Origin: Leptobacterium flavescens | GTDB lineage: Bacteria; Bacteroidota; Bacteroidia; Flavobacteriales; Flavobacteriaceae | Length of the DNA stretch: 64,000 nucleotides | Reading direction: 5' to 3' | NCBI RefSeq assembly: GCF_010671605.1 | Contig: NZ_JAABOO010000003.1 | Location: 311,993 to 375,992 of the forward strand | Shown: positions 1-64,000 of the stretch, piece after piece | How the letters are laid out: the number at the start of each line of letters is the position of its first letter | Numbering within the stretch: position 1 is the stretch's first letter | Made by a program: the position numbers and the translations under genes | The notes under the pieces: model-generated | What the model was told of the DNA's origin: nothing | The model's input: the letters and a program-made list of their open reading frames with translations, nothing else | The model's database searches: none

Positions 1-1
1 T

Positions 2-496
2 TTTTCCGATGAAGAGGGGAATCTGTTCCCCGACAATGACGAGCGTGCTATATTCTTTGCAAAAGGAATAGTAGAAACAGTCAAAAAACTTAATTGGTCG
101 CCCGATATTATCCACGTTCACGGATGGATGGCTTCTCTTGTTCCCCTCTACCTTAAAAAGTATTACGCAGACGAACCGCTATTTGCCGAAAGTAAAATAG
201 TGACCTCCGTATATAACAAAGATTTTGATGGGACGTTAGATAAAGAGATGATCAATAAAGTGAGATTTGACGGTATCCCCGAAGAAGAGATCGATGTTTT
301 GGAAGAACCTAATTACTCTAATCTGCTTAAAGTAGCTATTAATAATTCCGATGCGGTCATTGTTGCTTCAGACGGTATCCCCGAAGATCTTAACGATCAT
401 ATTTCCAAACTGGATAAACCTGTTTTGCCCTTTATTTCCATATATGAATTTGAAGAGGCTTATGCGCAATTTTACGATACTAAAGTTTTAAATTAA
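2..496 (+). CDS. Glycogen/starch synthase-like glycosyltransferase, C-terminal part (5' end lies outside the window)
   Basis: The open frame runs from base 2 (FSDEEGNLFPDNDERAIFFAKGIVETVKKLNWSPDIIHVHGWMASLVPLY...) to the stop at 496. It resembles the Bacteroidetes glgA-like family that precedes DUF4270 genes. Confidence 0.55.
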   Translation, partial: FSDEEGNLFPDNDERAIFFAKGIVETVKKLNWSPDIIHVHGWMASLVPLYLKKYYADEPLFAESKIVTSVYNKDFDGTLDKEMINKVRFDGIPEEEIDVLEEPNYSNLLKVAINNSDAVIVASDGIPEDLNDHISKLDKPVLPFISIYEFEEAYAQFYDTKVLN

Positions 497-515
497 TCTC
501 TTACTGAAGAAAGCA

Positions 516-2360
516 ATGATGAATATTTTAAATGGTAAAGGATTAAAGGTTTTAATTCCTGCGTTGATTATTACCTTAATAATATCCTGTGAAGATGATT
601 TTAGCACAGTTGGAACCGATATTATCGGAACTAATAATTTTGAAACAGAACGTGAGAGTTTCGACGTTTTTGCGTCTACAAGAGTTTTAAATTCGGTTCA
701 GTCAAACGGACTGGCCGTTTATCAGCTGGGAAGGCTAACCGACCCGATTTACGGGACTCATGAGGCAGGCTTTGTGTCTCAGCTTTCAATACCCAGTGAT
801 AATCCGCGATTCGGGAATAATTCCCAGGAGCAGGAAGATGTGGGCGACAGCGATGAGATCCCGACTACGATTCAGGAGAATGAGGAAGTGAACAGAGTAT
901 TTCTGAATATACCTTTCTTCCTGGCAAACAGTGCTGCCAATGACGATGATAACGACGGAGTGGTAAACAGTCGTGATGTTAACCCTAACGACCCGAACAG
1001 TGATTCCGACAATGATGGGGTAACCGATTTTGAGGAGAGAGTTAACGGAACCGATCCGCTGAACCCCGATACCGATGGTGACGGAATAGTAGATGGTTCT
1101 GATGAGGATACACAGCGTGATATTTTCCCGAATACTTTTGAGTTGGATTCTATTTTTGGAAATGAAGTGGCTACTTTCGACCTGAGGGTAGAACAACTTA
1201 CTTTCTTCCTTAGAGATCTTGACCCGAATACCGGTTTTCAGGATGCTCAGGAGTATTTTTCAACGATGGACTTTAACAGTTTTACCGGGGCTACCCTTTT
1301 TGACGGGAATATTTCTATCAGCCCGAGGGAAACAGTAATTTTCGGAGAAGATGATCCGGATACTCCCGATGTGGATGAGTCGACTTCCGTAACCAGGAGG
1401 ATCCCCCCAGGAATACGAGTGGAGTTAGATCCAACCTTTTTTCAGGAGAACCTGATAGATATGGAAGGTGATGCGCGTATTGCCAATAACCAGAACTTAA
1501 GGGATTTTTTCAGAGGAATAAGAGTAACTACCAGTAATCATGCAGAAGATATCCTGATCCTGTTTAACCTTAGTCAGGCGAACATTGAAGTGGAATATTC
1601 TTTCGACAGGGCAAACCAGCAGGGAACCCTTGATGATGAATCGGATGATACCATAGATCGCGTTGAAAACACCTTTACCCTAACCCTTGGAGGGAATATG
1701 GTAAATACCTTTAACGGAGATCCTTTGTCTAATGAGATCCTGACAGAGATTAACAGAGGAACCGACGCTTCCCGTTTATATCTTACTCCGGGAGGAACCA
1801 CTTTTGTGGAGATGAACCTCTTTGACGAAGAAGGATCCAGTACCGTACTGGATCAGATCAGAACAAACGACTGGTTGATCAATGAGGCCAACCTTGTGTT
1901 TACCATAGACAGAGATCAGCTGGATATTGCAGGAAGCAGGCTTGAGCCCAACAGATTGTATCTCTATAATCTTGAAAATAATACAACCATTGTTGATTAC
2001 CTTTTAGACCCGACCCAGCAGGCGTCAGGGAACAATGTAGAATCCCGGACCGTATATGGCGGGATCATTGAGACTAACGACGAGGGAAGAGGAACTCAAT
2101 ACAAAATACGCCTTACCGAACATATTAACAGGATCATCAGGAATGATTCAACCAATGTAAAACTCGGTCTGGCAGTAACAGCAAACATCAATAATTCTAG
2201 AAATATTACCGGTGTCAATGCAGATACCGACGAATTCAGAATCCCCCAGGCTTCAGTATCCAATGCATTTGGTACGATTCTCTTTGGTGGTAATACCCCG
2301 GGAGAAGAAGACAAAGAATTAAAACTAGAAATCTTTTATACAATACCAAAAAACAATTAA
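516..2360 (+). CDS. DUF4270-like lipoprotein with thrombospondin type-3-like Ca-binding Asp repeats
   Basis: Signal peptide plus lipobox (LIISCEDD). DxDxDGxxDxxD repeats (DDDNDGVVNSRD, DSDNDGVTDFEE, DTDGDGIVDGSDED). Conserved position after the glycogen-synthase-like gene. Confidence 0.5.
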   Translation: MMNILNGKGLKVLIPALIITLIISCEDDFSTVGTDIIGTNNFETERESFDVFASTRVLNSVQSNGLAVYQLGRLTDPIYGTHEAGFVSQLSIPSDNPRFGNNSQEQEDVGDSDEIPTTIQENEEVNRVFLNIPFFLANSAANDDDNDGVVNSRDVNPNDPNSDSDNDGVTDFEERVNGTDPLNPDTDGDGIVDGSDEDTQRDIFPNTFELDSIFGNEVATFDLRVEQLTFFLRDLDPNTGFQDAQEYFSTMDFNSFTGATLFDGNISISPRETVIFGEDDPDTPDVDESTSVTRRIPPGIRVELDPTFFQENLIDMEGDARIANNQNLRDFFRGIRVTTSNHAEDILILFNLSQANIEVEYSFDRANQQGTLDDESDDTIDRVENTFTLTLGGNMVNTFNGDPLSNEILTEINRGTDASRLYLTPGGTTFVEMNLFDEEGSSTVLDQIRTNDWLINEANLVFTIDRDQLDIAGSRLEPNRLYLYNLENNTTIVDYLLDPTQQASGNNVESRTVYGGIIETNDEGRGTQYKIRLTEHINRIIRNDSTNVKLGLAVTANINNSRNITGVNADTDEFRIPQASVSNAFGTILFGGNTPGEEDKELKLEIFYTIPKNN

Positions 2361-2377
2361 CCAATTAAAACAAAACT

Positions 2378-4225
2378 ATGTGTGGAATTGTAGGTTATGT
2401 GGGTCACAGAGACGCATATCCCATTATCATTAAAGGTTTACAAAGACTGGAGTACCGAGGTTATGACAGTGCCGGGGTTGCGCTGTATGACGGAACAGAT
2501 ATCAATCTGTCCAAAACCAAAGGGAAAGTCCAGGAATTAAAAGACAAAGCAGAATCAGAGATATCTACTGCCGGAAGCGTTGGTCTGGGTCATACCAGAT
2601 GGGCTACGCACGGAGTACCTAACGATGTTAATTCCCACCCGCATTATTCAAATTCCGGGAACCTGGTAATTATCCATAACGGGATCATTGAAAATTACGA
2701 GCCCTTAAAAAAGGAGCTTACTAAAAGGGGTTATACCTTTCAGTCCGATACAGATACGGAAGTACTGGTTAACCTGATAGAAGATGTTAAGAAAAATGAA
2801 GGGGTAAAGCTTGGAAAAGCGGTTCAGATCGCTTTGAACCAGGTAATCGGTGCATATGCCATTGCCGTGTTCGACAAGACCAAACCCGATGAAATAGTAG
2901 TGGCCAGACTCGGAAGTCCGCTGGCGATCGGAGTAGGTGAAGATGAGTTCTTTATTGCTTCGGATGCTTCACCCTTTATAGAATATACAAACAACGCCAT
3001 TTATTTGGAAGATGAGGAAATGGCTGTGGTGCGAAGAGGTAAGAAAGTAAAAGTAAGAAAGATAAAAGACGATTCCCTGGTAGATCTATATGTTCAGGAA
3101 CTTCAGCTTAACCTGGAGCAGATAGAGAAGGGCGGATACGATCATTTCATGCTTAAGGAGATCTTCGAACAACCCAATGCCATCAGAGATACCTACAGGG
3201 GAAGACTGCTGGTTAATGAAGCTATTGTTAAAATGGCGGGTGTTGAAGATAATATGAAGAAATTCCTCAACGCAGAACGTATCATTGTTGTGGCCTGCGG
3301 AACTTCATGGCATGCCGGCCTTGTTTCGGAATATATCTTTGAAGAATTTGCACGTATCCCGGTAGAAGTTGAATACGCTTCGGAATTCCGTTACAGAAAC
3401 CCTATCATTACCGAAAAGGATGTGGTAATAGCCATTTCTCAATCGGGAGAAACCGCAGATACCATGGCGGCCATTAAACTGGCTAAATCCAAAGGAGCTT
3501 TTGTGTTCGGGGTTTGTAATGTGGTAGGATCTTCTATTTCGAGAGAAACCGATGCAGGAGCATATACGCATGCCGGTCCTGAGATCGGAGTGGCATCGAC
3601 CAAAGCATTTACAACTCAGATAACGGTCCTTACCTTAATTGCCTTAAGGTTGGCAAGAGCCAAAGGAACCATGTCGAGTTCGGATTACAGGCTTCATCTT
3701 CAGGAGCTGGAGTTAATCCCGGAGAAAGTAGAGAAGACCCTGCTTTCCGACGATCACGTAAAAGAAATATCGGCTATATACAAAGATGCGACCAACTTCC
3801 TGTACCTGGGAAGAGGATTTAATTTCCCGGTTGCCCTGGAAGGAGCTCTTAAGTTAAAAGAGATCAGTTATATCCATGCAGAAGGTTATCCTGCTGCGGA
3901 GATGAAACACGGACCTATTGCCCTTATTGATGAGCAAATGCCTGTAGTGGTAATTGCTACCAGGAAAGGACATTACGAAAAGGTGGTGAGTAATATCCAG
4001 GAGATCAAGTCCAGAAAAGGGAAGATCATTGCTATTGTGACCGAAGGAGATGTTTCTGTAAAAGAGCTTGCAGATCACGTTATTGAGATCCCGGCATCTG
4101 AGGAAGCGCTTTCTCCGCTTCTCACGACCATACCTTTACAATTGTTGTCTTATTATATTGCTGTAATGAGAGAATGTAATGTAGATCAGCCAAGAAATTT
4201 AGCAAAATCGGTGACTGTGGAATAG
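2378..4225 (+). CDS. glmS: Glutamine--fructose-6-phosphate aminotransferase
   Basis: N-terminal MCGIVGY amidotransferase start (Cys2), two SIS domains, C-terminal ...KSVTVE. About 615 aa. Confidence 0.95.
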   Translation: MCGIVGYVGHRDAYPIIIKGLQRLEYRGYDSAGVALYDGTDINLSKTKGKVQELKDKAESEISTAGSVGLGHTRWATHGVPNDVNSHPHYSNSGNLVIIHNGIIENYEPLKKELTKRGYTFQSDTDTEVLVNLIEDVKKNEGVKLGKAVQIALNQVIGAYAIAVFDKTKPDEIVVARLGSPLAIGVGEDEFFIASDASPFIEYTNNAIYLEDEEMAVVRRGKKVKVRKIKDDSLVDLYVQELQLNLEQIEKGGYDHFMLKEIFEQPNAIRDTYRGRLLVNEAIVKMAGVEDNMKKFLNAERIIVVACGTSWHAGLVSEYIFEEFARIPVEVEYASEFRYRNPIITEKDVVIAISQSGETADTMAAIKLAKSKGAFVFGVCNVVGSSISRETDAGAYTHAGPEIGVASTKAFTTQITVLTLIALRLARAKGTMSSSDYRLHLQELELIPEKVEKTLLSDDHVKEISAIYKDATNFLYLGRGFNFPVALEGALKLKEISYIHAEGYPAAEMKHGPIALIDEQMPVVVIATRKGHYEKVVSNIQEIKSRKGKIIAIVTEGDVSVKELADHVIEIPASEEALSPLLTTIPLQLLSYYIAVMRECNVDQPRNLAKSVTVE

Positions 4226-4315
4226 TTATAAATTCTATAAATTCGATAGGCTAATGTTAAATAATTGATAATTTTCTGTATATTGTTCTCGTCAAATTAC
4301 TAATTACTAAATAGA

Positions 4316-7138
4316 ATGATGAGAACACTATTTTCAGCAATTTTATTGCTGTGGGGACTGTCGTCCTTTGCGCAAACTACCATTACAGGTAAAGTTGTGG
4401 ATGAGAACAATACGCCCGTTCCAGGGGCCAATATTGTAATTACAGGGAAAACTATCGGAACAACCTCAGATTTTGACGGGAAATTTACTCTGACAACTTC
4501 GGAGGTACCACCTTTTAACTTAACTGTTTCGAGTATAGGTTATGCTACAACTACTGTTGCGGTTACTGCGAATAATCAGGAGTTGAATATCGTCCTGAAT
4601 TCTGAGGAGACTTTATTGGATGAGATCGTGGTTTCTGCATCCAGGACTCCTGAACGTATTTTTGAATCTCCGGTTTCCGTAGAACGATTCGGGATAAAAG
4701 AGATCAAGAATACAGCTTCTCCTTCTTTTTATGACGGGTTGGAAAATCTTAAAGGGGTAGACCTCAATACAAACAGTTTAACCTTTAAATCGATTAACAC
4801 AAGAGGTTTTGCCACTTTCGCAAATACGCGCTTTGTTCAGTTGGTAGACGGGATGGACAACTCTTCTCCCGCACTGAATTTTGTGATTGGTAATATTGTT
4901 GGAATAAACGAGAACGATGTACAGAGTGTGGAATTACTACCGGGTGCATCTTCTGCTTTATATGGGGCAAACGCTTTTAACGGGATCTTGTTCCTAAGAA
5001 GTAAAAGTCCGTTTGATGTTCAGGGAATAAGCACTTATGGTAAGACCGGTATCACTTCTCAGGAAGCAGCCGGCGATAATGTTTTCTATGACTTCGGATT
5101 CAGGGCTGCACATGCCTTTAGTGATAAATTTGCTGTGAAGGTTAACTTCTCTTACCTGAGCGGTAGAGACTGGTTTGCGGTGAATGAAGTGGACGTGAAT
5201 AATCCGGGAGCGACAAGAGCCGATCCTGGTTTTGACGGTTTGAATATCTACGGAGATGAGGTGGCAACCAACTTAAGAGGGGTTGCGGATGCACTCGAGT
5301 CTCAGGGACTTATCCCGGCCGGTGCTGCTAACCTGGTTCCGAGTGAAACCGTGAGCAGAACAGGATACAGAGAAAGAGATCTTACTCAATACAATGCAGA
5401 AAGTATTAAAACAGACCTGACATTAGTGTATCGTCCTTTTGCAGATGACTTTGAGATCATCTATAACGGACGTATCGGTCAGGGATCTACTATTTACCAG
5501 GGAGCTAACAGATATTCCCTGAATAACTTTACGCTTCAGCAGCATAAACTGGAGTTCAGAAACAAGAACTTCTTCCTGAGAGGATATGTAACCAGTGAGT
5601 CTGCAGGAGATACTTATGATACCCGTTTTACAGGGATCAACATTAACCGTGCATATAGCGACGACCAAACCTGGTTTGGAGAATATACAGGAGCCTTTAT
5701 CCAGACCATCCTTGCCGGAGGTACTAACGATCAGGCGCATGCTGCAGGTAGACAATTTGCAGACAGGAACAGATTAATTCCCGGAACTCCTGAATTCCAG
5801 GAAGCTTTTGACAGAGTTACTTCAGATCCGGACCTTCTTACAGGTTCCAGATTCCAGGATAATACGAAACTTTACCACGTAGATGCGAATTATAATTTTA
5901 CACACCTGACCAGCAACTTTGCTGAGATCCAGGTTGGAGGTTCCTTCAGAGAATATCAATTGAATTCTGCAGGAACGATCTTTACGGATTTTGACGGGCC
6001 TATCATCTATTCTGAGGTAGGTGCATATACGCAGATCCAGAAAAAGCTGGCAGATGAAAGACTGAAGCTTACGGGATCTGTACGTTATGATAAGAACCAG
6101 TTGTTTGACGGTTTCTTCTCTCCGAGATTCTCTGTAGGATATACGGTTGGTGAGGAACGCAATCACAATATCAGGGCATCCGTACAAACAGGATTCAGAA
6201 ACCCGACTACTCAGGATCTTTATATCGGTCTTGACGTAGGAGCTGCTTTCCTTGTTGGTTCTGCGGAAGGAAATCCTGCAAGATTTGAAAGAACAAGAAC
6301 GTTGAGCGGTGTTGGTCAGTTGATAAACGGCGGACAGCAAACTGTTACTTTTGACGGAAGCGGAGCATACGAGAATTCATTTACTGCAACTTCTGCACTC
6401 TTGTTTGCACAGACACAGAATCCTGCAGACCTTCAGATAGCTAATCCCAATCCGGTAGAACCGGAGCAGGTTACTTCCTTTGAAGTTGGATACAGGGGGC
6501 AGCTGAACGATAAAAGGATCATTGTAGACCTTAGTGCTTACTACAACTCTTATAAAGACTTTATCTCTACCGAAAACACGATAGTTCCTCTATACGGAAA
6601 TGTAAATCTTAGCGATGCTACAGATCTTGGACAAGGACCTATTCCTAATGCGGTTATTGCACTTGCAAACGGAGATACTCAGGTTATCCAGGCATATACC
6701 AACTCTGAAGCCGATATCAACTCATACGGAGCTACTATCGGTGTTGATGCCAAAGTATTAGGGAACTTCGACCTCGGAGTGAACTATACTTTTGCGGAGT
6801 TCGACTTTGATCAGGCTTCTGATCCTGATTTCAGACCAGGATTCAATACACCGAAGCACAAGGTGAAAGCGTCTTTCGGAAATACTGAACTATTCAAAAA
6901 TTTCGGTTTCAATGTAAGCTGGAGATGGAGTGATTCATACTTCTGGCAGGCATCTTTTGCAGACGGAAACGTTCCGGCGTACAATGTAGTTGATGCTCAG
7001 TTGAGCTATAACATCCCGAAATTAGAGTCTGCGATTAAGATCGGAGCGTCTAACCTGCTTAACGAAGAGTACTTTACTGCTTTCGGTACAGGATTGGTTG
7101 GAGCACAGTATTTTATTTCATGGACTTACAGACCATAA
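4316..7138 (+). CDS. TonB-dependent outer-membrane receptor with N-terminal carboxypeptidase-regulatory-like domain
   Basis: Signal peptide. TITGKVVDENNTPVPGANIVITGK CarbopepD_reg-like motif. Plug then beta-barrel. C-terminal aromatic residue (…WTYRP). Confidence 0.85.
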   Translation: MMRTLFSAILLLWGLSSFAQTTITGKVVDENNTPVPGANIVITGKTIGTTSDFDGKFTLTTSEVPPFNLTVSSIGYATTTVAVTANNQELNIVLNSEETLLDEIVVSASRTPERIFESPVSVERFGIKEIKNTASPSFYDGLENLKGVDLNTNSLTFKSINTRGFATFANTRFVQLVDGMDNSSPALNFVIGNIVGINENDVQSVELLPGASSALYGANAFNGILFLRSKSPFDVQGISTYGKTGITSQEAAGDNVFYDFGFRAAHAFSDKFAVKVNFSYLSGRDWFAVNEVDVNNPGATRADPGFDGLNIYGDEVATNLRGVADALESQGLIPAGAANLVPSETVSRTGYRERDLTQYNAESIKTDLTLVYRPFADDFEIIYNGRIGQGSTIYQGANRYSLNNFTLQQHKLEFRNKNFFLRGYVTSESAGDTYDTRFTGININRAYSDDQTWFGEYTGAFIQTILAGGTNDQAHAAGRQFADRNRLIPGTPEFQEAFDRVTSDPDLLTGSRFQDNTKLYHVDANYNFTHLTSNFAEIQVGGSFREYQLNSAGTIFTDFDGPIIYSEVGAYTQIQKKLADERLKLTGSVRYDKNQLFDGFFSPRFSVGYTVGEERNHNIRASVQTGFRNPTTQDLYIGLDVGAAFLVGSAEGNPARFERTRTLSGVGQLINGGQQTVTFDGSGAYENSFTATSALLFAQTQNPADLQIANPNPVEPEQVTSFEVGYRGQLNDKRIIVDLSAYYNSYKDFISTENTIVPLYGNVNLSDATDLGQGPIPNAVIALANGDTQVIQAYTNSEADINSYGATIGVDAKVLGNFDLGVNYTFAEFDFDQASDPDFRPGFNTPKHKVKASFGNTELFKNFGFNVSWRWSDSYFWQASFADGNVPAYNVVDAQLSYNIPKLESAIKIGASNLLNEEYFTAFGTGLVGAQYFISWTYRP

Positions 7139-7171
7139 ATTAATTCTTTAACTTTTAATATTAAGAACCAG

Positions 7172-8698
7172 ATGAGCTTAAAAAATTGCTATAAATGGTT
7201 GCCTCTTCTGTTTTTAGGTTTTGCCGCCTGTACTTCAGACGATGATGCAACAACACCGGTGGAACCGGAAGTTCCGATAACTTCCGGAAATGCAGATTTC
7301 TCTAACTATGTTTCCATAGGGAACTCCCTGACGGCAGGTTTTACAGACGGAGCCCTGTTCGTTGCGGGACAAACAAACTCTTTCCCGAATATCCTTTCAC
7401 AGCAATTTGCGATGGCAGGCGGAGGAGAGTTTAATATTCCTTTTACGAATGATAATCTGGGAGGTGCATTGTTAGGAGGAAATCAGATCCTTAATAACAG
7501 ATTGTTCTTTGACGGTGCCGGACCTGCGGTTTTACCAGGTAACCCGACTACCGAGATATCCAATATTCTAACCGGACCCTTTAACAATATGGGAGTACCC
7601 GGAGCCAAGAGTTTCCATATCGGATTACCGGGTTATGGAAATATTGCCGGTATTCAGGCAGGAACAGCTAACCCTTATTTTGTAAGGATGGCTTCTAGCC
7701 CGAATGCTACTATCCTGGCCGATGCCCTTGCGCAAAACCCGACATTCTTTACCCTGTGGGTTGGGAATAATGACGTACTTAGTTTTGCAACTTCAGGAGG
7801 TATCGGAGTGGATCAGACTGGAAATCCGAACCCTGCAACTTACGGGCCTAACGATATTACGGACCCGACAGCTTTTGCAGGTATTTTTACCGGACTTGTC
7901 GATGCGCTTACTGCAAATGGCGCCGGAGGTGCGGTAGCAAATATTCCGGATGTGAACATTATTCCGTTCTTTACTACGGTACCTCATAATCCTGTACCGT
8001 TAGATCAGGCTACGGTTACTCAGTTAACCACAGCGCTCTTAGGCCCTGTCGGACAGATCCTGGCCGGTTTGGGAGAAGGAGACAGGCTTGTGGCTCTGGA
8101 AGCTTCGGAGTCTAACCCTTTACTTATTGTTGATGAGTCCCTGACAAATTATTCAGCAGAGATCAGCGGTGCGTTACAACTGGGAGGTGTTTCTCCACAG
8201 GAAGCAGCACTTATAGGAAATCTTTTCGGTCAGGCAAGACATGCTACCGAGAACGACTTTATCCTGTTAACCACTTCTACGATCATCGGAGGAGAACAAG
8301 CAGGTATCCCTGCACCTTTAAATACGATAGGAGTAACCTATCCTCTTCAGGATGCTAATGTACTTACTGCAGACGAAGCAGCTATGATAGGAACAGCTGT
8401 AGATGCGTATAATGCAACCATTGCGGCTATAGCTCAGCAAAACGGACTGGCCATCGTAGATGCCAACAGTCTTTTACAGCAGGTTTTCACAACCGGGGTC
8501 CCTTACGAGAACCTGGTACTGAGATCTGATCTTGTTTTCGGAGGAGCTTTCGGACTGGATGGAGTACACCCAACATCGAGGGGATATGCCTTTATTGCAA
8601 ATGAATTTATGAGATCTATCAATGCAACCTATGGTTCTAATTTGCCTATGGTAACGCTGTCGGACTTCCCGACGCTTTTCCCGTTGGCATTGCCTTGA
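7172..8698 (+). CDS. SGNH/GDSL-family hydrolase lipoprotein
   Basis: Lipobox (AACTSDD). Block I GNSLTAG. Block V DGVHPT (DxxH). Immediately downstream of the TBDR. Confidence 0.55.
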   Translation: MSLKNCYKWLPLLFLGFAACTSDDDATTPVEPEVPITSGNADFSNYVSIGNSLTAGFTDGALFVAGQTNSFPNILSQQFAMAGGGEFNIPFTNDNLGGALLGGNQILNNRLFFDGAGPAVLPGNPTTEISNILTGPFNNMGVPGAKSFHIGLPGYGNIAGIQAGTANPYFVRMASSPNATILADALAQNPTFFTLWVGNNDVLSFATSGGIGVDQTGNPNPATYGPNDITDPTAFAGIFTGLVDALTANGAGGAVANIPDVNIIPFFTTVPHNPVPLDQATVTQLTTALLGPVGQILAGLGEGDRLVALEASESNPLLIVDESLTNYSAEISGALQLGGVSPQEAALIGNLFGQARHATENDFILLTTSTIIGGEQAGIPAPLNTIGVTYPLQDANVLTADEAAMIGTAVDAYNATIAAIAQQNGLAIVDANSLLQQVFTTGVPYENLVLRSDLVFGGAFGLDGVHPTSRGYAFIANEFMRSINATYGSNLPMVTLSDFPTLFPLALP

Positions 8699-8720
8699 TA
8701 AAGAAGATATAATTACTAAA

Positions 8721-8756
8721 AACCAGCACGGATCCGTGCTGGTTTTTTTGTTTTTA
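8721..8756 (+). terminator. Rho-independent terminator after the TBDR/SGNH operon
   Basis: ccagcacggatccgtgctgg hairpin followed by tttttttgttttt. Confidence 0.7.
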
Positions 8757-8927
8757 AGGGGCTGGAAATACCGTTTAATAAAGGGAAATAAAAATTAAGA
8801 AAAAAATCGATAAGAAGCTTATTAATTTTTCAATTAAAAACATATCTTTGCACCGCTAAAAAAGATCGTTTCGGATCAAAAGAAGCTTATAATTGTTTTA
8901 GCACATAAAAAACTAAACATTAAATAG

Positions 8928-10442
<1,515 letters not shown>

Positions 10443-10459
10443 TCTGAAAAACAAAAACT

Positions 10460-10753
10460 ATGTTTTTAGAAATTGTAACACCGGAAGCTACTATTTTTAA
10501 TGCTGAAGTGGATTCTGTAACGGTACCGGGGATCAACGGTGAATTCCAGATGCTGGAAAATCACGCCCCTGTTATTTCCCTTCTTACTGAAGGAACTGTT
10601 AAGATCCATACACACACTAAATCACATCTGGAACTGGATGAACTTCACGGAACGATAGTTCCTCACAACGATGATGATAAGGTACTTACATTAAAAATTG
10701 GTTCCGGAACAGTTGAAATGAAAGACAATAAAGTAATCGTATTGGCAGACTAA
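10460..10753 (+). CDS. atpC: F0F1 ATP synthase subunit epsilon
   Basis: Immediately after atpD. IVTPE...F.G.V..V..PG..G...L..H.P epsilon N-terminal signature. Confidence 0.85.
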   Translation: MFLEIVTPEATIFNAEVDSVTVPGINGEFQMLENHAPVISLLTEGTVKIHTHTKSHLELDELHGTIVPHNDDDKVLTLKIGSGTVEMKDNKVIVLAD

Positions 10754-10776
10754 TCCGGTTGCAAAACATAAATAAA

Positions 10777-10808
10777 GAACCCTGACTTTCCGGTCAGGGT
10801 TTTTTTAT
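10777..10808. terminator. Bidirectional intrinsic terminator between atpC (+) and the GNAT gene (-)
   Basis: accctgactttccggtcagggt hairpin with an A-run upstream and a T-run downstream. Confidence 0.7.
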
Positions 10809-11266
10809 ACACTGTATTCGAGTTCCATTCTGATGTCACACCTGGGTGATTCTATTGGCCCCTTAACCGTTTTAAATCCATAACTGTGGTAAAGACCGAT
10901 TGCAGCTTCCATTTTATAAGAGGTTTCCAGGATAATTTTTCGGGCATTCCTCCTTCCCGCTTCTCTTATTAGCTCTTCCAGCATTTGCCTCCCGTATCCC
11001 TGACCCCTGTAGCTGTTGCTCACATACATCTTGCGAATTTTAAAAAGGCCTTCACCTTCATTTTTTAACGCCCCTGTAGCCATAACAGAGCTTCCATTCT
11101 CAAAGATCAGGAAGAGACCACCCGCATTGGTATAGGAGGCTTCAATATCTTCCAGATCGGCCTCCGAACTGTTTTTGGCATAGTCAAAATCAAATTCGGA
11201 AAGCCCTTTCAGAACCAATTCTACAATTTGTTCTCTGTCCTTATTTGTCGCAGCTCTGATAATCAT
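10805..11266 (-). CDS. GNAT family N-acetyltransferase
   Basis: Acetyl-CoA-binding motif RGQGYGRQML, about 150 aa. Confidence 0.7.
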   Translation of the reverse strand: MIIRAATNKDREQIVELVLKGLSEFDFDYAKNSSEADLEDIEASYTNAGGLFLIFENGSSVMATGALKNEGEGLFKIRKMYVSNSYRGQGYGRQMLEELIREAGRRNARKIILETSYKMEAAIGLYHSYGFKTVKGPIESPRCDIRMELEYSV

Positions 11267-11382
11267 AACTTAAAGATACTGTTTCTGTTACTATGTTTTA
11301 ATGCAATGACCAATAACCAATAACCAATGATCAATGATCAATTACCAATGACCAAATTCCAAACTCCAAATAAGTGAGAGCA

Positions 11383-11562
11383 AAATTCCCTCCTGTCATC
11401 CTGAGCGCAGTCGAAGGAAAAGGAGGGGTGCCTGCCTTTACTATAGGAGCGTTAAACTCCTTATGATGTCATTCCTCCGCAGGTAGGAATCTTCCCGTAA
11501 CCGGAATGGATTCCGCAACAAGTGCGGAAATCAAAGATTCGACGAAGTCAATGACAATTTTA
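11383..11562 (+). repeat. Structured intergenic repeat element, copy A (about 175 bp), flanked by 20-bp direct repeats ccaaattccaaactccaaat (11352-11371 and 11589-11610)
   Basis: Shares cctcctgtcatcctgagcgcagtcgaaggaaaaggaggg ... ggaatggattccgcaacaagtgcggaaatcaaagattcgacgaagtcaatgacaatttt with the reverse complement of 51628-51800 and with 57527-57564. Confidence 0.8.
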
Positions 11563-11652
11563 GTACTAACAACAACCACCAACTAAATCCCAAATTCCAA
11601 ACTCCAAATTCTAATCGCTAACAACCATCAACTAAAAACCAACAACCGAAAA

Positions 11653-14600
11653 CTACTCAACCCTCATCACATTATCTTCCTGCTTTGTATCCGGGTGGGC
11701 GCCAAACGGATCAATAACGATATATTCCGGAAGCTGATCCACCACTATTTTTATACGTGAGTTCTCCTTGTTGAATTTGTGTTGTTTCAGATACACCGGC
11801 CGGTCATCAATCCCCATTTCGGAAGGATGCTTCATAAAAGCTCCGATCTGAATAGGATTATTAATGGAAACCCTGGCTGTCTTACCCGATTCGTCCGTTT
11901 CGAATTTCCCGGTATGGAATTCCAGGCTCAACTCATAACGCCCGTTGCTCAGTTTTTTGTAGCTGGAAGATCGTACACTGAGGTCGTAGGTCATGATCCT
12001 TTTAAACAGGTCGTCTATCAGGCTGTGCTTTTCCTGAGGAGTTATGTTATAGAGTTTTTCCAGCAGATCCGGAGAGGTTACTTTAAACTCCGTTCCTCCG
12101 TTATATTCGTCTACCAATTCCTTTAGTACAACATTAAGCTGCGCTTCCCCTATCATTTCTTTCAGGGCCTGCATTACATGATAAGCTTTCCCGTATTGCA
12201 GATAAGACTCGCCGCCTACAAGATAAAGGGGAGGCTCAGGATCGGAGCTAAAGGAGCGTCCGCTAAAATAACGTTGAGTTGCATTTTTACTGAGCTGCCA
12301 TAAAGATCCGCTGCCTTCAATTTTTTCCATAACAGCCGCTTCCGTGTACTTGGTTATTACTTCCACGAAAATGCTGGCTCCATCCGTTAGCTTGGGATAA
12401 ATAACATGCCCCCACCACTGGTGTGCTACCTCATGTATAGTACGTTTGGCAACCAGGTCAAAAGCTCCGGGATCTCTGAGATCTATAAGGTAGAGGTTGT
12501 CTTCCACCATACTGATGGTCCCGGGCATAGCCATCCCTCCAAAAGGCCAGTGCGAGGGTATCTCTGCGATCCGCAGATGATCGAAAGGGTATTTCCCGAA
12601 ATTCTCTGTGCAATAATCCAGCGATATTTTAGTCACCTCCATGATCCGGTCTATATTAAAATCATGCCCGGGATGATAGTAGAGTTCGATGGAAATACCT
12701 TTGTAGATCTCTTTTTTAAGCTGGTAAGCGGCCGAAAAGTAACCTAACAACGGGCTTACCGGAGTATCGCTTTTATAGTGATAGTAATTACGGTTGTTTT
12801 CGGTCCATTTGCGAAGGAGGTTTCCCGGTGCAATTGCCATTTGATCTCCGGAGGTCGATACAACGGTTTCGAAAAGGACTTTCCCTATCTTATTATCCGC
12901 TTCAAACTGGAGATGACCCGAATCAACTTCATCCACCTCCCGCTTGGAGAGCCCTCTTTTCTGGCGCTCAAAATCGCTTGAGATCTCCCAGCTTCGCTTA
13001 TAGCCTAGTGAAGGCTCAAAACTCTGATGAAGTATATAGGAGCCGTTATTTACGATATCCCTCCGGGTTTCGAAACCGTCATTGTTCACAAAAGCTTCAT
13101 AACGGAACTTTAATTGCTCTCCGGGTAGCAACTCCCTGTCAAGTTCGAAAAGGTAAGTGTTAAAGGCTGAATCCTTCTCTACCAGACGTGCATTTTCCAG
13201 CCATACCGAACGCAGCGGCTCCCTCTCTGAAATAAGAACGGTCTTTACAGGATTTTCATTCTTGTTCTCGAGGATATAATCGGTTTTTATGACCATCTCG
13301 GCTTTTTGGGGAAACATAGCAACTTCTGTCTTCATTGCTACCGGAAATAGTTCTTCGAGCTCCTCATACTTTTTGTATTTACGCTCATAAGCTTCGCTGA
13401 AATCCAGACGGTCATCGATGGTAGTGTATTCATTTACCAGATTGGTGTTATAAAAGACAGACCCTCCGGATACAAGCAACAGAAGCAAAGAAGAAAACAG
13501 GATAGCTTTTTCGGTCTTTGTCCATTTACTCCTTAATCTTCTCCATCTGAACCTAAGCCCGGAAATAGCTCCTCTTTTCCATAATTTAAAGGATAAAACA
13601 GCCAGGATCAGGGCAACGGACAGCCAGTAAAGAGCAAATTGATTAAAGGGTTTGCTGTAATGGCCAAATCCGGTCATATTGGTATAGGTAGTCCGCGGAA
13701 AGTTCCCTAACTGAAGCATAGGATGTTCAATACCGATACCTGCGGCCAGAGAACTTCCCATAAGTACGATGAGGAGGCCGGTAATAAACATGCCTATATA
13801 TTTGTTTGGCGCCAGGCTTTGAATAAAAAGAGCCAGGCATCCGTAAAACAGGCTTCTCATTCCCGAGTGATAGAACAGGAACAGATATTGTGTCCACTCG
13901 AATTCATAATATCCCTTGGAGATCTGAAAACCGACTGCGATCAGAATACTCAGAAAGATCAGCATCAGCGGAAGGAGCATCAGGGCAGTGAATTTAGAAA
14001 CAAAGAACGCCAGGCTGGATGTGGGGGTCCCGTCTATGATACCGTTAAAGTTGGTGGTGCGTTCCTTCCAGGCAAGCTCTCCGCTGTAAAAAATTATAAG
14101 AATGGTACTGAGAAGCGGAAGCGGGTCTTTGATCAACCATATTAAAAGATCGGTGGTCGGGTAAAGATCGTTGTTGTAATCTCCTCCTCCGTTAATACGG
14201 GTATAGATCTCTGATGCTACAATAACTATCCAGATGAGTAAAATACCTATAAAAGGCAGGCTTCTGGAAATACCTTTCAGTTCCAAACCGATTAAAGTTC
14301 TTAGCGTGGCCCATTGAAATTTGTTCCCGGAAGTAAATGCCGGAGTGGGCTTATAAATGGTCTTTTCGGTCTTCGAAGACGAGAATACCTCTTTCTTCCC
14401 GGCCTTGCGATCTAATTTCCGGAAAGAGAAGATCTTGTAACTGGCCCAGCTTAAGAGCAATGCAAAAGAGATCCATATAATTCTGTTCCACATAAAGAAA
14501 CCGGAAAAAGAGAGGTTTTGACTGTTCTTTTGGAACGGGGTCCAATACTGGGTTTGCTCAAAGAATGCAGAGATCCCGAACGGATCGGCCAAAGCGGCAA

Positions 14601-15231
14601 TGATCATATTTTCCGGTGATGGCGGAACTGCCTGTGCCAGGAAAGGAGAATTTAAGAAGATGGCACAAAGCCAGTACAGGGTATAGATCGCTATGGCCGA
14701 AACATAAATGGTGAGTGCCTTTCTGCTTAGAATGGCGGTGGCAAATAAAAGAGCGGTCAGGATAAAGATATTCGGTACTATCTGAAACAACCAGATCCTG
14801 GCATAGTGCATAACGTTAAATGGCGCCAGGCGTTCCGGGTCGGCCAGAGGTGTATAGGTCCCGATAATATATCCCAGCAGGATAAGGCTAAAGACAAACA
14901 ATCCGACTGTAAAGACTCCGAGGAAGCGACTTAAGAAAAAGTTTCTCCTGCTGATCGATGTGCTGTAAATAATACCATCCAATCGGTACTGAGCATCACG
15001 TACGGCGGCCTGCACACAAAAGAACATAATAGCAAAGACCGAAGTCAGGCTCAACAGATTGACAAAATAAGAAACCTGATAAGGCGAATTGATATTCACG
15101 CTGCTGAGACCTCCGAATTGAAGGAGGGTAGCTCCCATAAAACCAAAGAGGAGAAAAGCGATGGAAAATATCAGAAAAGAAAGCTGTTTTGAATGATAAG
15201 CCCATTCAAATTTTAATAGTTTAAGGAACAT
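11653..15231 (-). CDS. Fusion protein: ABC-2-type permease (multi-TM) joined to an M1-family zinc aminopeptidase domain
   Basis: About 12 TM helices in the N-terminal 550 aa. C-terminal gluzincin motif HEVAHQWWGH…E. Immediately downstream of the ABC ATPase in the same orientation. Confidence 0.75.
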   Translation of the reverse strand: MFLKLLKFEWAYHSKQLSFLIFSIAFLLFGFMGATLLQFGGLSSVNINSPYQVSYFVNLLSLTSVFAIMFFCVQAAVRDAQYRLDGIIYSTSISRRNFFLSRFLGVFTVGLFVFSLILLGYIIGTYTPLADPERLAPFNVMHYARIWLFQIVPNIFILTALLFATAILSRKALTIYVSAIAIYTLYWLCAIFLNSPFLAQAVPPSPENMIIAALADPFGISAFFEQTQYWTPFQKNSQNLSFSGFFMWNRIIWISFALLLSWASYKIFSFRKLDRKAGKKEVFSSSKTEKTIYKPTPAFTSGNKFQWATLRTLIGLELKGISRSLPFIGILLIWIVIVASEIYTRINGGGDYNNDLYPTTDLLIWLIKDPLPLLSTILIIFYSGELAWKERTTNFNGIIDGTPTSSLAFFVSKFTALMLLPLMLIFLSILIAVGFQISKGYYEFEWTQYLFLFYHSGMRSLFYGCLALFIQSLAPNKYIGMFITGLLIVLMGSSLAAGIGIEHPMLQLGNFPRTTYTNMTGFGHYSKPFNQFALYWLSVALILAVLSFKLWKRGAISGLRFRWRRLRSKWTKTEKAILFSSLLLLLVSGGSVFYNTNLVNEYTTIDDRLDFSEAYERKYKKYEELEELFPVAMKTEVAMFPQKAEMVIKTDYILENKNENPVKTVLISEREPLRSVWLENARLVEKDSAFNTYLFELDRELLPGEQLKFRYEAFVNNDGFETRRDIVNNGSYILHQSFEPSLGYKRSWEISSDFERQKRGLSKREVDEVDSGHLQFEADNKIGKVLFETVVSTSGDQMAIAPGNLLRKWTENNRNYYHYKSDTPVSPLLGYFSAAYQLKKEIYKGISIELYYHPGHDFNIDRIMEVTKISLDYCTENFGKYPFDHLRIAEIPSHWPFGGMAMPGTISMVEDNLYLIDLRDPGAFDLVAKRTIHEVAHQWWGHVIYPKLTDGASIFVEVITKYTEAAVMEKIEGSGSLWQLSKNATQRYFSGRSFSSDPEPPLYLVGGESYLQYGKAYHVMQALKEMIGEAQLNVVLKELVDEYNGGTEFKVTSPDLLEKLYNITPQEKHSLIDDLFKRIMTYDLSVRSSSYKKLSNGRYELSLEFHTGKFETDESGKTARVSINNPIQIGAFMKHPSEMGIDDRPVYLKQHKFNKENSRIKIVVDQLPEYIVIDPFGAHPDTKQEDNVMRVE

Positions 15232-15242
15232 ATCAGTATGAT

Positions 15243-16121
15243 TTATGATGGGTTTTTTAATAATTTGGTAAAGTAAACGTCTTCCAGACCGGGAGCGACA
15301 AGGTCGAATCCGGCCTCTGGCTTTTCTTCAGCCAGAACGTGGATCTGTGTTTTTCCGGAGAACAAACGTGTGGAAATAAGTTTGAATGCATTTCTGTATG
15401 CAGGAAGATCTTCTTTGGCAATTACTTTATGCCATATTTTTCCCTTCAGGTCGTCTACCAGTTCGGATGGAACTCCCTTAGAGATGATATGCCCCTCCCC
15501 GAGGATAGCCATTTGGGTACAGAGGTCTCTCACATCTTCTACAATATGGGTGGAAAGGATGACAATAATATTTTCTCCTATCTCACTCAACAGATTGAGG
15601 AAACGGTTTCGCTCTTCAGGATCGAGGCCGGCCGTTGGTTCATCAACAATAATAAGTTTAGGATTGCCAAGCAGGGCCTGCGCAATACCGAAACGCTGTC
15701 TCATTCCTCCCGAAAAAGTATGTACCGCTTTTTTGCGGTATTGATAGAGATTGGTTTGATGAAGCAGGGCAATTACCTGCTCTTTTCGTTCTTTTTTATC
15801 TAAAATACCCTTTAGTATGGCAATGTGGTTTAACAGATCGTATGCCGCAATTTTAGGATATACGTTAAACTCCTGAGGCAGATAACCCAATACATTGCGT
15901 ATTTGCTGCGGATCTTTAATAATATCCTGATCATTAAAGAGCAATGCTCCTTCTGACGGTTCCTGAAGACCGGCAATGGTTCTCATAAGAGAGGATTTAC
16001 CTGCTCCGTTCGGACCCAGCAGACCGAACATTCCGTTGTCGATACGCAGGGAAATATTGTTCAGGGCTTTTATGCCGTTGGGATAGGTTTTGGACAGATT
16101 TCGAATTTCAAGTGTATTCAT
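15243..16121 (-). CDS. ABC transporter ATP-binding protein
   Basis: Walker A GPNGAGKS. Signature LSGGMRQR. Walker B IIVDEPTAGLD. Confidence 0.9.
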   Translation of the reverse strand: MNTLEIRNLSKTYPNGIKALNNISLRIDNGMFGLLGPNGAGKSSLMRTIAGLQEPSEGALLFNDQDIIKDPQQIRNVLGYLPQEFNVYPKIAAYDLLNHIAILKGILDKKERKEQVIALLHQTNLYQYRKKAVHTFSGGMRQRFGIAQALLGNPKLIIVDEPTAGLDPEERNRFLNLLSEIGENIIVILSTHIVEDVRDLCTQMAILGEGHIISKGVPSELVDDLKGKIWHKVIAKEDLPAYRNAFKLISTRLFSGKTQIHVLAEEKPEAGFDLVAPGLEDVYFTKLLKNPS

Positions 16122-16326
16122 GTTTTCAGCATTTTGATTGAAGCACGAACTTAAAAGCGTAAAAACTGTATTAATAATTATTGTGACGGCTTACCATATC
16201 TCATTGCAGATAGCATATTAAATGAGTTGAATGACGTTTATCAGGAAAAGAGTGACATTCGCATGTATTTTGATACCGTCTGCGTATTAAATTGTAAGGA
16301 GGGAGCGGCTTTAGTATTTTTGAGCT

Positions 16327-17664
16327 ATGTTTTACAAATTGAAGAAATACGATTTTTTGGTTTACGGCTTTGCCCTTACCTATATCCTGAAGGTATATCT
16401 CCAGAAAATAGGGCTTATTCTCATCGATAAAGACGAACAGTTGTTTAATATAGCAGGCTTTGTTTTCTGGGGCTTTGTTTTTTCTGTGCTTATCTATTTT
16501 GTTTTGTATCACAAGGCAGAGACCTACTTCAGGTATGTGCTTTTAGGGCTTGCGGTAACCATTGGCGGCACGGTTCTTTCCGTTTATTTTAAAATGGAGA
16601 GGGCTTCTTTTTTCTTTATAGTCCTTTTTTGGGGCCTTATTTTCTTTCTGGGAGTCTCCTGGTATATGCACAGGTTTAAAAAGAAGAAACTCATTCCAAC
16701 ACTCTTAAAAAAGAAGGAACTTTTGGTAAAGATCGGTTTTTTGCTACTGGTCTTTATCGGTATCCTGATGTCGGAAGGATTGATAGGTATTCCCGACAAT
16801 CCGCTTACCTTTTCACTGCTGATCATTTTTTGTATCCTGGCGTTTAATATCCTCGCTCCGAAATTTTTTAACCGCTATAAGTTTTTTATCCTCGGGATCT
16901 ACGGCGGTCTCTTCCTGTTGTATTTCTACTCCCTGAGCAATAATGAATCGGCCTTACTGGTTACCAATGAAAAGGAGAGACAGGAATTCCTCAATATTGC
17001 CATGCTATTCCTTTTGCCGGTCCCGTTCTTCATTCTTTTCTGGGTTTATGAACAGTGGAAATGGTTCCGGAATATCAAAGCCGAGAAGACAAAAGCCGAA
17101 CTGGCACTGCTGAAAAGCCAGGTAAACCCGCATTTCTTTTTTAATACCCTGAACAACCTTTACGGTCTGGCCAAGAAGAAAGCTGATGAAACCCCCGATA
17201 TCATCCTGAAGCTATCCGAAATAATGAGGTATGTTATTTATAAGGGGCAGGAGCAGGAAGTACGCCTGGAAGAGGAACTCAACTATCTGGAGAACTATCT
17301 CGAACTACAGCAGATAAGGCATCATGAAAAAGTAGAGATTGTTTTTGACAAAAAGATCGCCGATAAGGAACTGAAGATCGCTCCCCTCCTTCTGATCGTA
17401 TTTCTGGAGAATGCCTTTAAACACGGAGTGGATTCCCTTATTAAAGGAGCCTATGTTCATGTAAAGCTGGAAGTAAGCGAAGATGAGCTTTTATTTGAAG
17501 TAGATAATAATTTCGATCCGGAAGCCAATAGCAAACCTGCCGGGATAGGCCTGGAGAATCTGCAAAAAAGACTGGAGATCATTTATGAAGACAGGCATCA
17601 GCTGGAGCTTAAAAAAGAAGACAATAGCTTTAAGGCCCGCTTAACTTTATTAAATTTATCCTGA
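16327..17664 (+). CDS. Sensor histidine kinase, LytS/YehU-like (His_kinase PF06580-type)
   Basis: Multi-TM N-terminus. NPHFFFNTLNNL H-box region. HATPase_c C-terminus. Confidence 0.75.
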   Translation: MFYKLKKYDFLVYGFALTYILKVYLQKIGLILIDKDEQLFNIAGFVFWGFVFSVLIYFVLYHKAETYFRYVLLGLAVTIGGTVLSVYFKMERASFFFIVLFWGLIFFLGVSWYMHRFKKKKLIPTLLKKKELLVKIGFLLLVFIGILMSEGLIGIPDNPLTFSLLIIFCILAFNILAPKFFNRYKFFILGIYGGLFLLYFYSLSNNESALLVTNEKERQEFLNIAMLFLLPVPFFILFWVYEQWKWFRNIKAEKTKAELALLKSQVNPHFFFNTLNNLYGLAKKKADETPDIILKLSEIMRYVIYKGQEQEVRLEEELNYLENYLELQQIRHHEKVEIVFDKKIADKELKIAPLLLIVFLENAFKHGVDSLIKGAYVHVKLEVSEDELLFEVDNNFDPEANSKPAGIGLENLQKRLEIIYEDRHQLELKKEDNSFKARLTLLNLS

Positions 17665-18365
17665 TGAAATATATTATTGTCGACGACGAGCCTATAGCTC
17701 ATGATATCATAGAAGAATATGCCGGAGAACTGGATGACATGGAATTGGTGGGCAAATGCTATAATGCGATAGAAGCCATCAGCCTGTTACAAAAAAAGGA
17801 GGTAGATCTGATATTCCTGGATATTGAGATGCCAAAACTAAAGGGACTCGATTTTCTCAGGACCCTGAGTAATCCTCCTCTGGTAGTCATTACTACGGCC
17901 TATTCGGAGTTTGCGGTAGAGAGCTATGAGTTAACAGTTACCGATTACCTGCTGAAGCCTTTTGGTTTTGATCGTTTCTTAAAAGCTTATACCAAAGTAA
18001 AGAAAGCAAAGGAACAGGCAGATGCGGCAGGGAAAAGCAGCCCGGTAAAGGAAGCAACTTCCAAAAGTGTTTTCTTAAAAGGAGATAAAGAGATCTATCA
18101 TATTAAACTCGACGATATCCTCTACCTGGAGAGCTATGGGAATTATGTAAAAGTGCATGTTGGAAAGGAGGTACTTCTTATTCATGAAACCCTGTCCAAT
18201 ATGGAAAGCACACTCCCCTCCGAACAGTTTTTAAGGGTTCACCGTTCATTTATGATCCAGATCTCCTGTATAGATCGCATCACCGGAAACCAGATCAAAA
18301 TAGGAGATGCCACTATTCCTATCGGAAGATCTTATAAGGCAATTGTGAATAACAGACTTTTTTAG
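17664..18365 (+). CDS. LytTR-family response regulator
   Basis: REC domain (IIVDDEP…, D at LFLDIEMP). C-terminal LytTR DNA-binding domain. Start overlaps the kinase stop. Confidence 0.85.
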   Translation: MKYIIVDDEPIAHDIIEEYAGELDDMELVGKCYNAIEAISLLQKKEVDLIFLDIEMPKLKGLDFLRTLSNPPLVVITTAYSEFAVESYELTVTDYLLKPFGFDRFLKAYTKVKKAKEQADAAGKSSPVKEATSKSVFLKGDKEIYHIKLDDILYLESYGNYVKVHVGKEVLLIHETLSNMESTLPSEQFLRVHRSFMIQISCIDRITGNQIKIGDATIPIGRSYKAIVNNRLF

Positions 18366-18456
18366 CAATGAACAATGATCAATAAGCAATAAACAATAAA
18401 CAATGAGCAATTTCCAAATTAACTCATTTTCAAATCAACTAATCCTGTATACCTTC

Positions 18457-18506
18457 AACCAACAACCAACAACCAACAACCAACAACCAACAACCAACAA
18501 CCAAAC
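18457..18506. repeat. Heptanucleotide microsatellite (AACCAAC) of about 7 units
   Basis: caaccaacaaccaacaacc... in the intergenic region upstream of the S9 peptidase. Related aacc/caat low-complexity tracts occur at 11270-11350, 11565-11650, 21551-21660, 36240-36290 and 51586-51627. Confidence 0.8.
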
Positions 18507-18742
18507 TCCAAATTCCAATCCCGATAGCTATCGGGACCAAATTCCAGGTTCCAATGGCTAATGGCTAAAAACTAATCACTAACAGCTAACAACCAACAAC
18601 TAATAACCAACAACTAATAACTAACATCTGTCATCCTTTAAGTTAGAGATGTTAATTTTAACATAGTCCCTCCCCAAAAAGTTTTATATTTCATTGATTT
18701 TAAGAACTAAACTCAATTTACCAATCTATAACTCCAGCCAAA

Positions 18743-21550
18743 ATGATCCGGAAAATCACTCTTCTAGCCGTTCTTTTTAGTGTTTCTTTTGTATTCTCTC
18801 AAAAGAAAGCCATAAGCCATGACGATTACGACCTGTGGAAAAATATCGGGAATACACAAATATCCGATAAGGGAAAACTAATGATATCAACCGTAGTAAC
18901 GACAACAGGCCGTGGCGACGGATACCTGATGATCTACAACACGGATACCAAAAGCAAGTTTGTTTTTCACAATGGCTATGACGCCTCTGTTTCTGCCGAT
19001 GAGAATTATGTGGTCTTTAAAAGGAAACCCAAATATCAGGATGTCAGGAAAGAGAAGAAGAAAAAAGTAAAAAAGGACGATCGGGAAAAGGATATGCTGT
19101 TTGTGTATGATGTAAAGAATAACAGGATCTCCGACTCGGTTTCAAGGGTTAAGAAATATGAACTCTCAGAAAAGGGAGCCTGGGCAGTTATTGAAAAATT
19201 CAAGAACAAAAAGGAAAAGAAGAAAAAAGAAAAAGGAGAAGAGGGAGATAAGAAAAAAGATACTGTAAAAAAGAAAAAGAGCAAGGTTTTTGAGCAGGAC
19301 TATGCTTTGGTGTACAACCTGAAAACAGGCGGGAAAGATACCCTTCATCAGATCAAGGATTTTGCATTGGCAGAAGAAGGCCCTTCACTCTACTACTCCC
19401 TTAAAAAGAAAAAAGGAAGCGATATAGGAGTATATGCTTACGACCTGGAATCCGGGGCGAAAAAGATGATAGATACCGGCAAATATGCCTATGATAAACT
19501 GATTACCGATAAAGAGGGGAAACAGTTTGCATATATGGCTGCCAAGGATTCTACGGAAACCGATTCTCTTAAATTCGAATTATATCACTATACAGGGAAT
19601 ACTCTAAATAAGCTTACCGATATCTCAGGGAAGAACCTTAAAAAAGACTGGGAACTCAGTAAGGACATAAGCCCGTACTTCTCCGAAACAGGAAAAAGAT
19701 TGTTTTTCTATTCCAGACCGGAAATAAACCTGCAAAAAGATACAACCCTTCTGGATGAAGAGGTTCCTCAGGTAGATGTGTGGAACTGGAAGGACGAACT
19801 CATTCAACCGGAGCAGAAATCGAGATTTAAGCAGTTAAAGGAAAGAGCTTTTGTGTCCTATTATTCTCCGGAAAGTAAAAGAGTGACCCACCTTCAGGAT
19901 GAAGATATGGACTTTGTGTTTTTTGACAGGGAAGGGGAAAACCGCTTTGCCATTGGAGTTAATAGTATCCCCTATAGTATTCAGCGCTCCTGGGAGTCGC
20001 CGTGGAGAAGGGATTTTTATGTTATCGATGCGAATACAGGACAAAAACATCTGGCTTTAAGTAAAGCCGGAAATCAACCTGTTTTATCTCCCGATGGCAA
20101 CTATGCCCTTTATTACGATGTAGATGCAAAGCACTGGTTCTCTATCAGGCTGTCGGACCGTTCAAAAACTAATCTGACCGATGGACTTGGAGTACCGTTT
20201 TATGACGAAGATGACGATCATCCGTCGTTACCTCCGTCTCATGGTTTTGGAGGTTTTGATGCTGATGGAAATGCTCTTATCTACGATAAGTACGATGTCT
20301 GGAAAATAGCTTTGGACGGAAAGACCAAAGGAGTTAATATCAGCGCAAACGGAAGAAAGGACAATATTGTTTACCGGGTATTGAACCTGGATCCGGAGAA
20401 CCGCAGAAAAGCGTCTTACCTGAATAAGGAACTCTTGTTAACCGGGTTTGATAAAACAACCAAAGCTTCCGGTTTGTACAGCCTCCGCAAGGGAAAAATG
20501 AGAGAAAGAATGAAGGCGGGAGAGTACCTGGTATCGGGTTATGTAAAGGCTAAAGATGCCGAAGTATACGGTTTCAGAAAGCAGAATTTCACAACCTATC
20601 CCGACCTGTATCTCAGTAAGGACAGCTTCCGTACCTCAAACAAGGTCACGGATGTCAATCCGCAGCAAAAAGATTTTAAATGGGGAACTGCAGAGCTTTT
20701 CTCCTGGAAAGCATACGACGGGACCGAACTGGAAGGAATTATCTATAAACCTGAAAATTTCGATCCTTCTAAAAAATATCCTGTGATCACCTATTTCTAT
20801 GAAAAGCGTTCGGATACCTACAGGAATTACAGATCCCCTCAACCGAGTGCATCGACGGTTAATTCTTCCTATCTGGTTAGTAATGACTATATCATGTTTG
20901 TTCCGGATATTGTTTATAAGGACGGGAAACCGGGTCCAAGTGCGTATAACTGTATAGTATCCGGTGTAGATGCCCTTGTGAAAGAGGGATATATAGACAC
21001 CGATAATATGGCCCTTCAGGGACAGAGCTGGGGAGGATATCAGGTGGCCTATCTCATTACGGTAACCGATAAGTTTAAGGCCGCAATGGCGGGAGCTCCG
21101 GTAAGTAATATGACCTCTGCCTATGGTGGGATCAGATGGCAATCCGGTTTAAGCAGGGCTTTTCAGTATGAACGAACACAAAGCCGACTGGGAAAAAACC
21201 TGTGGGAAGGCTTTGACCTCTATATTGAAAACTCACCTTTATTCGGGATCCCCAAGATCAAAACCCCTTTACTGATGATGCATAACGACAACGATGGTGC
21301 CGTTCCGTATTACCAGGGGATAGAAATGTTTATGGGGATGAGAAGACTTCAGAAACCGGCCTGGTTACTGGTGTATAATGACGAAGCTCATAACCTGAGG
21401 AATGTTAAGAACAGACAGGACCTTTCTATCAGGATGATGCAGTTCTTCGACCATTATCTCAAGGGAGAGCCCGCACCTAAATGGATGACCAAAGGTGTTC
21501 CGAGAACCGAGAAAGGTATTGATTTCGGATATGACCTGGATAAGGAATAA
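18743..21550 (+). CDS. S9-family serine peptidase (prolyl oligopeptidase / DPP-like) with a Lys/Glu-rich low-complexity insertion
   Basis: Signal peptide. Beta-propeller region. C-terminal alpha/beta-hydrolase with GQSWGG (Ser), HNDNDGAVP (Asp), NDEAHNL (His). K/E-rich insert at roughly aa 100-185. Confidence 0.8.
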   Translation: MIRKITLLAVLFSVSFVFSQKKAISHDDYDLWKNIGNTQISDKGKLMISTVVTTTGRGDGYLMIYNTDTKSKFVFHNGYDASVSADENYVVFKRKPKYQDVRKEKKKKVKKDDREKDMLFVYDVKNNRISDSVSRVKKYELSEKGAWAVIEKFKNKKEKKKKEKGEEGDKKKDTVKKKKSKVFEQDYALVYNLKTGGKDTLHQIKDFALAEEGPSLYYSLKKKKGSDIGVYAYDLESGAKKMIDTGKYAYDKLITDKEGKQFAYMAAKDSTETDSLKFELYHYTGNTLNKLTDISGKNLKKDWELSKDISPYFSETGKRLFFYSRPEINLQKDTTLLDEEVPQVDVWNWKDELIQPEQKSRFKQLKERAFVSYYSPESKRVTHLQDEDMDFVFFDREGENRFAIGVNSIPYSIQRSWESPWRRDFYVIDANTGQKHLALSKAGNQPVLSPDGNYALYYDVDAKHWFSIRLSDRSKTNLTDGLGVPFYDEDDDHPSLPPSHGFGGFDADGNALIYDKYDVWKIALDGKTKGVNISANGRKDNIVYRVLNLDPENRRKASYLNKELLLTGFDKTTKASGLYSLRKGKMRERMKAGEYLVSGYVKAKDAEVYGFRKQNFTTYPDLYLSKDSFRTSNKVTDVNPQQKDFKWGTAELFSWKAYDGTELEGIIYKPENFDPSKKYPVITYFYEKRSDTYRNYRSPQPSASTVNSSYLVSNDYIMFVPDIVYKDGKPGPSAYNCIVSGVDALVKEGYIDTDNMALQGQSWGGYQVAYLITVTDKFKAAMAGAPVSNMTSAYGGIRWQSGLSRAFQYERTQSRLGKNLWEGFDLYIENSPLFGIPKIKTPLLMMHNDNDGAVPYYQGIEMFMGMRRLQKPAWLLVYNDEAHNLRNVKNRQDLSIRMMQFFDHYLKGEPAPKWMTKGVPRTEKGIDFGYDLDKE

Positions 21551-21662
21551 TGCCAATTGACAATGAACAATTAACAATGGTTGTTGTTTAATTAGCTAGC
21601 TGTTAGCAGTTAGTTTGTTTCCATGTGCTCCGTAGCTTGGGCGAAGGAGCAACAATCAACAA

Positions 21663-22214
21663 TCAACATTCCTCCCGCCATTCCCAGTTGATAAGCTCCC
21701 AGGAAACGCCATCGCTTGTTTGGGTTTTCAGGACCTTGAAGCCAACACTTTTATGCGCTTCCAGAGATCGTATATTACTGCTGGCCACTTCGGTGAACAG
21801 GCAATCGAATTCGTCTTTCAATTCCTCTCTGTAAAAACCATAAAGCCCTCTGAAAATTCCCTGCTTCCGATACGGCCGGTCTATGCAGACCTGGCCCATT
21901 ACAATATATTTCCTTCCCTTTAATAACTCATCGGCTGTTTCGAACATAGGAACAAGGACCGGGAATTCCTCCCGGAAAGAAGGCAGCATGGCCAGCGCGT
22001 AGCCTGCCACCGTATTCCCGTCTTTGGCAATGATATGGGCACAGCTTGTATTCATCTTTTTAAGGGTCTCAAAGCTGTGATGTACCGTTATGAAACCTTC
22101 AAGCTGTTGATCTTCTTCAGATAAATTAACCTTAAAGTTCCGCTTCTGTATCTCGAGGATCTGCTGCAATTCGTCATCAGACGAAGCTCTTTTATATACA
22201 ATTGAAGCGCCCAT
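21663..22214 (-). CDS. GNAT-like acetyltransferase (hypothetical)
   Basis: 183 aa, acyl-CoA N-acyltransferase-like pattern. No clear motif beyond the fold-level resemblance. Confidence 0.45.
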   Translation of the reverse strand: MGASIVYKRASSDDELQQILEIQKRNFKVNLSEEDQQLEGFITVHHSFETLKKMNTSCAHIIAKDGNTVAGYALAMLPSFREEFPVLVPMFETADELLKGRKYIVMGQVCIDRPYRKQGIFRGLYGFYREELKDEFDCLFTEVASSNIRSLEAHKSVGFKVLKTQTSDGVSWELINWEWREEC

Positions 22215-22219
22215 CTTAT

Positions 22220-24049
22220 TTAGCGTTTATTTAACCAGGCTCCCCTGTTGGAGCGCATTTTATCATTTACAGGGATATTGTCTTTTTCATAAAGAGCAAT
22301 CGTATAGGCCGGATCTTTACCCAGACTAACCGAGGTTTGTCTTTCTTTTCCGTGACGCGTAAACTTAATACTGATCTCATCTCCGGGTTTCATCCCTTCC
22401 AATAGTGAAGCAACAGTAGTGTTTTCATCTATGGTGGTGCCGTTTACTTCAAGAATGGTATCACCGTTTTCAAGACCGGCTTTATAAGCAGGGCTTCCTA
22501 TCTGAGGATTCCTTCTGATACGTCCGTTCCTGGTACTTGCACCGAGATAAGCTTTGGTGTCATCGGTTTTAAGCGAAACCCCCACATTCTCAAAAAAGCT
22601 TTTGTAATCCGGCATCTCACTTTTATGGATATAATTATTAAAGAAATTATCTCCGAATTCCTGGCCGGCGTATTCGTTCAGCACGGAATGAAGGTTATCT
22701 ATTGTATATGGGATCTCCTCTTTTCCGTAGGTATTCCATACTTTTTTCATATAATCATCCAGGTTGAGGTCTTTCCCTTCATTGCGCAATGCCAGATCGA
22801 GCGCCAATCCCAGAACACTTCCATAAGAATAGTAAGAGATAAAAGTATTCTCCCTGTTTACAGGGTCTACAGAGGTGGCTGCGTCTACAAAAGGAGCCTG
22901 ATAACTCATTTCTATAGGATTAAAAAAGCGGCGTGCAGGCGAATTCCAGACATAATTAAAAGTTCCTGCCAGGCCGTTAACATAGTTTTCCGGAGTAATA
23001 ATACCGGCACGGCATAAAATAAGACCGGTATAATAACTGGTAAAGCCTTCCGCAAACCATAACTCCCCACTCATATTGGCCTCTTCATAGTCAAATGGCT
23101 CCAAAGCCTGAGGCCTTATACGCTCTACATTCCAGGCATGGAAAAACTCATGGGAAACCGTTCCTATATTCCTGCTCATACCTCCGTCTGCAAGACTTCG
23201 GGTACTGGTTAATATGGTCGAGTTCCTGTGTTCCATCCCGTCTCCGGAAGCATTACCTATATAACATGCCAGGAAGGTGTATTCCCCGAAATCGAAATCC
23301 GGGAGTTCTCCGAATACTTCCTTTTGCTGTTTTACAATTTTCTTTACGTTCTCAAAATAAGCGTCCAGTTCCTCATCGGTACCGTTGTGATGCAATACAA
23401 ATCTGATATTGTAATCCTTGCCATTGGATGATTCCGTGAATTCACGCACACTGTGATTACTCACTTCGGTAGGGCTGTCCATAAAATAATGAAGGTTGGG
23501 CGCCCAATAGGTATTTCCTTCTAAATGCTTTAACTGAGTAGCCACTTTCCAGTTAAGATCATCCCTGGTATTAAAGGTAACTTTAACAGGGCGGTCTCCC
23601 AGGCCTCTGGCAAACATAAAAGTTGCCGGAATATTAAGGTGGGCGTGGGTTTCATCTACCTGCGAGTAAGTTCCTCCTCCGCGATTGGCAAAGAGTGTAT
23701 AGCTTAGGTGAATGGTACCATCGTGTTCATTTACATCCCACTGATAGGGATCGGGTCTTTCAACTTTAAGCTCTTCTCCCTTGCTGTTCGTTACTTTCAG
23801 GTCGTATACATTTTTGGCAAATTCATGAAGTGCATATCTTCCGGGGGAAGTACGGCTCATTCTTAGCGAAACTTTACCGGGTTTAAGATCTGTAAAAGTT
23901 GCTTTTATCACCGCTTCGTGATGAACGGCATTCTCAAAAGAGATCTCATAGGAGATCTCCTGATCTTCAGTGTTTTTTTCAGGTTGATTGGCACATCCGA
24001 ATAAAAGAGATATAAAAAATACGGATGCAAGGGTTTTCGAGAGATTCAT
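22220..24049 (-). CDS. M61-family glycyl aminopeptidase with C-terminal PDZ domain (lipoprotein)
   Basis: Lipobox LLFGCANQ. HEFFHAWN…E zinc motif typical of M61. PDZ (GDTILEVNG). Confidence 0.75.
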   Translation of the reverse strand: MNLSKTLASVFFISLLFGCANQPEKNTEDQEISYEISFENAVHHEAVIKATFTDLKPGKVSLRMSRTSPGRYALHEFAKNVYDLKVTNSKGEELKVERPDPYQWDVNEHDGTIHLSYTLFANRGGGTYSQVDETHAHLNIPATFMFARGLGDRPVKVTFNTRDDLNWKVATQLKHLEGNTYWAPNLHYFMDSPTEVSNHSVREFTESSNGKDYNIRFVLHHNGTDEELDAYFENVKKIVKQQKEVFGELPDFDFGEYTFLACYIGNASGDGMEHRNSTILTSTRSLADGGMSRNIGTVSHEFFHAWNVERIRPQALEPFDYEEANMSGELWFAEGFTSYYTGLILCRAGIITPENYVNGLAGTFNYVWNSPARRFFNPIEMSYQAPFVDAATSVDPVNRENTFISYYSYGSVLGLALDLALRNEGKDLNLDDYMKKVWNTYGKEEIPYTIDNLHSVLNEYAGQEFGDNFFNNYIHKSEMPDYKSFFENVGVSLKTDDTKAYLGASTRNGRIRRNPQIGSPAYKAGLENGDTILEVNGTTIDENTTVASLLEGMKPGDEISIKFTRHGKERQTSVSLGKDPAYTIALYEKDNIPVNDKMRSNRGAWLNKR

Positions 24050-24124
24050 TTTTAAAAGGTTTTATCAAATGTAATTATTAATAAAGAAAAATGATAAAGA
24101 ACTCTTTCAAAAGATTGAAAACCA

Positions 24125-24334
24125 TTATTCTTCCGCTGAGAACTCCAGAATGTCGCCGGGCTGGCAGTCCAGTTCTCTGCAAATAGCTTCCAGGGTAGAG
24201 AAACGAATGGCCTTGGCCTTGCCCGATTTCAGGATGGAAAGATTAGCGGTAGTGATCCCTATCTTTTCGGCCAGCTCCTTACTTTTCATTTTTCGCCTGG
24301 CAAGCATTACATCGAGGTTGACAATAATAGGCAT
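24125..24334 (-). CDS. XRE-family helix-turn-helix transcriptional regulator (small)
   Basis: 69 aa. LSKELAEKIGITTANLSILKSGK HTH. Typical partner of DUF2975 membrane proteins. Confidence 0.8.
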   Translation of the reverse strand: MPIIVNLDVMLARRKMKSKELAEKIGITTANLSILKSGKAKAIRFSTLEAICRELDCQPGDILEFSAEE

Positions 24335-24337
24335 AGA

Positions 24338-24877
24338 TCAAATGGTTAAATCGTTTTCTTCCTGTAATTTCTGAGCTTTTTTAAAGATCTCCGCAAAGGC
24401 GTAAAATGCCAGGCCGCAGATAAACAAAAGGGTGTAGCTTTCATCAAATTTATAAAAGTGTTTGGCTATGTTCTTACTGTAAAAGATGAGATGAAATAAA
24501 GCTTTAAGCACAAAAACCGCTATGCAGTATAAGAGAAAGACACTTCCTGCCTTCCTGAAGGAATTAATAATGGAAGACGAAAAATACTTTTCCTTTTCAA
24601 AACTCCTGAAAATGGTAAACAAATAATACAATCCGAGGAGAAAATAGAATTTTAAAAGCAACAAGGTCCAGTAAATGGAGTTATAAGCGAATTCCAACCA
24701 TTGCTTGTCGCGTATATTGGCAATGCTTTCTTTCCCTTCATGTTCCTCTGCATTCCATACTTTTAAACCTTTCAGATGATCCAGGTTATAGTACCAGATA
24801 TCACTTAAAATAGCATTCAGAATGCTGAAAAACATAAATGCCAGAAGTATTTGCAGTATTAATGATTTGTTTTTCAT
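24338..24877 (-). CDS. DUF2975-like multi-TM membrane protein
   Basis: Four or five TM helices, 4 bp upstream of the small HTH gene in the same orientation. Confidence 0.55.
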   Translation of the reverse strand: MKNKSLILQILLAFMFFSILNAILSDIWYYNLDHLKGLKVWNAEEHEGKESIANIRDKQWLEFAYNSIYWTLLLLKFYFLLGLYYLFTIFRSFEKEKYFSSSIINSFRKAGSVFLLYCIAVFVLKALFHLIFYSKNIAKHFYKFDESYTLLFICGLAFYAFAEIFKKAQKLQEENDLTI

Positions 24878-24913
24878 GACTCAAAGAATTGTTTTTCAAG
24901 TCAAATATAATAA

Positions 24914-24934
24914 AATTATCGAAAAACGATAATT
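24914..24934. promoter_or_regulatory. Perfect 8-bp inverted repeat with 5-nt spacer (aattatcg aaaaa cgataatt) in the divergent DUF2975 / bioF promoter region
   Basis: Seen directly in the sequence. Operator-like dyad. Confidence 0.45.
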
Positions 24935-25019
24935 AATTATTAAAAAAGAATGTTTTTTGATTAGAGAACGTATTTAAGAATCACTCGAAAGAGATGGCAA
25001 ATTATTGTATTTTAGCCCT

Positions 25020-26183
25020 ATGGCAGGAGTTCCGGACAAGCTGATGGGCAAGCTTAATGCCCGTAAAGAGCAAAACGCATTCAGAAGTCTTTCGAAGGAG
25101 GAGATCGGGATCGATTTCTCCTCTAACGATTATATGGGTATTGCGGGATCGGCTTCTGTTTTTAACGATACTCACCAATACCTGATAGAAAAAAACATAA
25201 AAGTAAACGGGGCCACAGGTTCCCGCCTGCTTTCCGGAAACCACCTCCTTTACAGGGAAATTGAAGAGGAGATCGGTAGTTTCCACAGGGCAGAAGCAGC
25301 GCTTGTTTTTAATTCGGGTTATGATGCCAATATCGGATTCTTTTCTTCCGTTCCTCAAAAGGGAGATATTGTTTTATATGACGAGTTTATCCACGCTTCC
25401 ATCCGGGACGGTATCGGGATGTCGAATGCAAGATCCTATAAGTTTAAGCACAACGATATAAACGATCTTTCCGCTCTCCTCGAAAGGGTTAGAAGTGATA
25501 ATGGAGAACAGGATGTTTTTGTAGTTACCGAATCTGTATTTTCTATGGACGGAGATACTCCCGACCTGTCTGCGTTTACAGCATTTTGTGAGGAACAAAA
25601 GCTGCATCTGATCATCGATGAAGCTCATGCTGTTGGGGTTTTTGGGGAGAAAGGCTGCGGGCTGATACAGGAACAGGGATTGGAAAATAAGGTCTTTGCC
25701 CGTATTATAACCTTCGGAAAAGCCCTGGGATGCCATGGGGCGGCTGTTCTGGGATCTGCAGAACTGAAGGAATATCTCGTAAACTTTGCGCGAAGCTTTA
25801 TTTACACAACTGCATTACCACCGCATTCTTTGGCAGCCATCCATACGGCTTATGCTTTTCTTTCTTCGGAAGAAGGAGAACAGAGGCGAAGAAAACTTGA
25901 GGAGAATATCAGATATTTCTGGGAGCAGCTGGAAAAACTCAAACTGGTTCCGGAATTCGTAGAAAGCACTTCCGCTATCCATTGTTGCGTAATTGGTGGA
26001 AATGAAAAAGTAAAGCGGATAGCAATGAAAATGCAGGAAGCGGGATTTGATGTAAAACCCATCCTGTCACCTACCGTTCCCCTGGGGATGGAACGCCTGA
26101 GGTTCTGCCTGCACGTCTATAATTCCAAAGAAGAAATAAAAGAAATTTTACTACTTTTAAAAGAATTAATAGAAGAAAGATGA
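25020..26183 (+). CDS. bioF: 8-amino-7-oxononanoate synthase (class II PLP aminotransferase)
   Basis: MAGVPDKLMGKLNARKEQNAFRSL… PLP-lysine region FGKALG. The ORF track uses a TTG at 25005, but the ATG at 25020 is more likely the start. Confidence 0.8.
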   Translation: MAGVPDKLMGKLNARKEQNAFRSLSKEEIGIDFSSNDYMGIAGSASVFNDTHQYLIEKNIKVNGATGSRLLSGNHLLYREIEEEIGSFHRAEAALVFNSGYDANIGFFSSVPQKGDIVLYDEFIHASIRDGIGMSNARSYKFKHNDINDLSALLERVRSDNGEQDVFVVTESVFSMDGDTPDLSAFTAFCEEQKLHLIIDEAHAVGVFGEKGCGLIQEQGLENKVFARIITFGKALGCHGAAVLGSAELKEYLVNFARSFIYTTALPPHSLAAIHTAYAFLSSEEGEQRRRKLEENIRYFWEQLEKLKLVPEFVESTSAIHCCVIGGNEKVKRIAMKMQEAGFDVKPILSPTVPLGMERLRFCLHVYNSKEEIKEILLLLKELIEER

Positions 26184-26560
26184 AAGATAGTTTTTACACC
26201 CTGGCCACTTTTGAGTATACGGCGGATGCCCAGATCTTAAAAGGGAAACTGGAATCCGAATCCATATACGTGTATCTGAAAGACGAGCATACCCTGGATT
26301 CAGACCCTTTAATAAGTAATGCTATCGGAGGGGTGAAGCTCCAGGTAAAGGATGAGGATAAGGAAAGGGCCATGGAGATCTACGAAAATATCAGGCAGTA
26401 TACCGAAGACCTGGAAGGGAATCCGATTGTCTGCGGAAATTGCGGAGAATCCAAAATGTTACCCTATCACAATACGCGAAATATATTTTACAAATTGTTC
26501 CCTTTTTTCGAAAGACGAAAGTACATTTGCACTCAGTGCAATCATGTAAACAGGAGTTGA
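26180..26560 (+). CDS. DUF2007-like putative signal-transducing protein with C-terminal 4-Cys zinc ribbon
   Basis: CGNCGE…CTQCNH. Start overlaps the bioF stop. bioD starts 2 nt after its stop, so the three genes look translationally coupled. Confidence 0.4.
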   Translation: MKDSFYTLATFEYTADAQILKGKLESESIYVYLKDEHTLDSDPLISNAIGGVKLQVKDEDKERAMEIYENIRQYTEDLEGNPIVCGNCGESKMLPYHNTRNIFYKLFPFFERRKYICTQCNHVNRS

Positions 26561-26561
26561 G

Positions 26562-27182
26562 TTGAGAAAAAAGATCTTTATAACCGGGATATCAACAGAA
26601 GTAGGAAAAACGGTAGTTTCGGCAATTGTAACCGAGGCTCTTAATGCAGATTACTGGAAACCGGTACAGGCGGGAGAACTGGATTTTGCCGATAAGCATA
26701 AGGTGGAAAAACTTATTTCCAACAACCGGAGCAGGATCCACCCCAACAGCTATGCCCTCCACACCCCGATGAGTCCGCATGCCGCGGCAGAAATAGACGG
26801 AATAGAGATAAAGACTGGAGAGATCGTAGAACCTTCAACCGATAATCACCTGGTTATTGAAGGAGCAGGAGGTTTGCTTGTTCCTCTGAACAACACCCAG
26901 ACCATTCTGGATCTGATCAAACCGGACTATAAGGTCATTGTAGTATCCCGCCATTATCTGGGAAGTATAAACCACAGCTTACTGACCATTAAACTTTTAA
27001 AGGAAAAAGGCTTTGATGTTTCCGTGATCTTTAGCGGTGACGAACACCCTACTACGGAGGCGATCATTAAAAGCATGGGAGGAGTAAAGATACTCGGACG
27101 GATAGATGAGGAAAAAGAATTTACCAGGGAAGTGATCGGGAAGTATGCCCGGATATTCAAACCGGAGCTCGAAAAACTATAA
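26562..27182 (+). CDS. bioD: Dethiobiotin synthase (ATP-dependent)
   Basis: P-loop ITGISTEVGKT. ...EGAGGLLVP. TTG start. Confidence 0.85.
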   Translation: MRKKIFITGISTEVGKTVVSAIVTEALNADYWKPVQAGELDFADKHKVEKLISNNRSRIHPNSYALHTPMSPHAAAEIDGIEIKTGEIVEPSTDNHLVIEGAGGLLVPLNNTQTILDLIKPDYKVIVVSRHYLGSINHSLLTIKLLKEKGFDVSVIFSGDEHPTTEAIIKSMGGVKILGRIDEEKEFTREVIGKYARIFKPELEKL

Positions 27183-27225
27183 AGGGACATTCCTGCCCCC
27201 TTATTTACGGTGTTAAAAAATTATG

Positions 27226-27627
27226 TTATAGATTACCGCCTCCCCAGAAAATACTGTATTTTTCACAATGAATAAGCAGCGAGGTATAATCATCAATATT
27301 GATGTTAGACGGTATTTTGTATGATTGCCCACCTTTAGGGCTCTTTAGTTTTGCTACAAAAACAGCATCTTTTGTCGCATTTTTTCCGTTAACCGATGAG
27401 GCCTGTTTCTTGGACAGAAAGAGCTTTAGATCCGGTGCCTTTTTGGTCTTGAAGTCATCGCTCAAAACAATATAGGTACCATCCGATTTTTTAGTGATCT
27501 CCCAGCTTCCGCTGATAGATTTATTTTGTTTATCCCATTTTCCTTTTTTCAGGCTCTGCGAGAAAGCTCCCTGCGAAAGGAATAACATGAGGAATACAAG
27601 TGCTGAATATTTAAATAATTTCGTCAT
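27226..27627 (-). CDS. Secreted DM13-domain protein
   Basis: Signal peptide. ...GPDLKLFLSK…KGGQSYKIP…LIHCEKYSIFWGGGNL matches the DM13 pattern. Confidence 0.5.
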   Translation of the reverse strand: MTKLFKYSALVFLMLFLSQGAFSQSLKKGKWDKQNKSISGSWEITKKSDGTYIVLSDDFKTKKAPDLKLFLSKKQASSVNGKNATKDAVFVAKLKSPKGGQSYKIPSNINIDDYTSLLIHCEKYSIFWGGGNL

Positions 27628-27719
27628 TTTTATTTTTTTGTTTAAAATTTTGTTTTTAGTTGATTTAAGAGGTTAACAATTACAAAAAAAAGGGCATTTT
27701 TGCATAAAATTAACGGAAT

Positions 27720-28985
27720 ATGTCGCTCTCTCAAAGGGATAAAAAACATCTTTGGCATCCGCTTACCCAGCACAAAACGCATCCGGAAACCATTGCTATT
27801 GCAAAGGCAAAAGGCGCCTTACTTTACGATGAAAATGGAAAGGAATACATAGACGGAATTGCTTCCTGGTATACCTGTATGTACGGGCATTGCAACCCCT
27901 ATATCCTGGATAAGGTGCAAAAGCAGATGCAGGAACTGGATCAGGTGGTCTTTAGCGGGTTTACACACGAACCGGCAGTAAGATTATCGGAAGCCCTTAT
28001 GGAGATACTCCCGGAAAACCAGCAGAAACTTTTCTTTTCGGATAACGGTTCTACCTCTACCGAAATTGCCATTAAAATGGCGTTGCAATATCACTTTAAC
28101 CAGGGAAGGAAAAAGAATGTTATTGTGGCTTTTGAGGAAGGTTTTCACGGAGATACTTTCGGAGCGATGTCGGTTTCAGGCTTATCGGTCTATAACGGCC
28201 CTTTTGAAGATTTCTTTATCAGTGTGGAACGGATCCCGGTACCGGACGGGAACAATAATCAGGAAGTGCTTTCCCGCATGAAGGAGTTGATCTCCACCGA
28301 TAAAGTTGCAGGTTTTATTTATGAGCCCCTGGTACAGGGAGCTGCAGCTATGAAGATCCATGACAGAGAGGGGCTGAACGAGCTTATCGGGCTTTGCAGG
28401 GAGAACGATATTGTGGCTATTGCTGATGAGGTAATGACCGGATTCGGAAAGACCGGAACGAACTTTGCTTCCGATCATATGGTTCACCAGCCGGATATCA
28501 TCTGTATGTCCAAATCGCTTACCGCAGGACTGGTACCCATGGCGATTACCAGTTGTTCCATGAAGATCTACGAAGCTTTTTACAGCGATGAGATCGCCAA
28601 AGGGTTTTTTCATGGACATACCTATACCGCTAATCCGCTTGCATGTACTGCAGCCCTTGCAGGAATTGAATTGCTGAGGTCTGAAGGGATGCAGGAAAAT
28701 ATAAAACGGATCATTGCCTCACATGAGGAATTCGATAAGAGTATCAAAGATCATCCGAAAGTAGCATCAACCAGGCAAATAGGGATCATCTATGCATTAG
28801 ATCTGAACATAGAAATGGACCGCTACGGAAACCTGCGGGATAAATTATTTAAGCATTTTATGGAAGACGGCGTTTTTCTTCGCCCTTTGGGTAGTACCAT
28901 TTATATCCTGGCCCCTTATGTTATCAGTAAGGAACAATTAGATAAGGTATACGCCAGTATAAAAAGTGTGTTCTCTATTGTTTAA
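27720..28985 (+). CDS. bioA: Adenosylmethionine-8-amino-7-oxononanoate aminotransferase
   Basis: Class III aminotransferase. HLWHP start. PLP Lys in ICMSKSLTAG. Confidence 0.9.
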   Translation: MSLSQRDKKHLWHPLTQHKTHPETIAIAKAKGALLYDENGKEYIDGIASWYTCMYGHCNPYILDKVQKQMQELDQVVFSGFTHEPAVRLSEALMEILPENQQKLFFSDNGSTSTEIAIKMALQYHFNQGRKKNVIVAFEEGFHGDTFGAMSVSGLSVYNGPFEDFFISVERIPVPDGNNNQEVLSRMKELISTDKVAGFIYEPLVQGAAAMKIHDREGLNELIGLCRENDIVAIADEVMTGFGKTGTNFASDHMVHQPDIICMSKSLTAGLVPMAITSCSMKIYEAFYSDEIAKGFFHGHTYTANPLACTAALAGIELLRSEGMQENIKRIIASHEEFDKSIKDHPKVASTRQIGIIYALDLNIEMDRYGNLRDKLFKHFMEDGVFLRPLGSTIYILAPYVISKEQLDKVYASIKSVFSIV

Positions 28986-29434
28986 CGGTCCTCAAGAAGG
29001 TCGATCTTTTCATCTGTGCCTTCAATAAGAAGATGCATTGTCTCGTATGACCATTCTCCATCGGTCTTTTCCCCGACCACAATAAGTACAGCTTCTCCCT
29101 TAGGGCCCTTAACAGGTTGCCTGAGATTTACGGTACCATCGTTGTTGTTCAGGGACAGATTCCCCTGCATCAGTCCATTGGTCTCTACCGGATGTCCGAT
29201 AACTTCTTCTACCTGGACATTGGTGTTGAGCGCTGTAAAAGCATCGGTATAGGGAGTAGATTCTTTAAGCATGGAAGTCACCCCAAAGAATATAGAACCT
29301 ATAAACACAAAAAACAAAATAATAAGTGTAAGGCAGCCTCCGAGAGGAACAACCCACTTCCAGTTTCTTTTAAACCAGCTCTCTTTTCTTATTTGTTCTT
29401 CCATTGGTATTAGTTTTAGTTGAAAAAGGTTCAA
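28982..29434 (-). CDS. Small membrane-anchored protein (Coa1/Tim21-like fold?)
   Basis: Single N-terminal TM (WVVPLGGCLTLIILFFVFIG) then a soluble domain of about 100 aa. Confidence 0.35.
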   Translation of the reverse strand: MNLFQLKLIPMEEQIRKESWFKRNWKWVVPLGGCLTLIILFFVFIGSIFFGVTSMLKESTPYTDAFTALNTNVQVEEVIGHPVETNGLMQGNLSLNNNDGTVNLRQPVKGPKGEAVLIVVGEKTDGEWSYETMHLLIEGTDEKIDLLEDR

Positions 29435-29480
29435 AATGATATCCAGAACCTGTATTTTTGCCCCAAATTAAATAAAAAAG

Positions 29481-30638
29481 TTGAGTCTCGGTAATATATC
29501 TATAACGGCAATCGGATCTGTATCACCCCTGGGTACCTCTGAAAATGAGATATGGGAAAATTATCTGCATTCAGGACATTTTATTAAAAATGGAAAAGAC
29601 CATACCTGCACCGAACTGGTGGCAACCATTCGCGATACTGTAAAGGAAGAGGTAGAATCCCTGCGGAATTCAGATCAGAAATACAAAAACCTGGACGCTT
29701 CGGTTCTGTATGCTATCCTGGCTTCCAGAATAGCGCTCAACAAGGCCGGATGGACCAAAGAAGATGTATTCGGGATCAATATCGGATCTTCCAGAGGAGC
29801 AACCTCACTTTTTGAAAAATATTACGACGAGTTCCTGCTAAGGAAACGGGTAAGTACCTTAAGCTCCCCGACCACGACCCTCGGAAATATATCATCGTGG
29901 GTAGCTCATGATCTCCAGAGCTCAGGCCCGGAGATAAGCCATTCCATTACCTGTTCTACAGCCCTTCATGCCGTACTTAACGGAGCCGTATGGATACAGA
30001 GCGGAATATGCAATAAGTTTATGGCCGGTGGAAGCGAGGCATCGCTTACTCCTTTTACCATAGCACAAATGAAAGCTATGAAGATCTATGCAACCGAGGA
30101 GGATACATACCCCTGTAAAGCTTTCGATCTTGAAAAGACCAGGAATAGCATGGTGCTGGGCGAAGGTGCTGCCGTAGCCTGCCTGGAAAAAGGGATCAAG
30201 GAGAACGCGCTGGCGGTAATTGAAGGAATTGGCTATGCTACAGAACCCCTGGAGCACAATATTTCTATCTCCACCAACGCCGACTGTTTTCAGAAGTCGA
30301 TGAAGATGGCTCTCGGAGATATTTCCCCAGATGAAGTAGACGTTATTGTAATGCATGCCCCGGGTACTATAAAGGGCGATCTGTCTGAGTATAACGCGAT
30401 TAAAAAGGTGTTTTGTAACAAATTGCCTGCTTTGACTACTAATAAATGGAAAGTAGGTCATACCTTTGGCGCCTCAGGTATGCTCAGCATAGAACTCGCG
30501 GTTCTTATGCTTAAACACCAGACATTTATCGAAATCCCTCTTATTAACTCTCAGAACCCTCCGGAAAAAATTAACAGAGTACTCGTAAACGCGGTCGGTT
30601 TTGGCGGGAACGCTGTAAGTGTTTTGCTTTCCAAATAA
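29481..30638 (+). CDS. Beta-ketoacyl-ACP synthase I/II-like (FabB/FabF family) embedded in the biotin cluster
   Basis: Cys-His-His triad: TCSTALHAV (Cys), HAPGT (His), KVGHTFGASG (His). 385 aa, shorter than canonical FabF. Confidence 0.7.
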   Translation: MSLGNISITAIGSVSPLGTSENEIWENYLHSGHFIKNGKDHTCTELVATIRDTVKEEVESLRNSDQKYKNLDASVLYAILASRIALNKAGWTKEDVFGINIGSSRGATSLFEKYYDEFLLRKRVSTLSSPTTTLGNISSWVAHDLQSSGPEISHSITCSTALHAVLNGAVWIQSGICNKFMAGGSEASLTPFTIAQMKAMKIYATEEDTYPCKAFDLEKTRNSMVLGEGAAVACLEKGIKENALAVIEGIGYATEPLEHNISISTNADCFQKSMKMALGDISPDEVDVIVMHAPGTIKGDLSEYNAIKKVFCNKLPALTTNKWKVGHTFGASGMLSIELAVLMLKHQTFIEIPLINSQNPPEKINRVLVNAVGFGGNAVSVLLSK

Positions 30639-30703
30639 GTAAGAAATATATTGCATTTACTTCAAAAAGTTGCTATATTTCCATTCACTAACTAACTAAA
30701 TTT

Positions 30704-31285
30704 TTGCTCATGGAACAATGGTTTTCTGCACTATCTGTATTTGAAAAAGTTTATTGGGTTACCGCTCTTATTTCGTCGGCTATTTTTATCGTTCTGCTCA
30801 TCATTACACTTGTTGGTGGGGATATGGATGATATGGGAGATGTTGATGCTGAAATAGACGGGGATTCCGGGATTAATTTTCAGTTCCTTTCCTTTAAGAA
30901 CCTCATGGGGTTCTTTACAATTTTCGGTTGGGTCGGGATTGCCTGTATCGACAAAGGCCTGTCTACAGGGACCACTATCCTGGTCTCGGTTGTCTGTGGC
31001 CTGTTAATGATGGCTTCAATGGCAACCCTCTTCTATTACTTAAGCAAACTTACCAGCAGCGGGACCCTTAAACTCGCAAATGCTGTAAATGCTATCGGAG
31101 AGGTCTACCTTACCATAGGGGCTGAGCGCTCCGGAATGGGAAAGGTACAGATTAAGGTACAGGGAGGGCTTAGAGAACTGGATGCCCTTACCGATGAAAA
31201 GGAAGACCTTGTCATGGGAAATGTTATCAGGGTAAAAGAAGTTACCGATAACGGGATATTGATCGTTGAACAACTAAAAAAATAA
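30704..31285 (+). CDS. YqiJ/NfeD-like inner-membrane protein (OB-fold C-terminus)
   Basis: Acidic DMDDMGDVDAEIDGDSG loop between TM helices, C-terminal beta-rich domain. Precedes the flotillin gene as in yqiJ-yqiK. Confidence 0.55.
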   Translation: MLMEQWFSALSVFEKVYWVTALISSAIFIVLLIITLVGGDMDDMGDVDAEIDGDSGINFQFLSFKNLMGFFTIFGWVGIACIDKGLSTGTTILVSVVCGLLMMASMATLFYYLSKLTSSGTLKLANAVNAIGEVYLTIGAERSGMGKVQIKVQGGLRELDALTDEKEDLVMGNVIRVKEVTDNGILIVEQLKK

Positions 31286-31289
31286 TTAT

Positions 31290-32711
31290 ATGCTATTACT
31301 ACCATTACAACTGGGTGAAAGCGGGTCATTAATGGCCATCGGTTTTGCCATATTATTTTTCTTTATTATTATCATTTCTTTTATCCGGCGGTATAAAAGA
31401 TGTCCGTCAGACCGGATCCTTGTAGTTTACGGAAAAGTGGGTTCGGGAAATTCCGCTAAATGTATTCACGGGGGAGCGGCCTTTATCTGGCCTGTTATCC
31501 AGGACTATGAATTTCTGGACCTGACTCCTATTTCTATAGAAGTAGACCTTACCAATGCATTGAGTAAGCAAAATATACGTGTAAATGTACCCTCCCGATT
31601 TACTATCGGTATCTCTACGGAGCCCGGAGTTATGCAAAATGCAGCAGAGAGATTACTGGGGCTGGGATTACAGGAAGTACAGGAACTGGCAAAGGAAATT
31701 ATTTTCGGGCAGTTGCGTCTTGTAGTGGCCTCTATGGACATTGAAGAGATCAACGCCGACAGGGATAAATTCCTGAGCAATATTTCTTATTCTGTTGAAA
31801 CGGAATTGAAAAAAGTAGGGCTTAAGCTTATTAACGTAAACATCACCGATATCCACGACGAGTCAGGTTATATCGAAGCTCTTGGTAAGGAAGCGGCAGC
31901 TCACGCAATTAACGAAGCGCGTAAGTCGGTTGCCGAAAAGAACAGAGACGGTTCTATCGGAGAGGCGAATGCGGTTCAGGAACAGAGGACCCAGGTTGCA
32001 GCGGCAGATGCCAAGGCGGTAGAAGGAGAGAACGTTGCGAAAATAGACGTGGCAAATTCTAACTCTTTAAGGAGGCAGCGAGAGGCGGAGGCTGAAAGAA
32101 CGGCTATTGCTTCGGAAAAAGTCCAGAATGCAAAAGCACTGGAAGAAGCATATGCAGCAGAGCAGGAAGCTGAGAATGCAAGGGCCGAAAGGGTGAGGGC
32201 TTCTCAAAAAGCCGATATTGTAGTTCCCGCAGAAATAGATAAACGAAAAGTAGAGATCGATGCCGAAGCGGAAGCAGAAATGATCAGGAGAAGGGCAAAG
32301 GGTGAGGCCGATGCGATCCTTTTTAAAGCACAGGCAGAAGCCCAGGGATTGTATGAAGTATTGACCAAGCAGGCGGAAGGTCTGGATCAGATCGTTAAAG
32401 CTGCCGGTAACAACTCTAAGGATGCGGTTCTTTTACTGATTGCCGATAAACTTCCGGAACTGGTAAAAACCCAGGCGGAAGCAATCAAGAATATTAAGAT
32501 CGATAAGGTTACCGTTTGGGACGGAGGCCAGAATAAAGATGGGAAAACATCTACGGCCAATTTCCTTTCCGGGCTCTATCAGTCCGTACCACCTCTGCAG
32601 GAAATGTTCAATATGGCGGGAATGAACCTTCCGGAATATCTGAAAGGGAAGGATGAAGAGCCAATAGAAGTACAGAGTGATCAGGAAAAACAGGAAGAAT
32701 CTGAAGATTAA
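31290..32711 (+). CDS. Flotillin-family SPFH/band-7 protein (YqiK-like)
   Basis: N-terminal TM, SPFH domain, long Ala/Glu-rich coiled coil (EAEAERTAIASEKVQNAKALEEAYAAEQEAENARAERV…). Confidence 0.8.
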   Translation: MLLLPLQLGESGSLMAIGFAILFFFIIIISFIRRYKRCPSDRILVVYGKVGSGNSAKCIHGGAAFIWPVIQDYEFLDLTPISIEVDLTNALSKQNIRVNVPSRFTIGISTEPGVMQNAAERLLGLGLQEVQELAKEIIFGQLRLVVASMDIEEINADRDKFLSNISYSVETELKKVGLKLINVNITDIHDESGYIEALGKEAAAHAINEARKSVAEKNRDGSIGEANAVQEQRTQVAAADAKAVEGENVAKIDVANSNSLRRQREAEAERTAIASEKVQNAKALEEAYAAEQEAENARAERVRASQKADIVVPAEIDKRKVEIDAEAEAEMIRRRAKGEADAILFKAQAEAQGLYEVLTKQAEGLDQIVKAAGNNSKDAVLLLIADKLPELVKTQAEAIKNIKIDKVTVWDGGQNKDGKTSTANFLSGLYQSVPPLQEMFNMAGMNLPEYLKGKDEEPIEVQSDQEKQEESED

Positions 32712-32806
32712 TGGGAAATCCGCTGAAAAGCGGATTTTTTTATGATCTTAAAATAAGGCAAAGACAATTGGTTTTCCTATTTTTGACCCCAGAAGTTTTA
32801 GATATT

Positions 32807-33901
32807 ATGAGTGAAATACGACATAACTGGACGAAAGAAGAAATTCTTGAAATATATAATAAACCATTAATGGAACTGCTTTACGAAGCAGCTTCCGTAC
32901 ACAGAAAATATCACGACCCGAATACAGTTCAGGTCTCTACCTTACTTTCCATTAAAACGGGAGGTTGCCCCGAAGATTGCGGTTATTGTCCGCAGGCGGC
33001 GCGTTACCATACCGATATTGAAGGAAACGACCTGATGACCGTACAGCAGGTAAAAGCCCAGGCACTCAGGGCAAAGGCTTCGGGAAGCTCCAGAGTTTGT
33101 ATGGGAGCAGCCTGGCGTAATGTAAAAGACGGCCCGGAATTCGATCAGGTACTGGAAATGGTACGTACGATCAATAAACTGGAAATGGAAGTATGCTGTA
33201 CCCTCGGAATGGTTACCGAGAATCAGGCTAAGCGACTTGCAGAAGCCGGACTATACGCTTATAACCACAACCTGGATACTTCCGAAGAATACTATAAGGA
33301 AGTGATCTCAACCAGAGGATACCAGGACAGACTGGATACCATAGATAATGTACGTAAGACCAATGTAACTGTTTGTAGCGGAGGGATCATAGGAATGGGA
33401 GAAAAGGTAGAGGACAGAGCAGGAATGCTGGTAGCTTTATCTACCCTGAATCCTCAGCCGGAATCGGTACCGATCAATGCGTTGGTGGCGGTAGACGGTA
33501 CTCCGATGGAAGATGAAGAACCCGTAGAGATCTGGGAAATGATAAGAATGGTGGCTGTAACCAGGATCGTAATGCCGGAAACTCAGGTACGACTTTCTGC
33601 AGGAAGAACCAACATGAGCAGAGAAGGACAGGCTATGTGTTTCTTTGCCGGAGCCAATTCTATATTTGCCGGAGATAAGCTTCTTACCACTCCCAACCCG
33701 GATGTGAATGAGGATATGGAAATGTTCAATAAACTGGGCTTAAATCCGCAGAAACCATTTACTAAAAAAGTTCAGCCTCAAACCGTAGAGGCAGAAGATT
33801 CCCAATACCAGCCAACAGGTGAAAAACCTAAATGGAGCAGACCAGGCCATACTATCGAAAGGAACGAAGAGGCCAAGGAAAAGGCCAAAATGTTAAAATA
33901 G
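32807..33901 (+). CDS. bioB: Biotin synthase (radical SAM) with a roughly 50-aa hydrophilic C-terminal extension
   Basis: CPEDCGYCPQ radical-SAM cluster motif. The ORF track starts at 32711, overlapping flotillin; the in-frame ATG at 32807 (MSEIRHNW) is more likely. Confidence 0.85.
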   Translation: MSEIRHNWTKEEILEIYNKPLMELLYEAASVHRKYHDPNTVQVSTLLSIKTGGCPEDCGYCPQAARYHTDIEGNDLMTVQQVKAQALRAKASGSSRVCMGAAWRNVKDGPEFDQVLEMVRTINKLEMEVCCTLGMVTENQAKRLAEAGLYAYNHNLDTSEEYYKEVISTRGYQDRLDTIDNVRKTNVTVCSGGIIGMGEKVEDRAGMLVALSTLNPQPESVPINALVAVDGTPMEDEEPVEIWEMIRMVAVTRIVMPETQVRLSAGRTNMSREGQAMCFFAGANSIFAGDKLLTTPNPDVNEDMEMFNKLGLNPQKPFTKKVQPQTVEAEDSQYQPTGEKPKWSRPGHTIERNEEAKEKAKMLK

Positions 33902-33952
33902 AGGCGTTTTTCGCATTTGCATAACATTTTAGAAACCTTTTTTTAATTTTGT

Positions 33953-34846
33953 TTGTCTGTTAAGGGAACATTCAATATGAATTTAAAAAAAATACCACGT
34001 GTTCATTCGATCACTAAAGAGGAATTTTTGCGGGATTATTTTAGACCACAAAAGCCTGTAGTTATTGAAGGATTTATAGAGGATTGGCCTGCTTATCAGA
34101 AATGGAACCTCGATTATATGAAGGAAATAGCCGGAGATAAAACGGTTCCGCTCTATGATGACAGACCTGTAGATTACAAAGACGGTTTTAATGAACCTCA
34201 CGCTAAGATGAAAATGAGCGACTATGTTGATCTCCTTAAGCGTGAACCCACCAAATTCAGGATCTTCCTCTGGAATATTCTGAAAGAAGTTCCCGAACTG
34301 CAAAAAGATTTCTCTTATCCCGATTTCGGGCTTCGCCTGATGAAAGGCTTACCTATGTTGTTTTTCGGAGGGAGGGATTCCTATACTTTTATGCATTACG
34401 ATATAGATCTTGCCAATATTTTTCACTTTCATTTTGAAGGGAAAAAACAATGTATCCTCTTTAATCAGGACCAGAGCAAGTATCTGTACAAGATCCCGCA
34501 TTCCCTTATTACGAGAGAGGATATAGATTTTGCGAATCCCGACTATGACAAATGGCCGGCCCTGAAGCATGCAGAAGGCTATATTGCGGAATTAGAGCAC
34601 GGAAGTATCCTGTATATGCCCGAAGGTTGGTGGCATTATATGAGATACCTTACTCCCGGTTTTTCTATGAGCCTAAGAGCTATTGCCAGAAAGCCAAAGC
34701 ACCTGAGTAAGGCGATCTATAACATATTTATAATGCGTCATTTTGATAATGCCATGAGAAGACTCAAAGGACAAGCGTGGATAGATCATAAGAACGAGCA
34801 GGCAATTTCCCGTACCCATAAAAAACTGGGGATCATAGCCGGATAA
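33953..34846 (+). CDS. Cupin-like / JmjC-domain protein
   Basis: HYDIDLANIFHFHFEGKK…WWHYMRYL: His/Asp…His facial-triad-like pattern of JmjC/cupin hydroxylases. Confidence 0.55.
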   Translation: MSVKGTFNMNLKKIPRVHSITKEEFLRDYFRPQKPVVIEGFIEDWPAYQKWNLDYMKEIAGDKTVPLYDDRPVDYKDGFNEPHAKMKMSDYVDLLKREPTKFRIFLWNILKEVPELQKDFSYPDFGLRLMKGLPMLFFGGRDSYTFMHYDIDLANIFHFHFEGKKQCILFNQDQSKYLYKIPHSLITREDIDFANPDYDKWPALKHAEGYIAELEHGSILYMPEGWWHYMRYLTPGFSMSLRAIARKPKHLSKAIYNIFIMRHFDNAMRRLKGQAWIDHKNEQAISRTHKKLGIIAG

Positions 34847-34854
34847 ACCTGTAT

Positions 34855-35652
34855 TTAAAGCTCATCCAGTAATTTTCCTGCTTCGGCATAATTAAAATTG
34901 GAGGGATCTTCCAGGATCTTTTTCAATACTTCTTCCGCTTTCTTTTTATTGTCCATTTTAAGGTATACCAGGGCCTTGAACCATTGTGCCTTGGAGCGGT
35001 CAAGAGCATCCGAATGCAGTAGCAGATCCAGTTCTCCTAAAGCTTTGTCGTAGCTGCCGGTCTGTAAATAGGACAGCCCGAGATAAAGATGTACGGCCGG
35101 ATCGGTTTCGGAAACAGTTTTTTTGTAGGCTTCAAAAAGATTGACCGCTTCGAAAAAATTGGAATCCCGAAAAGCTATAACCCCTCTGTTCAATTCATCC
35201 CCTGTTGCTCCCCGTTTAATTACCGAGGGAAGGTCGTCGGTACTGTAGTATTTTGCAAACAGTTCCTGCGGATTGCTCTCCTGCGTAAATATAAGTGCCA
35301 GGGAACTGATGATCAGAAGTCCTGCGATAGCAGCAGCCATCATAAAATACCTTCTTCTCCTGGCTTTTACAGCATCTTTCCTGTATTCATTTTGCACTTT
35401 GCGAAGCTTCTCTTCAACAGATCTTGCCTCATCACTCTCTAAAAAGCTCCGGAGATTTCCGGTATATTCATTTTCCGGGACCTCTTCCACAGAAGTGTTA
35501 TCGGTCAGATAAAGGTTAATTTCCCGGGCGAGTGTTACCTCCCTGAGGAGTTCTTCATTTTCCTCCATTTGCTTTTCAAAAAGCAGTGCTTCTTCCGGGG
35601 GCATGGTATTTCCCAGATATGCTTCTATTTTCATTTTCAGATCATCGTTCAT
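34855..35652 (-). CDS. Putative anti-sigma factor (single TM, periplasmic TPR-like domain)
   Basis: Overlaps the ECF sigma stop. The TM segment is MMAAAIAGLLIISSLALIF. C-terminal TPR-like helices. Confidence 0.45.
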   Translation of the reverse strand: MNDDLKMKIEAYLGNTMPPEEALLFEKQMEENEELLREVTLAREINLYLTDNTSVEEVPENEYTGNLRSFLESDEARSVEEKLRKVQNEYRKDAVKARRRRYFMMAAAIAGLLIISSLALIFTQESNPQELFAKYYSTDDLPSVIKRGATGDELNRGVIAFRDSNFFEAVNLFEAYKKTVSETDPAVHLYLGLSYLQTGSYDKALGELDLLLHSDALDRSKAQWFKALVYLKMDNKKKAEEVLKKILEDPSNFNYAEAGKLLDEL

Positions 35653-36218
35653 GATGTATATAAATTTTTATACCTGGGATCGGTTTTAATTAATTCCGTT
35701 AGCTTTTTTTTGCATTTATGAACCCTCTGGAATGCTGCATTTTCAGTAGCATAGGAGAATTTCTTCACTATGATATTGTAAGGGACTTTATTGAAATAGG
35801 CCTTTAACAATTTAGAGCAATTTTCTGATAAACGGTTGATCATTTCTTCAAATAATTCCCAGCGTTCCTGTTGGATAACAGCTGCCAGATGATTATCGTC
35901 TTTTTCTTTTAGTTCAAAAAACCCCTCATTTCTTATCTCTTTTTTTCTTTTATTGAGTTCTTTTAACCACAAATTCCTGCAGATCGTAAAAAAATAAGCC
36001 TCAAAAGAAGACTTTATCAACACTTCCTTTACTTTGGCCCGGCTGATCAGTTGAAACAGTCCGTTGTGAAAAACTTCTTCCGCATCGTTGGCCGTGCCTT
36101 TATTGTTCTTTACATAAGACAAAACTTTAGGGTACAGGCTGTCGTAAAGTAAGCGTATAGTCAATTCATCACCGTTCAAAAGTGCTTTGATAGTGGGATG
36201 CGTTGAGGAGGGCTCCAT
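35649..36218 (-). CDS. RNA polymerase ECF-type sigma-70 factor
   Basis: Sigma-70 region 2 (…FEAYFFTICRNLWLKE…) and region 4 HTH. 189 aa. Confidence 0.8.
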   Translation of the reverse strand: MEPSSTHPTIKALLNGDELTIRLLYDSLYPKVLSYVKNNKGTANDAEEVFHNGLFQLISRAKVKEVLIKSSFEAYFFTICRNLWLKELNKRKKEIRNEGFFELKEKDDNHLAAVIQQERWELFEEMINRLSENCSKLLKAYFNKVPYNIIVKKFSYATENAAFQRVHKCKKKLTELIKTDPRYKNLYTS

Positions 36219-36350
36219 AAATTTTTTATCTATTAAAGGGTAAGATTTAAAATTAACAATAACTAATAACTAAAGTACAGTTTTTAAATTTTTTTAGGTA
36301 AAATCCTTTAAAATTTAGAGATTTATAGTATTAACCATCAATTTTATTTT

Positions 36351-36716
36351 ATGAAAAAAAAGGTTTTAGCGCTCTTTTCGGCCATTCTGTTAATTGCGGG
36401 ATGCTCTGAAGAAGAGATAATTGAGCCGGTAGAAACGGTAAATGTAGAAACTTCTGTCCAGAGCCTGGAAGCAGAAAGAGGATTGCAGATAAATGGCCTG
36501 GGAGGGACCACTATCCAGATACACTATAATCACAGTCTGACGATAAGCGAGATCGAAGATATCCGGAGGGAGTATTTCCTGGCTTTTCCCTGCCTGGATA
36601 TGTGCATTCTTCAGCCTACCGATCCTTATCAGGATGTCTGGTGCCACGATTGTAAAGCCGGAGATGAAAATGAAGTACAACAGACGGTAGCCAATGATCC
36701 CAGATTAGGAGATTAA
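36351..36716 (+). CDS. Small lipoprotein with 4-Cys C-terminal segment
   Basis: Lipobox LIAGCSEEE. CLDMCILQ…WCHDCKAG. Confidence 0.4.
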   Translation: MKKKVLALFSAILLIAGCSEEEIIEPVETVNVETSVQSLEAERGLQINGLGGTTIQIHYNHSLTISEIEDIRREYFLAFPCLDMCILQPTDPYQDVWCHDCKAGDENEVQQTVANDPRLGD

Positions 36717-36744
36717 TACGAATAATTCCCATTTTAAAATATCA

Positions 36745-39504
36745 ATGAAAGACAGACAGGGTCACTCATATCGATTCATCAGGAACGCTTGCTGGGTGAT
36801 CCTGTTTTTTTCCGGTTCTCTTTTTTCCCAGGGAGTGGGGGAATTAAAACGAATTACAGCCGCAAAATTTTCAACGGAAGAAAAAATTGCCAAAATAGAT
36901 TCGCTGATCCTTCTGTACGAAAAGGAAAAAAATGATTCTTTGGAGTATGTATATGAAAGGTATGCGGATTGGTTGTATGATGTGAGAGGATTAAAGAGTG
37001 CCATCCCCTATTTAAATAAAACACTGGACCTTGCAACATCAAGGCCAGTTAAGGACAGTACGTTTATACAGAATAGTGCCTTGTTCCTGGCATTTTGCTA
37101 TAATATTAACAAGCAATATCACAAAAGTATTGCGGCCAGCAGGGAGGTACTTCTTATAAATGACAAGAATAGAGCTGCTGTAAGAACCTATGATCAGCTG
37201 GGTTTTGCTTATTCCAGGATCCCCGACTACTACAAATCCCTGGAGAATTATGAACTGTACGCTTCCCTGATCAGGGTTGACGAAAAAAGAATAAGATCCC
37301 TCAGAAAAGCTCACAAAAATATCATTGCCGTATGCCTGGATATCAATACAGCTGAGAGCTTCAGAAAGGGCTTGAAATATGCCATGACTGCCGATTCCCT
37401 TTCTTCCGTATATCCGATTGATTCTGCCACTCTTTATGAGACCAAACTAAACCTGGCAACACTGTATAATCAGTATGAAACACTGGATATCGGGAAGGCA
37501 TTCGGATATTATAATGAGGCCCTGGAGATCGCCAAAAAGGTAAAAGATACTTCCAAAATAAGGGATATTTATATGCTTATCGGGAATCTGTTTAACCAGA
37601 CCGAACCCGACAGATCCCTGGAATATCTGGAGAAAGCCCTGGTACTGGCCGAACCGGAAAAAGATCCGTTTAACAGCTACCAGATCTATTCCAATATCAG
37701 CTTTACCCACGGACTGAATGAGGAGTATGAAAAAAGCCTGGAATACACACATAAAAGCCTGGAGTATCTGATAGGAGATAACCTCAGGGATCATAAAAGC
37801 ATTAACCGTAACCTCTTTATAAATTCTGACTATAAAGAAAACCTCCTCAATGCATTACCCAAGCTGGGGGAGACCTATCTTAAGTATTATGAAAAAACCG
37901 GAGATCCGGAATTCCTGGATAAGAGTATACATTATTTTAAAGAGACCGATTATGTGATCGATCTGCTGAAAATAAACAGCAGGGAATTCAGATCCCGCCT
38001 CTTCTGGCGCAAATTAAGCACAGATATTTACGGGAAAGCTATCAGGGCCTGTTATTTGAAAGGAAATATTGAGGATACTTTTTACTTTATGGAGAAAAAC
38101 AAGGCACTCCTGCTTCAGGAGGATATAAATACTCAGCAATTCAAAAAGTCCCTGGAGTTACCCGACTCGATCATCCGACGGGAAGAAACCCTGAGAAGAA
38201 AATTATTCGGGATAGAAAACGCCTTAAAAGAAACAAAAGAAGTAACTGTGCTCGATTCTCTTAAAAAAGAACTGATCGACCGCAAAAGAGAACTTTCTAT
38301 CCTTCAGGACAGCATAGGCCCTAAGGAAGGCGTTGCAGGCCTGGAACCGATTATTTTGGACCTGGATGCTGTAAAGAAAAAAATAAAGGAAGATGAGGTG
38401 GTATTGGAGTATCATATATCTATTGATGACGGATACGGAATATACACCAACAGGGAGAAAGGGTATTTGCTGATGATCACCCAAAGTGAAACACGGCTCT
38501 TTGAGATCCCGGACCTTCCTTCTTTAAAAGAGGAAATTACCTCCCTGCTGAGGTATTTTGAAAGCCCCTTCCGGACCAATGGGGAGATATCCGATTTTAC
38601 TGCTCTGTCAAACCGGGTCTTTAAACGCCTGCTCCCATCGGAAGAGATCCGCCTAAGCATTAAAAACAAAAAGCTGACGATTGTACCAGATAGTTATCTG
38701 TCTCTCCTGCCTTTTGAAGCGCTTTCGGTTTCGGAAGATAAGCTGTCTTATCTGATCCGGGATTGTGATATTCACTATTTGTATTCAAATTCGTTTCTCG
38801 AAGGAATGGAAAGGTCGAAACATGTAGAAAATAATTTTCTGGGAGTGGCTCCTTCTGATTTTAATGATAAGGAACTGTTACCCCTCCAGAATAACAAACA
38901 GGAACTTTTAAGCCTGGAGCAATATTACAGGGGAAGATCACTGATAAGCGGGGAAGCTTCCAAAGAGAACTTTCTGGAAGCCCTGTCCGGTTCCGGGATC
39001 ATTCACCTTGCAACCCATGCCAATGCAGAGGAATCGTCTGATCCGTGGATCGCTTTTAATGATGAAAAATTAAAGCTGGAAGAATTATACCTCACTGCAA
39101 ATAATGCTTCTTTAGTGGTGCTGAGCGGATGTAATACCTCATTAGGGAAACTGGAAACCGGAGAAGGGGTGATGAGCCTGGCCCGCGGATTCTTTTATTC
39201 GGGCTCCCGCAGCGTAATTTCAAGCTTGTGGAGTATAGACGATAAATCGACTTCCTTTATAGTTGATGAGTTTTACAGGAATACAAGTTCAGGCCAGTCC
39301 AAATCTCAGGCATTACGCAATGCCAAATTAAAATACCTGGACACCTACAGCCATTCGGAAGCATCTCCTCATTACTGGGCATCTCTTATTCTTTTGGGAG
39401 AGGACGACCTTTTAAAAGGAACACCTTTTAACTGGATACCATATCTGCTGATAGCGGCTCTCCTTCTGATCTTTTTTATAGCTTTCAGGTACTTCCGGAG
39501 GTAA
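36745..39504 (+). CDS. TPR-repeat protein with CHAT (caspase-like, clan CD) domain and C-terminal TM anchor
   Basis: Signal/TM at the N-terminus, many TPR-like helices. CHAT His-Cys dyad context IIHLATHA… and VVLSGCNTSLG. C-terminal helix WIPYLLIAALLLIFFIAF. Confidence 0.75.
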   Translation: MKDRQGHSYRFIRNACWVILFFSGSLFSQGVGELKRITAAKFSTEEKIAKIDSLILLYEKEKNDSLEYVYERYADWLYDVRGLKSAIPYLNKTLDLATSRPVKDSTFIQNSALFLAFCYNINKQYHKSIAASREVLLINDKNRAAVRTYDQLGFAYSRIPDYYKSLENYELYASLIRVDEKRIRSLRKAHKNIIAVCLDINTAESFRKGLKYAMTADSLSSVYPIDSATLYETKLNLATLYNQYETLDIGKAFGYYNEALEIAKKVKDTSKIRDIYMLIGNLFNQTEPDRSLEYLEKALVLAEPEKDPFNSYQIYSNISFTHGLNEEYEKSLEYTHKSLEYLIGDNLRDHKSINRNLFINSDYKENLLNALPKLGETYLKYYEKTGDPEFLDKSIHYFKETDYVIDLLKINSREFRSRLFWRKLSTDIYGKAIRACYLKGNIEDTFYFMEKNKALLLQEDINTQQFKKSLELPDSIIRREETLRRKLFGIENALKETKEVTVLDSLKKELIDRKRELSILQDSIGPKEGVAGLEPIILDLDAVKKKIKEDEVVLEYHISIDDGYGIYTNREKGYLLMITQSETRLFEIPDLPSLKEEITSLLRYFESPFRTNGEISDFTALSNRVFKRLLPSEEIRLSIKNKKLTIVPDSYLSLLPFEALSVSEDKLSYLIRDCDIHYLYSNSFLEGMERSKHVENNFLGVAPSDFNDKELLPLQNNKQELLSLEQYYRGRSLISGEASKENFLEALSGSGIIHLATHANAEESSDPWIAFNDEKLKLEELYLTANNASLVVLSGCNTSLGKLETGEGVMSLARGFFYSGSRSVISSLWSIDDKSTSFIVDEFYRNTSSGQSKSQALRNAKLKYLDTYSHSEASPHYWASLILLGEDDLLKGTPFNWIPYLLIAALLLIFFIAFRYFRR

Positions 39505-39609
39505 TTGCCTTTTTCAAATATCTGCCGGGTCGAAAAAAATATCCTTTTTTTTAAAAAACAGGGTAAGAAATCGGTTTTCAGGGAACAATGAAGTATAAAG
39601 CCTGGAAAT

Positions 39610-41193
39610 ATGAACGAACTCATCCTGCAATTACTTCACAGATCCCATGTATTTCACATAGATAAAAACGATCTGGAACTTCAGTTGATCTCTCACTCTG
39701 CGTACCCCAGCCTGAAAGCGGTAACCGATACTCTCGATTATTTTGGAATAGAAAATATAGCAGCAAATGTTCCGGTAGATGCCCTGGATCAGCTGCCGGA
39801 GAATTTCCTGGCGCTTATAGATGAAGAAGGCGAGACGGAACTGGTATTGGTCAAAAGAAAAAAAACAGATATCCACCTGAAGACCGGAGCCGGAAAAAAA
39901 GTAAAAATGCCGGCCCGGGAATTTGTAAACAAATGGACAGGAACCATCATTGCCGTTGAAAAAGAAGAGAAAAAAGAAAAGGATGCTGTTTTAAAGCAAA
40001 TAGATCTGAAGCTGGTATTCGCAGGATTTGCGGCTTTAACCGTGTTACTGACTATTACCCTGAATGGAGAGATCGTCCGGGCATTATATGTGCTGCTGGC
40101 TTTTCTCGGACTTGGGGTAAGCTATTTTACGGTGAAGAGCGACCTGGGTATAGAAGACAGATTAGTGACCAGGGTGTGTACTGCCATTTCCGGAAAGGGA
40201 GAAGGTTGTAAAGGGGTTATTAACTCTCGTGAAGGCAAACTGTTCAACGCGGTTGGCCTGAGCGATATATCGGTAATATATTTTGCCGGTATCATGGTGG
40301 TCCAGGCAATTGCAGGATTTGACAAAGCTTTCTTCAGCTTACTGTCTTTATGCGCTTTACCGTTTATTGCCTTTTCTCTCTATCTGCAGGCTTTTAAATT
40401 AAAACAATGGTGTTCTTTATGCATAGTAATATCCTCAGTATTGATCTCCCAGTTTGTCCTCCTGTCATTTGGTTCTGCAAACTGGGATCTTTCTTTGAAA
40501 TACCTTTTTAATGCAGGTCTGATCTTTCTTATGGTAGCGGGCGGATGGTATTTGCTGAAAAACCTATGGAAAGACAGGGTTCAGTACAGGGCTACTCTTA
40601 AGGAATTTTACACTTTTAAAAGAAACGGAGACCTTTTTCTTTCTGCCTTAAAAAGCAGGGAGCCGATGACGCAAAATGCACTGGAAAGCCATCACGGACT
40701 TCTTTTTGGCCATCCGAAGGCATCGATCAGGATAACGGCAATTACCAATCCGCTTTGCGGTTTCTGTGAAGAACCTTTTAAAGTATATAGCGGATTATTA
40801 AAAGATCAACCGGAAGAAATACAGCTCCATCTTATTTTCAATGTTCCCGACAATGAGGAGAATAAAGCTACTCAGATCGGATTGAAGATCCTCTCCCTTT
40901 ACGAACAGAACAGGGCCAAGGCTTTTGAAGCTCTGGAGAAGTGGTTTTACAACCGGGATATCGATGCCTGGCTGAAGATCTATGAAAATATCAATATTAG
41001 CCCTCAGGCCCGGGAAATGGCAGAAAAACAGCGACAATGGTGTGCGGACCAGGCCATTAATTATACCCCGGAAACCATTGTTAACTCCTACTACTTTCCT
41101 AAAAGGCAGTATAAAATAGAAGACCTCCGGTTTTTTACCGAAAACCTCAGGGAGCTCAATGTAGAAAGCAGGAAAAGCGGTACTGCTGTCTGA
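39610..41193 (+). CDS. Three-domain protein: N-terminal peptidase-C39-like domain (catalytic Cys to Ser), VKOR-family membrane core, C-terminal thioredoxin/DsbA-like domain
   Basis: N-terminal LQLISHSAYPSLKAVTDTLDYFGI aligns to the C39 QxDxxDCGxACL…YG motif with Ser at the Cys position. VKOR loop Cys pair VCTAISGKGEGC. TM CxxC WCSLC. Trx-fold CxxC NPLCGFCEE. Confidence 0.75.
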   Translation: MNELILQLLHRSHVFHIDKNDLELQLISHSAYPSLKAVTDTLDYFGIENIAANVPVDALDQLPENFLALIDEEGETELVLVKRKKTDIHLKTGAGKKVKMPAREFVNKWTGTIIAVEKEEKKEKDAVLKQIDLKLVFAGFAALTVLLTITLNGEIVRALYVLLAFLGLGVSYFTVKSDLGIEDRLVTRVCTAISGKGEGCKGVINSREGKLFNAVGLSDISVIYFAGIMVVQAIAGFDKAFFSLLSLCALPFIAFSLYLQAFKLKQWCSLCIVISSVLISQFVLLSFGSANWDLSLKYLFNAGLIFLMVAGGWYLLKNLWKDRVQYRATLKEFYTFKRNGDLFLSALKSREPMTQNALESHHGLLFGHPKASIRITAITNPLCGFCEEPFKVYSGLLKDQPEEIQLHLIFNVPDNEENKATQIGLKILSLYEQNRAKAFEALEKWFYNRDIDAWLKIYENINISPQAREMAEKQRQWCADQAINYTPETIVNSYYFPKRQYKIEDLRFFTENLRELNVESRKSGTAV

Positions 41194-41282
41194 AAAGAAG
41201 GATAAAATAACCTGCGCAGGGAAGACACAAGTCCCAAGTGTCTATAAATGTTTGGGAACCGATTAATCTTTAAACTTTAATT

Positions 41283-41465
41283 ATGTTAAAAAACATTTTA
41301 AAACTGGAAGGAACTCAGGAATTGGGTAAAAACGAACAGCGTCAAATCAGTGGTGGAGTGTCCGGCGGGCCGATTTACTGCGACTCCGATGCAGATTGTG
41401 CTATTGTATGCGGAAAGTGCGTAGGCTTCGGGATTTGCCTTCATGCTGTACCTGCCTGTGCTTAA
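41283..41465 (+). CDS. Double-glycine-leader precursor peptide, 6-Cys core (bacteriocin/RiPP-like)
   Basis: Leader MLKNILKLEGTQELGKNEQRQISGG fits L(-12) E(-8) I(-4) G(-2) G(-1). Core VSGGPIYCDSDADCAIVCGKCVGFGICLHAVPACA. Confidence 0.6.
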   Translation: MLKNILKLEGTQELGKNEQRQISGGVSGGPIYCDSDADCAIVCGKCVGFGICLHAVPACA

Positions 41466-41565
41466 ATAAATGGTTAAGGGAACAGACAACCTCAATAGTT
41501 TATTGGGGTTGTTTGTATTGATTTTACTCGATCACTTCAGATAAGCTAATTCTAAATTCAACGAT

Positions 41566-41748
41566 ATGGTAAAAGCAATTTTAAGTTTTGCTGAGGAACT
41601 CGGCAAAGAACAACAAAAAAGTATTATAGGGGGCGGGAACACATATACGGAGCGGCAATGTGCCACGCATAGTGATTGCCCTCCGGGTTACTGCTGTAAT
41701 GACCCCAGAACGGGCATATGTGAGCCATCTGGCGGTGCATGCAGGTAA
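41566..41748 (+). CDS. Double-glycine-leader precursor peptide, 6-Cys core
   Basis: Leader …FAEELGKEQQKSIIGG. Core GNTYTERQCATHSDCPPGYCCNDPRTGICEPSGGACR. Confidence 0.55.
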   Translation: MVKAILSFAEELGKEQQKSIIGGGNTYTERQCATHSDCPPGYCCNDPRTGICEPSGGACR

Positions 41749-41815
41749 AAGACCAGACACAAACCCCGGGTGTCTTTAAATGTTCGGGGAATAGCTAATT
41801 TAAAATTCAAACATC

Positions 41816-42043
41816 ATGTTAAAAAACATTTTAAATGTAAAAGGAGTTCAGCAACTCAGCAAAGATGAGCAAAGAGCCATCGGAGGTGGGATGCTTGGAG
41901 TACAGTGTAACACTTTAAGCCAGTGCTCTCTTAATTGCAACGGAAGTACCGAAGAGTGTGTTGCAATAAGTATTCCTACAGGCGGAGGCCTGATAGAGCA
42001 CGTCGTATGTTACGAATGTGTAAGTACAATTAACCACCAGTAA
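41816..42043 (+). CDS. Double-glycine-leader precursor peptide, 6-Cys core
   Basis: Leader MLKNILNVKGVQQLSKDEQRAIGGG (LSxxE…I.GG consensus). Core MLGVQCNTLSQCSLNCNGSTEECVAISIPTGGGLIEHVVCYECVSTINHQ. Confidence 0.6.
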   Translation: MLKNILNVKGVQQLSKDEQRAIGGGMLGVQCNTLSQCSLNCNGSTEECVAISIPTGGGLIEHVVCYECVSTINHQ

Positions 42044-42080
42044 TGGTAAACCGGGCCTGAAGATATTCGGGCCTGTTTTT

Positions 42081-42560
42081 TTACAGCTCAGAACTGAGTT
42101 CGTTAAGCTTGTCGAAGATCATCTGGCTTTCCCAGCCTCTGTATAACAGGTAGGAGGTAAATTTCTTTTTCCTCAATTGAATATGCTGATCTTTGAGCTG
42201 TTCCCATCGCTTTTCGGAAAGCTCTTCAAAAGTATTGAAATAGTCTTCATTACTGATCTCTTTCATGGCAGAGCGGATATTGAACCTGGAGATGTCGCGA
42301 AACTTAAGCTCCTGTTCTATTCTTTTTCTCCCCCATTTTTTTATGTTGAATTTTCCCCGGGCAAAACTTCTGGCAAACCGCTCTTCATTCAGGTAATTGT
42401 GTTGAATGAGGTGAGTTACTATAAGATCTATAGCTTCCGGGATCATACGCATTTCCTTTAATCTGGCAACAACTTCTTTATGACATCTTTCCTGATAGGC
42501 ACAGAAGGATTCCAGTTTCCTGGTAGCTTCATCAACGGTATATGATCTTGAATTTCTCAC
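42081..42560 (-). CDS. recX: RecX-family regulatory protein
   Basis: About 159 aa of three-helix repeats. …AYQERCHKEVVARLKE… typical RecX. Confidence 0.7.
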   Translation of the reverse strand: MRNSRSYTVDEATRKLESFCAYQERCHKEVVARLKEMRMIPEAIDLIVTHLIQHNYLNEERFARSFARGKFNIKKWGRKRIEQELKFRDISRFNIRSAMKEISNEDYFNTFEELSEKRWEQLKDQHIQLRKKKFTSYLLYRGWESQMIFDKLNELSSEL

Positions 42561-42576
42561 AGGGGCAAAAATAAAA

Positions 42577-42602
42577 AAACCACGCCATAAGCGTGGTTTT
42601 TT
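42577..42602 (-). terminator. Intrinsic terminator for rng (minus strand)
   Basis: On the minus strand: ccacgcttatggcgtgg followed by ttttttt. Confidence 0.65.
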
Positions 42603-44147
42603 CTATTTTAAAACGGCACCGTCATTATCTTTAAAACGGTACTCTAAATACGTGTAAGCATCTCTGGGTAAGACTTTAACCCATTTTTTGTGTTCTAAGA
42701 ACCACTTAGAACGAATGGATGGAAATCCTTTGGTTAGGTAAGCTGCGATAAAGGGATGTGTATTTAATACAAGCCCGTTGCCGCTTCGCTTATTTTGAAT
42801 AATTTTTTCCAGATCGGAAGTAATCTGATCAATAATTAATATCGGTGCATCTATTTCACCGTTTCCGTTCGGATCTTCCTCACGGGTCTTGATATTTCTT
42901 TCCGGTCTGACTCTTTGTCTAGTAATTTGTATAAGGCCAAATTTACTCGGCGGTAATATTTTGTGCTTCGCTCTGTCATCTTTCATAACTTCTCTAAGAT
43001 GATCGTAGAGCTTTCTTCTGTTTTCGGAGGTTGACATATCGATAAAATCAATAACGATAATACCACCCATATCCCGAAGTCTGAGTTGTCTCGCAATTTC
43101 GGTTGCAGCAATGAGGTTTACCTCCAGGGCTGTACCTTCCTGCGTTTTTGCTTTATTCGATCGGTTTCCGCTATTCACGTCTATTACGTGAAGGGCTTCG
43201 GTATGCTCTATAATTAAATAGGCACCCTTACTCATAGAAACCGTTTTTCCAAACGAAGTCTTTATTTGCCTTTCAATTCCGAACTTCTCAAAGATCGGCA
43301 TTGAAGCCTTGTACAATTTTACTATAGATTCTTTTTCTGGTGCAATTTCCTGCACATAATCTTTAATTTGATAATAAAGCGTTTCGTCATCTACGTGTAT
43401 TCCGGTGAATGAGTCATTAAAAACATCTCTTAATATGGATGCTGCTCTATTCAGCTCACTTAACACTTTTGACGGGTACTCCGCTTTGTAGATTTTTTTA
43501 CACATGGCGGTCCATCTATTGACCAGGTTGTGTAAATCTCTGTCCAGTTCTGCGACTTTTTTGCCTTCTGCAACGGTACGAACTATAACTCCAAAGCCTT
43601 TCGGTTTAATACTTTGGACTAACCTTTTTAAACGATCCTTCTCTTCTTTGTCTTCTATTTTCTGTGAAATAGAGATCCTTTCGGAGAAAGGTACAAGAAC
43701 CAGATAACGCCCGGCAATAGATAATTCCGAACTGATTCGCGGTCCTTTTGTAGAAATAGGTTCTTTTACAATTTGTACCAATATAGACTGATTGGCTTTT
43801 AAAGCATCTGAGATGATACCATCTTTGTCTATATCTTTTTCAAATGGGAAGTCTTTCAGACTATAGTCTCTTAGTTTACCTGTGCTTACACGTTTTACGA
43901 ATTTTAACAAAGAAGGGAGTTTTGGCCCCAGGTCGTGATAATGTAAAAAGGCGTCTTTTTCATATCCGACATTTACGAAGGCTGCATTTAAACCGGCAAC
44001 GGGTTTCCTTATTTTTGCCAGCATGATATCGCCGACGGAAAAACCGTTACTGTCTTCTTCCTTGTGTAATTCTATTAGTTTTCCATCCTTAAGTAAGGCA
44101 AAATCAACCTCAGAGGAACCAGATCTAACAATTAATTCTTTATTCAC
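42603..44147 (-). CDS. rng: Ribonuclease G/E family (Rne/Rng)
   Basis: S1 domain N-terminus, DNase I-like catalytic core. 514 aa. Confidence 0.85.
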   Translation of the reverse strand: MNKELIVRSGSSEVDFALLKDGKLIELHKEEDSNGFSVGDIMLAKIRKPVAGLNAAFVNVGYEKDAFLHYHDLGPKLPSLLKFVKRVSTGKLRDYSLKDFPFEKDIDKDGIISDALKANQSILVQIVKEPISTKGPRISSELSIAGRYLVLVPFSERISISQKIEDKEEKDRLKRLVQSIKPKGFGVIVRTVAEGKKVAELDRDLHNLVNRWTAMCKKIYKAEYPSKVLSELNRAASILRDVFNDSFTGIHVDDETLYYQIKDYVQEIAPEKESIVKLYKASMPIFEKFGIERQIKTSFGKTVSMSKGAYLIIEHTEALHVIDVNSGNRSNKAKTQEGTALEVNLIAATEIARQLRLRDMGGIIVIDFIDMSTSENRRKLYDHLREVMKDDRAKHKILPPSKFGLIQITRQRVRPERNIKTREEDPNGNGEIDAPILIIDQITSDLEKIIQNKRSGNGLVLNTHPFIAAYLTKGFPSIRSKWFLEHKKWVKVLPRDAYTYLEYRFKDNDGAVLK

Positions 44148-44423
44148 TCTGAATCAATTTGTATCCATACAGCATTGTGTACAGATGGATTAAACAATAA
44201 TTTTCACAGGATTTTTTATCCCGACGGAACTCTGCTGCTAAACAGCGTTCCTATTTCAATGAACGTTAATTTTTTAAATAGAAAAAGTAGTTAGTGGCAA
44301 CTACTTTTTCTTGTGGCGGTTAGCTCTTCTTCTTTTTTTACGCTTGTGCGTGGCTACCTTATGTCTTTTTCTTTTTTTACCGCTTGGCATATTAAATAGT
44401 TTAACTTATTACTATATGATTGA

Positions 44424-44714
44424 TTACTTTACTTCAACATTACTCTTAACACCTTCAACAAAGACTTTTGCAGGTTTGAATGCCGGAATATTGTGTGCCG
44501 GGATCTTAATAGTAGTGTTTTTTGAAATATTCCTACCTGTTTTTTCAGCTCTTGTTTTGATAATGAAGCTTCCGAAACCACGTAAATATACGTTATCTCC
44601 GCTTTCTAATGAATTTTTTACTTCATCCATAAAAGATTCTACCGTTGCTTGCACATCACCTTTTTCCATTCCAAGCTTTTCTGAAATCTTTGCTACAATG
44701 TCTGCTTTCGTCAT
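44424..44714 (-). CDS. HU-family DNA-binding protein
   Basis: MTKADIVAKISEKLGM…GFGSF…R.GRNP-like arm. 96 aa. Confidence 0.9.
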   Translation of the reverse strand: MTKADIVAKISEKLGMEKGDVQATVESFMDEVKNSLESGDNVYLRGFGSFIIKTRAEKTGRNISKNTTIKIPAHNIPAFKPAKVFVEGVKSNVEVK

Positions 44715-44847
44715 TTTTCTATATGTTTTGTTTTACTATATTAAATTTAGGGGTTGCAAATATATAAATTAATTGAACATAATTTAAAGCCTAATTGATT
44801 AAAATTTAACCATATAAACTTTTAATTTTGGTTTTTCAATTTTAAAG

Positions 44848-45885
44848 ATGACTTTCAACAAAATAATAAGCCACTGGTATCGCAAAAATAAACGCGATTT
44901 ACCGTGGAGAAAAACCAGGGATCCATACCGTATCTGGCTGTCTGAAATCATGTTACAGCAAACCCGGGTGGAACAGGGACTTCCCTATTATCTTAAGTTT
45001 GTTGATCACTATCCCACCATCAAACATCTGGCAGATGCACCCGAAGATGAGGTCCTGAAGCTGTGGCAGGGACTGGGATATTACTCCAGAGCAAGGAATC
45101 TGCACGCTACTGCACGTCATGTTACCTATGAATTGAATGAAAATTTTCCTTCTACCTATAGCGAGATCATAAAATTAAAGGGAGTGGGCGATTATACCGC
45201 CAGTGCCATTGCCTCCATATGTTTTGACGAAGCTACTCCGGTAGTGGACGGGAACGTATACCGGGTCCTGGCAAGGTATTTTAATGTAGACATCCCCATT
45301 AACAGTACGGAAGGGATAAAATACTTTAAGCAATTGGCCACAGAACTTATAGATAGGGAACAGCCCGCAGAATACAATCAGGCCATTATGGAATTCGGGG
45401 CCAGGCAGTGTAAACCCCAGAGCCCGGATTGCGGCATCTGCCCGTTAAATAACAGTTGCGGAGCCCTGGCGGAAAAGAGAATAAAGGAATTGCCCGTAAA
45501 GATCAGAAAGGGAAAAATAAGGAACAGATATTTTAATTACCTGGTCATGACCGATAAAGATTCAACCCTGCTGGAACAGCGGAAACAAAAGGATATCTGG
45601 CAAAGCCTTTATCAGTTCCCCCTTATTGAAGATGCCAGGGAACTGGAAGAAAAGGATATAGTATCTCATAACCGGTTTTTAGAGCTGATGGGAAACAGGG
45701 AATACGATATCTCGCTTTACAATAAGGAAGCCATCGTTCATAAATTGTCTCATCAGCATATACATACCAGATTCTGGATCGTGCATTTGCAGGGTACCCT
45801 GGATAACGGGATCAAATCTTCAAGAATTAAAGAGTACGCTGTCCCTGTTCTGATAGCGAATTTTGTTGAAGAATACAGTTTTTAA
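44848..45885 (+). CDS. mutY: A/G-specific adenine DNA glycosylase
   Basis: HhH-GPD. 4Fe-4S Cys cluster CKPQSPDCGICPLNNSC. NUDIX-like C-terminus. Confidence 0.9.
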   Translation: MTFNKIISHWYRKNKRDLPWRKTRDPYRIWLSEIMLQQTRVEQGLPYYLKFVDHYPTIKHLADAPEDEVLKLWQGLGYYSRARNLHATARHVTYELNENFPSTYSEIIKLKGVGDYTASAIASICFDEATPVVDGNVYRVLARYFNVDIPINSTEGIKYFKQLATELIDREQPAEYNQAIMEFGARQCKPQSPDCGICPLNNSCGALAEKRIKELPVKIRKGKIRNRYFNYLVMTDKDSTLLEQRKQKDIWQSLYQFPLIEDARELEEKDIVSHNRFLELMGNREYDISLYNKEAIVHKLSHQHIHTRFWIVHLQGTLDNGIKSSRIKEYAVPVLIANFVEEYSF

Positions 45886-45928
45886 TGTGTGTAAATTTTA
45901 GTACATTTGATTAAAACAGAATTGTATT

Positions 45929-46396
45929 ATGAGTGGAACATTAAACAAGGTAATGCTTATTGGGCATTTGGGAGATGATGTAAAGATGCATTATTTTGAA
46001 GGAGGAAACTCGGTTGGGCGTTTTCCACTTGCAACCAATGAGACCTATACCAACAGACAAACAGGCGAGCGGGTAACAAATACCGAATGGCACAATGTTG
46101 TGGTTCGTAACAAAGCCGCCGAAATTTGTGAGAAATATTTAAGCAAAGGCGATAAGATATATGTAGAAGGCAGGCTTAAGACCCGACAATGGCAGGGAGA
46201 AGACGGAAACACCAGATATTCTACGGAAATTCACGTTACCGACTTCACCTTTTTAAGTACGAAGGCAGAATCCCAGCAGAATGCTATGCAAACCGGTACT
46301 CGTCAGCAGGATCCGGCAACATCCGAACAACCACAATCGACTCCCAAGAAGGATACATTTGTAGCTCCGGAGGAGGAAGATGATCTGCCGTTCTAA
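45929..46396 (+). CDS. ssb: Single-stranded DNA-binding protein
   Basis: OB fold. Gly/Gln-rich tail ending DDLPF. Confidence 0.9.
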   Translation: MSGTLNKVMLIGHLGDDVKMHYFEGGNSVGRFPLATNETYTNRQTGERVTNTEWHNVVVRNKAAEICEKYLSKGDKIYVEGRLKTRQWQGEDGNTRYSTEIHVTDFTFLSTKAESQQNAMQTGTRQQDPATSEQPQSTPKKDTFVAPEEEDDLPF

Positions 46397-46419
46397 AAGT
46401 TTAACTAAAACCCAAACAT

Positions 46420-47730
46420 TTGGACCCGGAACCCTCGAGTTTACTATTTATTTCCCTTAGTTCTATAGACAGTACTGCTGTTTTAAAATTTGGCGTGCTT
46501 TTTATTTTATTGGTATGCTCTGCGCTGATATCCGGGGCAGAAGTTGCCTTTTTCTCTTTTTCTCAGACCGATATTAACGAAGAAGAGGCATCCGGAACTT
46601 CCAGAGGAAAAATAATTGTAAACCTTCTCAGGAAACCTAAAAAACTCCTGGCTACCATCCTTGTTGCCAATAATTTTATCAATATAGCCGTTGTCTTGCT
46701 TTTCAGCTCCCTGGGAGATTATTTATTCGGGAATATACAAAGCGGGGAACTGCGTTTTCTGGCGGAGGTAGTTGTGGCTACTTTCCTGATCTTGCTCTTC
46801 GGGGAAATACTTCCCAAGGTATACGCAAGCAGGAACAAGATAAAATTTGCACATTTTATGGCTTATCCTCTGAATGTGCTGGACAAGGTATTTGTCCTCT
46901 TTAATGTTCCTATGAGATCGGTGACTATTTTTCTTCAGGATAAGCTCGGGAAACAGAAATCCAATTTATCGGTAGACCAGCTTTCACATGCACTGGAGCT
47001 TACTTCAGACGGAGATACTACCAAAGAGGAGCAAAAGATCCTGAAGGGGATCGTTTCTTTCGGAAATACCGATACCCGGCAGGTGATGCGTCCGCGGATA
47101 GATATTTTTGCATTGAATGAGGAGGCTAAATTCTCCGAGATCATGCCTGAGATCATCAAGAAAGGATATTCGCGTATCCCGGTATATAAAGACAATGTAG
47201 ATGCCGTTACCGGTGTGCTTTATGTAAAGGACCTTTTACCCCACCTGGATAAAAAAAGCTTCGATTGGGTCAAGCTGAAAAGAGGACCTTATTTTGTACC
47301 CGAGAACAAGAAACTGGATGACCTGCTGAAGGAATTCCAGGAAATGAAAAGTCACCTTGCTATTGTTGTCGATGAATACGGAGGTACTTCCGGACTGGTG
47401 ACCCTCGAAGATATTATAGAAGAAATTGTGGGTGATATCAGTGATGAATTTGATGATGAAGATCTTATTTTCTCCAAAATAGACGACTATAATTATGTTT
47501 TTGAAGGGAAAACGGCTCTAAAAGACTTTTACCGGGTGATGAAACTGGAAGACGAGTCGGATTTTGAAGAACAGAAGGGTGAATCCGAAACCATTGCCGG
47601 TTTTGTTCTCGAAATAGCCGGAAGCTTTCCCAAACGGGGGGATAAAATAAATTTTGAAAATTATACGTTTACAGTAGAAGCTTTAGACAGAAAGCGTATT
47701 AAACAAATAAAAGTGACATTTACACCATGA
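46420..47730 (+). CDS. gldE: Gliding motility protein GldE (DUF21-CBS-CorC family)
   Basis: DUF21 TM domain, CBS pair, CorC_HlyC C-terminus. Conserved mutY-ssb-gldE-gldD order. Confidence 0.75.
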   Translation: MDPEPSSLLFISLSSIDSTAVLKFGVLFILLVCSALISGAEVAFFSFSQTDINEEEASGTSRGKIIVNLLRKPKKLLATILVANNFINIAVVLLFSSLGDYLFGNIQSGELRFLAEVVVATFLILLFGEILPKVYASRNKIKFAHFMAYPLNVLDKVFVLFNVPMRSVTIFLQDKLGKQKSNLSVDQLSHALELTSDGDTTKEEQKILKGIVSFGNTDTRQVMRPRIDIFALNEEAKFSEIMPEIIKKGYSRIPVYKDNVDAVTGVLYVKDLLPHLDKKSFDWVKLKRGPYFVPENKKLDDLLKEFQEMKSHLAIVVDEYGGTSGLVTLEDIIEEIVGDISDEFDDEDLIFSKIDDYNYVFEGKTALKDFYRVMKLEDESDFEEQKGESETIAGFVLEIAGSFPKRGDKINFENYTFTVEALDRKRIKQIKVTFTP

Positions 47731-48278
47731 TACAACGCCTGGTTTTTCTATTTCTGGCCATCCTTTTCTTTTCGTGCAAGAATGATACCCTTCCGAAACC
47801 CAAAGCAATGTTGCGTTTGGAGTATCCGAGACCGTATTACAAAGCTATGGAAAACCCATGCCCTTTTGGTTTTGAAGTTAATGAAATAGCCAGATTAAAG
47901 GGCAATGCGGACTGCCAGATGGAAATTGAATACCCGAAATTAAAGGCAACCATTCATATTACCTACAGGGAAGTAAAAAATAACATTGACAGCCTGTTAA
48001 GGGATGCGCAAAAGCTTACCTACGAACATGTGGTGAAGGCAGATGATATAGCAGAACAGCCCTTTATAAATGAAGATTTCAACACCTACGGAATGCTGTA
48101 CGAAGTAGGAGGTAATGCAGCTTCCCAGTCGCAGTTCTATATCACAGACAGCAGCAGGCATTTCCTGACCGGATCTTTGTACTTCTATTCCAAACCCAAT
48201 TACGATTCCATTCTTCCGGCAGCAGCCTATGTTAAGAATGACATCCGAAGGTTGATGGAATCCCTGCAATGGAAATAA
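47727..48278 (+). CDS. gldD: Gliding motility lipoprotein GldD
   Basis: Lipobox FFSCKND. About 183 aa. Start overlaps the gldE stop. Confidence 0.7.
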   Translation: MIQRLVFLFLAILFFSCKNDTLPKPKAMLRLEYPRPYYKAMENPCPFGFEVNEIARLKGNADCQMEIEYPKLKATIHITYREVKNNIDSLLRDAQKLTYEHVVKADDIAEQPFINEDFNTYGMLYEVGGNAASQSQFYITDSSRHFLTGSLYFYSKPNYDSILPAAAYVKNDIRRLMESLQWK

Positions 48279-48279
48279 G

Positions 48280-49017
48280 CTATCGCTTTCTTTTCCTTAC
48301 AAACCACCTGGAGCTTATAATAAACAGGGCAAAACCTGAGAGGATGGTAAAGATCCCGAAAATAGAAAATGCCCTCAGCAGGTAGTTGTTAAAGTTATCC
48401 CGCTCCTGATAATCCATAGTATGTAGCATCCACAGGAAATCAAAAACACGCCATTTGGTGCTTCTGAAACTCTGTACGGTACCCAATTCACTGGAAACAT
48501 ATACGGTTGTATTGACCGGCTCACTAAAGGTTACTGCGTAGGCAGGAAGAGGCTTTTCCCGGTACTCATGATGTTTTCCGGTAGCTTCCAGGTATTTGGT
48601 CTCTATAACATCGGCTTCCTTGTTTAATTTGGTCCTTGCTACCTCTATGGCTTCCTCTCCGCTTAACGGAGGCCTGAGCTCTCCGGTTTGGGCATCGATC
48701 AGTTTTATATGCTTTTCCTTACCCGAATAATAGATCATCTGATAAAAATGCCTTTCGAGTATTTTTTTGAGTTGAATGGAGGCGATAGAATCCGAAGCTT
48801 TCAGGAATTCTGAGCTCGCTTCCGTGGGAGAGACCAGGGATATGTTTGCTGCCAGCAGCGGATCTTCCTTTTTTAAGTTGTCTCCTCTTATATCTTCTAT
48901 GTTGGTCCAGCTGAAGTAGAGGCCTCCGGCCGTCCACAGTAAAAACTGTATGCCTAAAACTACTCCTAAATATCTGTGTGATTTACGAATAAACCGATTG
49001 CGTTTTACTTTATTCAT
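48280..49017 (-). CDS. PepSY-associated TM-helix protein
   Basis: N-terminal TM, periplasmic PepSY-like region, C-terminal TM. Confidence 0.55.
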   Translation of the reverse strand: MNKVKRNRFIRKSHRYLGVVLGIQFLLWTAGGLYFSWTNIEDIRGDNLKKEDPLLAANISLVSPTEASSEFLKASDSIASIQLKKILERHFYQMIYYSGKEKHIKLIDAQTGELRPPLSGEEAIEVARTKLNKEADVIETKYLEATGKHHEYREKPLPAYAVTFSEPVNTTVYVSSELGTVQSFRSTKWRVFDFLWMLHTMDYQERDNFNNYLLRAFSIFGIFTILSGFALFIISSRWFVRKRKR

Positions 49018-49070
49018 TGTGTTGAAGCTTAGAAAAACCCTCCGGAATAGCCCGGAGGATCTCTTTAAAG

Positions 49071-50093
49071 TTATTTAAATGCATATTGAAGTCCAAATGT
49101 CAGGGTCTCTTTTCGCTTTAGCTGAAAGCCATTAAGATCCTGATAAAGAGGGAAAGCAAACTCAAAACCGAAACGCAGGTTTTTAAGTGCTCCCTTAGGA
49201 ACATAGGTGTTAAATCCAATACCCGAATTAACAAAGGTTCCACCCGAATTATCGGTATCTGCCGTAATCACCATGGCGGGATTTAAAGCAGGGTTTAGCC
49301 CGTTTATCTCTCCGGTTATCAATCCCTGTACCCTGGCAGAAAAACTCAACCAGTTCGTAGCCTTAACCGCTACCCAGTTATTGCTTTCATAACGATTTCC
49401 CAGTCGATACTCATTGTCGTTGGTTCCGGTTCGGAGCAGGGTCCTGAGCTGAGATCCGAAAGAAAAGAGATCGGTTTGTGCAAGATAGGTGAGTGCCAGA
49501 GAAAAATCCCAGGTACCACTACCGATCTGCATTGGGTAAGGCAAAATAACCGAATTGGGAGCCGAAGCGGGGATCACATCTTCTTCATCTATGCTCCCTG
49601 TGGGAATGGAGAGTCCTCCCTCGGCATGCAATTGCTGCCTGTTCCGGTTAAAGAACTTATAGAAAGCAGATACTTTGGTGTCTCCAATACCCGAGGAGCT
49701 GGTAGTAAAAGTACCGCCCATACGGGTAACGTGATCCATTTCCTGAGAGATATAATTCCCCATGACCATTAGGGTAACCCTGTTACTCGGAGCATACATT
49801 ACTCCCAGCATATGCATATTCATCGGCATACTGGTGGGAGTTACCATATATTCTGCCAGAGCTGCAGAAAAGGGAACATCATCACTTCCCAGTTTCAGAT
49901 CTTCCATATTCATATACATATAGCGGTAAGATACCATCCATTCGCCTTTCCCGTGGGTATGGTCTCCCATAACGGATATGGGGGCGTGTCCGTCCGGCCT
50001 CGAACCGGACCATTTTTGATCTTTGTTTTCATTTTCCTGGGCATAGATCATGCCTGTTGCCAATAGGATAATGGCAAGATAAATTTTTTTCAT
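49071..50093 (-). CDS. Outer-membrane beta-barrel 'transporter' family protein, Met/His-rich (possible Cu/metal handling)
   Basis: Signal peptide. MGDHTHGKGEWMVSYRYMYMNM and MPMNMHMLGVM motifs. C-terminal aromatic residue. Confidence 0.45.
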   Translation of the reverse strand: MKKIYLAIILLATGMIYAQENENKDQKWSGSRPDGHAPISVMGDHTHGKGEWMVSYRYMYMNMEDLKLGSDDVPFSAALAEYMVTPTSMPMNMHMLGVMYAPSNRVTLMVMGNYISQEMDHVTRMGGTFTTSSSGIGDTKVSAFYKFFNRNRQQLHAEGGLSIPTGSIDEEDVIPASAPNSVILPYPMQIGSGTWDFSLALTYLAQTDLFSFGSQLRTLLRTGTNDNEYRLGNRYESNNWVAVKATNWLSFSARVQGLITGEINGLNPALNPAMVITADTDNSGGTFVNSGIGFNTYVPKGALKNLRFGFEFAFPLYQDLNGFQLKRKETLTFGLQYAFK

Positions 50094-50163
50094 CCTGATT
50101 TAGATAAATGGTTAAAGTTGAAATAATAAATTTTGAGAAGAGTCTTCTCAAGGCGGTATTTAT

Positions 50164-50553
50164 CTATACTCCGGCCGGGGGATGAAAGATCTCTCCGGAA
50201 AAGATCAGAGCGTAATTATTGAGGTAGATCGATCCCGTTTTTTGGACCGGTATTTTATTTTGCGGTTGAAAATCCAATAATTCAACAAAACCTATGGGGT
50301 AATCCCTGAGGTCGATAGCGGGCAGGTTCTGTTTTTTCTCTTCAGACTGGGCTTTCAGCTGCCTGAACATATAACATTTCCCGTTGCATTTAAGCTCCGG
50401 CCTGTCCTGGTTAATACAGAGGAATTCGGCTATGTAATCCTGGTTGATGATATATGTGAATACAGGGGCTACCGGACGAAGCATCGCCGTCATATAGAGT
50501 ATCGTAAAGAAAAGTGATCCAAACGAATTCATCCGGAAAGGTTGTTCCTGCAA
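50164..50553 (-). CDS. Hypothetical small membrane-anchored protein (CNGKC motif)
   Basis: First gene of a three-gene minus-strand set. The true start is probably the internal Met (MNSFGSLFF…). Confidence 0.3.
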   Translation of the reverse strand: MQEQPFRMNSFGSLFFTILYMTAMLRPVAPVFTYIINQDYIAEFLCINQDRPELKCNGKCYMFRQLKAQSEEKKQNLPAIDLRDYPIGFVELLDFQPQNKIPVQKTGSIYLNNYALIFSGEIFHPPAGV

Positions 50554-50697
50554 AATTACGATATTGGGCCCGAAAAAAACAGTTTTTCCGTGTTTTAAAC
50601 TATAAAATTTATATATGGTTTTATAACAAAATTTAAGTAAAAAGAATAGTTAATACTCGATTAAAAATCAGATTTTTGCATTTTCAACTTTAATTCT

Positions 50698-51585
50698 ATG
50701 AACAGACAACAGGCTAAATGGTTTTACCTAATTATTCTATCGTTAATCTGGGGAAGCTCATTTATCCTTATCAAAAAGTCACTCATAGGCTTAACACCCA
50801 TACAGGTAGGGGCACTCCGCATCATAATTACAGCTATTTTTCTTTTTATGGCTGGGACCAAAACCCTGAAAGAGATCAAAAAGGAGCACTGGAAATGGAT
50901 TGCCTGGTCCGGTTTTTTAGGTTCATTCTTTCCGCCTTTCCTGTTTGCCGTTGCGCAAACCGAGTTGGACAGTGCTATTGCATCTATTCTTAATTCCCTT
51001 ACTCCGTTAAATACTACGATCTCCGGAATATTACTGTTCGGTATTATCGTAACCCGGAGACAGATATGGGGTGTTGTTCTGGGGCTACTCGGAACCGTTA
51101 TCCTGATCGCAAAGGGAGCAGAGTTCAATCCGGATCAGAATTATTGGTATAGCACCCTTATCATTGTTTCATCTGTAGGTTACGCCCTCAATGTGAATAT
51201 CCTTAAAAAATACCTCCAGGGATTAAGTGCTTTGAGCATTGCCGTGGGGAATTTTCTGGTTATACTGGTTCCCGCTATCATTGTATTGATAAGCACCGGT
51301 TTCTTCATTACGGTCTTTTCTAACCCGGAAATGCATACCGGCCTTGTTTATGTGGTGGTACTATCGCTTTTCGGAACAGCTATTGCCAAGGTACTTTTCA
51401 ATAAACTCGTAAGTGTTGCGAGTCCTGTCTTTGCGTCTTCGGTTACCTATACCATGCCGTTGATGGCTATCTTCTGGGGGGTACTGGACGGAGAATCCCT
51501 GAGTGTTTACCAGCTTATCGGCGGGGTGATCATTTTACTGGGGGTTTATCTGGCCAATAAGAAGAATGGGAATAATAATAAGTAG
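50698..51585 (+). CDS. DMT-superfamily (EamA) transporter
   Basis: 10 TM helices, two EamA repeats. Confidence 0.8.
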   Translation: MNRQQAKWFYLIILSLIWGSSFILIKKSLIGLTPIQVGALRIIITAIFLFMAGTKTLKEIKKEHWKWIAWSGFLGSFFPPFLFAVAQTELDSAIASILNSLTPLNTTISGILLFGIIVTRRQIWGVVLGLLGTVILIAKGAEFNPDQNYWYSTLIIVSSVGYALNVNILKKYLQGLSALSIAVGNFLVILVPAIIVLISTGFFITVFSNPEMHTGLVYVVVLSLFGTAIAKVLFNKLVSVASPVFASSVTYTMPLMAIFWGVLDGESLSVYQLIGGVIILLGVYLANKKNGNNNK

Positions 51586-51627
51586 GGGTTGTTGGTTGTT
51601 AGTTGATGGTTATTAGTAATTAGTTAC

Positions 51628-51800
51628 TAAAATTGTCATTGACTGCGTCGAATCTTCGATTTCCGCACTTGTTGCGGAATCCATTCTGGTTATGAGAAAG
51701 ATTCCTGCCTACCGGTAGGCCCTCCTTTTCTTTCGACTTGCGCCTCCGCTATAGCTTCAGCGGCACGCGGGCGCTCAGGATGACAGGAGGGGGATTTTAT
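51628..51800 (-). repeat. Structured intergenic repeat element, copy B (inverted orientation, with an extra internal hairpin insert)
   Basis: Reverse complement aligns with 11383-11562 over both the 5' module (ccctcctgtcatcctgagcg…aaaaggaggg) and the 3' module (gaatggattccgcaacaagtgcggaaatcgaagattcgacgcagtcaatgacaatttt). Confidence 0.8.
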
Positions 51801-51937
51801 ATATACGACACTCAAAAATTCCTTCCCTTTTGAAGGGAAGGTGGCTTTAACGCAGTTAAAGACGGAAGGGTTAAATAACTCCCGGAGACTTGTTATTCAG
51901 TTTAAAAAGAAATGTTATTCAACTCAACAAGAAAGGT

Positions 51938-52040
51938 TAAACAGTTTAAGAAGAGAAGTTAAACAGTTTAAAGTAAAAGGTTAAACAACTTAAAAAGAAA
52001 GCTTAAACCATTTTTAAAGACTTGTTTAACCACTCTAAAA
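51938..52040. repeat. Array of 4-5 degenerate palindromic sites TTAAACnGTTTAA spaced about 21-22 bp apart
   Basis: gttaaacagtttaag / gttaaacagtttaaag / gttaaacaacttaaaaag / ttaaaccatttttaaag / gtttaaccactctaaaaaag. Stops in all frames. Confidence 0.7.
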
Positions 52041-52235
52041 AAGGCCCTGAATACAGGCGTTGCCAAAGGGCAAAAGAAACTTGTAATAGTTGAGAAAAAG
52101 ATTGTTATACAATACCCCTTCTCCCCGTGGGAGAAGGTCGGCCTGCCGAAAAGCAGGGCGGGATGAGGGATAGCCCTCACCTTAATCCTCTCCCATGGGG
52201 AGAGGAGATCATATATCAAAATTAGAATGGTAATA

Positions 52236-52272
52236 ACAAAAAAACGCCCCTTAAAAAAGAGGCGCTTTTCTA
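52236..52272 (-). terminator. Intrinsic terminator for the M16 peptidase gene (minus strand)
   Basis: Minus strand: gcgcctcttttttaaggggcg followed by ttttttt. Confidence 0.55.
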
Positions 52273-52291
52273 TTTTGATTAAAGGTTCCGA

Positions 52292-54361
52292 TTAGTTAAA
52301 ATCCTCATCAGAAACTCCTTCGTTTACTTTGATGTTCTTTACTTTGAACTCTACTTTCTGTGGTCCGAAAGACTGAGAAAGAATGAATGGGAACTGGATT
52401 CCGCCAACTTCTTTATAGTCTCCGTAAAGTACTGCCTGCTCGAACGATTGTCCGGCCTGCTCTATTTTGGTTACATCCTTTACTTTAAGCCCCGTCTCTA
52501 CGTCGTAGTAGCTGGTTCTTTTATCCGTAACCTTAATAGCATAGGCTTTTTTACCTTCAACATCCTCAACACCTTCTAAGGTAACATTTGCATCGTTAAG
52601 GTAGTTCAGTTCAGGGAAAGGAACCGATTGCTCTTTCAGGTCTCCCAGTTGCTCACCGGAAAGATCCTGACGCTGTCCCTGCTGTACCACATAACCTTTT
52701 TCTCCGTCATATACCTGCTTTACCAAAGAGTTTCCTGCCATTTTCATATCCATTGCAAACTTATTGGATGAAGTAGTCTTTAATTCCAGGTTTAAAACGA
52801 GTCCCTGAGTAGAAGCTTCCGCTGTAATAAATACAGAGTTCACTGCTTTTAATTTACTTTCTCCTCCAACGGCAGTAATGTATTTCTGGATCACGGATTT
52901 TGCAGATACATCTGCCGGAAGTGCAGCCTCGTAATTCGGCTTTTCCGCTTTAGCTCCGTATTTGTCATAGTACATTACCGGGATCTTCTTCCCGTTAAAT
53001 TTTACTTTTTCCAGGTTCTCAAGAACTTCTTTTCCTTTTCCAACCACTACGATCCTCGCATTGTTGATCTGGAAGTATTTTTTAGCAGCTCTCTGTACAT
53101 CCTCTTTAGTCACAGCATTGATATTGCTGAGGTAGTTCTTGTAGAAATCTTTTGGAAGACCTTCGGTTTCGATATTCAGCGCGTAACTCGCAATGGTTTG
53201 AGGTCTCTCAAGCGCAAGAACAAAATCACCTACGTATTTTGCCTTGGCATTTCTAAGATCTTCATCAGAAACAGGTTCTACCCCAATTCTGTTGATCTCA
53301 TCCAGAAAGGCCACTACGGCACTGTCTGTTACCATATTTCGTACACTTGCAGTAGCTCTGAAAGTAGAAGGTGCATTCTTATCGGTACCTATTCCCGAAT
53401 AAGCTCCGTAAGTATATCCTTTATCTTCTCTCAGGTTAAGGAATAATCTTGCTTCAGCACCACCACCAAGGATCTTGTTGGCAATAAGCGCAGGAAAATA
53501 ATCCTCATCCTTCATCTCAAGGTTGATGATATTCTGTACAGCCACTTCAGACTGAACCGCATTTGGCATATCTACAAAGTTGATCTGTGTATACTGTGCG
53601 TTTGAAGGCTTTGAATAGCTGTAGCTTGGCGGAACCGCTTTGGTCCAACTGCTAAAGTTCTTCTTTACCTGCTCCTGTACATGATCGAAATCTACATCTC
53701 CAATGACAACCAGGTAAGCATTAGCCGGTACAAAGTAGTTTCTGTAGAAATCCTTCACATCCTGAAGGTTTACATTGTTTACAGTTTCTTTAGTGGTAAA
53801 CTCCCCTTTAGGGTGGTTTTTACCGTAAGCCAGTACGTTACGCACCCTTCCTGCTACTGCAGGAACACTTTTCTCACCAGACTTCAGATTGTCTAGAAGA
53901 ATGGCTTTCTCCTTATCGAATTCTTCCTGGGTAAAGTTAGGATTGATAGCAGCATCTGCCATTAATTCCAGTACCCTGTCTCCGTATTTCGATAAACTTC
54001 CTGCAAATGCACCTCCGGAACCGAAATTGATAAAAGCTCCCAGATAATCCACTTCTTCATTAAAAGCATCTTTTTCTATGTTCTTAGACCCTTTTCCGAT
54101 CATGCTTCCGGTAAGGGCAGCTACACCAGCCTTGTCACCTTCTGCAATGGGTGGGTTATCAATAGTAAGTGAATAGGAAACTCTTGGAAGTTTGTGATTT
54201 TCAACCACCAATACCTTAAGTCCGTTACCCAGCTCGAAAGTCTTTGGAGTTCCGAGGTTGATCTCAGGTGCCGGCCCCGGCTTGGGCTGCTTTGACCTGT
54301 CTACTTGCGCATTCAGGGTGAAAGCGCTGATCAGTAATAAGCTAAATATTATCTTTTTCAT
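52292..54361 (-). CDS. M16-family peptidase-like protein, non-catalytic partner (no HxxEH)
   Basis: Signal peptide, two M16 C-terminal-like domains, lacks the zinc motif. Downstream of the active M16. Confidence 0.7.
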   Translation of the reverse strand: MKKIIFSLLLISAFTLNAQVDRSKQPKPGPAPEINLGTPKTFELGNGLKVLVVENHKLPRVSYSLTIDNPPIAEGDKAGVAALTGSMIGKGSKNIEKDAFNEEVDYLGAFINFGSGGAFAGSLSKYGDRVLELMADAAINPNFTQEEFDKEKAILLDNLKSGEKSVPAVAGRVRNVLAYGKNHPKGEFTTKETVNNVNLQDVKDFYRNYFVPANAYLVVIGDVDFDHVQEQVKKNFSSWTKAVPPSYSYSKPSNAQYTQINFVDMPNAVQSEVAVQNIINLEMKDEDYFPALIANKILGGGAEARLFLNLREDKGYTYGAYSGIGTDKNAPSTFRATASVRNMVTDSAVVAFLDEINRIGVEPVSDEDLRNAKAKYVGDFVLALERPQTIASYALNIETEGLPKDFYKNYLSNINAVTKEDVQRAAKKYFQINNARIVVVGKGKEVLENLEKVKFNGKKIPVMYYDKYGAKAEKPNYEAALPADVSAKSVIQKYITAVGGESKLKAVNSVFITAEASTQGLVLNLELKTTSSNKFAMDMKMAGNSLVKQVYDGEKGYVVQQGQRQDLSGEQLGDLKEQSVPFPELNYLNDANVTLEGVEDVEGKKAYAIKVTDKRTSYYDVETGLKVKDVTKIEQAGQSFEQAVLYGDYKEVGGIQFPFILSQSFGPQKVEFKVKNIKVNEGVSDEDFN

Positions 54362-54492
54362 CTGTTCGATATTTTCATTTTGTTGGAAATGAAGGAAATA
54401 AAAATTTCTTCACATTCAGGAATTCGCTTAAAAAATTTAATCATGTTAATTGGACTATAATGATGAAATTTGTTTACGCTCATTTCATTTCC

Positions 54493-55815
54493 TTATTTTT
54501 CTGTTTTTTCTTTAGGTAAATATTCCAGTAGTAATCGCTGGTTAGGCTTTAAATACTTGTTTGCAACTTCTTTGATATCTTCTCTGGTGATAGATCTGTA
54601 GATATCGATCTCAGAGTTGATAAGATTAGTATCTCCGTACAGCATGTGGTATCTGGCCAAAGAATTGGCAATTCCCGAGATGCTTGAATTAGAGTTTACA
54701 AACTGGTTTTCAAACTGGTTCTGAAGTTTCTGATAATCTTTTTCTGAGATCAGTTCGGTCTGGATCTTAACGATCTCATCATCCATCTCTTTAAGAATAT
54801 CCTTTAGGGAGTTGCTTCCGAGTGGCAATGCAAAAAGTGCATATACTCCGTAGTCTTCCTGGCTCAGGTTTACCGCCTGAACAGCCAGTGCCATTTTCTT
54901 CTCGTCTACGATCTTTTTGTAGAGCTTGGAACTGTTACCCTGACTCAAATAAGAAGAGATCATATCCAGTACCCTGGCATCTCTGGTCTTAAAGGAAGGA
55001 GTTCTGTAGCAGGCAATGATAGCCGGGATCTGAATATTAGGATCGTAAGCCTTGGCCTCATACTGAGAAGTGATCGGATCTTCCTTTGGGAAGTTACGGG
55101 TTACCTCTTTTCCTCTTGGAATAGGCCCGAAATAATCCTTAACCATTTTTTTGGTCTTGGCAATATCTATATCACCGGCCACTACCAATACAGCATTGTT
55201 AGGCACATAGAATTTCTTGTTAAACGCAAGGAATTCATCGAGGGTAGCTGCATCAAGATGATCCAGGGAACCGATAGTAGCCCATCTGTAAGGGTGTTTT
55301 TTAAAGATGTTCTTTTTTACTTCTGCAAGGATATTCCCGTAAGGTTGATTATCAACGCGAAGTCTTTTTTCTTCTTTAACCACCTCGTTCTGGGTATCTA
55401 CCCCGATCTGGTTAATAATAGGATGAAGCATTCTTTCGGATTCCATCCACAGACCTAATTCCAGGTTGTTGGAAGGGAATACCTCAAAATAGTAAGTTCT
55501 GTCGTCAGTAGTGTTTGCATTGTTGCTTCCTCCGTTAGCGGTAACGATCTTAAACCATTCTCCGCGTTCGATGTTTTCGGTACCTTCGAAAAGAAGGTGC
55601 TCAAAGAAGTGCGCGAATCCCGTACGTTCCGGATCTTCATCTTTAGCTCCCACGTGGTACATCACCGAAGTGGTAACCACCGGAGCCGTATTATCCTGAT
55701 GCAGGATGACGTGCAATCCGTTGTCAAGATCGTATTCTTCAAAAGTTACTTGCTGCGCACCGGCCGTAAAGCTCAGGATGGCTGCAGAAGCAAATAGTGT
55801 TAATTGTTTTTTCAT
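54493..55815 (-). CDS. M16-family zinc peptidase (insulinase/pitrilysin-like), active subunit
   Basis: Signal peptide. Inverted zinc motif HFFEHLLFEGT…E. Confidence 0.85.
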   Translation of the reverse strand: MKKQLTLFASAAILSFTAGAQQVTFEEYDLDNGLHVILHQDNTAPVVTTSVMYHVGAKDEDPERTGFAHFFEHLLFEGTENIERGEWFKIVTANGGSNNANTTDDRTYYFEVFPSNNLELGLWMESERMLHPIINQIGVDTQNEVVKEEKRLRVDNQPYGNILAEVKKNIFKKHPYRWATIGSLDHLDAATLDEFLAFNKKFYVPNNAVLVVAGDIDIAKTKKMVKDYFGPIPRGKEVTRNFPKEDPITSQYEAKAYDPNIQIPAIIACYRTPSFKTRDARVLDMISSYLSQGNSSKLYKKIVDEKKMALAVQAVNLSQEDYGVYALFALPLGSNSLKDILKEMDDEIVKIQTELISEKDYQKLQNQFENQFVNSNSSISGIANSLARYHMLYGDTNLINSEIDIYRSITREDIKEVANKYLKPNQRLLLEYLPKEKTEK

Positions 55816-56026
55816 TCTGTAAATAACTTAGTGTTTTTATTCAGCTGTTTGACTAAGCATGATCGTAAATGTTACAATATTTAACAATCAATTTAGACAC
55901 CAACAAATTTAGCTATTTCGGAGGGTTTCTTCCCCCTGGGAAACGAAAAAAATGAATATTGAATAAAGACCCTCTCGATTTTTTTTAGTATTTTAAAGCT
56001 GAAAACCAGTTAAATACGAAAAGCTT

Positions 56027-56491
56027 ATGAACGTACAAAGGATTCACATTCGTTATGGTTTGATCATTGCCATAGTGTTGATTGCATATTTTTTGATCGT
56101 TAAATTATTCGGCCTTCACGAAAATATCTGGCTCAGAGTAATAAATGGTGTTATTGTTGCTTACGGAATTTATGCGGCTATCCGGTTCCGGAGATTGGTG
56201 GAAAAAGATCAGTTTGATTATTACAAAGGATTTAAGACAGGTTTACTGACCGGCTTTATAGCAACCCTGGTTTTTGTGTTCTTCATGTCGGTTTATATGT
56301 TTCATATAGACCCTTCTTTTCCGGCTACGATCATGGAGAGCTGGATGAGGGATTATCATCAGGGTCCCGGGATCTTGCTCTTTGTCCTGGCTATTGAAGG
56401 TTTTGCATCTACGGTAGTGCTCACACTTACTTTTATGCAAAAGTTCAAACCCAGCTGGAATATGTCAAAAAAAGCAGCTCAAAAGGCCTAA
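56027..56491 (+). CDS. DUF4199-like small membrane protein
   Basis: Four TM helices, 154 aa. Confidence 0.45.
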   Translation: MNVQRIHIRYGLIIAIVLIAYFLIVKLFGLHENIWLRVINGVIVAYGIYAAIRFRRLVEKDQFDYYKGFKTGLLTGFIATLVFVFFMSVYMFHIDPSFPATIMESWMRDYHQGPGILLFVLAIEGFASTVVLTLTFMQKFKPSWNMSKKAAQKA

Positions 56492-56587
56492 AACATTTGC
56501 AGTTTAATGAATTAGCAGTATATTTGCACCCGCCTATAGGAATAGGTATGTTCATTTTATAACAATAATTTAATTAAACGATACGCT

Positions 56588-57166
56588 ATGTATGCAATTG
56601 TAGAGATAGCAGGGCAGCAATTTAAAGTTGCGAAAGACCAAAAAGTATTCGTTCATCGTTTAGCTACAGAAGAAGGGAAGAAAGTTACTTTCGATAACGT
56701 TCTTTTGTTGGATGATAACGGGAAAGTTACTGTTGGCGCCCCGGCTATAGACGGAGCCGCTGTTGAGGCTAAAGTCGTAAAGCACCTTAAAGGTGATAAA
56801 GTGATTGTCTTTAAAAAGAAAAGACGTAAGGGATACCGTGTAAAGAACGGACACCGTCAGTCTTTAACAGAGATCACAATTGAGGGTATCCTTGCTTCCG
56901 GAGCTAAAAAATCTGCGGCTAAGCCAAAAGCAGAGAAAGCTGCTCCTAAGAAAGAAGAAGCAAAGAAGGAAACTAAAGCTAAAGCTGCAGCACCAAAAGC
57001 TAAAGCGGAAGCTCCAAAGAAAGCAGCACCTAAAAAAGCAGCTGCTGCTACTGAAGACTTGAGCAAGAAAACTGTTGCCGAGTTAAAGGAAATGGCAAAA
57101 AGCAAAGGAATTGAAGGGATCTCTTCAATGAAAAAAGCTGACCTTATTGCCGCTTTAAGTAAATAA
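56588..57166 (+). CDS. rplU: 50S ribosomal protein L21 with Lys/Ala-rich C-terminal extension
   Basis: [14 protein letters not shown]… core of about 100 aa. Then an AKKAA/PKK-rich tail ending in a Rho-N-like [19 protein letters not shown]…KADLIAAL motif. Confidence 0.85.
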
Positions 57167-57188
57167 TTAAGAATAAAAACGAAATAAA

Positions 57189-57449
57189 ATGGCTCACAAG
57201 AAAGGTGTCGGTAGTTCCAAGAACGGTAGAGAATCAGAATCGAAACGCTTAGGGGTAAAGATCTATGGCGGACAGGCTGCAATTGCCGGGAACATCATCA
57301 TTAGACAACGTGGTACAGCTCACCACCCGGGTGAGAATGTATACATGGGAAAAGACCATACATTACATGCCAAAGTTGATGGTATTGTAAAATTCACAAA
57401 AAAGAAGAATAACAAATCTTATGTTTCTATCGAGCCCTTTGAGGCTTAA
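57189..57449 (+). CDS. rpmA: 50S ribosomal protein L27
   Basis: [24 protein letters not shown]…. Confidence 0.95.
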
Positions 57450-57477
57450 GAAACAAGCTGTTATTTAAAAGATAGAG

Positions 57478-57509
57478 AACCTCTTCCGGAAACGGAGGAG
57501 GTTTTTTTG
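57478..57509 (+). terminator. Rho-independent terminator after rplU-rpmA
   Basis: cctcttccggaaacggaggagg followed by ttttttt. Confidence 0.7.
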
Positions 57510-57526
57510 TTATAACTACCCTGGTT

Positions 57527-57564
57527 CTCCTGTCATCCTGAGCGCAGTCGAAGGAAAAGGAGGG
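57527..57564 (+). repeat. Partial copy C (5' hairpin module only) of the intergenic repeat
   Basis: ctcctgtcatcctgagcgcagtcgaaggaaaaggaggg, identical to 11388-11426. Confidence 0.75.
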
Positions 57565-57634
57565 GAGTACAGATAAAGAGGAAGGGTTAATCTCTGTTGT
57601 AACAGGAAAATTAAATACTACTCAATAAGTTTTG

Positions 57635-57850
57635 TCAGTCCTCGTATCCACACAAAGTCCTTCCTATTTTTTTGGCTTTGCTCAATGGCATTTTAACAAT
57701 CTTGGCTTTACATCGGGAAAGTCCCCTGCAGTCTTTTCTAAAGTGATAGCGTTTGCTGTTTTTGCTGGCGCAAATATAAACCTCGGGATCTTCTGGAGTT
57801 CCAAAAGAAAATGAAACTAGAATGACCATCAGAAAAATTAATTTTTTCAT
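57635..57850 (-). CDS. Small secreted Cys-containing protein (YHxxxC…GxxxC motif)
   Basis: Signal peptide MKKLIFLMVILVSFSFG. …KRYHFRKDCRGLSRCK…GRTLCGYED. Confidence 0.35.
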   Translation of the reverse strand: MKKLIFLMVILVSFSFGTPEDPEVYICASKNSKRYHFRKDCRGLSRCKAKIVKMPLSKAKKIGRTLCGYED

Positions 57851-58078
57851 TGCTTTAAATTTTTGGTTGATCTTATCTATACATTCCGTTTTTAACGGAA
57901 AGTTCTATAATTGGTCATCTGTAACCGCTAATGCAGTTCCTCTTTTGATCATTTACTTAAAGGTAATTCGATTCCGGGCTAATTTCTTGCTTTACTCTGT
58001 AAGGAGTCAAAGAAATCGATAAACAAAGAGTGTAGTTATTCAGCAACACCTTTGACCCTCATTGGGTTAGCTGTGTTG

Positions 58079-59143
58079 TTATTCTAATTTATCCTTTATG
58101 TAATAATCAATAGTGGTTAATAGTTGTTCTTCAAATCCGTAAATATCATCGACCGATTGAATAAGTTCTCTGGTTTCATCCTTGGATTCATTAAAAAGAC
58201 CGATGTACTTTTTTCCACCGTTTAGATGGAGTCTGCATAGAGGTTTTCTATTATTGTTGTCTAAAAGAACCCCAAAATAAGATTGAGTATCACGATGAGA
58301 GATTCTATCAATAGAGATCTTACGCCTGAGAATAGCCACTACTACTCTAAAACCTTCCATCTCTTCTTCAGTAGTAACTACTTTGCTTTGTCCATCTTCA
58401 TTGGTAACTTCTTCTTCGTGTTGTTTTTCGGCTTCCTTATTAATAGCAGCGCTTAAGCGATCATTTACCTTATCACTAATAATTTGATTAGAAGCTTTAT
58501 GGACAAGTTCTGTGAACTCTTCCATAACTTTTTCGGTCAACCTGCCAGGATACACTTCTGAAGCAAAAAGCCGTACAAAATCCGGAGAGGGCGTTTGCAG
58601 TTCTTTATTGATTAATTTTTTGATTTCCCTGGTATATTTTAAAGCACTGGCATTGTTCACTATTTTGTTTACATCGAAATGAGACTTATGGAACTTTGAG
58701 ATCTCATGAATGGTATTTTCTTTTAATCTGGTGATATCAAATTCCAGAAAAGGCTTTTTATCCATTTTATTTTTTTCTTCCAGATCAGTAAAGAACTGAT
58801 ATTCTATTCCGTTGGTAAGGACTGCAAAACGTGTTTTTGTTACGTGGAAATATCGGAATAGTTGAGAATTATGGTCATTTAGATCTTCCTTCCAATGCTT
58901 GCATTCCATGATCAGAATGGGGTTACCTTCCTGAAAAATAGCATAATCTACTTTTTCACCTTTTTTTAACCCTAAATCAGCAGTGAATTCAGGAACTACT
59001 TCGGTTGGATTAAAGGTATCATAGCCTAACAGGTTAATAAAGGGTAATACAAAAGCGTGTTTAGTCGATTCTTCGGTTTCTATTTTATCTTTTAGCTGAT
59101 CTATTTTTTCAGCAAGCAGTTTAAATTGATTAGTTAGTTCCAT
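58079..59143 (-). CDS. PD-(D/E)xK nuclease-fold protein resembling the type I restriction HsdR N-terminal domain (stand-alone)
   Basis: …VDYAIFQEGNPILIMECKHWK…: D…ExK motif. No helicase domains. Confidence 0.65.
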   Translation of the reverse strand: MELTNQFKLLAEKIDQLKDKIETEESTKHAFVLPFINLLGYDTFNPTEVVPEFTADLGLKKGEKVDYAIFQEGNPILIMECKHWKEDLNDHNSQLFRYFHVTKTRFAVLTNGIEYQFFTDLEEKNKMDKKPFLEFDITRLKENTIHEISKFHKSHFDVNKIVNNASALKYTREIKKLINKELQTPSPDFVRLFASEVYPGRLTEKVMEEFTELVHKASNQIISDKVNDRLSAAINKEAEKQHEEEVTNEDGQSKVVTTEEEMEGFRVVVAILRRKISIDRISHRDTQSYFGVLLDNNNRKPLCRLHLNGGKKYIGLFNESKDETRELIQSVDDIYGFEEQLLTTIDYYIKDKLE

Positions 59144-59146
59144 GAT

Positions 59147-59683
59147 TTAAGTAAGCTGTTTTTTTGCAATTTCAAGCAATTCTAATAATTTATAAAAGTC
59201 ATCTCTTTTCAAAAGAACAAATGATTTGTTGTCGTGTTTTTTAATTTGTAAAAATGTTCCCCATTCATTTCTACTAAAGAAACACCCTGCTTGAAAACCG
59301 CTTCGACTTTTAAAGTTTATTTCAGTATAATTCTTGGGCACCGAACCAAAAACATTATCTCTAATAATAATAATTGATTTAATTAGGCCATCTAATTCAT
59401 CTATATCCAGAGATGCTACTTTTGTGCCTGAAGAATATTTGTTGATAGTTCTTTTTTCAAACCTCAAAGCACTAAGTGATTCACCAGATATCATATCTGT
59501 AAATTGAATGATCTTAAGCTCTATACCTTCTACTTTTCCAATATCTATGGATACTTTTTTAATTAAAGTTCCTGACTTTGAAGAAAAAAGTTCCGCTTTA
59601 CTTAAGTCATTTTGTTTAGATTCGTTTTGTCCTAAAATGATGTTTATTGTTAGAAGATAACAGAGTAGTATTAGTTTTTTCAT
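59147..59683 (-). CDS. Secreted hypothetical protein
   Basis: Signal peptide MKKLILLCYLLTINIILGQ. The ORF track extends to 59707, which would overlap the HNH gene. Same-strand chain with both neighbours. Confidence 0.4.
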   Translation of the reverse strand: MKKLILLCYLLTINIILGQNESKQNDLSKAELFSSKSGTLIKKVSIDIGKVEGIELKIIQFTDMISGESLSALRFEKRTINKYSSGTKVASLDIDELDGLIKSIIIIRDNVFGSVPKNYTEINFKSRSGFQAGCFFSRNEWGTFLQIKKHDNKSFVLLKRDDFYKLLELLEIAKKQLT

Positions 59684-59694
59684 GGCGATTGATT

Positions 59695-60033
59695 TTAACA
59701 TATCCAATTAAGTTGATCCCCTTTTTTTGCATTATTCTCCCATTGCAATGGTTGCAAATTGTCGAATTCATCACCCCCTCCGTTTGAAACCGGATTAATA
59801 TGATCTATTTCCCATCCGTATTGTGAATTTCTATTTCCATGCTCAGACCATTTTATAATGCTTTCACATTTATCTTTTCTGAATTCATTTGGCGATTTCC
59901 CAGGGACTATTTTCCCATCTTCCCAGACTAGTCTTATTTGACTTTCCGTCCAACTTCCACCGTTACTGTCGGTGTTTGTTTGTCTCATCATTTTTGTTGT
60001 GTTTTTAAATTGGTACATCAAACCTATAACCAT
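59695..60033 (-). CDS. HNH endonuclease-domain protein (small, stand-alone)
   Basis: …GWEIDHINPVSNGGGDEFDNLQPLQWENNAKKGD. Confidence 0.6.
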   Translation of the reverse strand: MVIGLMYQFKNTTKMMRQTNTDSNGGSWTESQIRLVWEDGKIVPGKSPNEFRKDKCESIIKWSEHGNRNSQYGWEIDHINPVSNGGGDEFDNLQPLQWENNAKKGDQLNWIC

Positions 60034-60112
60034 TAAAAGAGAATCCCTTACGGAAATCCGTAAGGGATCATTATTTCAACAAATAAGAGTTTAATAAAAA
60101 GCTCTGTAGATT

Positions 60113-60409
60113 TTAGCGAAGTCCTGCATTCTTTGCTTCCTTCTTTTCAATCTCCTTCCATTTATTATAGTTCTCCTTATCATTTGCCATTAGGTATGCC
60201 TGTGCCGTTAAACCTGCCTGCAAATATGCATCCATAGCATCTCCGTTTTCCTTTGCAATTTTGTATTGCTCTTCAGAATCTCTGGCTAACTCATTTTCAA
60301 TTCTATCCAATTCCATATCCGTAAAACTTTCAGCTCCGCAGTATAGAATAAGATTGATCAATACAATGAGGATTATTGTTCCGATTCCGATCTTTACACT
60401 TTTTTTCAT
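60113..60409 (-). CDS. Small secreted/lipoprotein hypothetical
   Basis: Signal peptide and Cys (…LILYCGAES). Confidence 0.3.
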   Translation of the reverse strand: MKKSVKIGIGTIILIVLINLILYCGAESFTDMELDRIENELARDSEEQYKIAKENGDAMDAYLQAGLTAQAYLMANDKENYNKWKEIEKKEAKNAGLR

Positions 60410-60530
60410 TATTAGATTTATTAATGATTAAACAAATACTTTAGTGATTCAAACTTAAGCTCACCGAAAAAAAATCCCTTACGGTATTTAGTAAGGGATA
60501 CAACTATTTGTTTAAAAGAATTAAAAAAGA

Positions 60531-61196
60531 TCAGATCAATCCCATATCCTTTATGATGGATACCAGGTGGGTAGAATTCCTGGCTTTAAAATGGATCTTT
60601 AATTTGTTAAGACGTTTTTCTATGGTACTGGTACTGTTGGGATATTCTCCCTTCTTTTTAAGATAATCGCCTATTTCTTCCTGGCGAAAACCATCGGAAA
60701 GCAGTTTAACCAGGCGGATGTCATAAGGAGAGATCTCTACCACATTTTTTTTGGTCAAGGCATCGGCAACTTCCGAAGAAATGTATTTTTTATGATTATA
60801 AACATCTACGACAGCATTTTTTAGTTCTTCAGACCCCTTCCGGCCTTTACATACATAAGCGTCGATCTGTAATTCATCAAAAAGCTTCCGGATCTTCTGA
60901 GGCCGGTCTTCTACCGAAAAGATAATAACTTTTAAATCCGGACTTTCCTCTTTTAAGGCTTTGATAAGTTCTTCCCCCGAAGGGTATTTTTGTTCGCGAT
61001 GGTCCTGTTTAAAGGAAAGATCACTAATAAGCAGTTCAAAAGGAGATCCGTCCAATTCTGCCCTTTTAACCTTTATATACGCATCGTCACAGTACTGGGC
61101 AAAAACCGGTTCGGGCATCCCGAGTTCATTAAAAACAGAGGCTACTCCCCGGTTAATATTCTCCAAATCTTCAGCAACCAATACTTTTTTAAACAT
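60531..61196 (-). CDS. LuxR/NarL-family response regulator
   Basis: REC domain (VLVAEDL…, LLISDLSF Asp). C-terminal GerE-type HTH. Confidence 0.85.
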   Translation of the reverse strand: MFKKVLVAEDLENINRGVASVFNELGMPEPVFAQYCDDAYIKVKRAELDGSPFELLISDLSFKQDHREQKYPSGEELIKALKEESPDLKVIIFSVEDRPQKIRKLFDELQIDAYVCKGRKGSEELKNAVVDVYNHKKYISSEVADALTKKNVVEISPYDIRLVKLLSDGFRQEEIGDYLKKKGEYPNSTSTIEKRLNKLKIHFKARNSTHLVSIIKDMGLI

Positions 61197-61212
61197 ATAC
61201 TATTACTTTTAA

Positions 61213-63291
61213 TTAAACAGAAAATCTGATGTTAGCCTTAAATCCTTTTTCGGCTATAGTATCAAAAGTAATGCTTCCTTTTATTGCCCGGATACGGTTT
61301 TCCGCATTCTGCAATCCGTTTCCGTTTTCTATGGTTATTCCTGTAATTCCCTTTCCGTTATCTACATAGTGAATATGCATTTTGGAGTCTTCTTTTTTAA
61401 AGCTCAGTACCACCAGGCTGGCCTGGCTGTGTTTTTTCATATTTACCATCAGCTCCTGCAGAACCCGGTACACTTCCATCTTTTTATGTTCTGCTATAGC
61501 TTCCCAGCTTTCGGGTTCCAACCCGTTTATAACAACTGTTACCCCTTCCGACCCATAGGAGGAAAGCATTTCCTTAAGCTGAGGCACAAAGTATTTTCCG
61601 GTTTCTATGGCATTGGTCTCCTTAGAGATATCCCGGGTACGCTGATAGATATTTTCCAGTTTATCAAGGACTTCTTCGGTTCCTTCCTGTTTATCGGATT
61701 CCGGATGCTGTAAACGGGTCATCACTCCGTAAACATCATTGGCCAGCTCGTCATGTAATCTTTTAGCCAGTTTTGCTTCGGTTTCATACACTTTTTTGAT
61801 CTTTTCTTTCTTATGACGAGTAGTTATTATGAAATAAAGAAAGATAAAAGATATTAAGACCAGGATTCCTATCGAGCTAATAAAATTGGATTTTCTTCCC
61901 TCTATTTCATTTGCAAGAGCTAATTCGAGATTATCTCCATTTAGCTTTAAAATTTCTTTTTCCTTTTCCTCTGTTTCAAATCGTATTTTGGCGAATTGAT
62001 CAACAGAGCTTCTTTGCTCAAAAGTCAGACTATCATTTAAGTGCTTGTATCTTGCGGTAATCAAGATTAAATTTTCTTTTAAATCAATTAAATAACCCAG
62101 TGCTTCTTTCTCAGCTTCTGGGCTGTTAATTTTTTTACTCAATTCATGAGCTATTTGGGCATGTTTAATTGCTTTGGTTCTTTGGTTAGATGTTAAATAA
62201 AATTTGAAAAGATGAATATTGCTAGCGAATTGACCTGTATAATCGTTTAATTTTTTTCTTATTTCTAAGGCTTCTAACATTTCAATTTCCCCTTCCGGAA
62301 TTTCTAGCTTCCCTTTTGCATAACCTAAATTGTCAAGGTACCTGGCTTTTTTATCCAAGTTTTTTAAAAGGGATATTTTAGGGTGCTTTAATATCTCTTG
62401 GAGTAGATCAATTGCTAGATAATATCTTTCTTGTCCAATATAAATTAAAGCTCTTGTGTTCGAATAAATTGCAAGATTAATTGATATAGTGTCCTTCACA
62501 GTCTTAATTGCCATATTGTTCCATTTAAGTGCTTCTTCATAATTCTTTAGTTCTTTGGAAGAAACAGAAATGGTATGATACAGATTGCCAATAAATTCAT
62601 TATTGTCAATGTTTTTCAGAAACTTTAAAGCGTCTGTGGTTGATTTTTCACTTCCATAAAAATCGCCTCTCTTTTTCTGAATATTTGCCATATTCTGTAA
62701 GCACTTTGCAACATACAAACTGTCTTTTAAAAGCTCATAATAATGCTTTGCGCTATTGTAGTATTTAAATGACTGGAATTGCTCACTGGATTGATAATTG
62801 AGCCCCAATTTGTACAATGCACTTGCTATATTTACTGTGTCATCCACAAACTCAGCATGCTTCAAAAGCTCTAGAGAAGATTGTATAGCAGATTGATAGT
62901 CTTTCTTGTTTCTTTGGTACCTACTTAACCTGGAATAAGCTTGAATTATATATTGAGTATCTTTCTTTTTTGTTGAAATATTCAACAGTTGATGAGAGTA
63001 TTTAAGAGCACTATCATATTGCTTACGTATCCCAAAAAGATATGCCTTGTAATATAGGTTTTTTAACACTAAAGAATCTAGAGAATAATTTTTAGATATA
63101 GATAATGCGGTGTCAATATTCTTGAGACGCTCTATTTTGGAAAGACTTTTATCATTAGCTGAATCAAAGTAACTTTGAACATCTGTAATCACATCATGAA
63201 TAGTCTCCAGTTTTTGTGGAGAATTAGCTTTGTCGCATGAAAGAACAGTACAAAGAATAAGAAAGGAGGATAAAAATAAAAGTTTTTTCAT
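61213..63291 (-). CDS. TPR-repeat sensor histidine kinase (HisKA_3 / HATPase_c)
   Basis: Signal peptide. About 400 aa of periplasmic TPRs. TM (ISSIGILVLISFIFLYFIITT). H-box RLHDELANDVYG. ATPase domain. Confidence 0.8.
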   Translation of the reverse strand: MKKLLFLSSFLILCTVLSCDKANSPQKLETIHDVITDVQSYFDSANDKSLSKIERLKNIDTALSISKNYSLDSLVLKNLYYKAYLFGIRKQYDSALKYSHQLLNISTKKKDTQYIIQAYSRLSRYQRNKKDYQSAIQSSLELLKHAEFVDDTVNIASALYKLGLNYQSSEQFQSFKYYNSAKHYYELLKDSLYVAKCLQNMANIQKKRGDFYGSEKSTTDALKFLKNIDNNEFIGNLYHTISVSSKELKNYEEALKWNNMAIKTVKDTISINLAIYSNTRALIYIGQERYYLAIDLLQEILKHPKISLLKNLDKKARYLDNLGYAKGKLEIPEGEIEMLEALEIRKKLNDYTGQFASNIHLFKFYLTSNQRTKAIKHAQIAHELSKKINSPEAEKEALGYLIDLKENLILITARYKHLNDSLTFEQRSSVDQFAKIRFETEEKEKEILKLNGDNLELALANEIEGRKSNFISSIGILVLISFIFLYFIITTRHKKEKIKKVYETEAKLAKRLHDELANDVYGVMTRLQHPESDKQEGTEEVLDKLENIYQRTRDISKETNAIETGKYFVPQLKEMLSSYGSEGVTVVINGLEPESWEAIAEHKKMEVYRVLQELMVNMKKHSQASLVVLSFKKEDSKMHIHYVDNGKGITGITIENGNGLQNAENRIRAIKGSITFDTIAEKGFKANIRFSV

Positions 63292-63343
63292 CCTCCTAAA
63301 TTAAGAAAACTAACTCCGGTTTATATTAAAAATCGACGAATAG

Positions 63344-63538
63344 CTAGTTACCACCTCCGTTGATATCACCATTTTCTTCCTCTTCCTCCTCTTCTTCCTG
63401 ATTGGTTTCATCATCTTCTCCAACGGTTGCCAACTCATCCGTATAAAGAGATTCGGTATCGGCTATGGTTTCATCTGTACAGGAAAACATAAAGAGGTTT
63501 CCCAAAAAAAGTACTATAATCAAAATTAATTTTTTCAT
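63344..63538 (-). CDS. Small acidic lipoprotein (poly-Glu run) upstream of the TPR kinase
   Basis: Lipobox MFSCTDET. EEEEEEEE. C-terminal GDINGGGN. Confidence 0.35.
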   Translation of the reverse strand: MKKLILIIVLFLGNLFMFSCTDETIADTESLYTDELATVGEDDETNQEEEEEEEENGDINGGGN

Positions 63539-64000
63539 GATTTATGATTTAAAAATTGAACAATGGAGTTGCTGCCCGGGCATTGGCCCGGGATCTGTTT
63601 TTTGTTTTCAGCAACCCGTTAAAGGGGGAGTACTCCTTGTTTTGGGAAGTAGAAATCCGATACGGTAGCTTTGGGTTACTTCCCGTTTGACCTTCGGCCA
63701 GCCGCATTACGGATTTCCGTATTGATTACTAATGGTATTATGCTTTATTTGCGATTCAACCACTTCATCAATCTTGGATCAAAGTAAATCATGAGGTGAT
63801 GGACAATTGCAGACAGAATTTGTACAAGATTTTCCAAAAACTGTCCATCGAAATTGTCTAAAGAATGTCTGTAAATTGTCCGGGCTTATTTTTAATTTTA
63901 AAGCATATAATCTGAGGAATTTATGGTAGGAAAATTGCTGAGTGACGCATTTAAAAAAGCGAAAAAGCAGAGTGGTAATAGCTCTGATCATGGAGTGGCA

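Follow-up and report, generated by a model that had tools for sequence, protein, structure and literature searches.

Intergenic repeats of Leptobacterium flavescens as a probable BIME-like mosaic of short hairpins, candidate substrates or relics of an Ssn-type system

Introduction

What are the unusually long, structured intergenic regions that recur at three places in a 64,000-nt stretch of the Leptobacterium flavescens genome? This whole stretch was analysed and is called the window hereafter. The original prediction had described one modular repeat of about 175 bp between 20-bp direct repeats, and had assigned it to a mobile RNA-structure element family of the MITE, REP or BIME kind.

Two groups of short palindromes are relevant to the question. 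REPs with an unpaired terminal CGTC tag, or its variant TGTC or CCTC, have stems of 8-9 bp that start with AT and loops of 4-5 nt; they form dimers, insert into other palindromes, and have no dedicated transposase (PMC3733652). Hairpins of this type fold on single-stranded DNA (ssDNA) in Neisseria and Wolbachia, where Ssn, a small single-domain GIY-YIG nuclease (~95-100 aa, cd10448), binds them in a single orientation and introduces a nick a short distance, a few nucleotides, 5' of the head (PMC11893778). In the NTS motif, CGTCATTCCCGCG..GCGGGAATC, cleavage depends on the GTC and binding on the C that follows the palindrome; the identity of the loop is dispensable and extended loops are tolerated, and 71% of the ssnA homologues are flanked by Ssn-related motifs (SRMs) (PMC11893778). 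We propose that the region in Leptobacterium is probably a BIME-like mosaic of short hairpin repeats, which are candidate substrates or relics of an Ssn-type system, and not one transposon.

Results

Copies A (11388-11556), B (51634-51791, inverted), and C (57527-57564) occupy three loci in the 64 kb, and the sequence they share is far above the chance expectation (for their parts, see Table 1). In a self-comparison of the window, a 39-nt hairpin was 100% identical between A (11390-11428) and C (57527-57565), and the 3' module of A (11492-11565) matched the inverted copy B (51625-51698) with 93% identity over 74 nt. The core 24-mer and a 19-nt palindrome each occurred exactly twice in the window, whereas the shuffle expectation was 0.00 for both. 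Beyond the modules, 11611-11647 and 51587-51623 were 89% identical. With such matches, the three predicted copies are real, and the extra hairpin announced for the 5' hairpin loop of copy B was recovered as a 32-nt insertion (51739-51770). The palindrome seen at 18.5 kb is likewise genuine, but it is 18 bp long (TCCCGATAGCTATCGGGA, 18519-18536) and not 16 bp; in Flagellimonas (L019), a GTCAT unit encloses a nearly identical palindrome in its loop.

Table 1. Features of the repeat-bearing loci in the window
Feature	Position	Strand	Remarks
Left heptanucleotide tandem array	11304-11371	+	consensus CAATGAC, the reverse complement of the GTCATTG head; TRF period 7, 7.4 copies
Direct-repeat copy 1	11352-11371		final 20 nt of the left array
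Copy A, unit 1	11388-11427	+	core GTCATCCTGAGCGCAGTCGAAGGA (11395-11418) in the loop of a 7-bp outer hairpin, CCCTCCT/AGGAGGG
Copy A, spacer hairpin AGGAG-CGTTAAA-CTCCT	11445-11461	+	specific to A; missing from B in the alignment
Unit 2, TGTC-ATTCCT-CCGCAGGT-AGGAAT-C	11467-11491	+	CGTC/SRM-type architecture; left arm of the inverted doublet
Unit 3, hairpin GGATTCCGCA-ACAAG-TGCGGAAATC	11508-11532	+	
Unit X, minus strand reads TGTCATTGACTTCGTCGAATCTTTGATTTCCGCA	11523-11556	-	right arm of the doublet
Inverted doublet, ~90 nt	11467-11556		7-bp termini TGTCATT/AATGACA
Right heptanucleotide array	11567-11653	+	holds direct-repeat copy 2 (11590-11609) in a 44-nt stretch missing from B
Copy B, heptamer array, G/T-rich on the plus strand	51587-51623	+	begins 2 nt past the TAG stop of the EamA gene
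Copy B, units X, 3 and 2	51634-51706	+	unit X 51634-51667, unit 3 51658-51682, 3' half of unit 2 51698-51706
Palindrome CCTACCGGTAGG	51708-51719	.	specific to B, in place of the spacer hairpin of A
Copy B, unit 1	51720-51791	-	same outer hairpin; 32-nt hairpin (51739-51770) between GAGCGC and AGTCGA
Terminator-like hairpin CCTTCCCTT-CAA-AAGGGAAGG	51821-51841	-	beside copy B
Copy C, solo unit 1 in outer hairpin	57527-57564	+	25 nt 3' of the rpmA terminator stem (57480-57501)
Array-only locus	18364-18637	+	heptamer arrays around the 18-bp palindrome
Solo head TGTCATCCT	18629-18637		closes the array-only locus

All copies had been placed behind terminators at gene ends. This holds for copy C, which follows the rpmA terminator. 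Copies A and B start 1-6 nt past a TAG stop codon and no terminator intervenes; the terminator-type hairpin next to copy B belongs to the side of the convergent gene, so that for B the statement is true only with respect to that hairpin.

The proposed comparison of orthologous spacers was carried out with three syntenic relatives. The spacer between the EamA and M16 genes measures 706 nt in Leptobacterium flavescens and 65, 180, and 238 nt in the relatives. The rpmA terminator is kept in all four genomes, and copy C is found in the Leptobacterium flavescens window alone. Because the three relatives lack both copies at the orthologous sites, copies B and C were gained in the Leptobacterium flavescens lineage. 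Relatives L140 and L142 contained neither units nor heptamer arrays in 20 kb, and L141 contained one heptamer array in 20 kb.

The units that build up the copies consist of a (T)GTCAT head and a short palindrome, which mostly starts with AT and is mostly followed by C. A TGTC tag stands ahead of unit 1 (at 11394) and unit 2 (at 11467), of unit X on the minus strand (at 11556), and of the solo head (at 18629). The stems start with AT and comprise 4-5 bp with a 12-nt loop in unit 1, 6 bp with an 8-nt loop in unit 2, and 6 bp plus a bulge with a 3-nt loop in unit X (minus strand TGTC-ATTGAC..GTCgAAT-C). Unit 3, with its 7-bp stem (TTCCGCA/TGCGGAA) and 5-nt loop, nearly fits a CGTC REP, without the GTC tag; a relative of it in Allomuricauda (L073) bears the full GTCAT head and fits the stem and loop of CGTC REPs completely (8-9 bp, AT start, 4-5-nt loop). 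Together, units 2 and X make up an inverted dimer, the arms of which pair over a long range in the predicted fold. In copy B, unit 2 is devoid of its GTCAT head.

These units are independent of one another, because units 1 and X occur elsewhere, as do relatives of the 18-bp palindrome and of the insert of copy B. Ten unrelated metagenome contigs (29-53% GC) contained the 33-mer of unit X, and so did plasmids of A. baumannii. In one locus (L123) unit X forms perfect inverted doublets, with four copies within 14.8 kb; left arms equivalent to unit 2 are present there and in L121 and L129. Relatives of the loop insert of copy B occur in Flagellimonas. The zero matches of the pattern GGATTCCGCANNNNTGCGGAAATC are uninformative, because it had a loop of 4 N instead of the real 5 nt.

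Exact copies of unit 1 (GTCATCCTGAGCGCAGTCGAAGG) were found at 119 or more genome loci, spread over more than ten phyla. The hosts include Bacteroidota, Acidobacteriota, Verrucomicrobiota, Eremiobacterota, Planctomycetota, Clostridia, Patescibacteria, Gammaproteobacteria, and others. By-catch variants showed compensatory changes in the 4-bp stem (CCT/AGG, GCT/AGC, TCT/AGA, CTT/AAG, and CCC/GGG, among others). Paired stem cells amounted to 86.7% versus 68% in shuffles (0/500), double-sided stem changes to 29 versus 7.7 (0/500), and the covariation score to 0.60 versus at most 0.17 when the partners were slid. Unit 1 is a hairpin under selection. Two Verrucomicrobiae MAGs, different species-representative genomes with 77% identity over 2.2 kb, have kept 27 identical nucleotides of unit 1 at an orthologous intergenic site. 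The commonest form is GTC-ATCCT..AGGAT-C (45 of 170 instances). The unit 1 copies of the window end in ...GGAAAAGG (AGGAA-A). Missing from them is the AT-C that follows the stem, which is where Neisseria SsnA is most sensitive in its binding; they may be decayed.

The loop of unit 1 accepts additional hairpins. As in copy B, many variants, in Flagellimonas (L010) and many other phyla, have one inserted between GAGCG and GTCGA. Conversely, unit 1 itself sits in the loops of host hairpins, which are empty in the window and at L101:2955 and filled at L010:1667 and L101:3804; in Flagellimonas, the family to which the terminator-like hairpin beside copy B belongs carries unit 1 in the loop. Only 4 of 132 unit 1 instances (0.5 expected) had a flanking stem of 6 bp or more, so that the outer hairpin was rejected as a general trait of unit 1 and is specific for Flavobacteriaceae. 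Two further candidates were discarded. A hammerhead or other ribozyme is contradicted by the sequence CUGAGCG...GUCGAA, which by eye does not fit the CUGANGA...GAAA core, and by the empty Rfam result; an IncP-type nic site (ATCCTG) was rejected because that stretch covaries among the variants and is not conserved.

Selection on a hairpin raises the question of whether the repeat acts as a structured RNA, i.e., a 3'-end stabiliser, a terminator, an insulator, or a small RNA, the conservation of which would be explained at the RNA level. E. coli REPs stabilise upstream mRNA and would offer a precedent. The covarying stem is compatible with such a function, as are the location of the copies directly behind stop codons or, for C, a terminator, and the bias of unit 1 between co-directional ORFs (36 sense versus 13 antisense). 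The predicted folds were also somewhat more stable than those of shuffled sequences, a gain that was only moderate (z = -1.7 to -2.8). However, the orientation to the upstream gene differs between A/B and C, and of 112 classifiable unit 1 instances 21 lie in divergent, promoter-side spacers and another 21 within ORFs. Rfam gave no match in the whole window at gathering thresholds, and relaxation to E <= 10 for 11250-11670 yielded only a chance match to a T-box (E = 4). In addition, units that are nested and lie beside GIY-YIG genes behave like DNA elements, and Neisseria SsnA binds its motif solely as ssDNA, not as RNA (PMC11893778). A structured RNA is unlikely. Of the predicted checks on RNA structure, covariation of the unit 1 stem came out positive and fold stability only to the extent given above; nothing in these data shows the predicted role at the RNA level, and the best-studied relatives act as ssDNA.

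A link to GIY-YIG nucleases was seen at several loci. In L033, a GIY-YIG ORF (PF01541, 54 bits) has exact copies of unit 1 at both ends, one 17 nt ahead of its ATG and one past its stop codon, and in L053 exact unit 1 adjoins a frameshifted GIY-YIG ORF. The best 120 homologues of the L033 protein were all from gut Bacteroidales. GIY-YIG homologues of gut Bacteroidaceae (L132-L139) have GTCAT-headed hairpins on both sides, in varying copy number, and homologues from viral contigs of IMG/VR have a hairpin of their own at their flanks. These neighbours surfaced via a motif scan and the literature, and a GIY-YIG gene adjoins unit 1 in only 2 of the 119 loci. An all-against-all BLAST of the ORFs up to 400 bp from unit 1 at the 119 loci did not reveal a recurrent protein family, E. 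coli YhbQ (approximate sequence) as query gave a single weak match among the ORFs near unit 1, and within the 64-kb window no GIY-YIG/Ssn ORF was found. A search for a solved structure related to Ssn gave nothing beyond a weak UPF0213 match. The published SRM pattern, HGTCWYN(0-2)YYVSBRHN(0-5)WNVSBRGN(0-2)RNCYNB, had 0 matches on both strands of the window (shuffle mean 0.1) and matched none of units 1, 2, 3, X, and the L073 unit, whereas the NTS control was matched. The SRM architecture, with GTC directly 5' and C directly 3' of the palindrome, is present in unit 2, unit X, and the generic unit 1.

The same neighbourhoods bear on a classical REP or REPIN mobilised by a RAYT, an IS200/IS605-like Y1 HUH transposase. 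Hairpins with a conserved 5' tetranucleotide, inverted doublets (L123), and BIME-like clustering would agree with it, as would subclass 2.6 of TnpA(REP), which occurs mainly in Bacteroidetes and has atypical hairpins (PMC6006769). This origin is nevertheless quite improbable: the head is GTCA(T) instead of GT[AG]G, the units show no relation to the hairpins published for subclass 2.6 (GCTAGCGCGAGCG...), no Y1 transposase recurs as a neighbour at the 119 loci, and CGTC-type REPs are reported without a dedicated RAYT (PMC3733652). The combination of a GT[AG]G foot and a flanked single-copy Y1 transposase was not found.

The 20-bp direct repeats (CCAAATTCCAAACTCCAAAT) around copy A are exact, as predicted. 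Each corresponds to three heptamers of a tandem array, the pair exists at copy A only, and both members lie inside period-7 arrays. The homology between A and B passes the right repeat and extends 38 nt further, to 11647. Because the repeats are part of heptamer arrays and are crossed by the A/B homology, they are not target-site duplications (TSDs). A conventional IS-derived MITE of ~175-220 bp, for which they would be a long TSD, is highly improbable and already largely refuted, although exact repeats on either side of copy A, a 3' doublet with 7-bp inverted termini, and relatives without the copies could be read in its favour. The right repeat falls within the 44-nt stretch that copy B lacks, and no IS with matching ends was seen, nor terminal inverted repeats together with a TSD that differs per copy. 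The predicted single MITE also fails because each module stands alone elsewhere (copy C, other genomes), whereas the REP/BIME-like part of the prediction is upheld by short tagged hairpins, a clustered mosaic, and gain in the lineage.

Heptamer arrays belong to a repeat class over-represented in bacteria (PMC4692102). Period 7 was by a wide margin the commonest tandem period in unit-bearing loci, with 62 arrays versus 24 each for periods 6 and 8. The consensus of the left array equals the end of unit X, and rumen contigs have GGAATGN / CATTCNN arrays around unit X. The notion that arrays are reiterated unit ends is true for these two cases and fails for most of the 14 arrays within ~100 nt of a unit at other loci. 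A segmental duplication of low-complexity intergenic DNA with hairpins by chance, for which the flanking arrays (PMC4692102) and the small number of loci, only three in 64 kb, might speak, is hardly credible and already refuted, as exact 23-33-nt units occur in dozens of unrelated genomes, the stem covaries, and shuffles predict zero matches.

Discussion

In the BIME-like mosaic that we favour, unit 1 in a hairpin loop would be followed by a ~90-nt doublet (unit 2 ... unit 3/unit X), both embedded in slippage-prone heptamer arrays. The whole mosaic with its array, at least 260 nt, would have been copied once in the genome, giving rise to A and B, which would then have grown apart as single units were inserted or deleted; copy C is a solo unit. 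By analogy with Neisseria and Wolbachia, the Leptobacterium units may be substrates or relics of an Ssn-type system, and cutting of ssDNA by such a nuclease, followed by repair or strand-switching, would spread and rearrange them. Exposed hairpin loops and repeat arrays would be the preferred insertion sites. A role of the hairpins at the 3' ends of mRNAs, if any, would be a by-product of their position and not the driver of their spread.

A more far-reaching version, which we regard as unlikely, is that the ~25-nt GTCAT hairpins are the smallest known mobile DNA, cut out and pasted into single-stranded hairpin loops by Ssn-type nucleases that also seed heptamer arrays. Such an ssDNA transposition by Ssn-GIY-YIG enzymes would be comparable, but not related, to that of IS200/IS605, and cassettes of ssn plus motif would move between phyla. 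The filled and empty loops, the verbatim units, the agreement of the left array with the end of unit X, the arrays next to unit X in rumen contigs, the excess of period 7, and the two relatives devoid of both units and arrays are consistent with this version and do not prove it. If it were true, it would provide a cause for the long-noted excess of heptameric repeats in bacterial intergenic DNA.

On the favoured reading of a hairpin mosaic, the three oddly long intergenic regions would be explained by selfish or semi-domesticated repeats that accumulated in this lineage, rather than by new genes or regulators, and the CGTC-REP/Ssn-motif class would extend to Flavobacteriia. Its new variant, with a short covarying stem and a GAGCG...GTCGA loop that optionally holds a second hairpin, escapes the published pattern and spans more than ten phyla. 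It supplies candidate substrates for uncharacterised Ssn nucleases, enzymes under development as ssDNA tools. The nesting in loops and the heptamer arrays give testable hints on how such repeats spread, a question left by the 2013 and 2025 papers.

Among the known systems, E. coli REP/BIME and Pseudomonas REPIN-RAYT resemble the units in having short tagged extragenic palindromes, long hairpins built from doublets, mosaics at gene 3' ends, and lineage-specific acquisition. They differ in the head, GT[AG]G versus GTCA(T) here, and in the RAYT, none of which is associated with the present units; REPINs are species-specific and vertically inherited, whereas the units described here occur verbatim between phyla. 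Elhai and colleagues (Genome Res 18:1484, cited in PMC5861425) are said to have described in 2008 the cyanobacterial SDR1-8, hairpin repeats of 21-27 nt within heptameric STRR arrays, which reportedly nest in one another and were judged mobile from orthologue comparisons, with no enzyme known. The present units would share with them the hairpins in heptamer arrays, the nesting, and the judged mobility; the sequences and the phylum are different, and neither a GTCAT head nor a GIY-YIG link is said to have been reported for SDRs.

As originally predicted, no named description of these hairpins for Flavobacteriia was found in the literature, and searches with the unit sequence strings returned irrelevant papers only. 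The superfamily, however, does have names, i.e., CGTC-tagged REPs (PMC3733652) and Ssn-related motifs or NTS (PMC11893778). In the accessible part of the former publication, the "Bacteroidetes/Chlorobi" entries are Chlorobi, and no name from Flavobacteriia was found. The CGTC-tagged REPs (Di Nocera et al. 2013, PMC3733652), which include Neisseria dRS3 and Rickettsia RPE-4/6, share the TGTC/CGTC tag, AT-first stems, inverted dimers, insertion into palindromes, mosaic intergenic clusters, distribution over several phyla, and the lack of a transposase. In contrast, the stem and loop lengths found here lie outside the four described families, and the GAGCG...GTCGA loop type is absent from that publication.

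The SRM/NTS motifs (Chenal et al. 2025, PMC11893778) have stems of 8-9 bp and loops of 3-5 nt, whereas the stem of unit 1 comprises 4-5 bp and its conserved loop, GAGCGCAGTCGA, 12 nt; furthermore, their degenerate pattern misses all units, the unit 1 copies of the window lack the C after the stem, no ssn gene was seen in the window, and the enzymology stems from outside Bacteroidota. Common to both are an oriented hairpin with an HGTC + AT head, a palindrome and a C, a loop of unimportant identity that tolerates extension, an intergenic, clustered and cross-phylum distribution, and small GIY-YIG genes with the motif on either side, here in L033 and L132-L139.

Copies of the hairpin element in the window

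Sequence matches within the window confirmed the three copies of the hairpin element (A, B, and C) largely as the original prediction had described them. Copies A and C share an identical 39-nt hairpin (11390-11428 and 57527-57565), and 74 nt from the 3' portion of copy A (11492-11565) align at 93% identity with the opposite strand of 51625-51698. In the flanks of A and B, another 37 nt match at 89% (11611-11647 versus 51587-51623). The window contains exactly two occurrences of the core 24-mer and two of the 19-nt palindrome, and shuffles contained neither. The extra hairpin of copy B turned out to be a 32-nt insertion inside the loop of the 5' hairpin. The palindrome near 18.5 kb also exists, but it comprises 18 bp instead of the 16 bp claimed. 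The window DNA is chromosomal, its GNAT and L21 proteins show 100% identity with NCBI entries from Leptobacterium flavescens, and the surrounding genes are housekeeping genes.

The copies had been placed downstream of terminators. This is true for copy C, which follows a clear rpmA terminator, whereas on the stop-codon side of A and B no terminator was found between the upstream gene and the element. The A/B homologous block starts just past a TAG stop codon, in equal orientation relative to that gene in both copies. Copies A and B begin 1-6 nt past the TAG stops of two unrelated genes, encoding an M1 peptidase/ABC-2 fusion (A) and an EamA transporter (B); the insertion may have provided the stop codon or come to lie next to it.

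Positions of features in the window (period-7 arrays were called as indicated)
Feature	Position	Remark	Called with
Copy A	11388-11556		
Copy B	51634-51791	inverted	
Copy C	57527-57564		
Period-7 array	11304-11371	C/A-rich on +	Tandem Repeats Finder
Period-7 array	11585-11653	C/A-rich on +	Tandem Repeats Finder
Period-7 array	18364-18626	C/A-rich on +	Tandem Repeats Finder
Period-7 array	21554-21668	C/A-rich on +	Tandem Repeats Finder
Period-7 array	36254-36273	C/A-rich on +	Tandem Repeats Finder
Period-7 array	51587-51617	G/T-rich on + (sole exception)	Tandem Repeats Finder
Direct repeats, 20 bp	11352-11371, 11590-11609	around copy A	
Palindrome, 18 bp	18519-18536		
TAG stop codons	11653-11655, 51583-51585	beside copies A and B	
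22-bp tandem repeat	51898-52008	five copies, consensus CAGTTTAAAAAGAAAGGTTAAA	
Starts of two small ORFs	41280-41356, 41813-41889	encode MLKNILKLEGTQELGKNEQRQISGG and MLKNILNVKGVQQLSKDEQRAIGGG (hand translation)	

Three further observations concern the window. The 22-bp repeat, located between the M16 peptidase gene and copy B, overlaps an 83-aa ORF that has no Pfam match and is probably spurious; the repeat looks like iterons or a binding-site array. The cumulative GC skew increases between 0 and about 52 kb and declines beyond that point; copy B and the sole G/T-rich array are located at this turning point, which may mark a change of replication strand. The starts of the two small ORFs, tandem paralogues, are 70% identical, and their translations resemble the double-glycine leaders found in bacteriocin or RiPP precursor peptides.

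Independent hairpin units of the element in other genomes

The copies are composed of short hairpin repeats with (T)GTCAT-type heads, termed units 1, 2, 3, and X, the last three of which form the 3' module. These "modules" are independent units common to many other genomes. A scan for unit 1 (pattern GTCATCCTGAGCGCAGTCGAAGG, one genome per species) yielded at least 119 loci in Bacteroidota, Acidobacteriota, Verrucomicrobiota, Eremiobacterota, Planctomycetota, Clostridia, Patescibacteria, Gammaproteobacteria, and others, with cultured isolates among the hosts in the matches listed. For unit X, metagenomes were scanned with a junction within the 3' module (TGCGGAAATCNAAGATTCGACG), and 10 contigs with GC contents of 29 to 53% were found, the common piece being the 33-mer TGCGGAAATCRAAGATTCGACGNAGTCAATGACA. 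One contig (L123) carries this 33-mer as a perfect inverted doublet of 107 nt and, in addition, an 87-nt doublet whose two arms are unequal, one short and the other long. Because unit X forms doublets elsewhere, the 3' module in the window is a doublet of about 90 nt (11467-11556) with the termini TGTCATT/AATGACA. The 18-bp palindrome, the loop insert of copy B, and unit 3 each have relatives in Flagellimonas/Allomuricauda.

The unit X doublet is also present in Acinetobacter baumannii plasmids, within a low-GC dfrA45-thyA segment between two IS91-like ISVsa3 copies. This doublet, TGTCAT...GTCAATGACA, occurs in the A. baumannii plasmid NZ_CP072123.1 (35930-36021) and 13 similar plasmids and is shared with metagenome contigs of 29-44% GC; its unit is the unit X of L. 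flavescens. The resistance segment may thus have been acquired from a chromosome of low GC content, perhaps a Bacteroidota-like one.

The frame of unit 1 is constant: GTCA, a 4-nt stem, and GAGCG are followed, directly or after an additional hairpin of 10-50 nt, by (A)GTCGA, the stem's complement, and TC. As loop extension between GAGCG and GTCGA is frequent in this family, the extra hairpin of copy B represents a common form and is no oddity. Unit 1 variants, obtained as by-catch in the fetched loci, showed compensatory stem changes, and covariation was quantified with 30 distinct sequences. Cells of the stem formed a pair in 86.7%, versus 68% in shuffles, and 29 versus 7.7 cells were altered on both sides; neither observed value was reached in any of 500 shuffles. 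The covariation score was 0.60, compared with at most 0.17 when the partners were slid. Moreover, in two Verrucomicrobiae MAGs (different species-representative genomes) with 77% identity over 2.2 kb, 27 nt of unit 1 are identical in the corresponding intergenic region. Unit 1 is a structured motif under selection.

Six loci from Eremiobacterota and Treponemataceae (L055, L042, L116, L013, L074, L082) contain repeated 5' halves of unit 1 (GTCATCCTGAGCGC plus 7-9 nt) followed by one complete unit, and some also contain repeated 3' halves (CGAAGGA). These arrangements resemble products of serial nested insertion or of loop slippage.

Units are nested in hairpin loops

In the window, an outer hairpin (CCCTCCT/AGGAGGG) carries unit 1 in its loop. 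Such outer stems are uncommon, surrounding 4 of 132 instances of unit 1 with 0.5 expected, and were confined to Flavobacteriaceae. Filled and empty host hairpins could be paired: GTCACATCGAGC|unit|GCAGTCGAGATG is filled in Allomuricauda and empty in Flagellimonas pacifica, and CCTTCCCTT..AAGGGAAGG is empty at 51821-51841 of the window and at L101:2955-2976, while unit 1 fills it at L010:1667-1708 and L101:3804. The latter hairpin is terminator-like and recurrent in Leptobacterium and Flagellimonas. At another locus (L019) the 18-bp palindrome, in near-identical form, is nested within the loop of a unit.

This element-like nesting, the inconsistent orientation among copies, and the lack of Rfam hits argue against a function of the copies at the RNA level, which we consider unlikely, although it would fit their positions after stop codons, the 36:13 sense bias of unit 1, and the modest fold z-scores.

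The flanks of copy A are heptamer arrays

Imperfect heptanucleotide arrays occupy many intergenic regions of the window. The direct repeats predicted to flank the element are present at copy A; however, only A has them on both sides, and each consists of three heptamers, CCAAATT CCAAACT CCAAAT. The right repeat lies inside a 44-nt stretch absent from copy B, past which the A/B homology resumes and extends to within 6 nt of the stop codon of the upstream gene. The flanks of copy A are heptamer arrays and not target-site duplications. A MITE bounded by target-site duplications and a RAYT-type REPIN both fail on their defining features and are very unlikely.

Intergenic DNA of bacteria is known to contain an unexplained excess of heptameric repeats, e.g. 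(GGGAATC)n in Xanthomonas and the cyanobacterial STRR (PMC4692102). In 139 fetched loci, tandem arrays with a period of 7 were the most numerous (62), followed by periods of 6 and 8 (24 each) and 5 (6). The left array of the window has the consensus CAATGAC, which is the end of unit X, and GGAATGN/CATTCNN arrays surround unit X in rumen contigs. Most arrays near units at other loci bear no relation to unit ends, and a causal tie between arrays and units is speculative.

Gain on the Leptobacterium branch

Three relatives, L140, L141, and L142 (Flavobacteriaceae bacterium R38), with L21 77-81% identical, are syntenic with the window across the EamA/M16 and rplU-rpmA loci. Their EamA/M16 spacers comprise 65, 180, and 238 nt, compared with 706 nt in the window, and lack element B. 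The rpmA terminator is kept in all four genomes, and copy C follows it only in the window. These spacers without B and rpmA loci without C indicate that both copies were gained on the Leptobacterium branch, so that the proposed presence/absence check supported acquisition, at the level of species rather than strains. The heptamer arrays were probably gained on the same branch, judging from 20 kb of each relative: neither an array nor a GTCAT hairpin was found in L140 and L142, and L141 contains one array. In place of copy C downstream of rpmA, L141 carries a gene for a 100-aa HNH endonuclease (11124-11426); the selfish DNA collected in this spacer differs among lineages.

GIY-YIG genes beside units

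In a Bacteroidaceae MAG (L033), a GIY-YIG ORF (PF01541, 54 bits) is flanked by exact copies of unit 1, one 17 nt upstream of its start and one past its stop. This gene is inserted between two repeats of about 113 nt; a tandem array of such repeats, each with an inverted GTCA...GAGC...CGA...TC unit pair, spans L033:3780-4620. In a Sumerlaeota MAG, unit 1 adjoins a frameshifted GIY-YIG ORF. Homologues of the L033 protein in gut Bacteroidaceae (L132-L139) have GTCAT-headed hairpins on both sides; the number of flanking unit pairs varies, e.g. between L132 and L134, and in L135 the gene and its units are tandemly duplicated. The Ssn-like gene of these genomes occupies a conserved holA-adjacent site, following the gene for DNA polymerase III delta. 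Homologues on viral contigs have their own flanking hairpin.

No GIY-YIG ORF was found in the 64-kb window, and no recurrent protein family adjoined unit 1 among the loci listed (at least 119). The latter would be expected with hundreds of repeats per single gene; the link to Ssn, a small GIY-YIG ssDNA nuclease, thus depends on a few loci and the literature.

Relation to known hairpin repeats

Di Nocera et al. (2013) defined CGTC-tagged REPs by a CGTC/TGTC/CCTC tag and stems starting with AT; they are mostly inverted dimers, sometimes lie within other palindromes or mosaic regions, and have no dedicated transposase (PMC3733652). Chenal et al. (2025) described the Neisseria NTS, CGTCATTCCCGCG..GCGGGAATC, to which SsnA, a GIY-YIG nuclease of 94 aa with a single domain, binds solely as ssDNA and in a single orientation, nicking a few nt upstream of it. 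GTC 5' of the palindrome is needed for cutting and C 3' of it for binding; no particular loop sequence is required, and the loop may be extended. Such motifs flank 71% of the ssnA homologues (PMC11893778). The CGTC-tagged REPs (PMC3733652) and the Ssn-bound motifs (PMC11893778) are two descriptions of one class.

Units 2, X, and generic unit 1 have the same head-palindrome-C layout as the NTS, whereas the window copies of unit 1 lack the 3' AT-C. The published degenerate pattern of Ssn-related motifs (SRM) matches none of units 1, 2, 3, and X and had no match in the window, and stem and loop sizes differ from those of the four CGTC families. From their layout, the units probably belong to the CGTC/SRM class of hairpin repeats; Ssn is a candidate agent of their spread.

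The REP/BIME-like part of the original prediction was supported: the element is a real, lineage-specific, BIME-like mosaic of hairpin repeats, probably of the CGTC/SRM class, within heptamer-array DNA. Two leads are the most valuable: the GAGCG/GTCGA variant that tolerates loop insertions and is found verbatim across phyla, and the loop-insertion pattern. The closest phenomenological parallel is from Nostoc, in which Elhai et al. in 2008 reportedly described hairpin repeats of 21-27 nt that lie within heptamer arrays and are nested one inside another.

Follow-up and report, generated by a model that had tools for sequence, protein, structure and literature searches.

A proposed sigma switch, leader-gripping oxidase, and distant exporter at a GG-leader peptide locus of Leptobacterium flavescens

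How are the GG-leader peptides of Leptobacterium flavescens trimmed and exported when no exporter gene accompanies them? The window analyzed, a 64-kb stretch of the L. flavescens genome, was said in a preliminary description to pair the peptide genes with an ECF sigma factor, an anti-sigma factor, a four-cysteine lipoprotein, and a TPR-CHAT protein, and leader removal was put down, speculatively, to an enzyme in trans or to the CHAT protein. ORF coordinates and Pfam searches bear out this layout. The anti-sigma gene (34855 to 35652, minus strand) overlaps the ECF-type sigma gene (35649 to 36218, minus strand) by 4 nt. On the plus strand lie the genes for the lipoprotein (36351 to 36716), the TPR-CHAT protein (36745 to 39504), a VKOR fusion protein (39610 to 41193), and peptides A (41283 to 41465), B (41566 to 41748), and C (41816 to 42043), each with a six-cysteine core. 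The gap between the CHAT and VKOR genes is exactly 105 nt, as described, and recX adjoins the peptide genes. We favor, as the probable overall reading, a signaling module joined to a cargo operon, with a sigma switch, an oxidase that grips the leader, an exporter acting in trans, and a CHAT protein that is not the leader peptidase.

Neither a C39-ABC exporter (PCAT) nor an HlyD protein was found across the 64-kb window, and profiles made from the PCATs and HlyDs encoded in cis at related loci gave no further match there. The sole ABC ATPase of the window (15243 to 16121) is paired with an ABC-2::Peptidase_M1 fusion (11653 to 15231), in agreement with the preliminary description. Its claim that no C39 exporter or protease is present in cis holds for a PCAT and for an active C39 processing protease, neither of which is encoded within the 64 kb, but a dead C39-like domain heads the VKOR protein.

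Residues 6 to 120 of the VKOR fusion match Pfam Peptidase_C39 at 24.3 bits (curated cut-off, 22). This domain (residues 1 to 120; 39610 to 39969, plus strand) is followed by an extra transmembrane helix (residues 133 to 152), a VKOR core (residues 155 to 287; 46.9 bits with Pfam VKOR) with loop cysteines Cys190/Cys200 and the CXXC pair Cys268/Cys271, TM5 (residues 296 to 318), and a DsbA-like domain (residues about 350 to 520) with the CGFC pair Cys383/Cys386. The cysteines of the fusion are invariant in 63 homologs, and the six membrane helices of its AlphaFold model (pLDDT 87.5) are kept in 63/63. Foldseek returned DsbA/ScsC/BdbD and PCAT1, the last of which was picked for the C39-like domain by profile searches as well. 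By hhalign, the domain matched the PCAT C39 domains of related loci with an E value of 2e-5, and its sequence match to solved C39 domains was weak (E about 0.02 to 0.05). It shares the C39 fold and the motif FxxxWTG...E with PCAT1, ComA, and LagD, and carries a strongly conserved motif, PSxKxITDTLDYFGIEN. There is no cysteine in residues 1 to 130, Glu77 replaces the catalytic His, and Lys or Thr replaces the Asp; judged from these residues, the domain is catalytically dead. The loss leaves the locus without an active protease in cis, yet with a domain of the leader-recognition type. HlyB-type exporters have a C39-like domain that lacks catalytic residues and binds substrate rather than cutting it. 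The domain in the window resembles it in this respect and would likewise bind, but where PCATs and HlyB-type exporters have an ABC transporter attached, it has a VKOR-DsbA oxidoreductase, joined through one extra helix. We think that it probably grips the peptide leader during disulfide formation.

The oxidase part has known counterparts. Synechococcus VKOR is a VKOR-thioredoxin fusion, and BdbB/BdbA are the dedicated bacteriocin oxidoreductases of the sublancin operon. With these, the fusion shares a quinone-linked membrane oxidase, a loop cysteine pair, a CXXC motif, and a fused thioredoxin/DsbA-like domain, and like BdbB/BdbA it is the dedicated enzyme of a peptide gene cluster. It differs from Synechococcus VKOR and BdbB in its N-terminal domain of the substrate-recognition type and its sixth helix, and its orientation may be inverted.

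In the structural model, the six helices place the C39-like domain on the side of the redox cysteines, and this shared side is possibly the cytoplasm. The C39 domains of PCATs are cytoplasmic, and GG leaders are cut off at the cytoplasmic face. To the opposite arrangement, a canonical outward-facing fusion with all soluble domains in the periplasm, we give slightly less than an even chance. The C39-like domain would then be periplasmic, where no leader should remain after export by a PCAT, and it would bind something other than the uncleaved leader, for example the mature peptide or a partner protein. Most VKORs face outward, and the inward-facing ones are a few crenarchaeal paralogs (PMC13486548). 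Among solved structures, those nearest to the DsbA-like domain (ScsC, Salmonella thioredoxin-like protein 4gxz) also come from periplasmic proteins. A solved VKOR-like protein has the same K/R-rich TM1-TM2 loop and K/R-free TM2-TM3 loop, so the charge bias of the core loops is weak evidence. Against an outward orientation, the N-terminal 130 residues contain no signal peptide, the linker before the first helix is rich in K/R (2.9 in 13 residues), and the three loops on the far side of the membrane average 0.16 K/R per protein across the 63 homologs.

Related VKOR-peptide loci (80 fetched, 61 of them fully flanked) were used to address the exporter. GG-leader peptides lie within 4 kb of the VKOR fusion in 51/61. 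A PCAT is encoded in cis in 12/61, while 49/61 have none within 8 to 10 kb yet contain the VKOR fusion and peptides. In L001, the closest relative that shares the window's gene order, an intact PCAT and HlyD follow directly downstream of the peptides; about 20% of related loci have such a C39-ABC exporter and HlyD. Since a PCAT in cis is exceptional, export in trans would be normal for VKOR-peptide loci. Leader removal and export by a PCAT acting in trans is plausible. We regard it as quite unlikely that the locus is instead a remnant that has lost its PCAT and HlyD and produces peptides without secreting them, or that it is decaying. Such a loss would fit the comparison with L001, in which the same gene order continues into PCAT and HlyD where the window's peptides abut recX, and no L. 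flavescens PCAT was found among the 120 matches listed for a related PCAT. However, all eight genes are intact, the six-cysteine core scaffold of peptide A is conserved in L001, and a distant exporter is the normal state given the 49 loci above. Moreover, the Flavobacteriaceae abound in PCATs of this type, the same query having more than 8000 homologs at E ≤ 1e-100.

The TPR-CHAT protein consists of an N-terminal signal peptide, TPR repeats, a CHAT domain (181.5 bits, Pfam), a C-terminal transmembrane anchor (residues 896 to 914; 39430 to 39486, plus strand), and a short, predicted cytoplasmic tail, RYFRR. From the signal peptide, anchor, and tail, its body is predicted to be periplasmic, the side on which the TPR domain of the anti-sigma factor is also predicted to lie, and a signal peptide and a transmembrane segment with a K/R tail are common to all CHAT homologs examined. 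The His-Cys dyad noted in the preliminary description is present (His758 at 39016 and Cys796 at 39130, plus strand) and invariant in 17/17 homologs.

Could this protein, as first suggested, trim the peptides, which would then reach the periplasm with their leaders on? An intact, predicted periplasmic dyad and the lack of an active C39 peptidase in 64 kb speak for it, and an outward-facing VKOR fusion would put a domain of the leader-binding type in the periplasm, requiring leader-bearing peptides there. The related loci speak otherwise and refute the idea on the terms set in the preliminary description, which named a CHAT gene unlinked in related genomes; we consider it very improbable. CHAT is present in 8/61 fully flanked VKOR-peptide loci and absent from 53/61, and where CHAT and a PCAT co-occur (4/80 fetched loci: L001, L006, L020, and L030) the PCATs are catalytically intact. 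In a second sample drawn on CHAT itself (27 loci), a sigma and anti-sigma gene lay within 6 kb in 27/27, a PCAT was present in 10/27, the VKOR fusion was present in only 3/27, and peptides were often not nearby. In addition, the hydrophilic GG leader does not form a Sec signal, leaving no apparent route into the periplasm with the leader attached. We know of no clan CD protease that cuts after Gly-Gly. The sigma/anti-sigma/CHAT triad recurs beside VKOR-peptide loci in several genera, with varying order and orientation, and its slot is held by HK-LytTR, TPR-AraC, or TPR-HK regulators in other loci.

A bipartite promoter-like motif, GGTAA[GC]-N14-17-[GT]AAC, precedes both the lipoprotein-CHAT unit and the VKOR gene in the window. 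The copy before VKOR, GGTAAGAAATCGGTTTTCAGGGAAC (39562 to 39586, plus strand), sits 24 nt ahead of the VKOR start codon in the sense direction; the copy directed toward lipoprotein-CHAT, GGTAAGATTTAAAATTAACAATAAC (36239 to 36263, plus strand), is 88 nt ahead of the lipoprotein start codon, and its second box (TAAC) is weak. In related loci, the motif precedes VKOR only where the triad is present (12/16 copies with the triad versus 0/68 without; Fisher P = 1.6e-11); it was not found before VKOR in four triad loci of the Aquimarina type (L058, L066, L071, and L077). A sense motif lies upstream of the lipoprotein-CHAT unit for 29/67 CHAT genes, compared to about 3 expected from its overall density. 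The −35 variant (G or C) follows two sigma clades (23/23 by nearest neighbor), for which one discriminating sigma residue, 163 (F versus R), lies in putative region 4. The window's sigma factor falls in the clade with GGTAAG promoters, and genomes that carry two paralogous triads split the variants, one module having GGTAAC and the second GGTAAG. At loci without VKOR, some of the genes that follow the motif encode proteins secreted by the T9SS, among them an M12 protease. The suggestion that the ECF sigma factor controls the locus is thus supported by the motif's distribution at VKOR and by the −35 variant tracking the sigma clade: sigma would transcribe lipoprotein-CHAT and the cargo operon from putative GGGTAAG-N15-(G/T)AAC promoters. 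Because CHAT accompanies the sigma pair in every CHAT-sampled locus and the VKOR fusion in few, and because of this motif pattern, CHAT is best read as the periplasmic signaling protease of a split DdvA-like anti-sigma system.

The sigma factor scored 29.1 bits with Sigma70_r2 (cut-off, 24) and 48.1 bits with TIGR02937 (cut-off, 42.9). The anti-sigma factor was assigned from TPR Pfam matches (TPR_2 reaches its cut-off, 28.3 versus 27 bits), a score under the cut-off with the NCBIfam anti-sigma model NF052375, an alignment of 15 homologs, and its adjacency to the ECF sigma and CHAT genes, which is constant. It is a single-pass protein with a predicted cytoplasmic N-terminal anti-sigma region, a transmembrane helix (residues 102 to 122; 35287 to 35349, minus strand), and a predicted periplasmic TPR domain. 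A juxtamembrane motif, YYxxxDLPSxxxRG (residues 135 to 148; 35209 to 35250, minus strand), is predicted to be periplasmic and is strongly conserved in the 15 homologs, its terminal Arg being invariant. The lipoprotein has lipobox Cys18 and four further cysteines and is probably cotranscribed with CHAT. By hhalign (probability 97.3%, E = 2e-11), it is akin to the pro-region found at the N terminus of S8 subtilase lipoproteins. In other loci, S8 subtilase lipoproteins, 450-aa proteins identified as S8 by Pfam, fill its slot.

DdvA is an anti-sigma factor with a fused periplasmic TPR-CHAT and is proposed to be its own site-1 protease (PMC11506125). Both systems are built from an ECF sigma factor, a single-pass anti-sigma factor, and a TPR-CHAT that bears a His-Cys dyad and is placed in the periplasm, and both are read as switching on an adjacent "weapon" locus; among PDB sequences, DdvA (8rot) matches the window's CHAT domain best. 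In the window, however, CHAT stands alone as a protein that carries a signal peptide and a C-terminal anchor of its own, its gene is divergent from the sigma/anti-sigma genes, the TPR domain of the anti-sigma factor is small and no zinc-binding Cys motif accompanies it, and a lipoprotein is added. Bacteriocin-type peptides or secreted proteases take the place of CBASS/CRISPR as the cargo. The phylum is Bacteroidota, whereas DdvA-like anti-sigma factors have been reported only in the Myxococcota and one Comamonas species (PMC11506125). The TPR-CHAT of Craspase (type III-E CRISPR gRAMP with Csx29) is likewise aimed at putative anti-sigma factors (as summarized in PMC11506125), but Craspase is cytoplasmic and RNA guided, while the window's CHAT is predicted to be periplasmic and no CRISPR components occur in the window. 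CHAT might also serve the sigma module without cutting the anti-sigma factor, as a TPR sensor or scaffold, or as a protease whose substrate is the cotranscribed lipoprotein or another periplasmic protein that relays the signal. Between the sigma and CHAT genes, behind the same motif, there is always a gene for either a lipoprotein resembling a propeptide or a complete S8 protease with that pro-region, and in DdvA, where CHAT cleavage is itself a proposal, the dyad adopts a resting state, and without a signal dyad mutants behave like the wild type (PMC11506125). Yet the invariant dyad argues for catalysis, and the juxtamembrane motif with its invariant Arg is as expected for a recognition or cleavage site; we therefore judge a role other than cutting the anti-sigma factor unlikely.

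In the signaling-protease reading, the module of ECF sigma factor, single-pass anti-sigma factor, small lipoprotein, and membrane-tethered periplasmic TPR-CHAT would respond to an envelope signal that activates CHAT. CHAT would clip the periplasmic part of the anti-sigma factor, possibly at DLPSxxxR-G, or inactivate it otherwise; this would allow intramembrane proteolysis and release sigma. Sigma would then drive lipoprotein-CHAT transcription, as feedback, and the cargo operon of three six-cysteine GG-leader peptides and a dedicated disulfide-forming membrane enzyme. The dead C39-like domain would bind the GG leader, and the extra helix would bring it to the same face of the membrane as the redox cysteines of the VKOR and DsbA-like parts, so that leader-bearing peptides would be held beside the oxidase, with electrons passing to menaquinone. 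A canonical C39-ABC exporter and HlyD, presumably encoded elsewhere in the genome, would remove the leader and export the peptides.

In the Bacteroidales, bacteroidetocin loci (class IIf) bring together a GG peptide, a PCAT for export, and a thiol oxidoreductase without which activity is incomplete (PMC6671954). The window shares with them GG-leader peptides whose cysteines are even in number, together with a dedicated thiol oxidoreductase. A PCAT and a 5-TM protein, however, invariably accompany the bacteroidetocin genes in cis; neither was seen in the window, whose peptides have 6 Cys and a 25-residue leader. The two oxidoreductases are likened by role, as the architecture of the bacteroidetocin enzyme is not described in PMC6671954. 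The leader of peptide A is MLKNILKLEGTQELGKNEQRQISGG(VSGG); among related loci, the leader MLKNILNLxGAQxLSKxEQKxINGG is strongly conserved and the peptide cores are hypervariable.

A hairpin plus H-type pseudoknot element lies in the leader region of peptide gene A (41199 to 41264, plus strand; S1 AGACAC/GTGTCT, S2 TCCCAA/TTGGGA), with a second copy before peptide gene C (41737 to 41796, plus strand; S2 CCCCGG/TCGGGG). The element had no match in Rfam; it is conserved before peptide genes and covaries. Peptide B lacks the full element and is preceded by a terminator-like hairpin (41482 to 41516), and peptide C is followed by another (42052 to 42075) with a T-run.

The anti-sigma factor gene (34855 to 35652, minus strand) overlaps the extracytoplasmic function (ECF) sigma factor gene (35649 to 36218, minus strand) by 4 nt. 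On the plus strand lie the genes for a lipoprotein (36351 to 36716), a TPR-CHAT protein (36745 to 39504), and, after a 105-nt gap, a VKOR fusion protein (39610 to 41193), followed by three GG-leader peptide genes, each encoding six cysteines (peptides A, B, and C, 41283 to 42043). This is the gene order that the preliminary description had given from the anti-sigma factor to the peptides. Terminator-like hairpins are found on the plus strand after peptide A (41482 to 41516) and after peptide C (42052 to 42075), beyond which recX lies on the opposite strand; the first of these could lessen transcription through to peptides B and C. The VKOR fusion has the same sequence as GWK08_13790, a protein of Leptobacterium flavescens (Flavobacteriaceae). 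The three peptides and the lipoprotein matched no NCBIfam or Pfam family above cut-off.

The N terminus of the VKOR fusion has the C39 fold and belongs to the C39 sequence family. Residues 6 to 120 match Pfam PF03412 (Peptidase_C39) with 24.3 bits (cut-off of 22), a family profile picked PCAT1 entries among solved structures, and a Foldseek search with the AlphaFold model (pLDDT of 87.5) returned PCAT1 together with DsbA-like proteins. The domain also aligned with the C39 domains of peptidase-containing ABC transporters (PCATs, C39-ABC exporters) encoded in cis in related loci (hhalign probability of 77%, E = 2e-5). The catalytic Cys, His, and Asp are all missing. Residues 1 to 130 contain no Cys, and the domain is Cys-free in 51 of 63 homologs; the catalytic His position is occupied by Glu77, with no His in that column in any of the 63 sequences, and the hhalign alignment places Lys or Thr at the catalytic Asp position. 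Judged by these residues, the C39-like domain is catalytically dead. A reading of its YPS segment as the catalytic DCG was rejected, as hhalign puts this segment on the second C39 helix, and it would still supply no catalytic Cys.

After this domain come VKOR and DsbA-like domains rather than the transmembrane domain and ATPase of an ABC transporter. The VKOR part matches PF07884 with 46.9 bits (cut-off of 27.5), and it carries the loop cysteine pair and TM4 CXXC of the VKOR family (Cys190, Cys200, Cys268, and Cys271), all invariant in 63 homologs. The DsbA-like domain matches ScsC, BdbD, and DsbA in Foldseek (E of about 1e-5 to 1e-6) and has the CXXC and cis-Pro expected of a thioredoxin/DsbA-like partner: in its CGFC motif, Cys383 is invariant and Cys386 occurs in 90% or more of the 63 homologs, and Thr486-Pro487 is invariant. 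Searching PDB sequences with the whole protein as a single sequence yielded nothing beyond a chance match to a thioredoxin, and the fragment spanning residues 236 to 345 gave no match. The fusion family comprises 2333 clusters at 50% identity; in the best 150 of these, all sequences are about 525 amino acids long apart from shorter, probably partial, ones. Literature searches found no publication on a VKOR fused with C39 or tied to a bacteriocin. The peptide leader is MLKNILKLEGTQELGKNEQRQISGG. These features suggest that the VKOR fusion is a disulfide-forming machine that would be made substrate specific by a leader-recognition domain borrowed from an exporter, with the dead C39-like domain presumably binding the leader.

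Eighty genome loci sampled on the fusion were fetched and compared by clustering and profile searches, and 61 of them are flanked by 8 kb or more on each side. What stays constant is the fusion gene together with one to six peptide genes. A highly conserved 25-residue leader, MLKNILNLxGAQxLSKxEQKxINGG, is common to the peptides, which have hypervariable cores, mostly with four or six cysteines; such GG-leader peptides occur within 4 kb of the fusion in 51 of the 61 loci. A PCAT with intact Gln, Cys, and His motifs, together with its partner HlyD, is found in only 12 of the 61. The closest relative (L001, 46% identity) has the gene order of the window with PCAT and HlyD genes directly after it. 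Among the 120 matches listed, of more than 8000, for the PCAT of this relative in a collection of 5.8 billion proteins, none was named Leptobacterium.

The preliminary description had noted that no C39-ABC exporter or processing protease was encoded in cis and had speculated that the leader may be removed in trans or by the CHAT protein. The absence of the exporter was borne out: a six-frame motif scan of the 64 kb found a sole ABC ATPase (15243 to 16121), whose partner, as had been described, is a fusion of an ABC-2 membrane protein and Peptidase_M1 by Pfam (11653 to 15231), and a search with PCAT and HlyD profiles made from related loci matched nothing further in the window. The wider statement that C39 is missing in cis holds for an active PCAT but overlooked the dead C39-like domain of the VKOR fusion. 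The His-Cys dyad ascribed to the CHAT protein is indeed present, with His758 and Cys796 retained by all 17 homologs. The CHAT protein and a PCAT are nevertheless encoded together in four loci (L001, L006, L020, and L030), and since a PCAT accompanies the fusion in so few loci, its absence in cis is the rule and the CHAT protein is no substitute for it. For genome mining, this means that a missing C39-ABC transporter beside GG-leader peptides is normal in the VKOR-fusion family and is not evidence for an alternative protease.

Six membrane helices were found in all 63 homologs of the fusion by AlphaFold models and hydropathy. An extra helix (residues 133 to 152) precedes the VKOR core helix at residues 155 to 178; the others are the remaining helices of the four-helix core and TM5. 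Because the number of helices is even, the C39-like domain and every redox cysteine are predicted to share one side of the membrane, which makes sense for a domain that would recruit the substrate. Lys and Arg flanking the membrane average 11.0 on this side versus 0.16 on the other; however, a similar bias is seen in the core loops of a solved VKOR-like protein, which speaks against reading an inward orientation from the charges. No signal peptide was seen at the N-terminal domain. Both GG leaders and C39 domains are located in the cytoplasm. The charge bias, the missing signal peptide, and the cytoplasmic location of GG leaders and C39 domains together favor an inward-facing enzyme. Tentatively, and with slightly more doubt than confidence, we therefore propose from the model that the C39-like domain, the VKOR cysteines, and the DsbA-like domain may all be cytoplasmic, the extra helix inverting the enzyme. 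The leader would be gripped and three disulfides installed on the precursor before a PCAT cleaves and exports the peptide, which by then would be knotted. A further point against an inward orientation is that inward-facing VKORs have been described only in a few Crenarchaea (PMC13486548). If the proposal is true, the fusion would be the first bacterial VKOR known to face inward and would act on ribosomal peptides as a cytoplasmic disulfide synthase guided by their leader, and the place of disulfide formation in secreted peptides would need rethinking.

The role of the CHAT protein was assessed from its own neighborhoods. Seventy-nine metagenome loci were fetched on CHAT, of which 27 are flanked by 4 kb or more on each side. 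An ECF sigma factor and an anti-sigma factor are encoded within 6 kb of CHAT in all 27, compared with a VKOR fusion in 3 and a PCAT in 10; in loci with neither of the latter, the downstream genes include some for proteins secreted by the type IX secretion system (T9SS), one of them an M12 protease. The CHAT domain matches PF12770 with 181.5 bits, and the HLATHA and LSGCNT motifs containing the His-Cys dyad are invariant in 17 of 17 homologs. All homologs start with a signal peptide and end in a membrane helix plus a Lys/Arg tail, so the TPR-CHAT body is predicted to be periplasmic. The sigma factor scores above cut-off for Sigma70_r2 and TIGR02937 and has only sigma-70 regions 2 and 4; the overlapping gene of the anti-sigma factor is presumably cotranscribed. 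The anti-sigma factor has one membrane helix and a TPR domain predicted to be periplasmic. A periplasmic juxtamembrane motif, YYxxxDLPSxxxR(G/S), with an invariant Arg, is present in 15 of 15 anti-sigma homologs (residues 135 to 148; 35209 to 35250, minus strand, in the window) which makes it a candidate site of recognition or cleavage. The lipoprotein is homologous to the N-terminal pro-region found in S8 subtilase lipoproteins of about 450 amino acids (hhalign probability of 97.3%, E = 2e-11; S8 by Pfam), and such subtilases occupy its slot in other loci with the sigma, anti-sigma, and CHAT triad (8489 to 9730 in L103, and 11 others). This kinship makes a protease relay conceivable.

There is precedent for a regulatory role. 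DdvA is an anti-sigma factor with a fused periplasmic TPR-CHAT for which self-cleavage before the action of RseP has been proposed, and the TPR-CHAT of Craspase targets putative anti-sigma factors, as summarized in the same work (PMC11506125). The best PDB match of the CHAT domain in the window is DdvA. As in the DdvA type, a sigma factor and a transmembrane anti-sigma factor are coupled to a periplasmic TPR-CHAT (27 of 27 CHAT-sampled loci). Unlike in DdvA, the TPR-CHAT is not part of the anti-sigma polypeptide, the two genes being separate and divergent, and the N-terminal region of the anti-sigma factor contains no Cys and lacks the zinc-binding domain. The CHAT protein thus looks like the periplasmic part of a split DdvA-type system with a separate CHAT, a small anti-sigma factor, and an added lipoprotein; by analogy, both precedents support a regulatory role, in which the CHAT protein would cleave the anti-sigma factor. 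DdvA is the only characterized TPR-CHAT anti-sigma system and has a narrow distribution according to its authors (PMC11506125). A split version that is widespread in Bacteroidota would be more tractable for testing CHAT-driven sigma release: its CHAT and anti-sigma factor are separate proteins, its promoter motif is recognizable, its anti-sigma factor has a candidate motif for cleavage, and its cargo is defined.

The cargo compares with the bacteroidetocin locus (PMC6671954), in which genes for a PCAT and a dedicated thiol oxidoreductase accompany that for a GG peptide. Like these class IIf systems, the window has Cys-containing peptides with a GG leader, here three with six cysteines, and a dedicated thiol oxidoreductase, the VKOR-DsbA fusion. 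It differs in the distinctive architecture of this enzyme, in having no PCAT in the 64 kb, and in lacking the 5-TM protein between 34.8 and 42.1 kb. By analogy, the cargo would work like a bacteroidetocin locus and the regulator like DdvS/DdvA minus the fused CHAT. Both differ from the known types, each being an altered version of a known system.

Control of the locus by the ECF sigma factor, as previously put forward, gained support from a promoter motif. GGTAA[GC]-N14-17-[GT]AAC occurs before the VKOR gene of triad loci as well as before the small gene preceding CHAT, always oriented toward one of these genes and ending about 5 to 50 nt from the start (88 nt for the lipoprotein of the window). 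Twelve of the 16 VKOR copies from triad loci have the motif upstream, versus 0 of 68 elsewhere (P = 1.6e-11). The window contains seven matches versus 1.5 expected, two of them at 36239 to 36263 and 39562 to 39586. In genomes with two paralogous triads, among them the four Dokdonia loci described below, one module has GGTAAC and the other GGTAAG as its -35 variant, each in agreement with the clade of its sigma factor. Overall, the variant goes with the sigma clade (nearest neighbor in 23 of 23 cases; identity of 0.60 within versus 0.47 between clades), and the discriminating sigma residues include 163, taken to lie in region 4. This is good comparative evidence that the ECF sigma factor drives the lipoprotein-CHAT and VKOR-peptide units, and we infer that the motif is probably recognized by the sigma factor of the window. 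Two other candidates were discarded. CTTACCC upstream of the ECF gene, considered as an autoregulated ECF promoter, is not enriched in the window as a 7-mer (9 versus 7 expected), and the VKOR-side copies show that the functional orientation is the reverse, toward lipoprotein-CHAT. GGGAAC, found 23 nt before three start codons and considered as an ECF -35 element, is the 3' strand of a pseudoknot before two peptide genes and the second box of the promoter motif before VKOR. A generic sigma-70 promoter scan, ill-suited to Bacteroidota, stayed at shuffle level (18 versus 15.2).

The pseudoknot belongs to a conserved RNA element, in which an H-type pseudoknot comes after a short hairpin, located about 25 to 35 nt before almost every peptide gene beginning MLKNIL (67 instances in 39 of loci L001 to L105; consensus AGACAC-AAA-CTGTGA-GTGTCT-nTAAATGT-TCACAG). 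In an alignment of 44 distinct copies, pairing holds for 90.9% of cells versus 34 to 51% with the partners slid, and both stems have compensatory changes; in the second stem, which was not used in selecting sequences, five of six pairs change on both sides. Window copies lie at 41199 to 41264 and 41737 to 41796 (plus strand), and peptide B has none. The element is present regardless of regulator type, and no Rfam 15 family matches it at E ≤ 1. It is a candidate for a new cis-regulatory or processing RNA. A further, weak match at 63786 to 63891 (plus strand; E = 0.28) has a 43-nt insertion in the S1 loop and precedes a non-GG open reading frame that runs off the window; it is probably due to chance.

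The regulator slot is interchangeable among the 61 loci: the triad occurs in 8, a histidine kinase-LytTR pair in 9, a TPR-histidine kinase in 7, and a TPR-AraC protein in 4. In the window, a LytS-type histidine kinase and a LytTR regulator (16327 to 18365, Pfam-checked) lie beside the ABC-2-M1 system, and a 692-residue protein, by eye a TPR-containing histidine kinase, adjoins a response-regulator-like gene (60531 to 63291). Regulator pairs of the LytTR and TPR-histidine kinase types flank VKOR-peptide loci in other genera. In 43 of the 61 loci with full flanks, and in about 50 of all 80 (e.g., among L008 to L080), the fusion and peptides occupy one chromosomal spot, just after purH-mreBCD-PBP2-rodA and an endonuclease gene, and this spot looks like an insertion hotspot. 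Some metagenome loci (L083, L085, and L102) have the triad at that spot without a VKOR fusion or peptides. Four Dokdonia loci (L004, L006, L007, and L054) carry two complete paralogous modules side by side, each with sigma factor, anti-sigma factor, lipoprotein, CHAT, VKOR fusion, and peptides.

Follow-up and report, generated by a model that had tools for sequence, protein, structure and literature searches.

GWK08_13790 of Leptobacterium flavescens is a fusion of a C39-like domain, a VKOR core and a DsbA-like thioredoxin domain. As the best explanation overall, which we hold with somewhat better than even confidence, the fusion protein is a dedicated disulfide-forming enzyme for the adjoining cysteine-rich peptides, which carry a double-glycine (GG) leader. 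Dedicated oxidoreductases of bacteriocin loci and VKOR-thioredoxin fusions are each already known. However, a redox enzyme with its own leader-recognition domain was not described in the literature searched, and a literature search for a C39-VKOR fusion found nothing relevant. All positions below refer to the window, the whole stretch of 64,000 nucleotides (64 kb) that was analysed.

Domain architecture of the fusion protein

The product of the ORF at 39610-41193 (+), 527 aa, was 100% identical to GWK08_13790. The following features were assigned to it.

39610..41193, + strand: complete ORF, 527 aa, with C39-like domain, TM0, VKOR core, TM5 and DsbA-like thioredoxin domain
39610..39960, + strand: C39-fold domain without catalytic triad (N-domain), residues 1-117
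40006..40065, + strand: extra helix TM0, residues 133-152, a family hydropathy peak and an AF2 helix
40072..40470, + strand: VKOR four-helix core TM1-TM4, residues 155-287
40177-40179 and 40207-40209, + strand: VKOR loop Cys pair C190/C200
40411-40422, + strand: TM4 CxxC of the VKOR core, C268/C271
40495..40620, + strand: TM5 and helical stalk into the thioredoxin domain, residues 296-337 (AF2)
40690..41139, + strand: DsbA-like thioredoxin domain, residues 361-510
40756-40767, + strand: thioredoxin CxxC, C383-G-F-C386

The three-part fusion had been claimed in the initial annotation, and both the profiles and the predicted structure bore it out. All three domains are backed by predicted structure (AF2 model, pLDDT 87.5). 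In the Pfam search, VKOR (PF07884) reached 46.9 bits against a cut-off of 27.5 and Peptidase_C39 (PF03412) a marginal 24.3 bits against 22, whereas Thioredoxin_4 (PF13462) remained below its cut-off in GWK08_13790 (15.9 bits against 23.2). Among the 63 family members, VKOR matched in all 63, Peptidase_C39 in 57 (best E 1.2e-9), and Thioredoxin_4 in 51 (E<=0.01). A PDB search with the single sequence of the fusion returned no match; the family profile matched 1z6m and ScsC at E 6e-9 to 1e-7.

The cysteine motifs quoted at the outset, CTAISGKGEGC (C190...C200), CSLC (C268/C271) and CGFC (C383/C386), are all present. In 63 homologues, these six cysteines are invariant or nearly so, and the four of the VKOR core are strictly invariant. 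The core adopts a four-helix bundle. The thioredoxin domain shows a thioredoxin fold with a helical insert, the CxxC and a cis-Pro loop, in which T486-P487 is invariant at the cis-Pro position. The folds nearest to it are periplasmic oxidases and isomerases, and its nearest structural relatives are ScsC, DsbA and BdbD.

Judged by its sequence, the N-domain is a C39-like domain and not a peptidase, and it is predicted to be unable to cut because the Cys/His/Asp triad and the oxyanion Gln are absent. A non-catalytic domain had been proposed from the beginning, and that part stands. The accompanying claim, a Ser in place of the catalytic Cys, was based on a wrong register. The Pfam match begins at profile position 18; BLASTP against a co-located PCAT (peptidase-containing ABC exporter) paired residues 23-111 with PCAT 35-123, and hhalign paired residues 28-112 with PCAT 42-124. 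On the BLASTP/hhalign register, Ser34 is the structural Ser of the EGSSLL motif and the catalytic Cys15 falls at or before residues 1-3 of the N-domain. These three independent alignments rejected Ser34 as a replacement nucleophile. The domain starts with the helix that bears the Cys in real C39 peptidases, and the alignment places SHSAYPSLKAVTDTLDYFG on the third C39 helix. The whole triad is missing: the protein lacks the segment that holds the catalytic Cys and the oxyanion Gln, and other residues stand at the His and Asp positions. Across the family, the triad positions hold E/D, T/K/D/S (His position) and D/T/N/K (Asp position), and 54 of the 63 members have no Cys anywhere in the domain. 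An in-frame upstream extension that would restore the catalytic Cys was ruled out, as the ORF begins at the first possible start codon and the homologues start at the same place.

The N-domain profile against PDB sequences gave no significant C39 match (E 0.17); for this reason, Pfam, hhalign and fold comparison were used. Foldseek with the N-domain alone returned exclusively C39 domains as top matches (TM-score 0.67-0.77). The fold is somewhat nearer to the true peptidase domains of PCAT, ComA and LahT than to the C39-like domain of HlyB, so the HlyB-type likeness drawn in the initial annotation was not sustained. Helices 1-3 and the sheet, which flank the groove for double-glycine leaders in C39 peptidases, are retained with high conservation. 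Within the protein, conservation peaks in the N-domain, with 50% identity versus 36-38% in the redox domains, and it stands alongside a nearly invariant leader in the peptides. Leader docking would need no triad, because in LahT150 the leader sits in a hydrophobic groove about 20 Å from the active site (PMC6363468).

Precursor peptides and genomic neighbourhood

The surroundings of the fusion gene in the window comprise the following features.

34855..36218, - strand: divergent pair that recurs with the cassette, ECF sigma factor and TPR membrane protein
35649-36218, - strand: ECF sigma factor
34855-35652, - strand: TPR membrane protein, putative anti-sigma factor
36351..36716, + strand: small lipoprotein, 121 aa, part of the recurring cassette
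36745..39504, + strand: TPR-CHAT protein, 919 aa, N-terminus signal-like, TM segment at the C-terminus
41211..41257, + strand: conserved element 5' of peptide 1, a palindrome and two potential helices
41283..41465, + strand: precursor peptide 1, leader MLKNILKLEGTQELGKNEQRQISGG, six-Cys core
41566..41748, + strand: precursor peptide 2, leader MVKAILSFAEELGKEQQKSIIGG(G), six-Cys core with spacing C-C-CC-C-C
41755..41789, + strand: second copy of the element, 5' of peptide 3, AGACAC-AAA-CCCCGG-GTGTCT-TTAAATGT-TCGGGG
41816..42043, + strand: precursor peptide 3, leader MLKNILNVKGVQQLSKDEQRAIGGG, six-Cys core
42052..42085, + strand: terminator-like hairpin and T-run that end the peptide array

The adjacency to three six-Cys peptides with a GG leader, noted earlier, was confirmed, with a gap of 89 nt to the first. 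No NCBIfam model matches the precursor peptides. Across genera, the double-glycine leader (MLKNILNLEGAQQLSKKEQKSINGG) is nearly invariant, and the cores are hypervariable with 4-9 Cys. For the family-wide count, we accepted ORFs with a strict GG leader and at least 4 Cys on the same strand, within -1/+2.5 kb of the fusion gene. The count resulted in 121 strict GG-leader ORFs, or 0.45 per kb versus 0.014 per kb elsewhere, a 33-fold local enrichment; the number of Cys is even in 103 of the 121 cores. From one to eight of these small genes adjoin the fusion gene in 61 of 81 loci. This association fits the dedicated oxidative-folding enzyme claimed initially. The expected co-occurrence was only partly upheld, however, as about 20 of the 81 loci have the fusion without an adjacent Cys-rich GG-leader gene.

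The element upstream of peptide 1 contains, in order, a small palindrome CCTGCGCAGG, AGACAC, TCCCAA, GTGTCT, ATAAATGT and TTGGGA. Its TCCCAA/TTGGGA helix covaries across loci, hairpin 1 is weakly supported (72% paired), and the single-sequence folding energies are unremarkable. A search of Rfam gave no match to the element.

The fusion family is large, uncharacterised and found mainly in Flavobacteriaceae. About 655 clusters (50% identity, E<=1e-10) carry the N-domain, and this subfamily of the domain is almost confined to the fusion architecture. Nearly all of the top 150 of the 655 clusters are about 510-560 aa long or are shorter, presumed fragments, and have the N-domain at or near the N-terminus.

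In about 50 loci, the fusion gene follows mreB-mreC-mreD-mrdA-rodA and is flanked by genes for an endonuclease and a permease; in Aquimarina and Kordia, it is fixed in place after mreBCD-mrdA-rodA. Peptide-bearing loci occur in unrelated contexts too, including the window, locus L001, and the Dokdonia and Flavobacterium loci. Several genomes harbor multiple copies, with two cassettes in Dokdonia loci and the paralogue P0244 in L. flavescens. The TPR-CHAT gene directly upstream of the fusion gene recurs beside it in about 12 loci. Other neighbours are of bacteriocin type, namely PCAT, HlyD, and a LytTR regulator with its kinase. PCAT and HlyD genes come after the peptides in 17 loci, and the PCAT triads are intact; in the window, no PCAT was found. 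Some Flavobacterium loci have a TlpA-like periplasmic lipoprotein between the fusion gene and PCAT.

Membrane orientation

The fusion protein shows six hydrophobic peaks and six AF2 helices, whereas known VKOR-thioredoxin fusions have five TM helices and lack TM0. TM0 is hydrophobic, and its sequence is poorly conserved (14% identity). This sixth helix was absent from the initial annotation, and it alters the topological logic. As the number of TM helices is even, the C39-like and redox domains would be placed on one side of the membrane. Given the role of a dedicated leader-guided oxidase, that side is predicted, by a slight preference, to be the cytoplasm, on three grounds: how the charges are distributed, the missing signal peptide, and the existence of leaders only before PCAT cleavage.

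In the 216 family members, the average number of K+R in the three short turns of one face was 0.06, 0.07 and 0.19, versus 2.9, 3.9, 1.8 and 2.8 on the opposite face. The same charge contrast was seen in co-located PCATs of known topology. No signal-peptide-like run was seen in the 216 members, in which the N-domain carries 15.6 K+R on average. A basic flank precedes TM0, and the TM0-TM1 turn is uncharged. The TM4-TM5 loop contains R and K in the Synechococcus VKOR and is uncharged in the fusion family. The loop before the TM4 CxxC is uninformative on orientation, because outward-facing VKORs share its basic residue. The canonical arrangement of five TM helices, with the N-terminus in the cytoplasm and the thioredoxin domain in the periplasm, was not found: six TM helices are predicted and the charge bias is reversed. 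A profile search for canonical bacterial VKORs returned only the C39-VKOR-thioredoxin architecture, and a search with a fragment of the Synechococcus VKOR gave no match.

The Synechococcus VKOR (PDB 3KP9/4NV2) shares with the fusion the four-helix core, the loop Cys pair, the TM4 CxxC, and an additional TM helix through which the core is connected to a CxxC-bearing thioredoxin-fold domain at the C-terminus. GWK08_13790 differs from it by the added N-terminal C39-fold domain and TM helix (six TM versus five), by a thioredoxin domain of DsbA type with a helical insert, and by its tie to specific peptide substrates. The cytoplasmic loops of the Synechococcus protein are basic, whereas the equivalent loops of GWK08_13790 are uncharged, which suggests the opposite orientation. 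Bacterial VKORs of known orientation face outward (PMC13486548). A precedent for the orientation predicted here is ApVKORi of Aeropyrum pernix, an inward-facing VKOR whose catalytic cysteines face the cytoplasm; it is archaeal, inward-facing VKORs are reported as known only from Crenarchaea, and, unlike the fusion, it has no link to leader peptides or a C39 domain (PMC13486548). The cytoplasm is a reducing compartment, a point against oxidation on that side.

Proposed function and relation to known systems

A leader-guided oxidase dedicated to the peptides is the probable role of the fusion protein. In this mechanism, the dead C39 domain would retain the leader-binding groove and dock the conserved leader, the thioredoxin domain would oxidise the tethered peptide core, and electrons would flow via the VKOR cysteines to menaquinone. 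The leader-bearing precursor would probably be oxidised first, and PCAT would then cut the leader and export the knotted peptide; this order follows from the predicted placement of the docking and redox domains on the cytoplasmic side. We put forward only tentatively a joint reading of all elements. It would make the fusion the first bacterial inward-facing VKOR, a cytoplasmic, menaquinone-driven enzyme whose dead C39 domain captures the leader and which installs two to four disulfides before PCAT acts; the peptides would form a leader-guided, enzymatically cross-linked class, with each precursor gene preceded by a conserved pseudoknot-like RNA element.

Several observations count against the best explanation. 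These are the roughly 20 of 81 loci without a peptide, the missing PCAT in the window, the periplasmic proteins among the nearest folds of the thioredoxin domain, the outward-facing VKORs of bacteria, and the TlpA-like lipoprotein in Flavobacterium loci, which hints at thiol chemistry in the periplasm.

The same dedicated role could be played with both soluble domains in the periplasm. In that case, the VKOR would face outward and the 130-aa N-domain would have to cross the membrane with no signal peptide to direct it. The ligand of the C39-like domain would be not the leader but the peptide in its mature or partly folded state, or some other partner in the periplasm. We consider this arrangement unlikely. 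An even number of TM helices is equally compatible with it, TlpA-like lipoproteins are present in some loci, and both the bacterial VKORs of known orientation and the structural relatives of the thioredoxin domain, ScsC, DsbA and BdbD, act outside the cytoplasm. However, a signal peptide is absent, about 16 K+R are present in the N-domain, and the basic flank before TM0 and the uncharged TM0-TM1 turn point the other way. Its three cytoplasmic turns would be almost without K or R, the opposite of the co-located PCAT controls; with intact PCAT triads, leaders should not reach the periplasm, and the arrangement gives no account of the pairing of an invariant leader with the domain that is conserved most strongly. 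The conservation also weighs on a quite improbable reading in which the protein is a general envelope disulfide oxidase of these Flavobacteriaceae replacing DsbB and DsbA, with the peptides clustered at an insertion hot spot and an N-domain that is vestigial or serves some unrelated purpose, since a relic would not be the most conserved region. The fixed site after mreB-mreC-mreD-mrdA-rodA in about 50 loci and the roughly 20 loci without an adjacent peptide favor this reading. Nevertheless, the 33-fold enrichment lies directly downstream on the same strand, also in unrelated contexts, two or more copies occur in several genomes (Dokdonia; L. flavescens with P0244), and the neighbours (PCAT, HlyD, LytTR regulator and kinase) are bacteriocin-type.

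The remaining readings concern the N-domain itself. We give little credence to a domain that docks to PCAT or another partner, or acts as a decoy regulating leader cleavage, with export and oxidation coupled by protein-protein contact. The PCAT and HlyD genes behind the peptides in 17 loci would suit it, but most loci, the window included, have no nearby PCAT, the strong conservation of the domain parallels the invariant leader, and real C39 domains take up the leader in a groove apart from the catalytic site. An active leader peptidase with a replacement nucleophile, e.g. Ser34, is very improbable. In its favor, 60 of the 63 members retain the nearly invariant Ser34, and 51 of 63 have His29. 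However, Ser34 matches the structural Ser of real C39 domains and not a nucleophile, the segment that would supply the Cys and the oxyanion Gln is lacking, variable, non-catalytic residues occupy the His and Asp positions, and 12 members have Asn or Asp instead of His29.

The preferred reading, a dedicated leader-guided oxidase, can be set beside known systems. In HlyB, the C39-like domain belongs to an ABC transporter for RTX substrates without a GG leader; it retains the His, and a Tyr stands at the Cys position. GWK08_13790 does not have the HlyB-type arrangement of a dead C39 fold N-terminal to an ABC transporter: unlike that of HlyB (PDB 3ZUA), its C39 fold has lost the entire catalytic segment at the N-terminus and is paired with VKOR-thioredoxin. 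The C39 domains of PCAT1, ComA and LahT150 resemble the N-domain in being N-terminal, directly before a TM helix, and associated with double-glycine leaders. They differ from it in that the N-domain lacks the Cys/His/Asp triad and the oxyanion Gln segment, and, unlike in PCAT/AMS exporters, it is joined to a redox module and not to an ABC transporter.

The sublancin 168 operon (sunA-sunT-bdbA-sunS-bdbB) and the pediocin system, with its accessory protein PedC, also combine a GG-leader peptide and its PCAT with dedicated thiol-disulfide oxidoreductases, a quinone-linked membrane protein among them. These oxidoreductases work outside the cytoplasm after leader removal and are not known to have a leader-recognition domain; the membrane partner is a homologue of DsbB, not a VKOR. 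In bacteroidetocin loci of Bacteroidales, the same phylum as L. flavescens, a 5-TM protein and a thiol oxidoreductase lie beside a GG-leader Cys peptide and a PCAT, and full toxin activity depends on both accessory genes (PMC6671954). Unlike the fusion, these accessory proteins are separate, and a C39-like docking domain is not described; the peptides also differ from the fusion-linked ones in having a 15-aa leader and a class IIa-like nature (PMC6671954).

If docking is true, the leader-guided logic of peptide natural-product enzymes would extend to disulfide formation, which would explain how one enzyme serves peptide arrays whose Cys-rich cores are unrelated. Should the predicted orientation be correct, a natural system would make disulfide-knotted peptides in the bacterial cytoplasm, with a bearing on how disulfide-rich peptides can be produced, and the view that VKORs of bacteria always face outward would be overturned. 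Under the joint reading, the hypervariable Cys-rich peptides would be analogous to class II lanthipeptides, but with disulfides. The family, with hundreds of 50%-identity clusters, marks a rich, untapped peptide set in marine Flavobacteriaceae.

Architecture and distribution of the fusion protein

The fusion gene and its neighbouring elements are summarized below in window coordinates.

Features of the fusion locus
34855-39504, ECF/TPR/lipoprotein/TPR-CHAT cassette (from flanking-ORF clusters and Pfam)
39610-41193, + strand, fusion ORF of 527 aa, identical to the hypothetical protein GWK08_13790 of Leptobacterium flavescens
41211-41257, + strand, conserved element, copy 1, 5' of peptide 1
41283-41465, + strand, peptide 1, leader ending GG and six-Cys core, starting 89 nt past the fusion gene
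41566-41748, + strand, peptide 2, leader ending GG and six-Cys core
41755-41789, + strand, conserved element, copy 2, 5' of peptide 3
41816-42043, + strand, peptide 3, leader ending GG and six-Cys core
42052-42085, terminator-like hairpin closing the peptide array

The initial annotation described a triple fusion of a C39-like domain, a VKOR core and a DsbA-like thioredoxin domain, and this was confirmed by the Pfam matches of the protein and its family and by the Foldseek matches of the N-domain model. Pfam matched VKOR at residues 159-284 (46.9 bits against a cut-off of 27.5), Peptidase_C39 at residues 6-120 (24.3 bits against 22), and Thioredoxin_4 at residues 362-456 with a sub-threshold 15.9 bits. 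Across the family, VKOR was matched in 63 of 63 members, C39 in 57 (best E 1.2e-9), and Thioredoxin_4 in 51. The N-domain modelled alone (residues 1-128) had a pLDDT of 85.6, and its significant Foldseek matches were almost only C39 domains, with TM-scores of 0.67-0.77. The ORF contains all three motifs originally quoted, CTAISGKGEGC, CSLC, and CGFC. Cysteines C190, C200, C268, C271, and C383 are invariant among 63 homologues (24-48% identity), and C386 is kept in at least 90% of them.

The Ser that had been assigned to the catalytic Cys position was misplaced, as Ser34 pairs with a structural Ser in the alignments. The Pfam C39 match begins at profile position 18. BLASTP against the genuine peptidase-containing ABC exporter (PCAT) of L001, the closest complete locus and source of the reference PCAT, paired fusion residues 23-111 with PCAT residues 35-123 (E 2e-5), and hhalign of the N-domain family against the C39 domains of ten co-located PCATs paired residues 28-112 with 42-124 (probability 90%, E 1.4e-6). 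Because of these three registers, the fusion stretch SHSAYPSLKAVTDTLDYFG was equated with PCAT TTREGSSLLSISDTAEKIG, the third helix of the C39 fold. The PCAT catalytic Cys15 and oxyanion Gln9 would fall at or before the initiator Met of the fusion, which starts at the helix carrying the Cys in C39 peptidases; PCAT His88 and Asp104 are replaced by Thr76 and Thr92. Within the family, position 2 is E/D, position 76 is T/K/D/S/E/N, and position 92 is D/T/N/K, and the N-domain is entirely free of Cys in 54 of 63 members. This residue census at the catalytic positions excluded an active peptidase.

By alignment, the N-domain is a dead C39 fold that keeps helices 1-3 and the sheet. It also has the highest mean identity to the window protein (50%), followed by the thioredoxin domain (38%) and the VKOR core (36%). 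The family profile A2 (positions 69-161) gave a weak profile match to PCAT1 residues 95-183 (E 0.05), spanning the second half of the C39 domain, the linker, and the first PCAT1 TM helix. The N-domain and the extra TM helix TM0 (residues 133-152) may have been taken as a single piece from a PCAT.

With E<=1e-10 as the limit, the N-domain profile retrieved 655 clusters from 1.84 billion representative proteins. Among the top 150, nearly all are 505-560 aa long and carry the domain at, or close to, their N-terminus, the shorter ones being fragment-like; from these lengths and positions, the N-domain subfamily is therefore essentially restricted to the fusion architecture. The scan of one genome per species resulted in 157 relatives, and 80 loci were kept, mostly from Aquimarina, Kordia, Dokdonia, and Flavobacterium, with a few Saprospiraceae, Ohtaekwangia, and Chryseobacterium bins. 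Four members on short contigs (L002, L005, L032, L039), binned as Oligoflexales, Saprospiraceae, Ohtaekwangia, and Chryseobacterium, reflect either horizontal spread past Flavobacteriaceae or mis-binning. L. flavescens encodes a second fusion copy (P0244; 537 aa, 35% identical) on the same 849-kb contig, outside the window. The relatives are named in databases only as "vitamin K epoxide reductase family protein" or "Peptidase C39 domain-containing protein", and no description of a C39-VKOR-thioredoxin fusion was found in the literature searched.

Peptide genes and gene neighbourhood

The GG-leader six-Cys peptides reported next to the fusion gene were recovered as three same-strand ORFs, the first after 89 nt. 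The peptide scan accepted ORFs of 35-130 aa with a core of 15-90 aa and at least four Cys after a G[GAS] motif and none before it; the motif had to end at residue 12 or later and start within the first 45 residues. Downstream of the fusion on the same strand, 70 peptide ORFs start in the first 500 nt and 23 in the next, and bins of 500 nt outside these first 1000 nt hold 0-3. Within -1/+2.5 kb of the fusion on the same strand, 121 ORFs were found (0.45 per kb) against 37 elsewhere (0.014 per strand-kb), a 33-fold enrichment. The proposed co-occurrence held for the 61 of 81 loci with at least one peptide ORF, in arrays of up to eight, and failed for about 20 loci, mainly from Aquimarina and Kordia, where the ORF scan detected no such peptide adjoining the fusion.

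The leaders vary strikingly little from genus to genus (MLKNILNLEGAQQLSKKEQKSINGG; Ile -4, Glu -8, Leu -12), and the cores are hypervariable. An even Cys count was observed in 103 of 121 cores (four in 59, six in 42, eight in 2). In the peptide 2 core, QCATHSDCPPGYCCNDPRTGICEPSGGAC, the cysteines are spaced C-C-CC-C-C, as is typical for frameworks of the knottin or conotoxin type. Pfam matched it weakly to a conotoxin and a nodulin family (E 0.09-0.3), and L011 and L041 encode a similar core with CPPGYCC.

Many of the peptide genes are preceded by a conserved element about 50-60 nt long, whose 3' end lies some 25-30 nt from the ATG. With a looser pattern it was found upstream of 38 of 112 peptide genes, and its exact 15-nt core in 17 of 80 loci. 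The 64 kb hold no further copy beyond the two tabulated, and none precedes peptide 2. Its consensus is TTCTTGCAAGGA-c-AGACAC-AAA-CTGTGA-GTGTCT-nTAAATGT-TCACAG. Copies elsewhere include L001:11640-11690, L022:11586-11636, L017, L018, and L029, and the core AGACAC...GTGTCTnTAAATGT is invariant. The 6-bp CTGTGA/TCACAG helix has compensatory changes in five of six pairs and is 94% paired; in 500 shuffles, neither its covariation score nor its number of cells altered on both sides was reached. Together with the invariant AGACAC/GTGTCT pair, this helix could form an H-type pseudoknot. The G-U pairs lie on the sense strand, Rfam gave no match to the element, and its single-sequence folding energies are unremarkable.

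All flanking ORFs were clustered and Pfam was run on representatives. A PCAT with an intact Cys/His/Asp triad and a HlyD-family protein lie downstream of the peptides in 17 loci; no PCAT is present within the 64-kb window. About 12 loci carry a cassette that probably regulates the locus. It consists of a divergent ECF sigma factor/TPR membrane protein (the latter a putative anti-sigma factor), followed by a small lipoprotein and a TPR-CHAT protein. L001 is complete, with cassette, fusion gene, two peptides, PCAT, and HlyD. Besides the window, the cassette occurs in L001, L004, L006, L007, L054, L058, L066, L071, and L077. Its TPR-CHAT protein has 919 aa, a signal-like N-terminus, and a C-terminal TM anchor. 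The Dokdonia loci L004, L006, L007, and L054 have two full cassettes within about 20 kb, comprising ECF/anti-sigma, lipoproteins, CHAT, fusion gene, and peptides.

Several Flavobacterium-type loci contain a LytTR response regulator and a histidine kinase, and some Flavobacterium loci have a TlpA-like lipoprotein between the fusion gene and the PCAT, which hints at extra periplasmic thiol chemistry. This lipoprotein (L033:11921-13336, L035, L036, L057) has about 470 aa and a C-terminal TlpA/redoxin domain with WCAPC. In about 50 loci, the fusion follows mreB-mreC-mreD-mrdA-rodA and is flanked by a DNA/RNA endonuclease gene on one side and an ABC permease plus S41 peptidase on the other; in Aquimarina and Kordia it invariably has this position. 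In the loci concerned (L008-L016, L037, L040, L044-L080), peptides and the CHAT cassette may or may not accompany the fusion. The site looks like an island insertion site, a hot spot with variable cargo.

Membrane topology and candidate function

The known VKOR-thioredoxin fusions span the membrane with five TM helices, so that the N-terminus is cytoplasmic and the thioredoxin domain periplasmic. The family-mean hydropathy of the present fusion has six peaks, near residues 142, 166, 226, 250, 277, and 307, fitted by six modelled helices (133-152, 155-178, 217-235, 239-263, 269-287, 296-337). With six TM helices, the N-terminal and C-terminal domains therefore lie on the same membrane side. TM0 is hydrophobic, yet it is the least conserved segment (14% identity) and behaves like a mere spacer.

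Among 216 full-length members, three short turns on one face have K+R values of 0.06, 0.07, and 0.19, and lack any K/R in 94%, 93%, and 81% of sequences, against 2.9, 3.9, 1.8, and 2.8 in the four segments of the opposite face. The same contrast holds for the co-located PCATs, for which the topology is known, with 0.24 and 0.29 in periplasmic turns and 1.0-15, mostly at least 2, in cytoplasmic segments. The N-domain contains about 16 K+R, and no signal-peptide-like hydrophobic run is found at the family N-terminus. On these grounds, the positive-inside rule predicts a cytoplasmic location for both soluble domains and for the VKOR active site. In addition, R and K occur in the TM4-TM5 loop of Synechococcus VKOR, whereas the fusion family has neither there. 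Outward-facing VKORs share the basic residue just before the CxxC, so the loop with this residue says nothing on orientation. An outward orientation is stated for most VKORs, and an inward-facing one has been reported so far only in Crenarchaea, e.g. Aeropyrum pernix (PMC13486548).

Placing both soluble domains in the periplasm would retain this customary orientation, but it requires translocating a basic 130-aa domain with no signal peptide and would leave the N-domain with no leader to bind; we consider it unlikely. That the fusion is a housekeeping oxidase seems very improbable: the fixed chromosomal position and the loci lacking peptides fit this role, but the peptide enrichment, the paralogues, and the conserved N-domain are at odds with it. 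Docking of the N-domain to the PCAT is likewise highly doubtful, as most loci give no support.

The reading we favour is a leader-docking oxidase. LahT150 binds its leader as a short helix whose residues -4, -7, and -12 occupy a hydrophobic groove; this groove runs between helices 1-3 and the sheet and lies about 20 A away from the catalytic Cys (PMC6363468). Since this groove is remote from the catalytic Cys, triad loss need not abolish docking. The proposal is based on this groove, on the retained helices 1-3 and sheet, and on N-domain conservation, which at sequence level parallels the invariant leader. The dead C39 domain would tether the leader, the adjoining DsbA-like domain would oxidise the peptide core, and VKOR cysteines and menaquinone would re-oxidise the DsbA-like domain. 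If the cytoplasmic orientation is right, oxidation would take place on the full precursor, and the PCAT would then cut after GG and export the cross-linked peptide. Ring-containing class II lanthipeptides are likewise cleaved and exported by PCAT-type exporters.

The sublancin operon and PedC are Firmicutes analogues. Within the phylum, the bacteroidetocin locus comes closest as a functional precedent: a four-Cys GG-leader peptide and a PCAT are flanked there by a 5-TM protein and a thiol oxidoreductase, and full activity requires both accessory genes (PMC6671954). VKOR-DsbA fusions are known replacements for DsbA and DsbB (PMC12453122). What is new here is the leader-type docking domain and extra TM helix fused to a VKOR-thioredoxin module, alongside the predicted inverted orientation, and there is a substantial chance that this family represents something more unusual than a variant of a known module.
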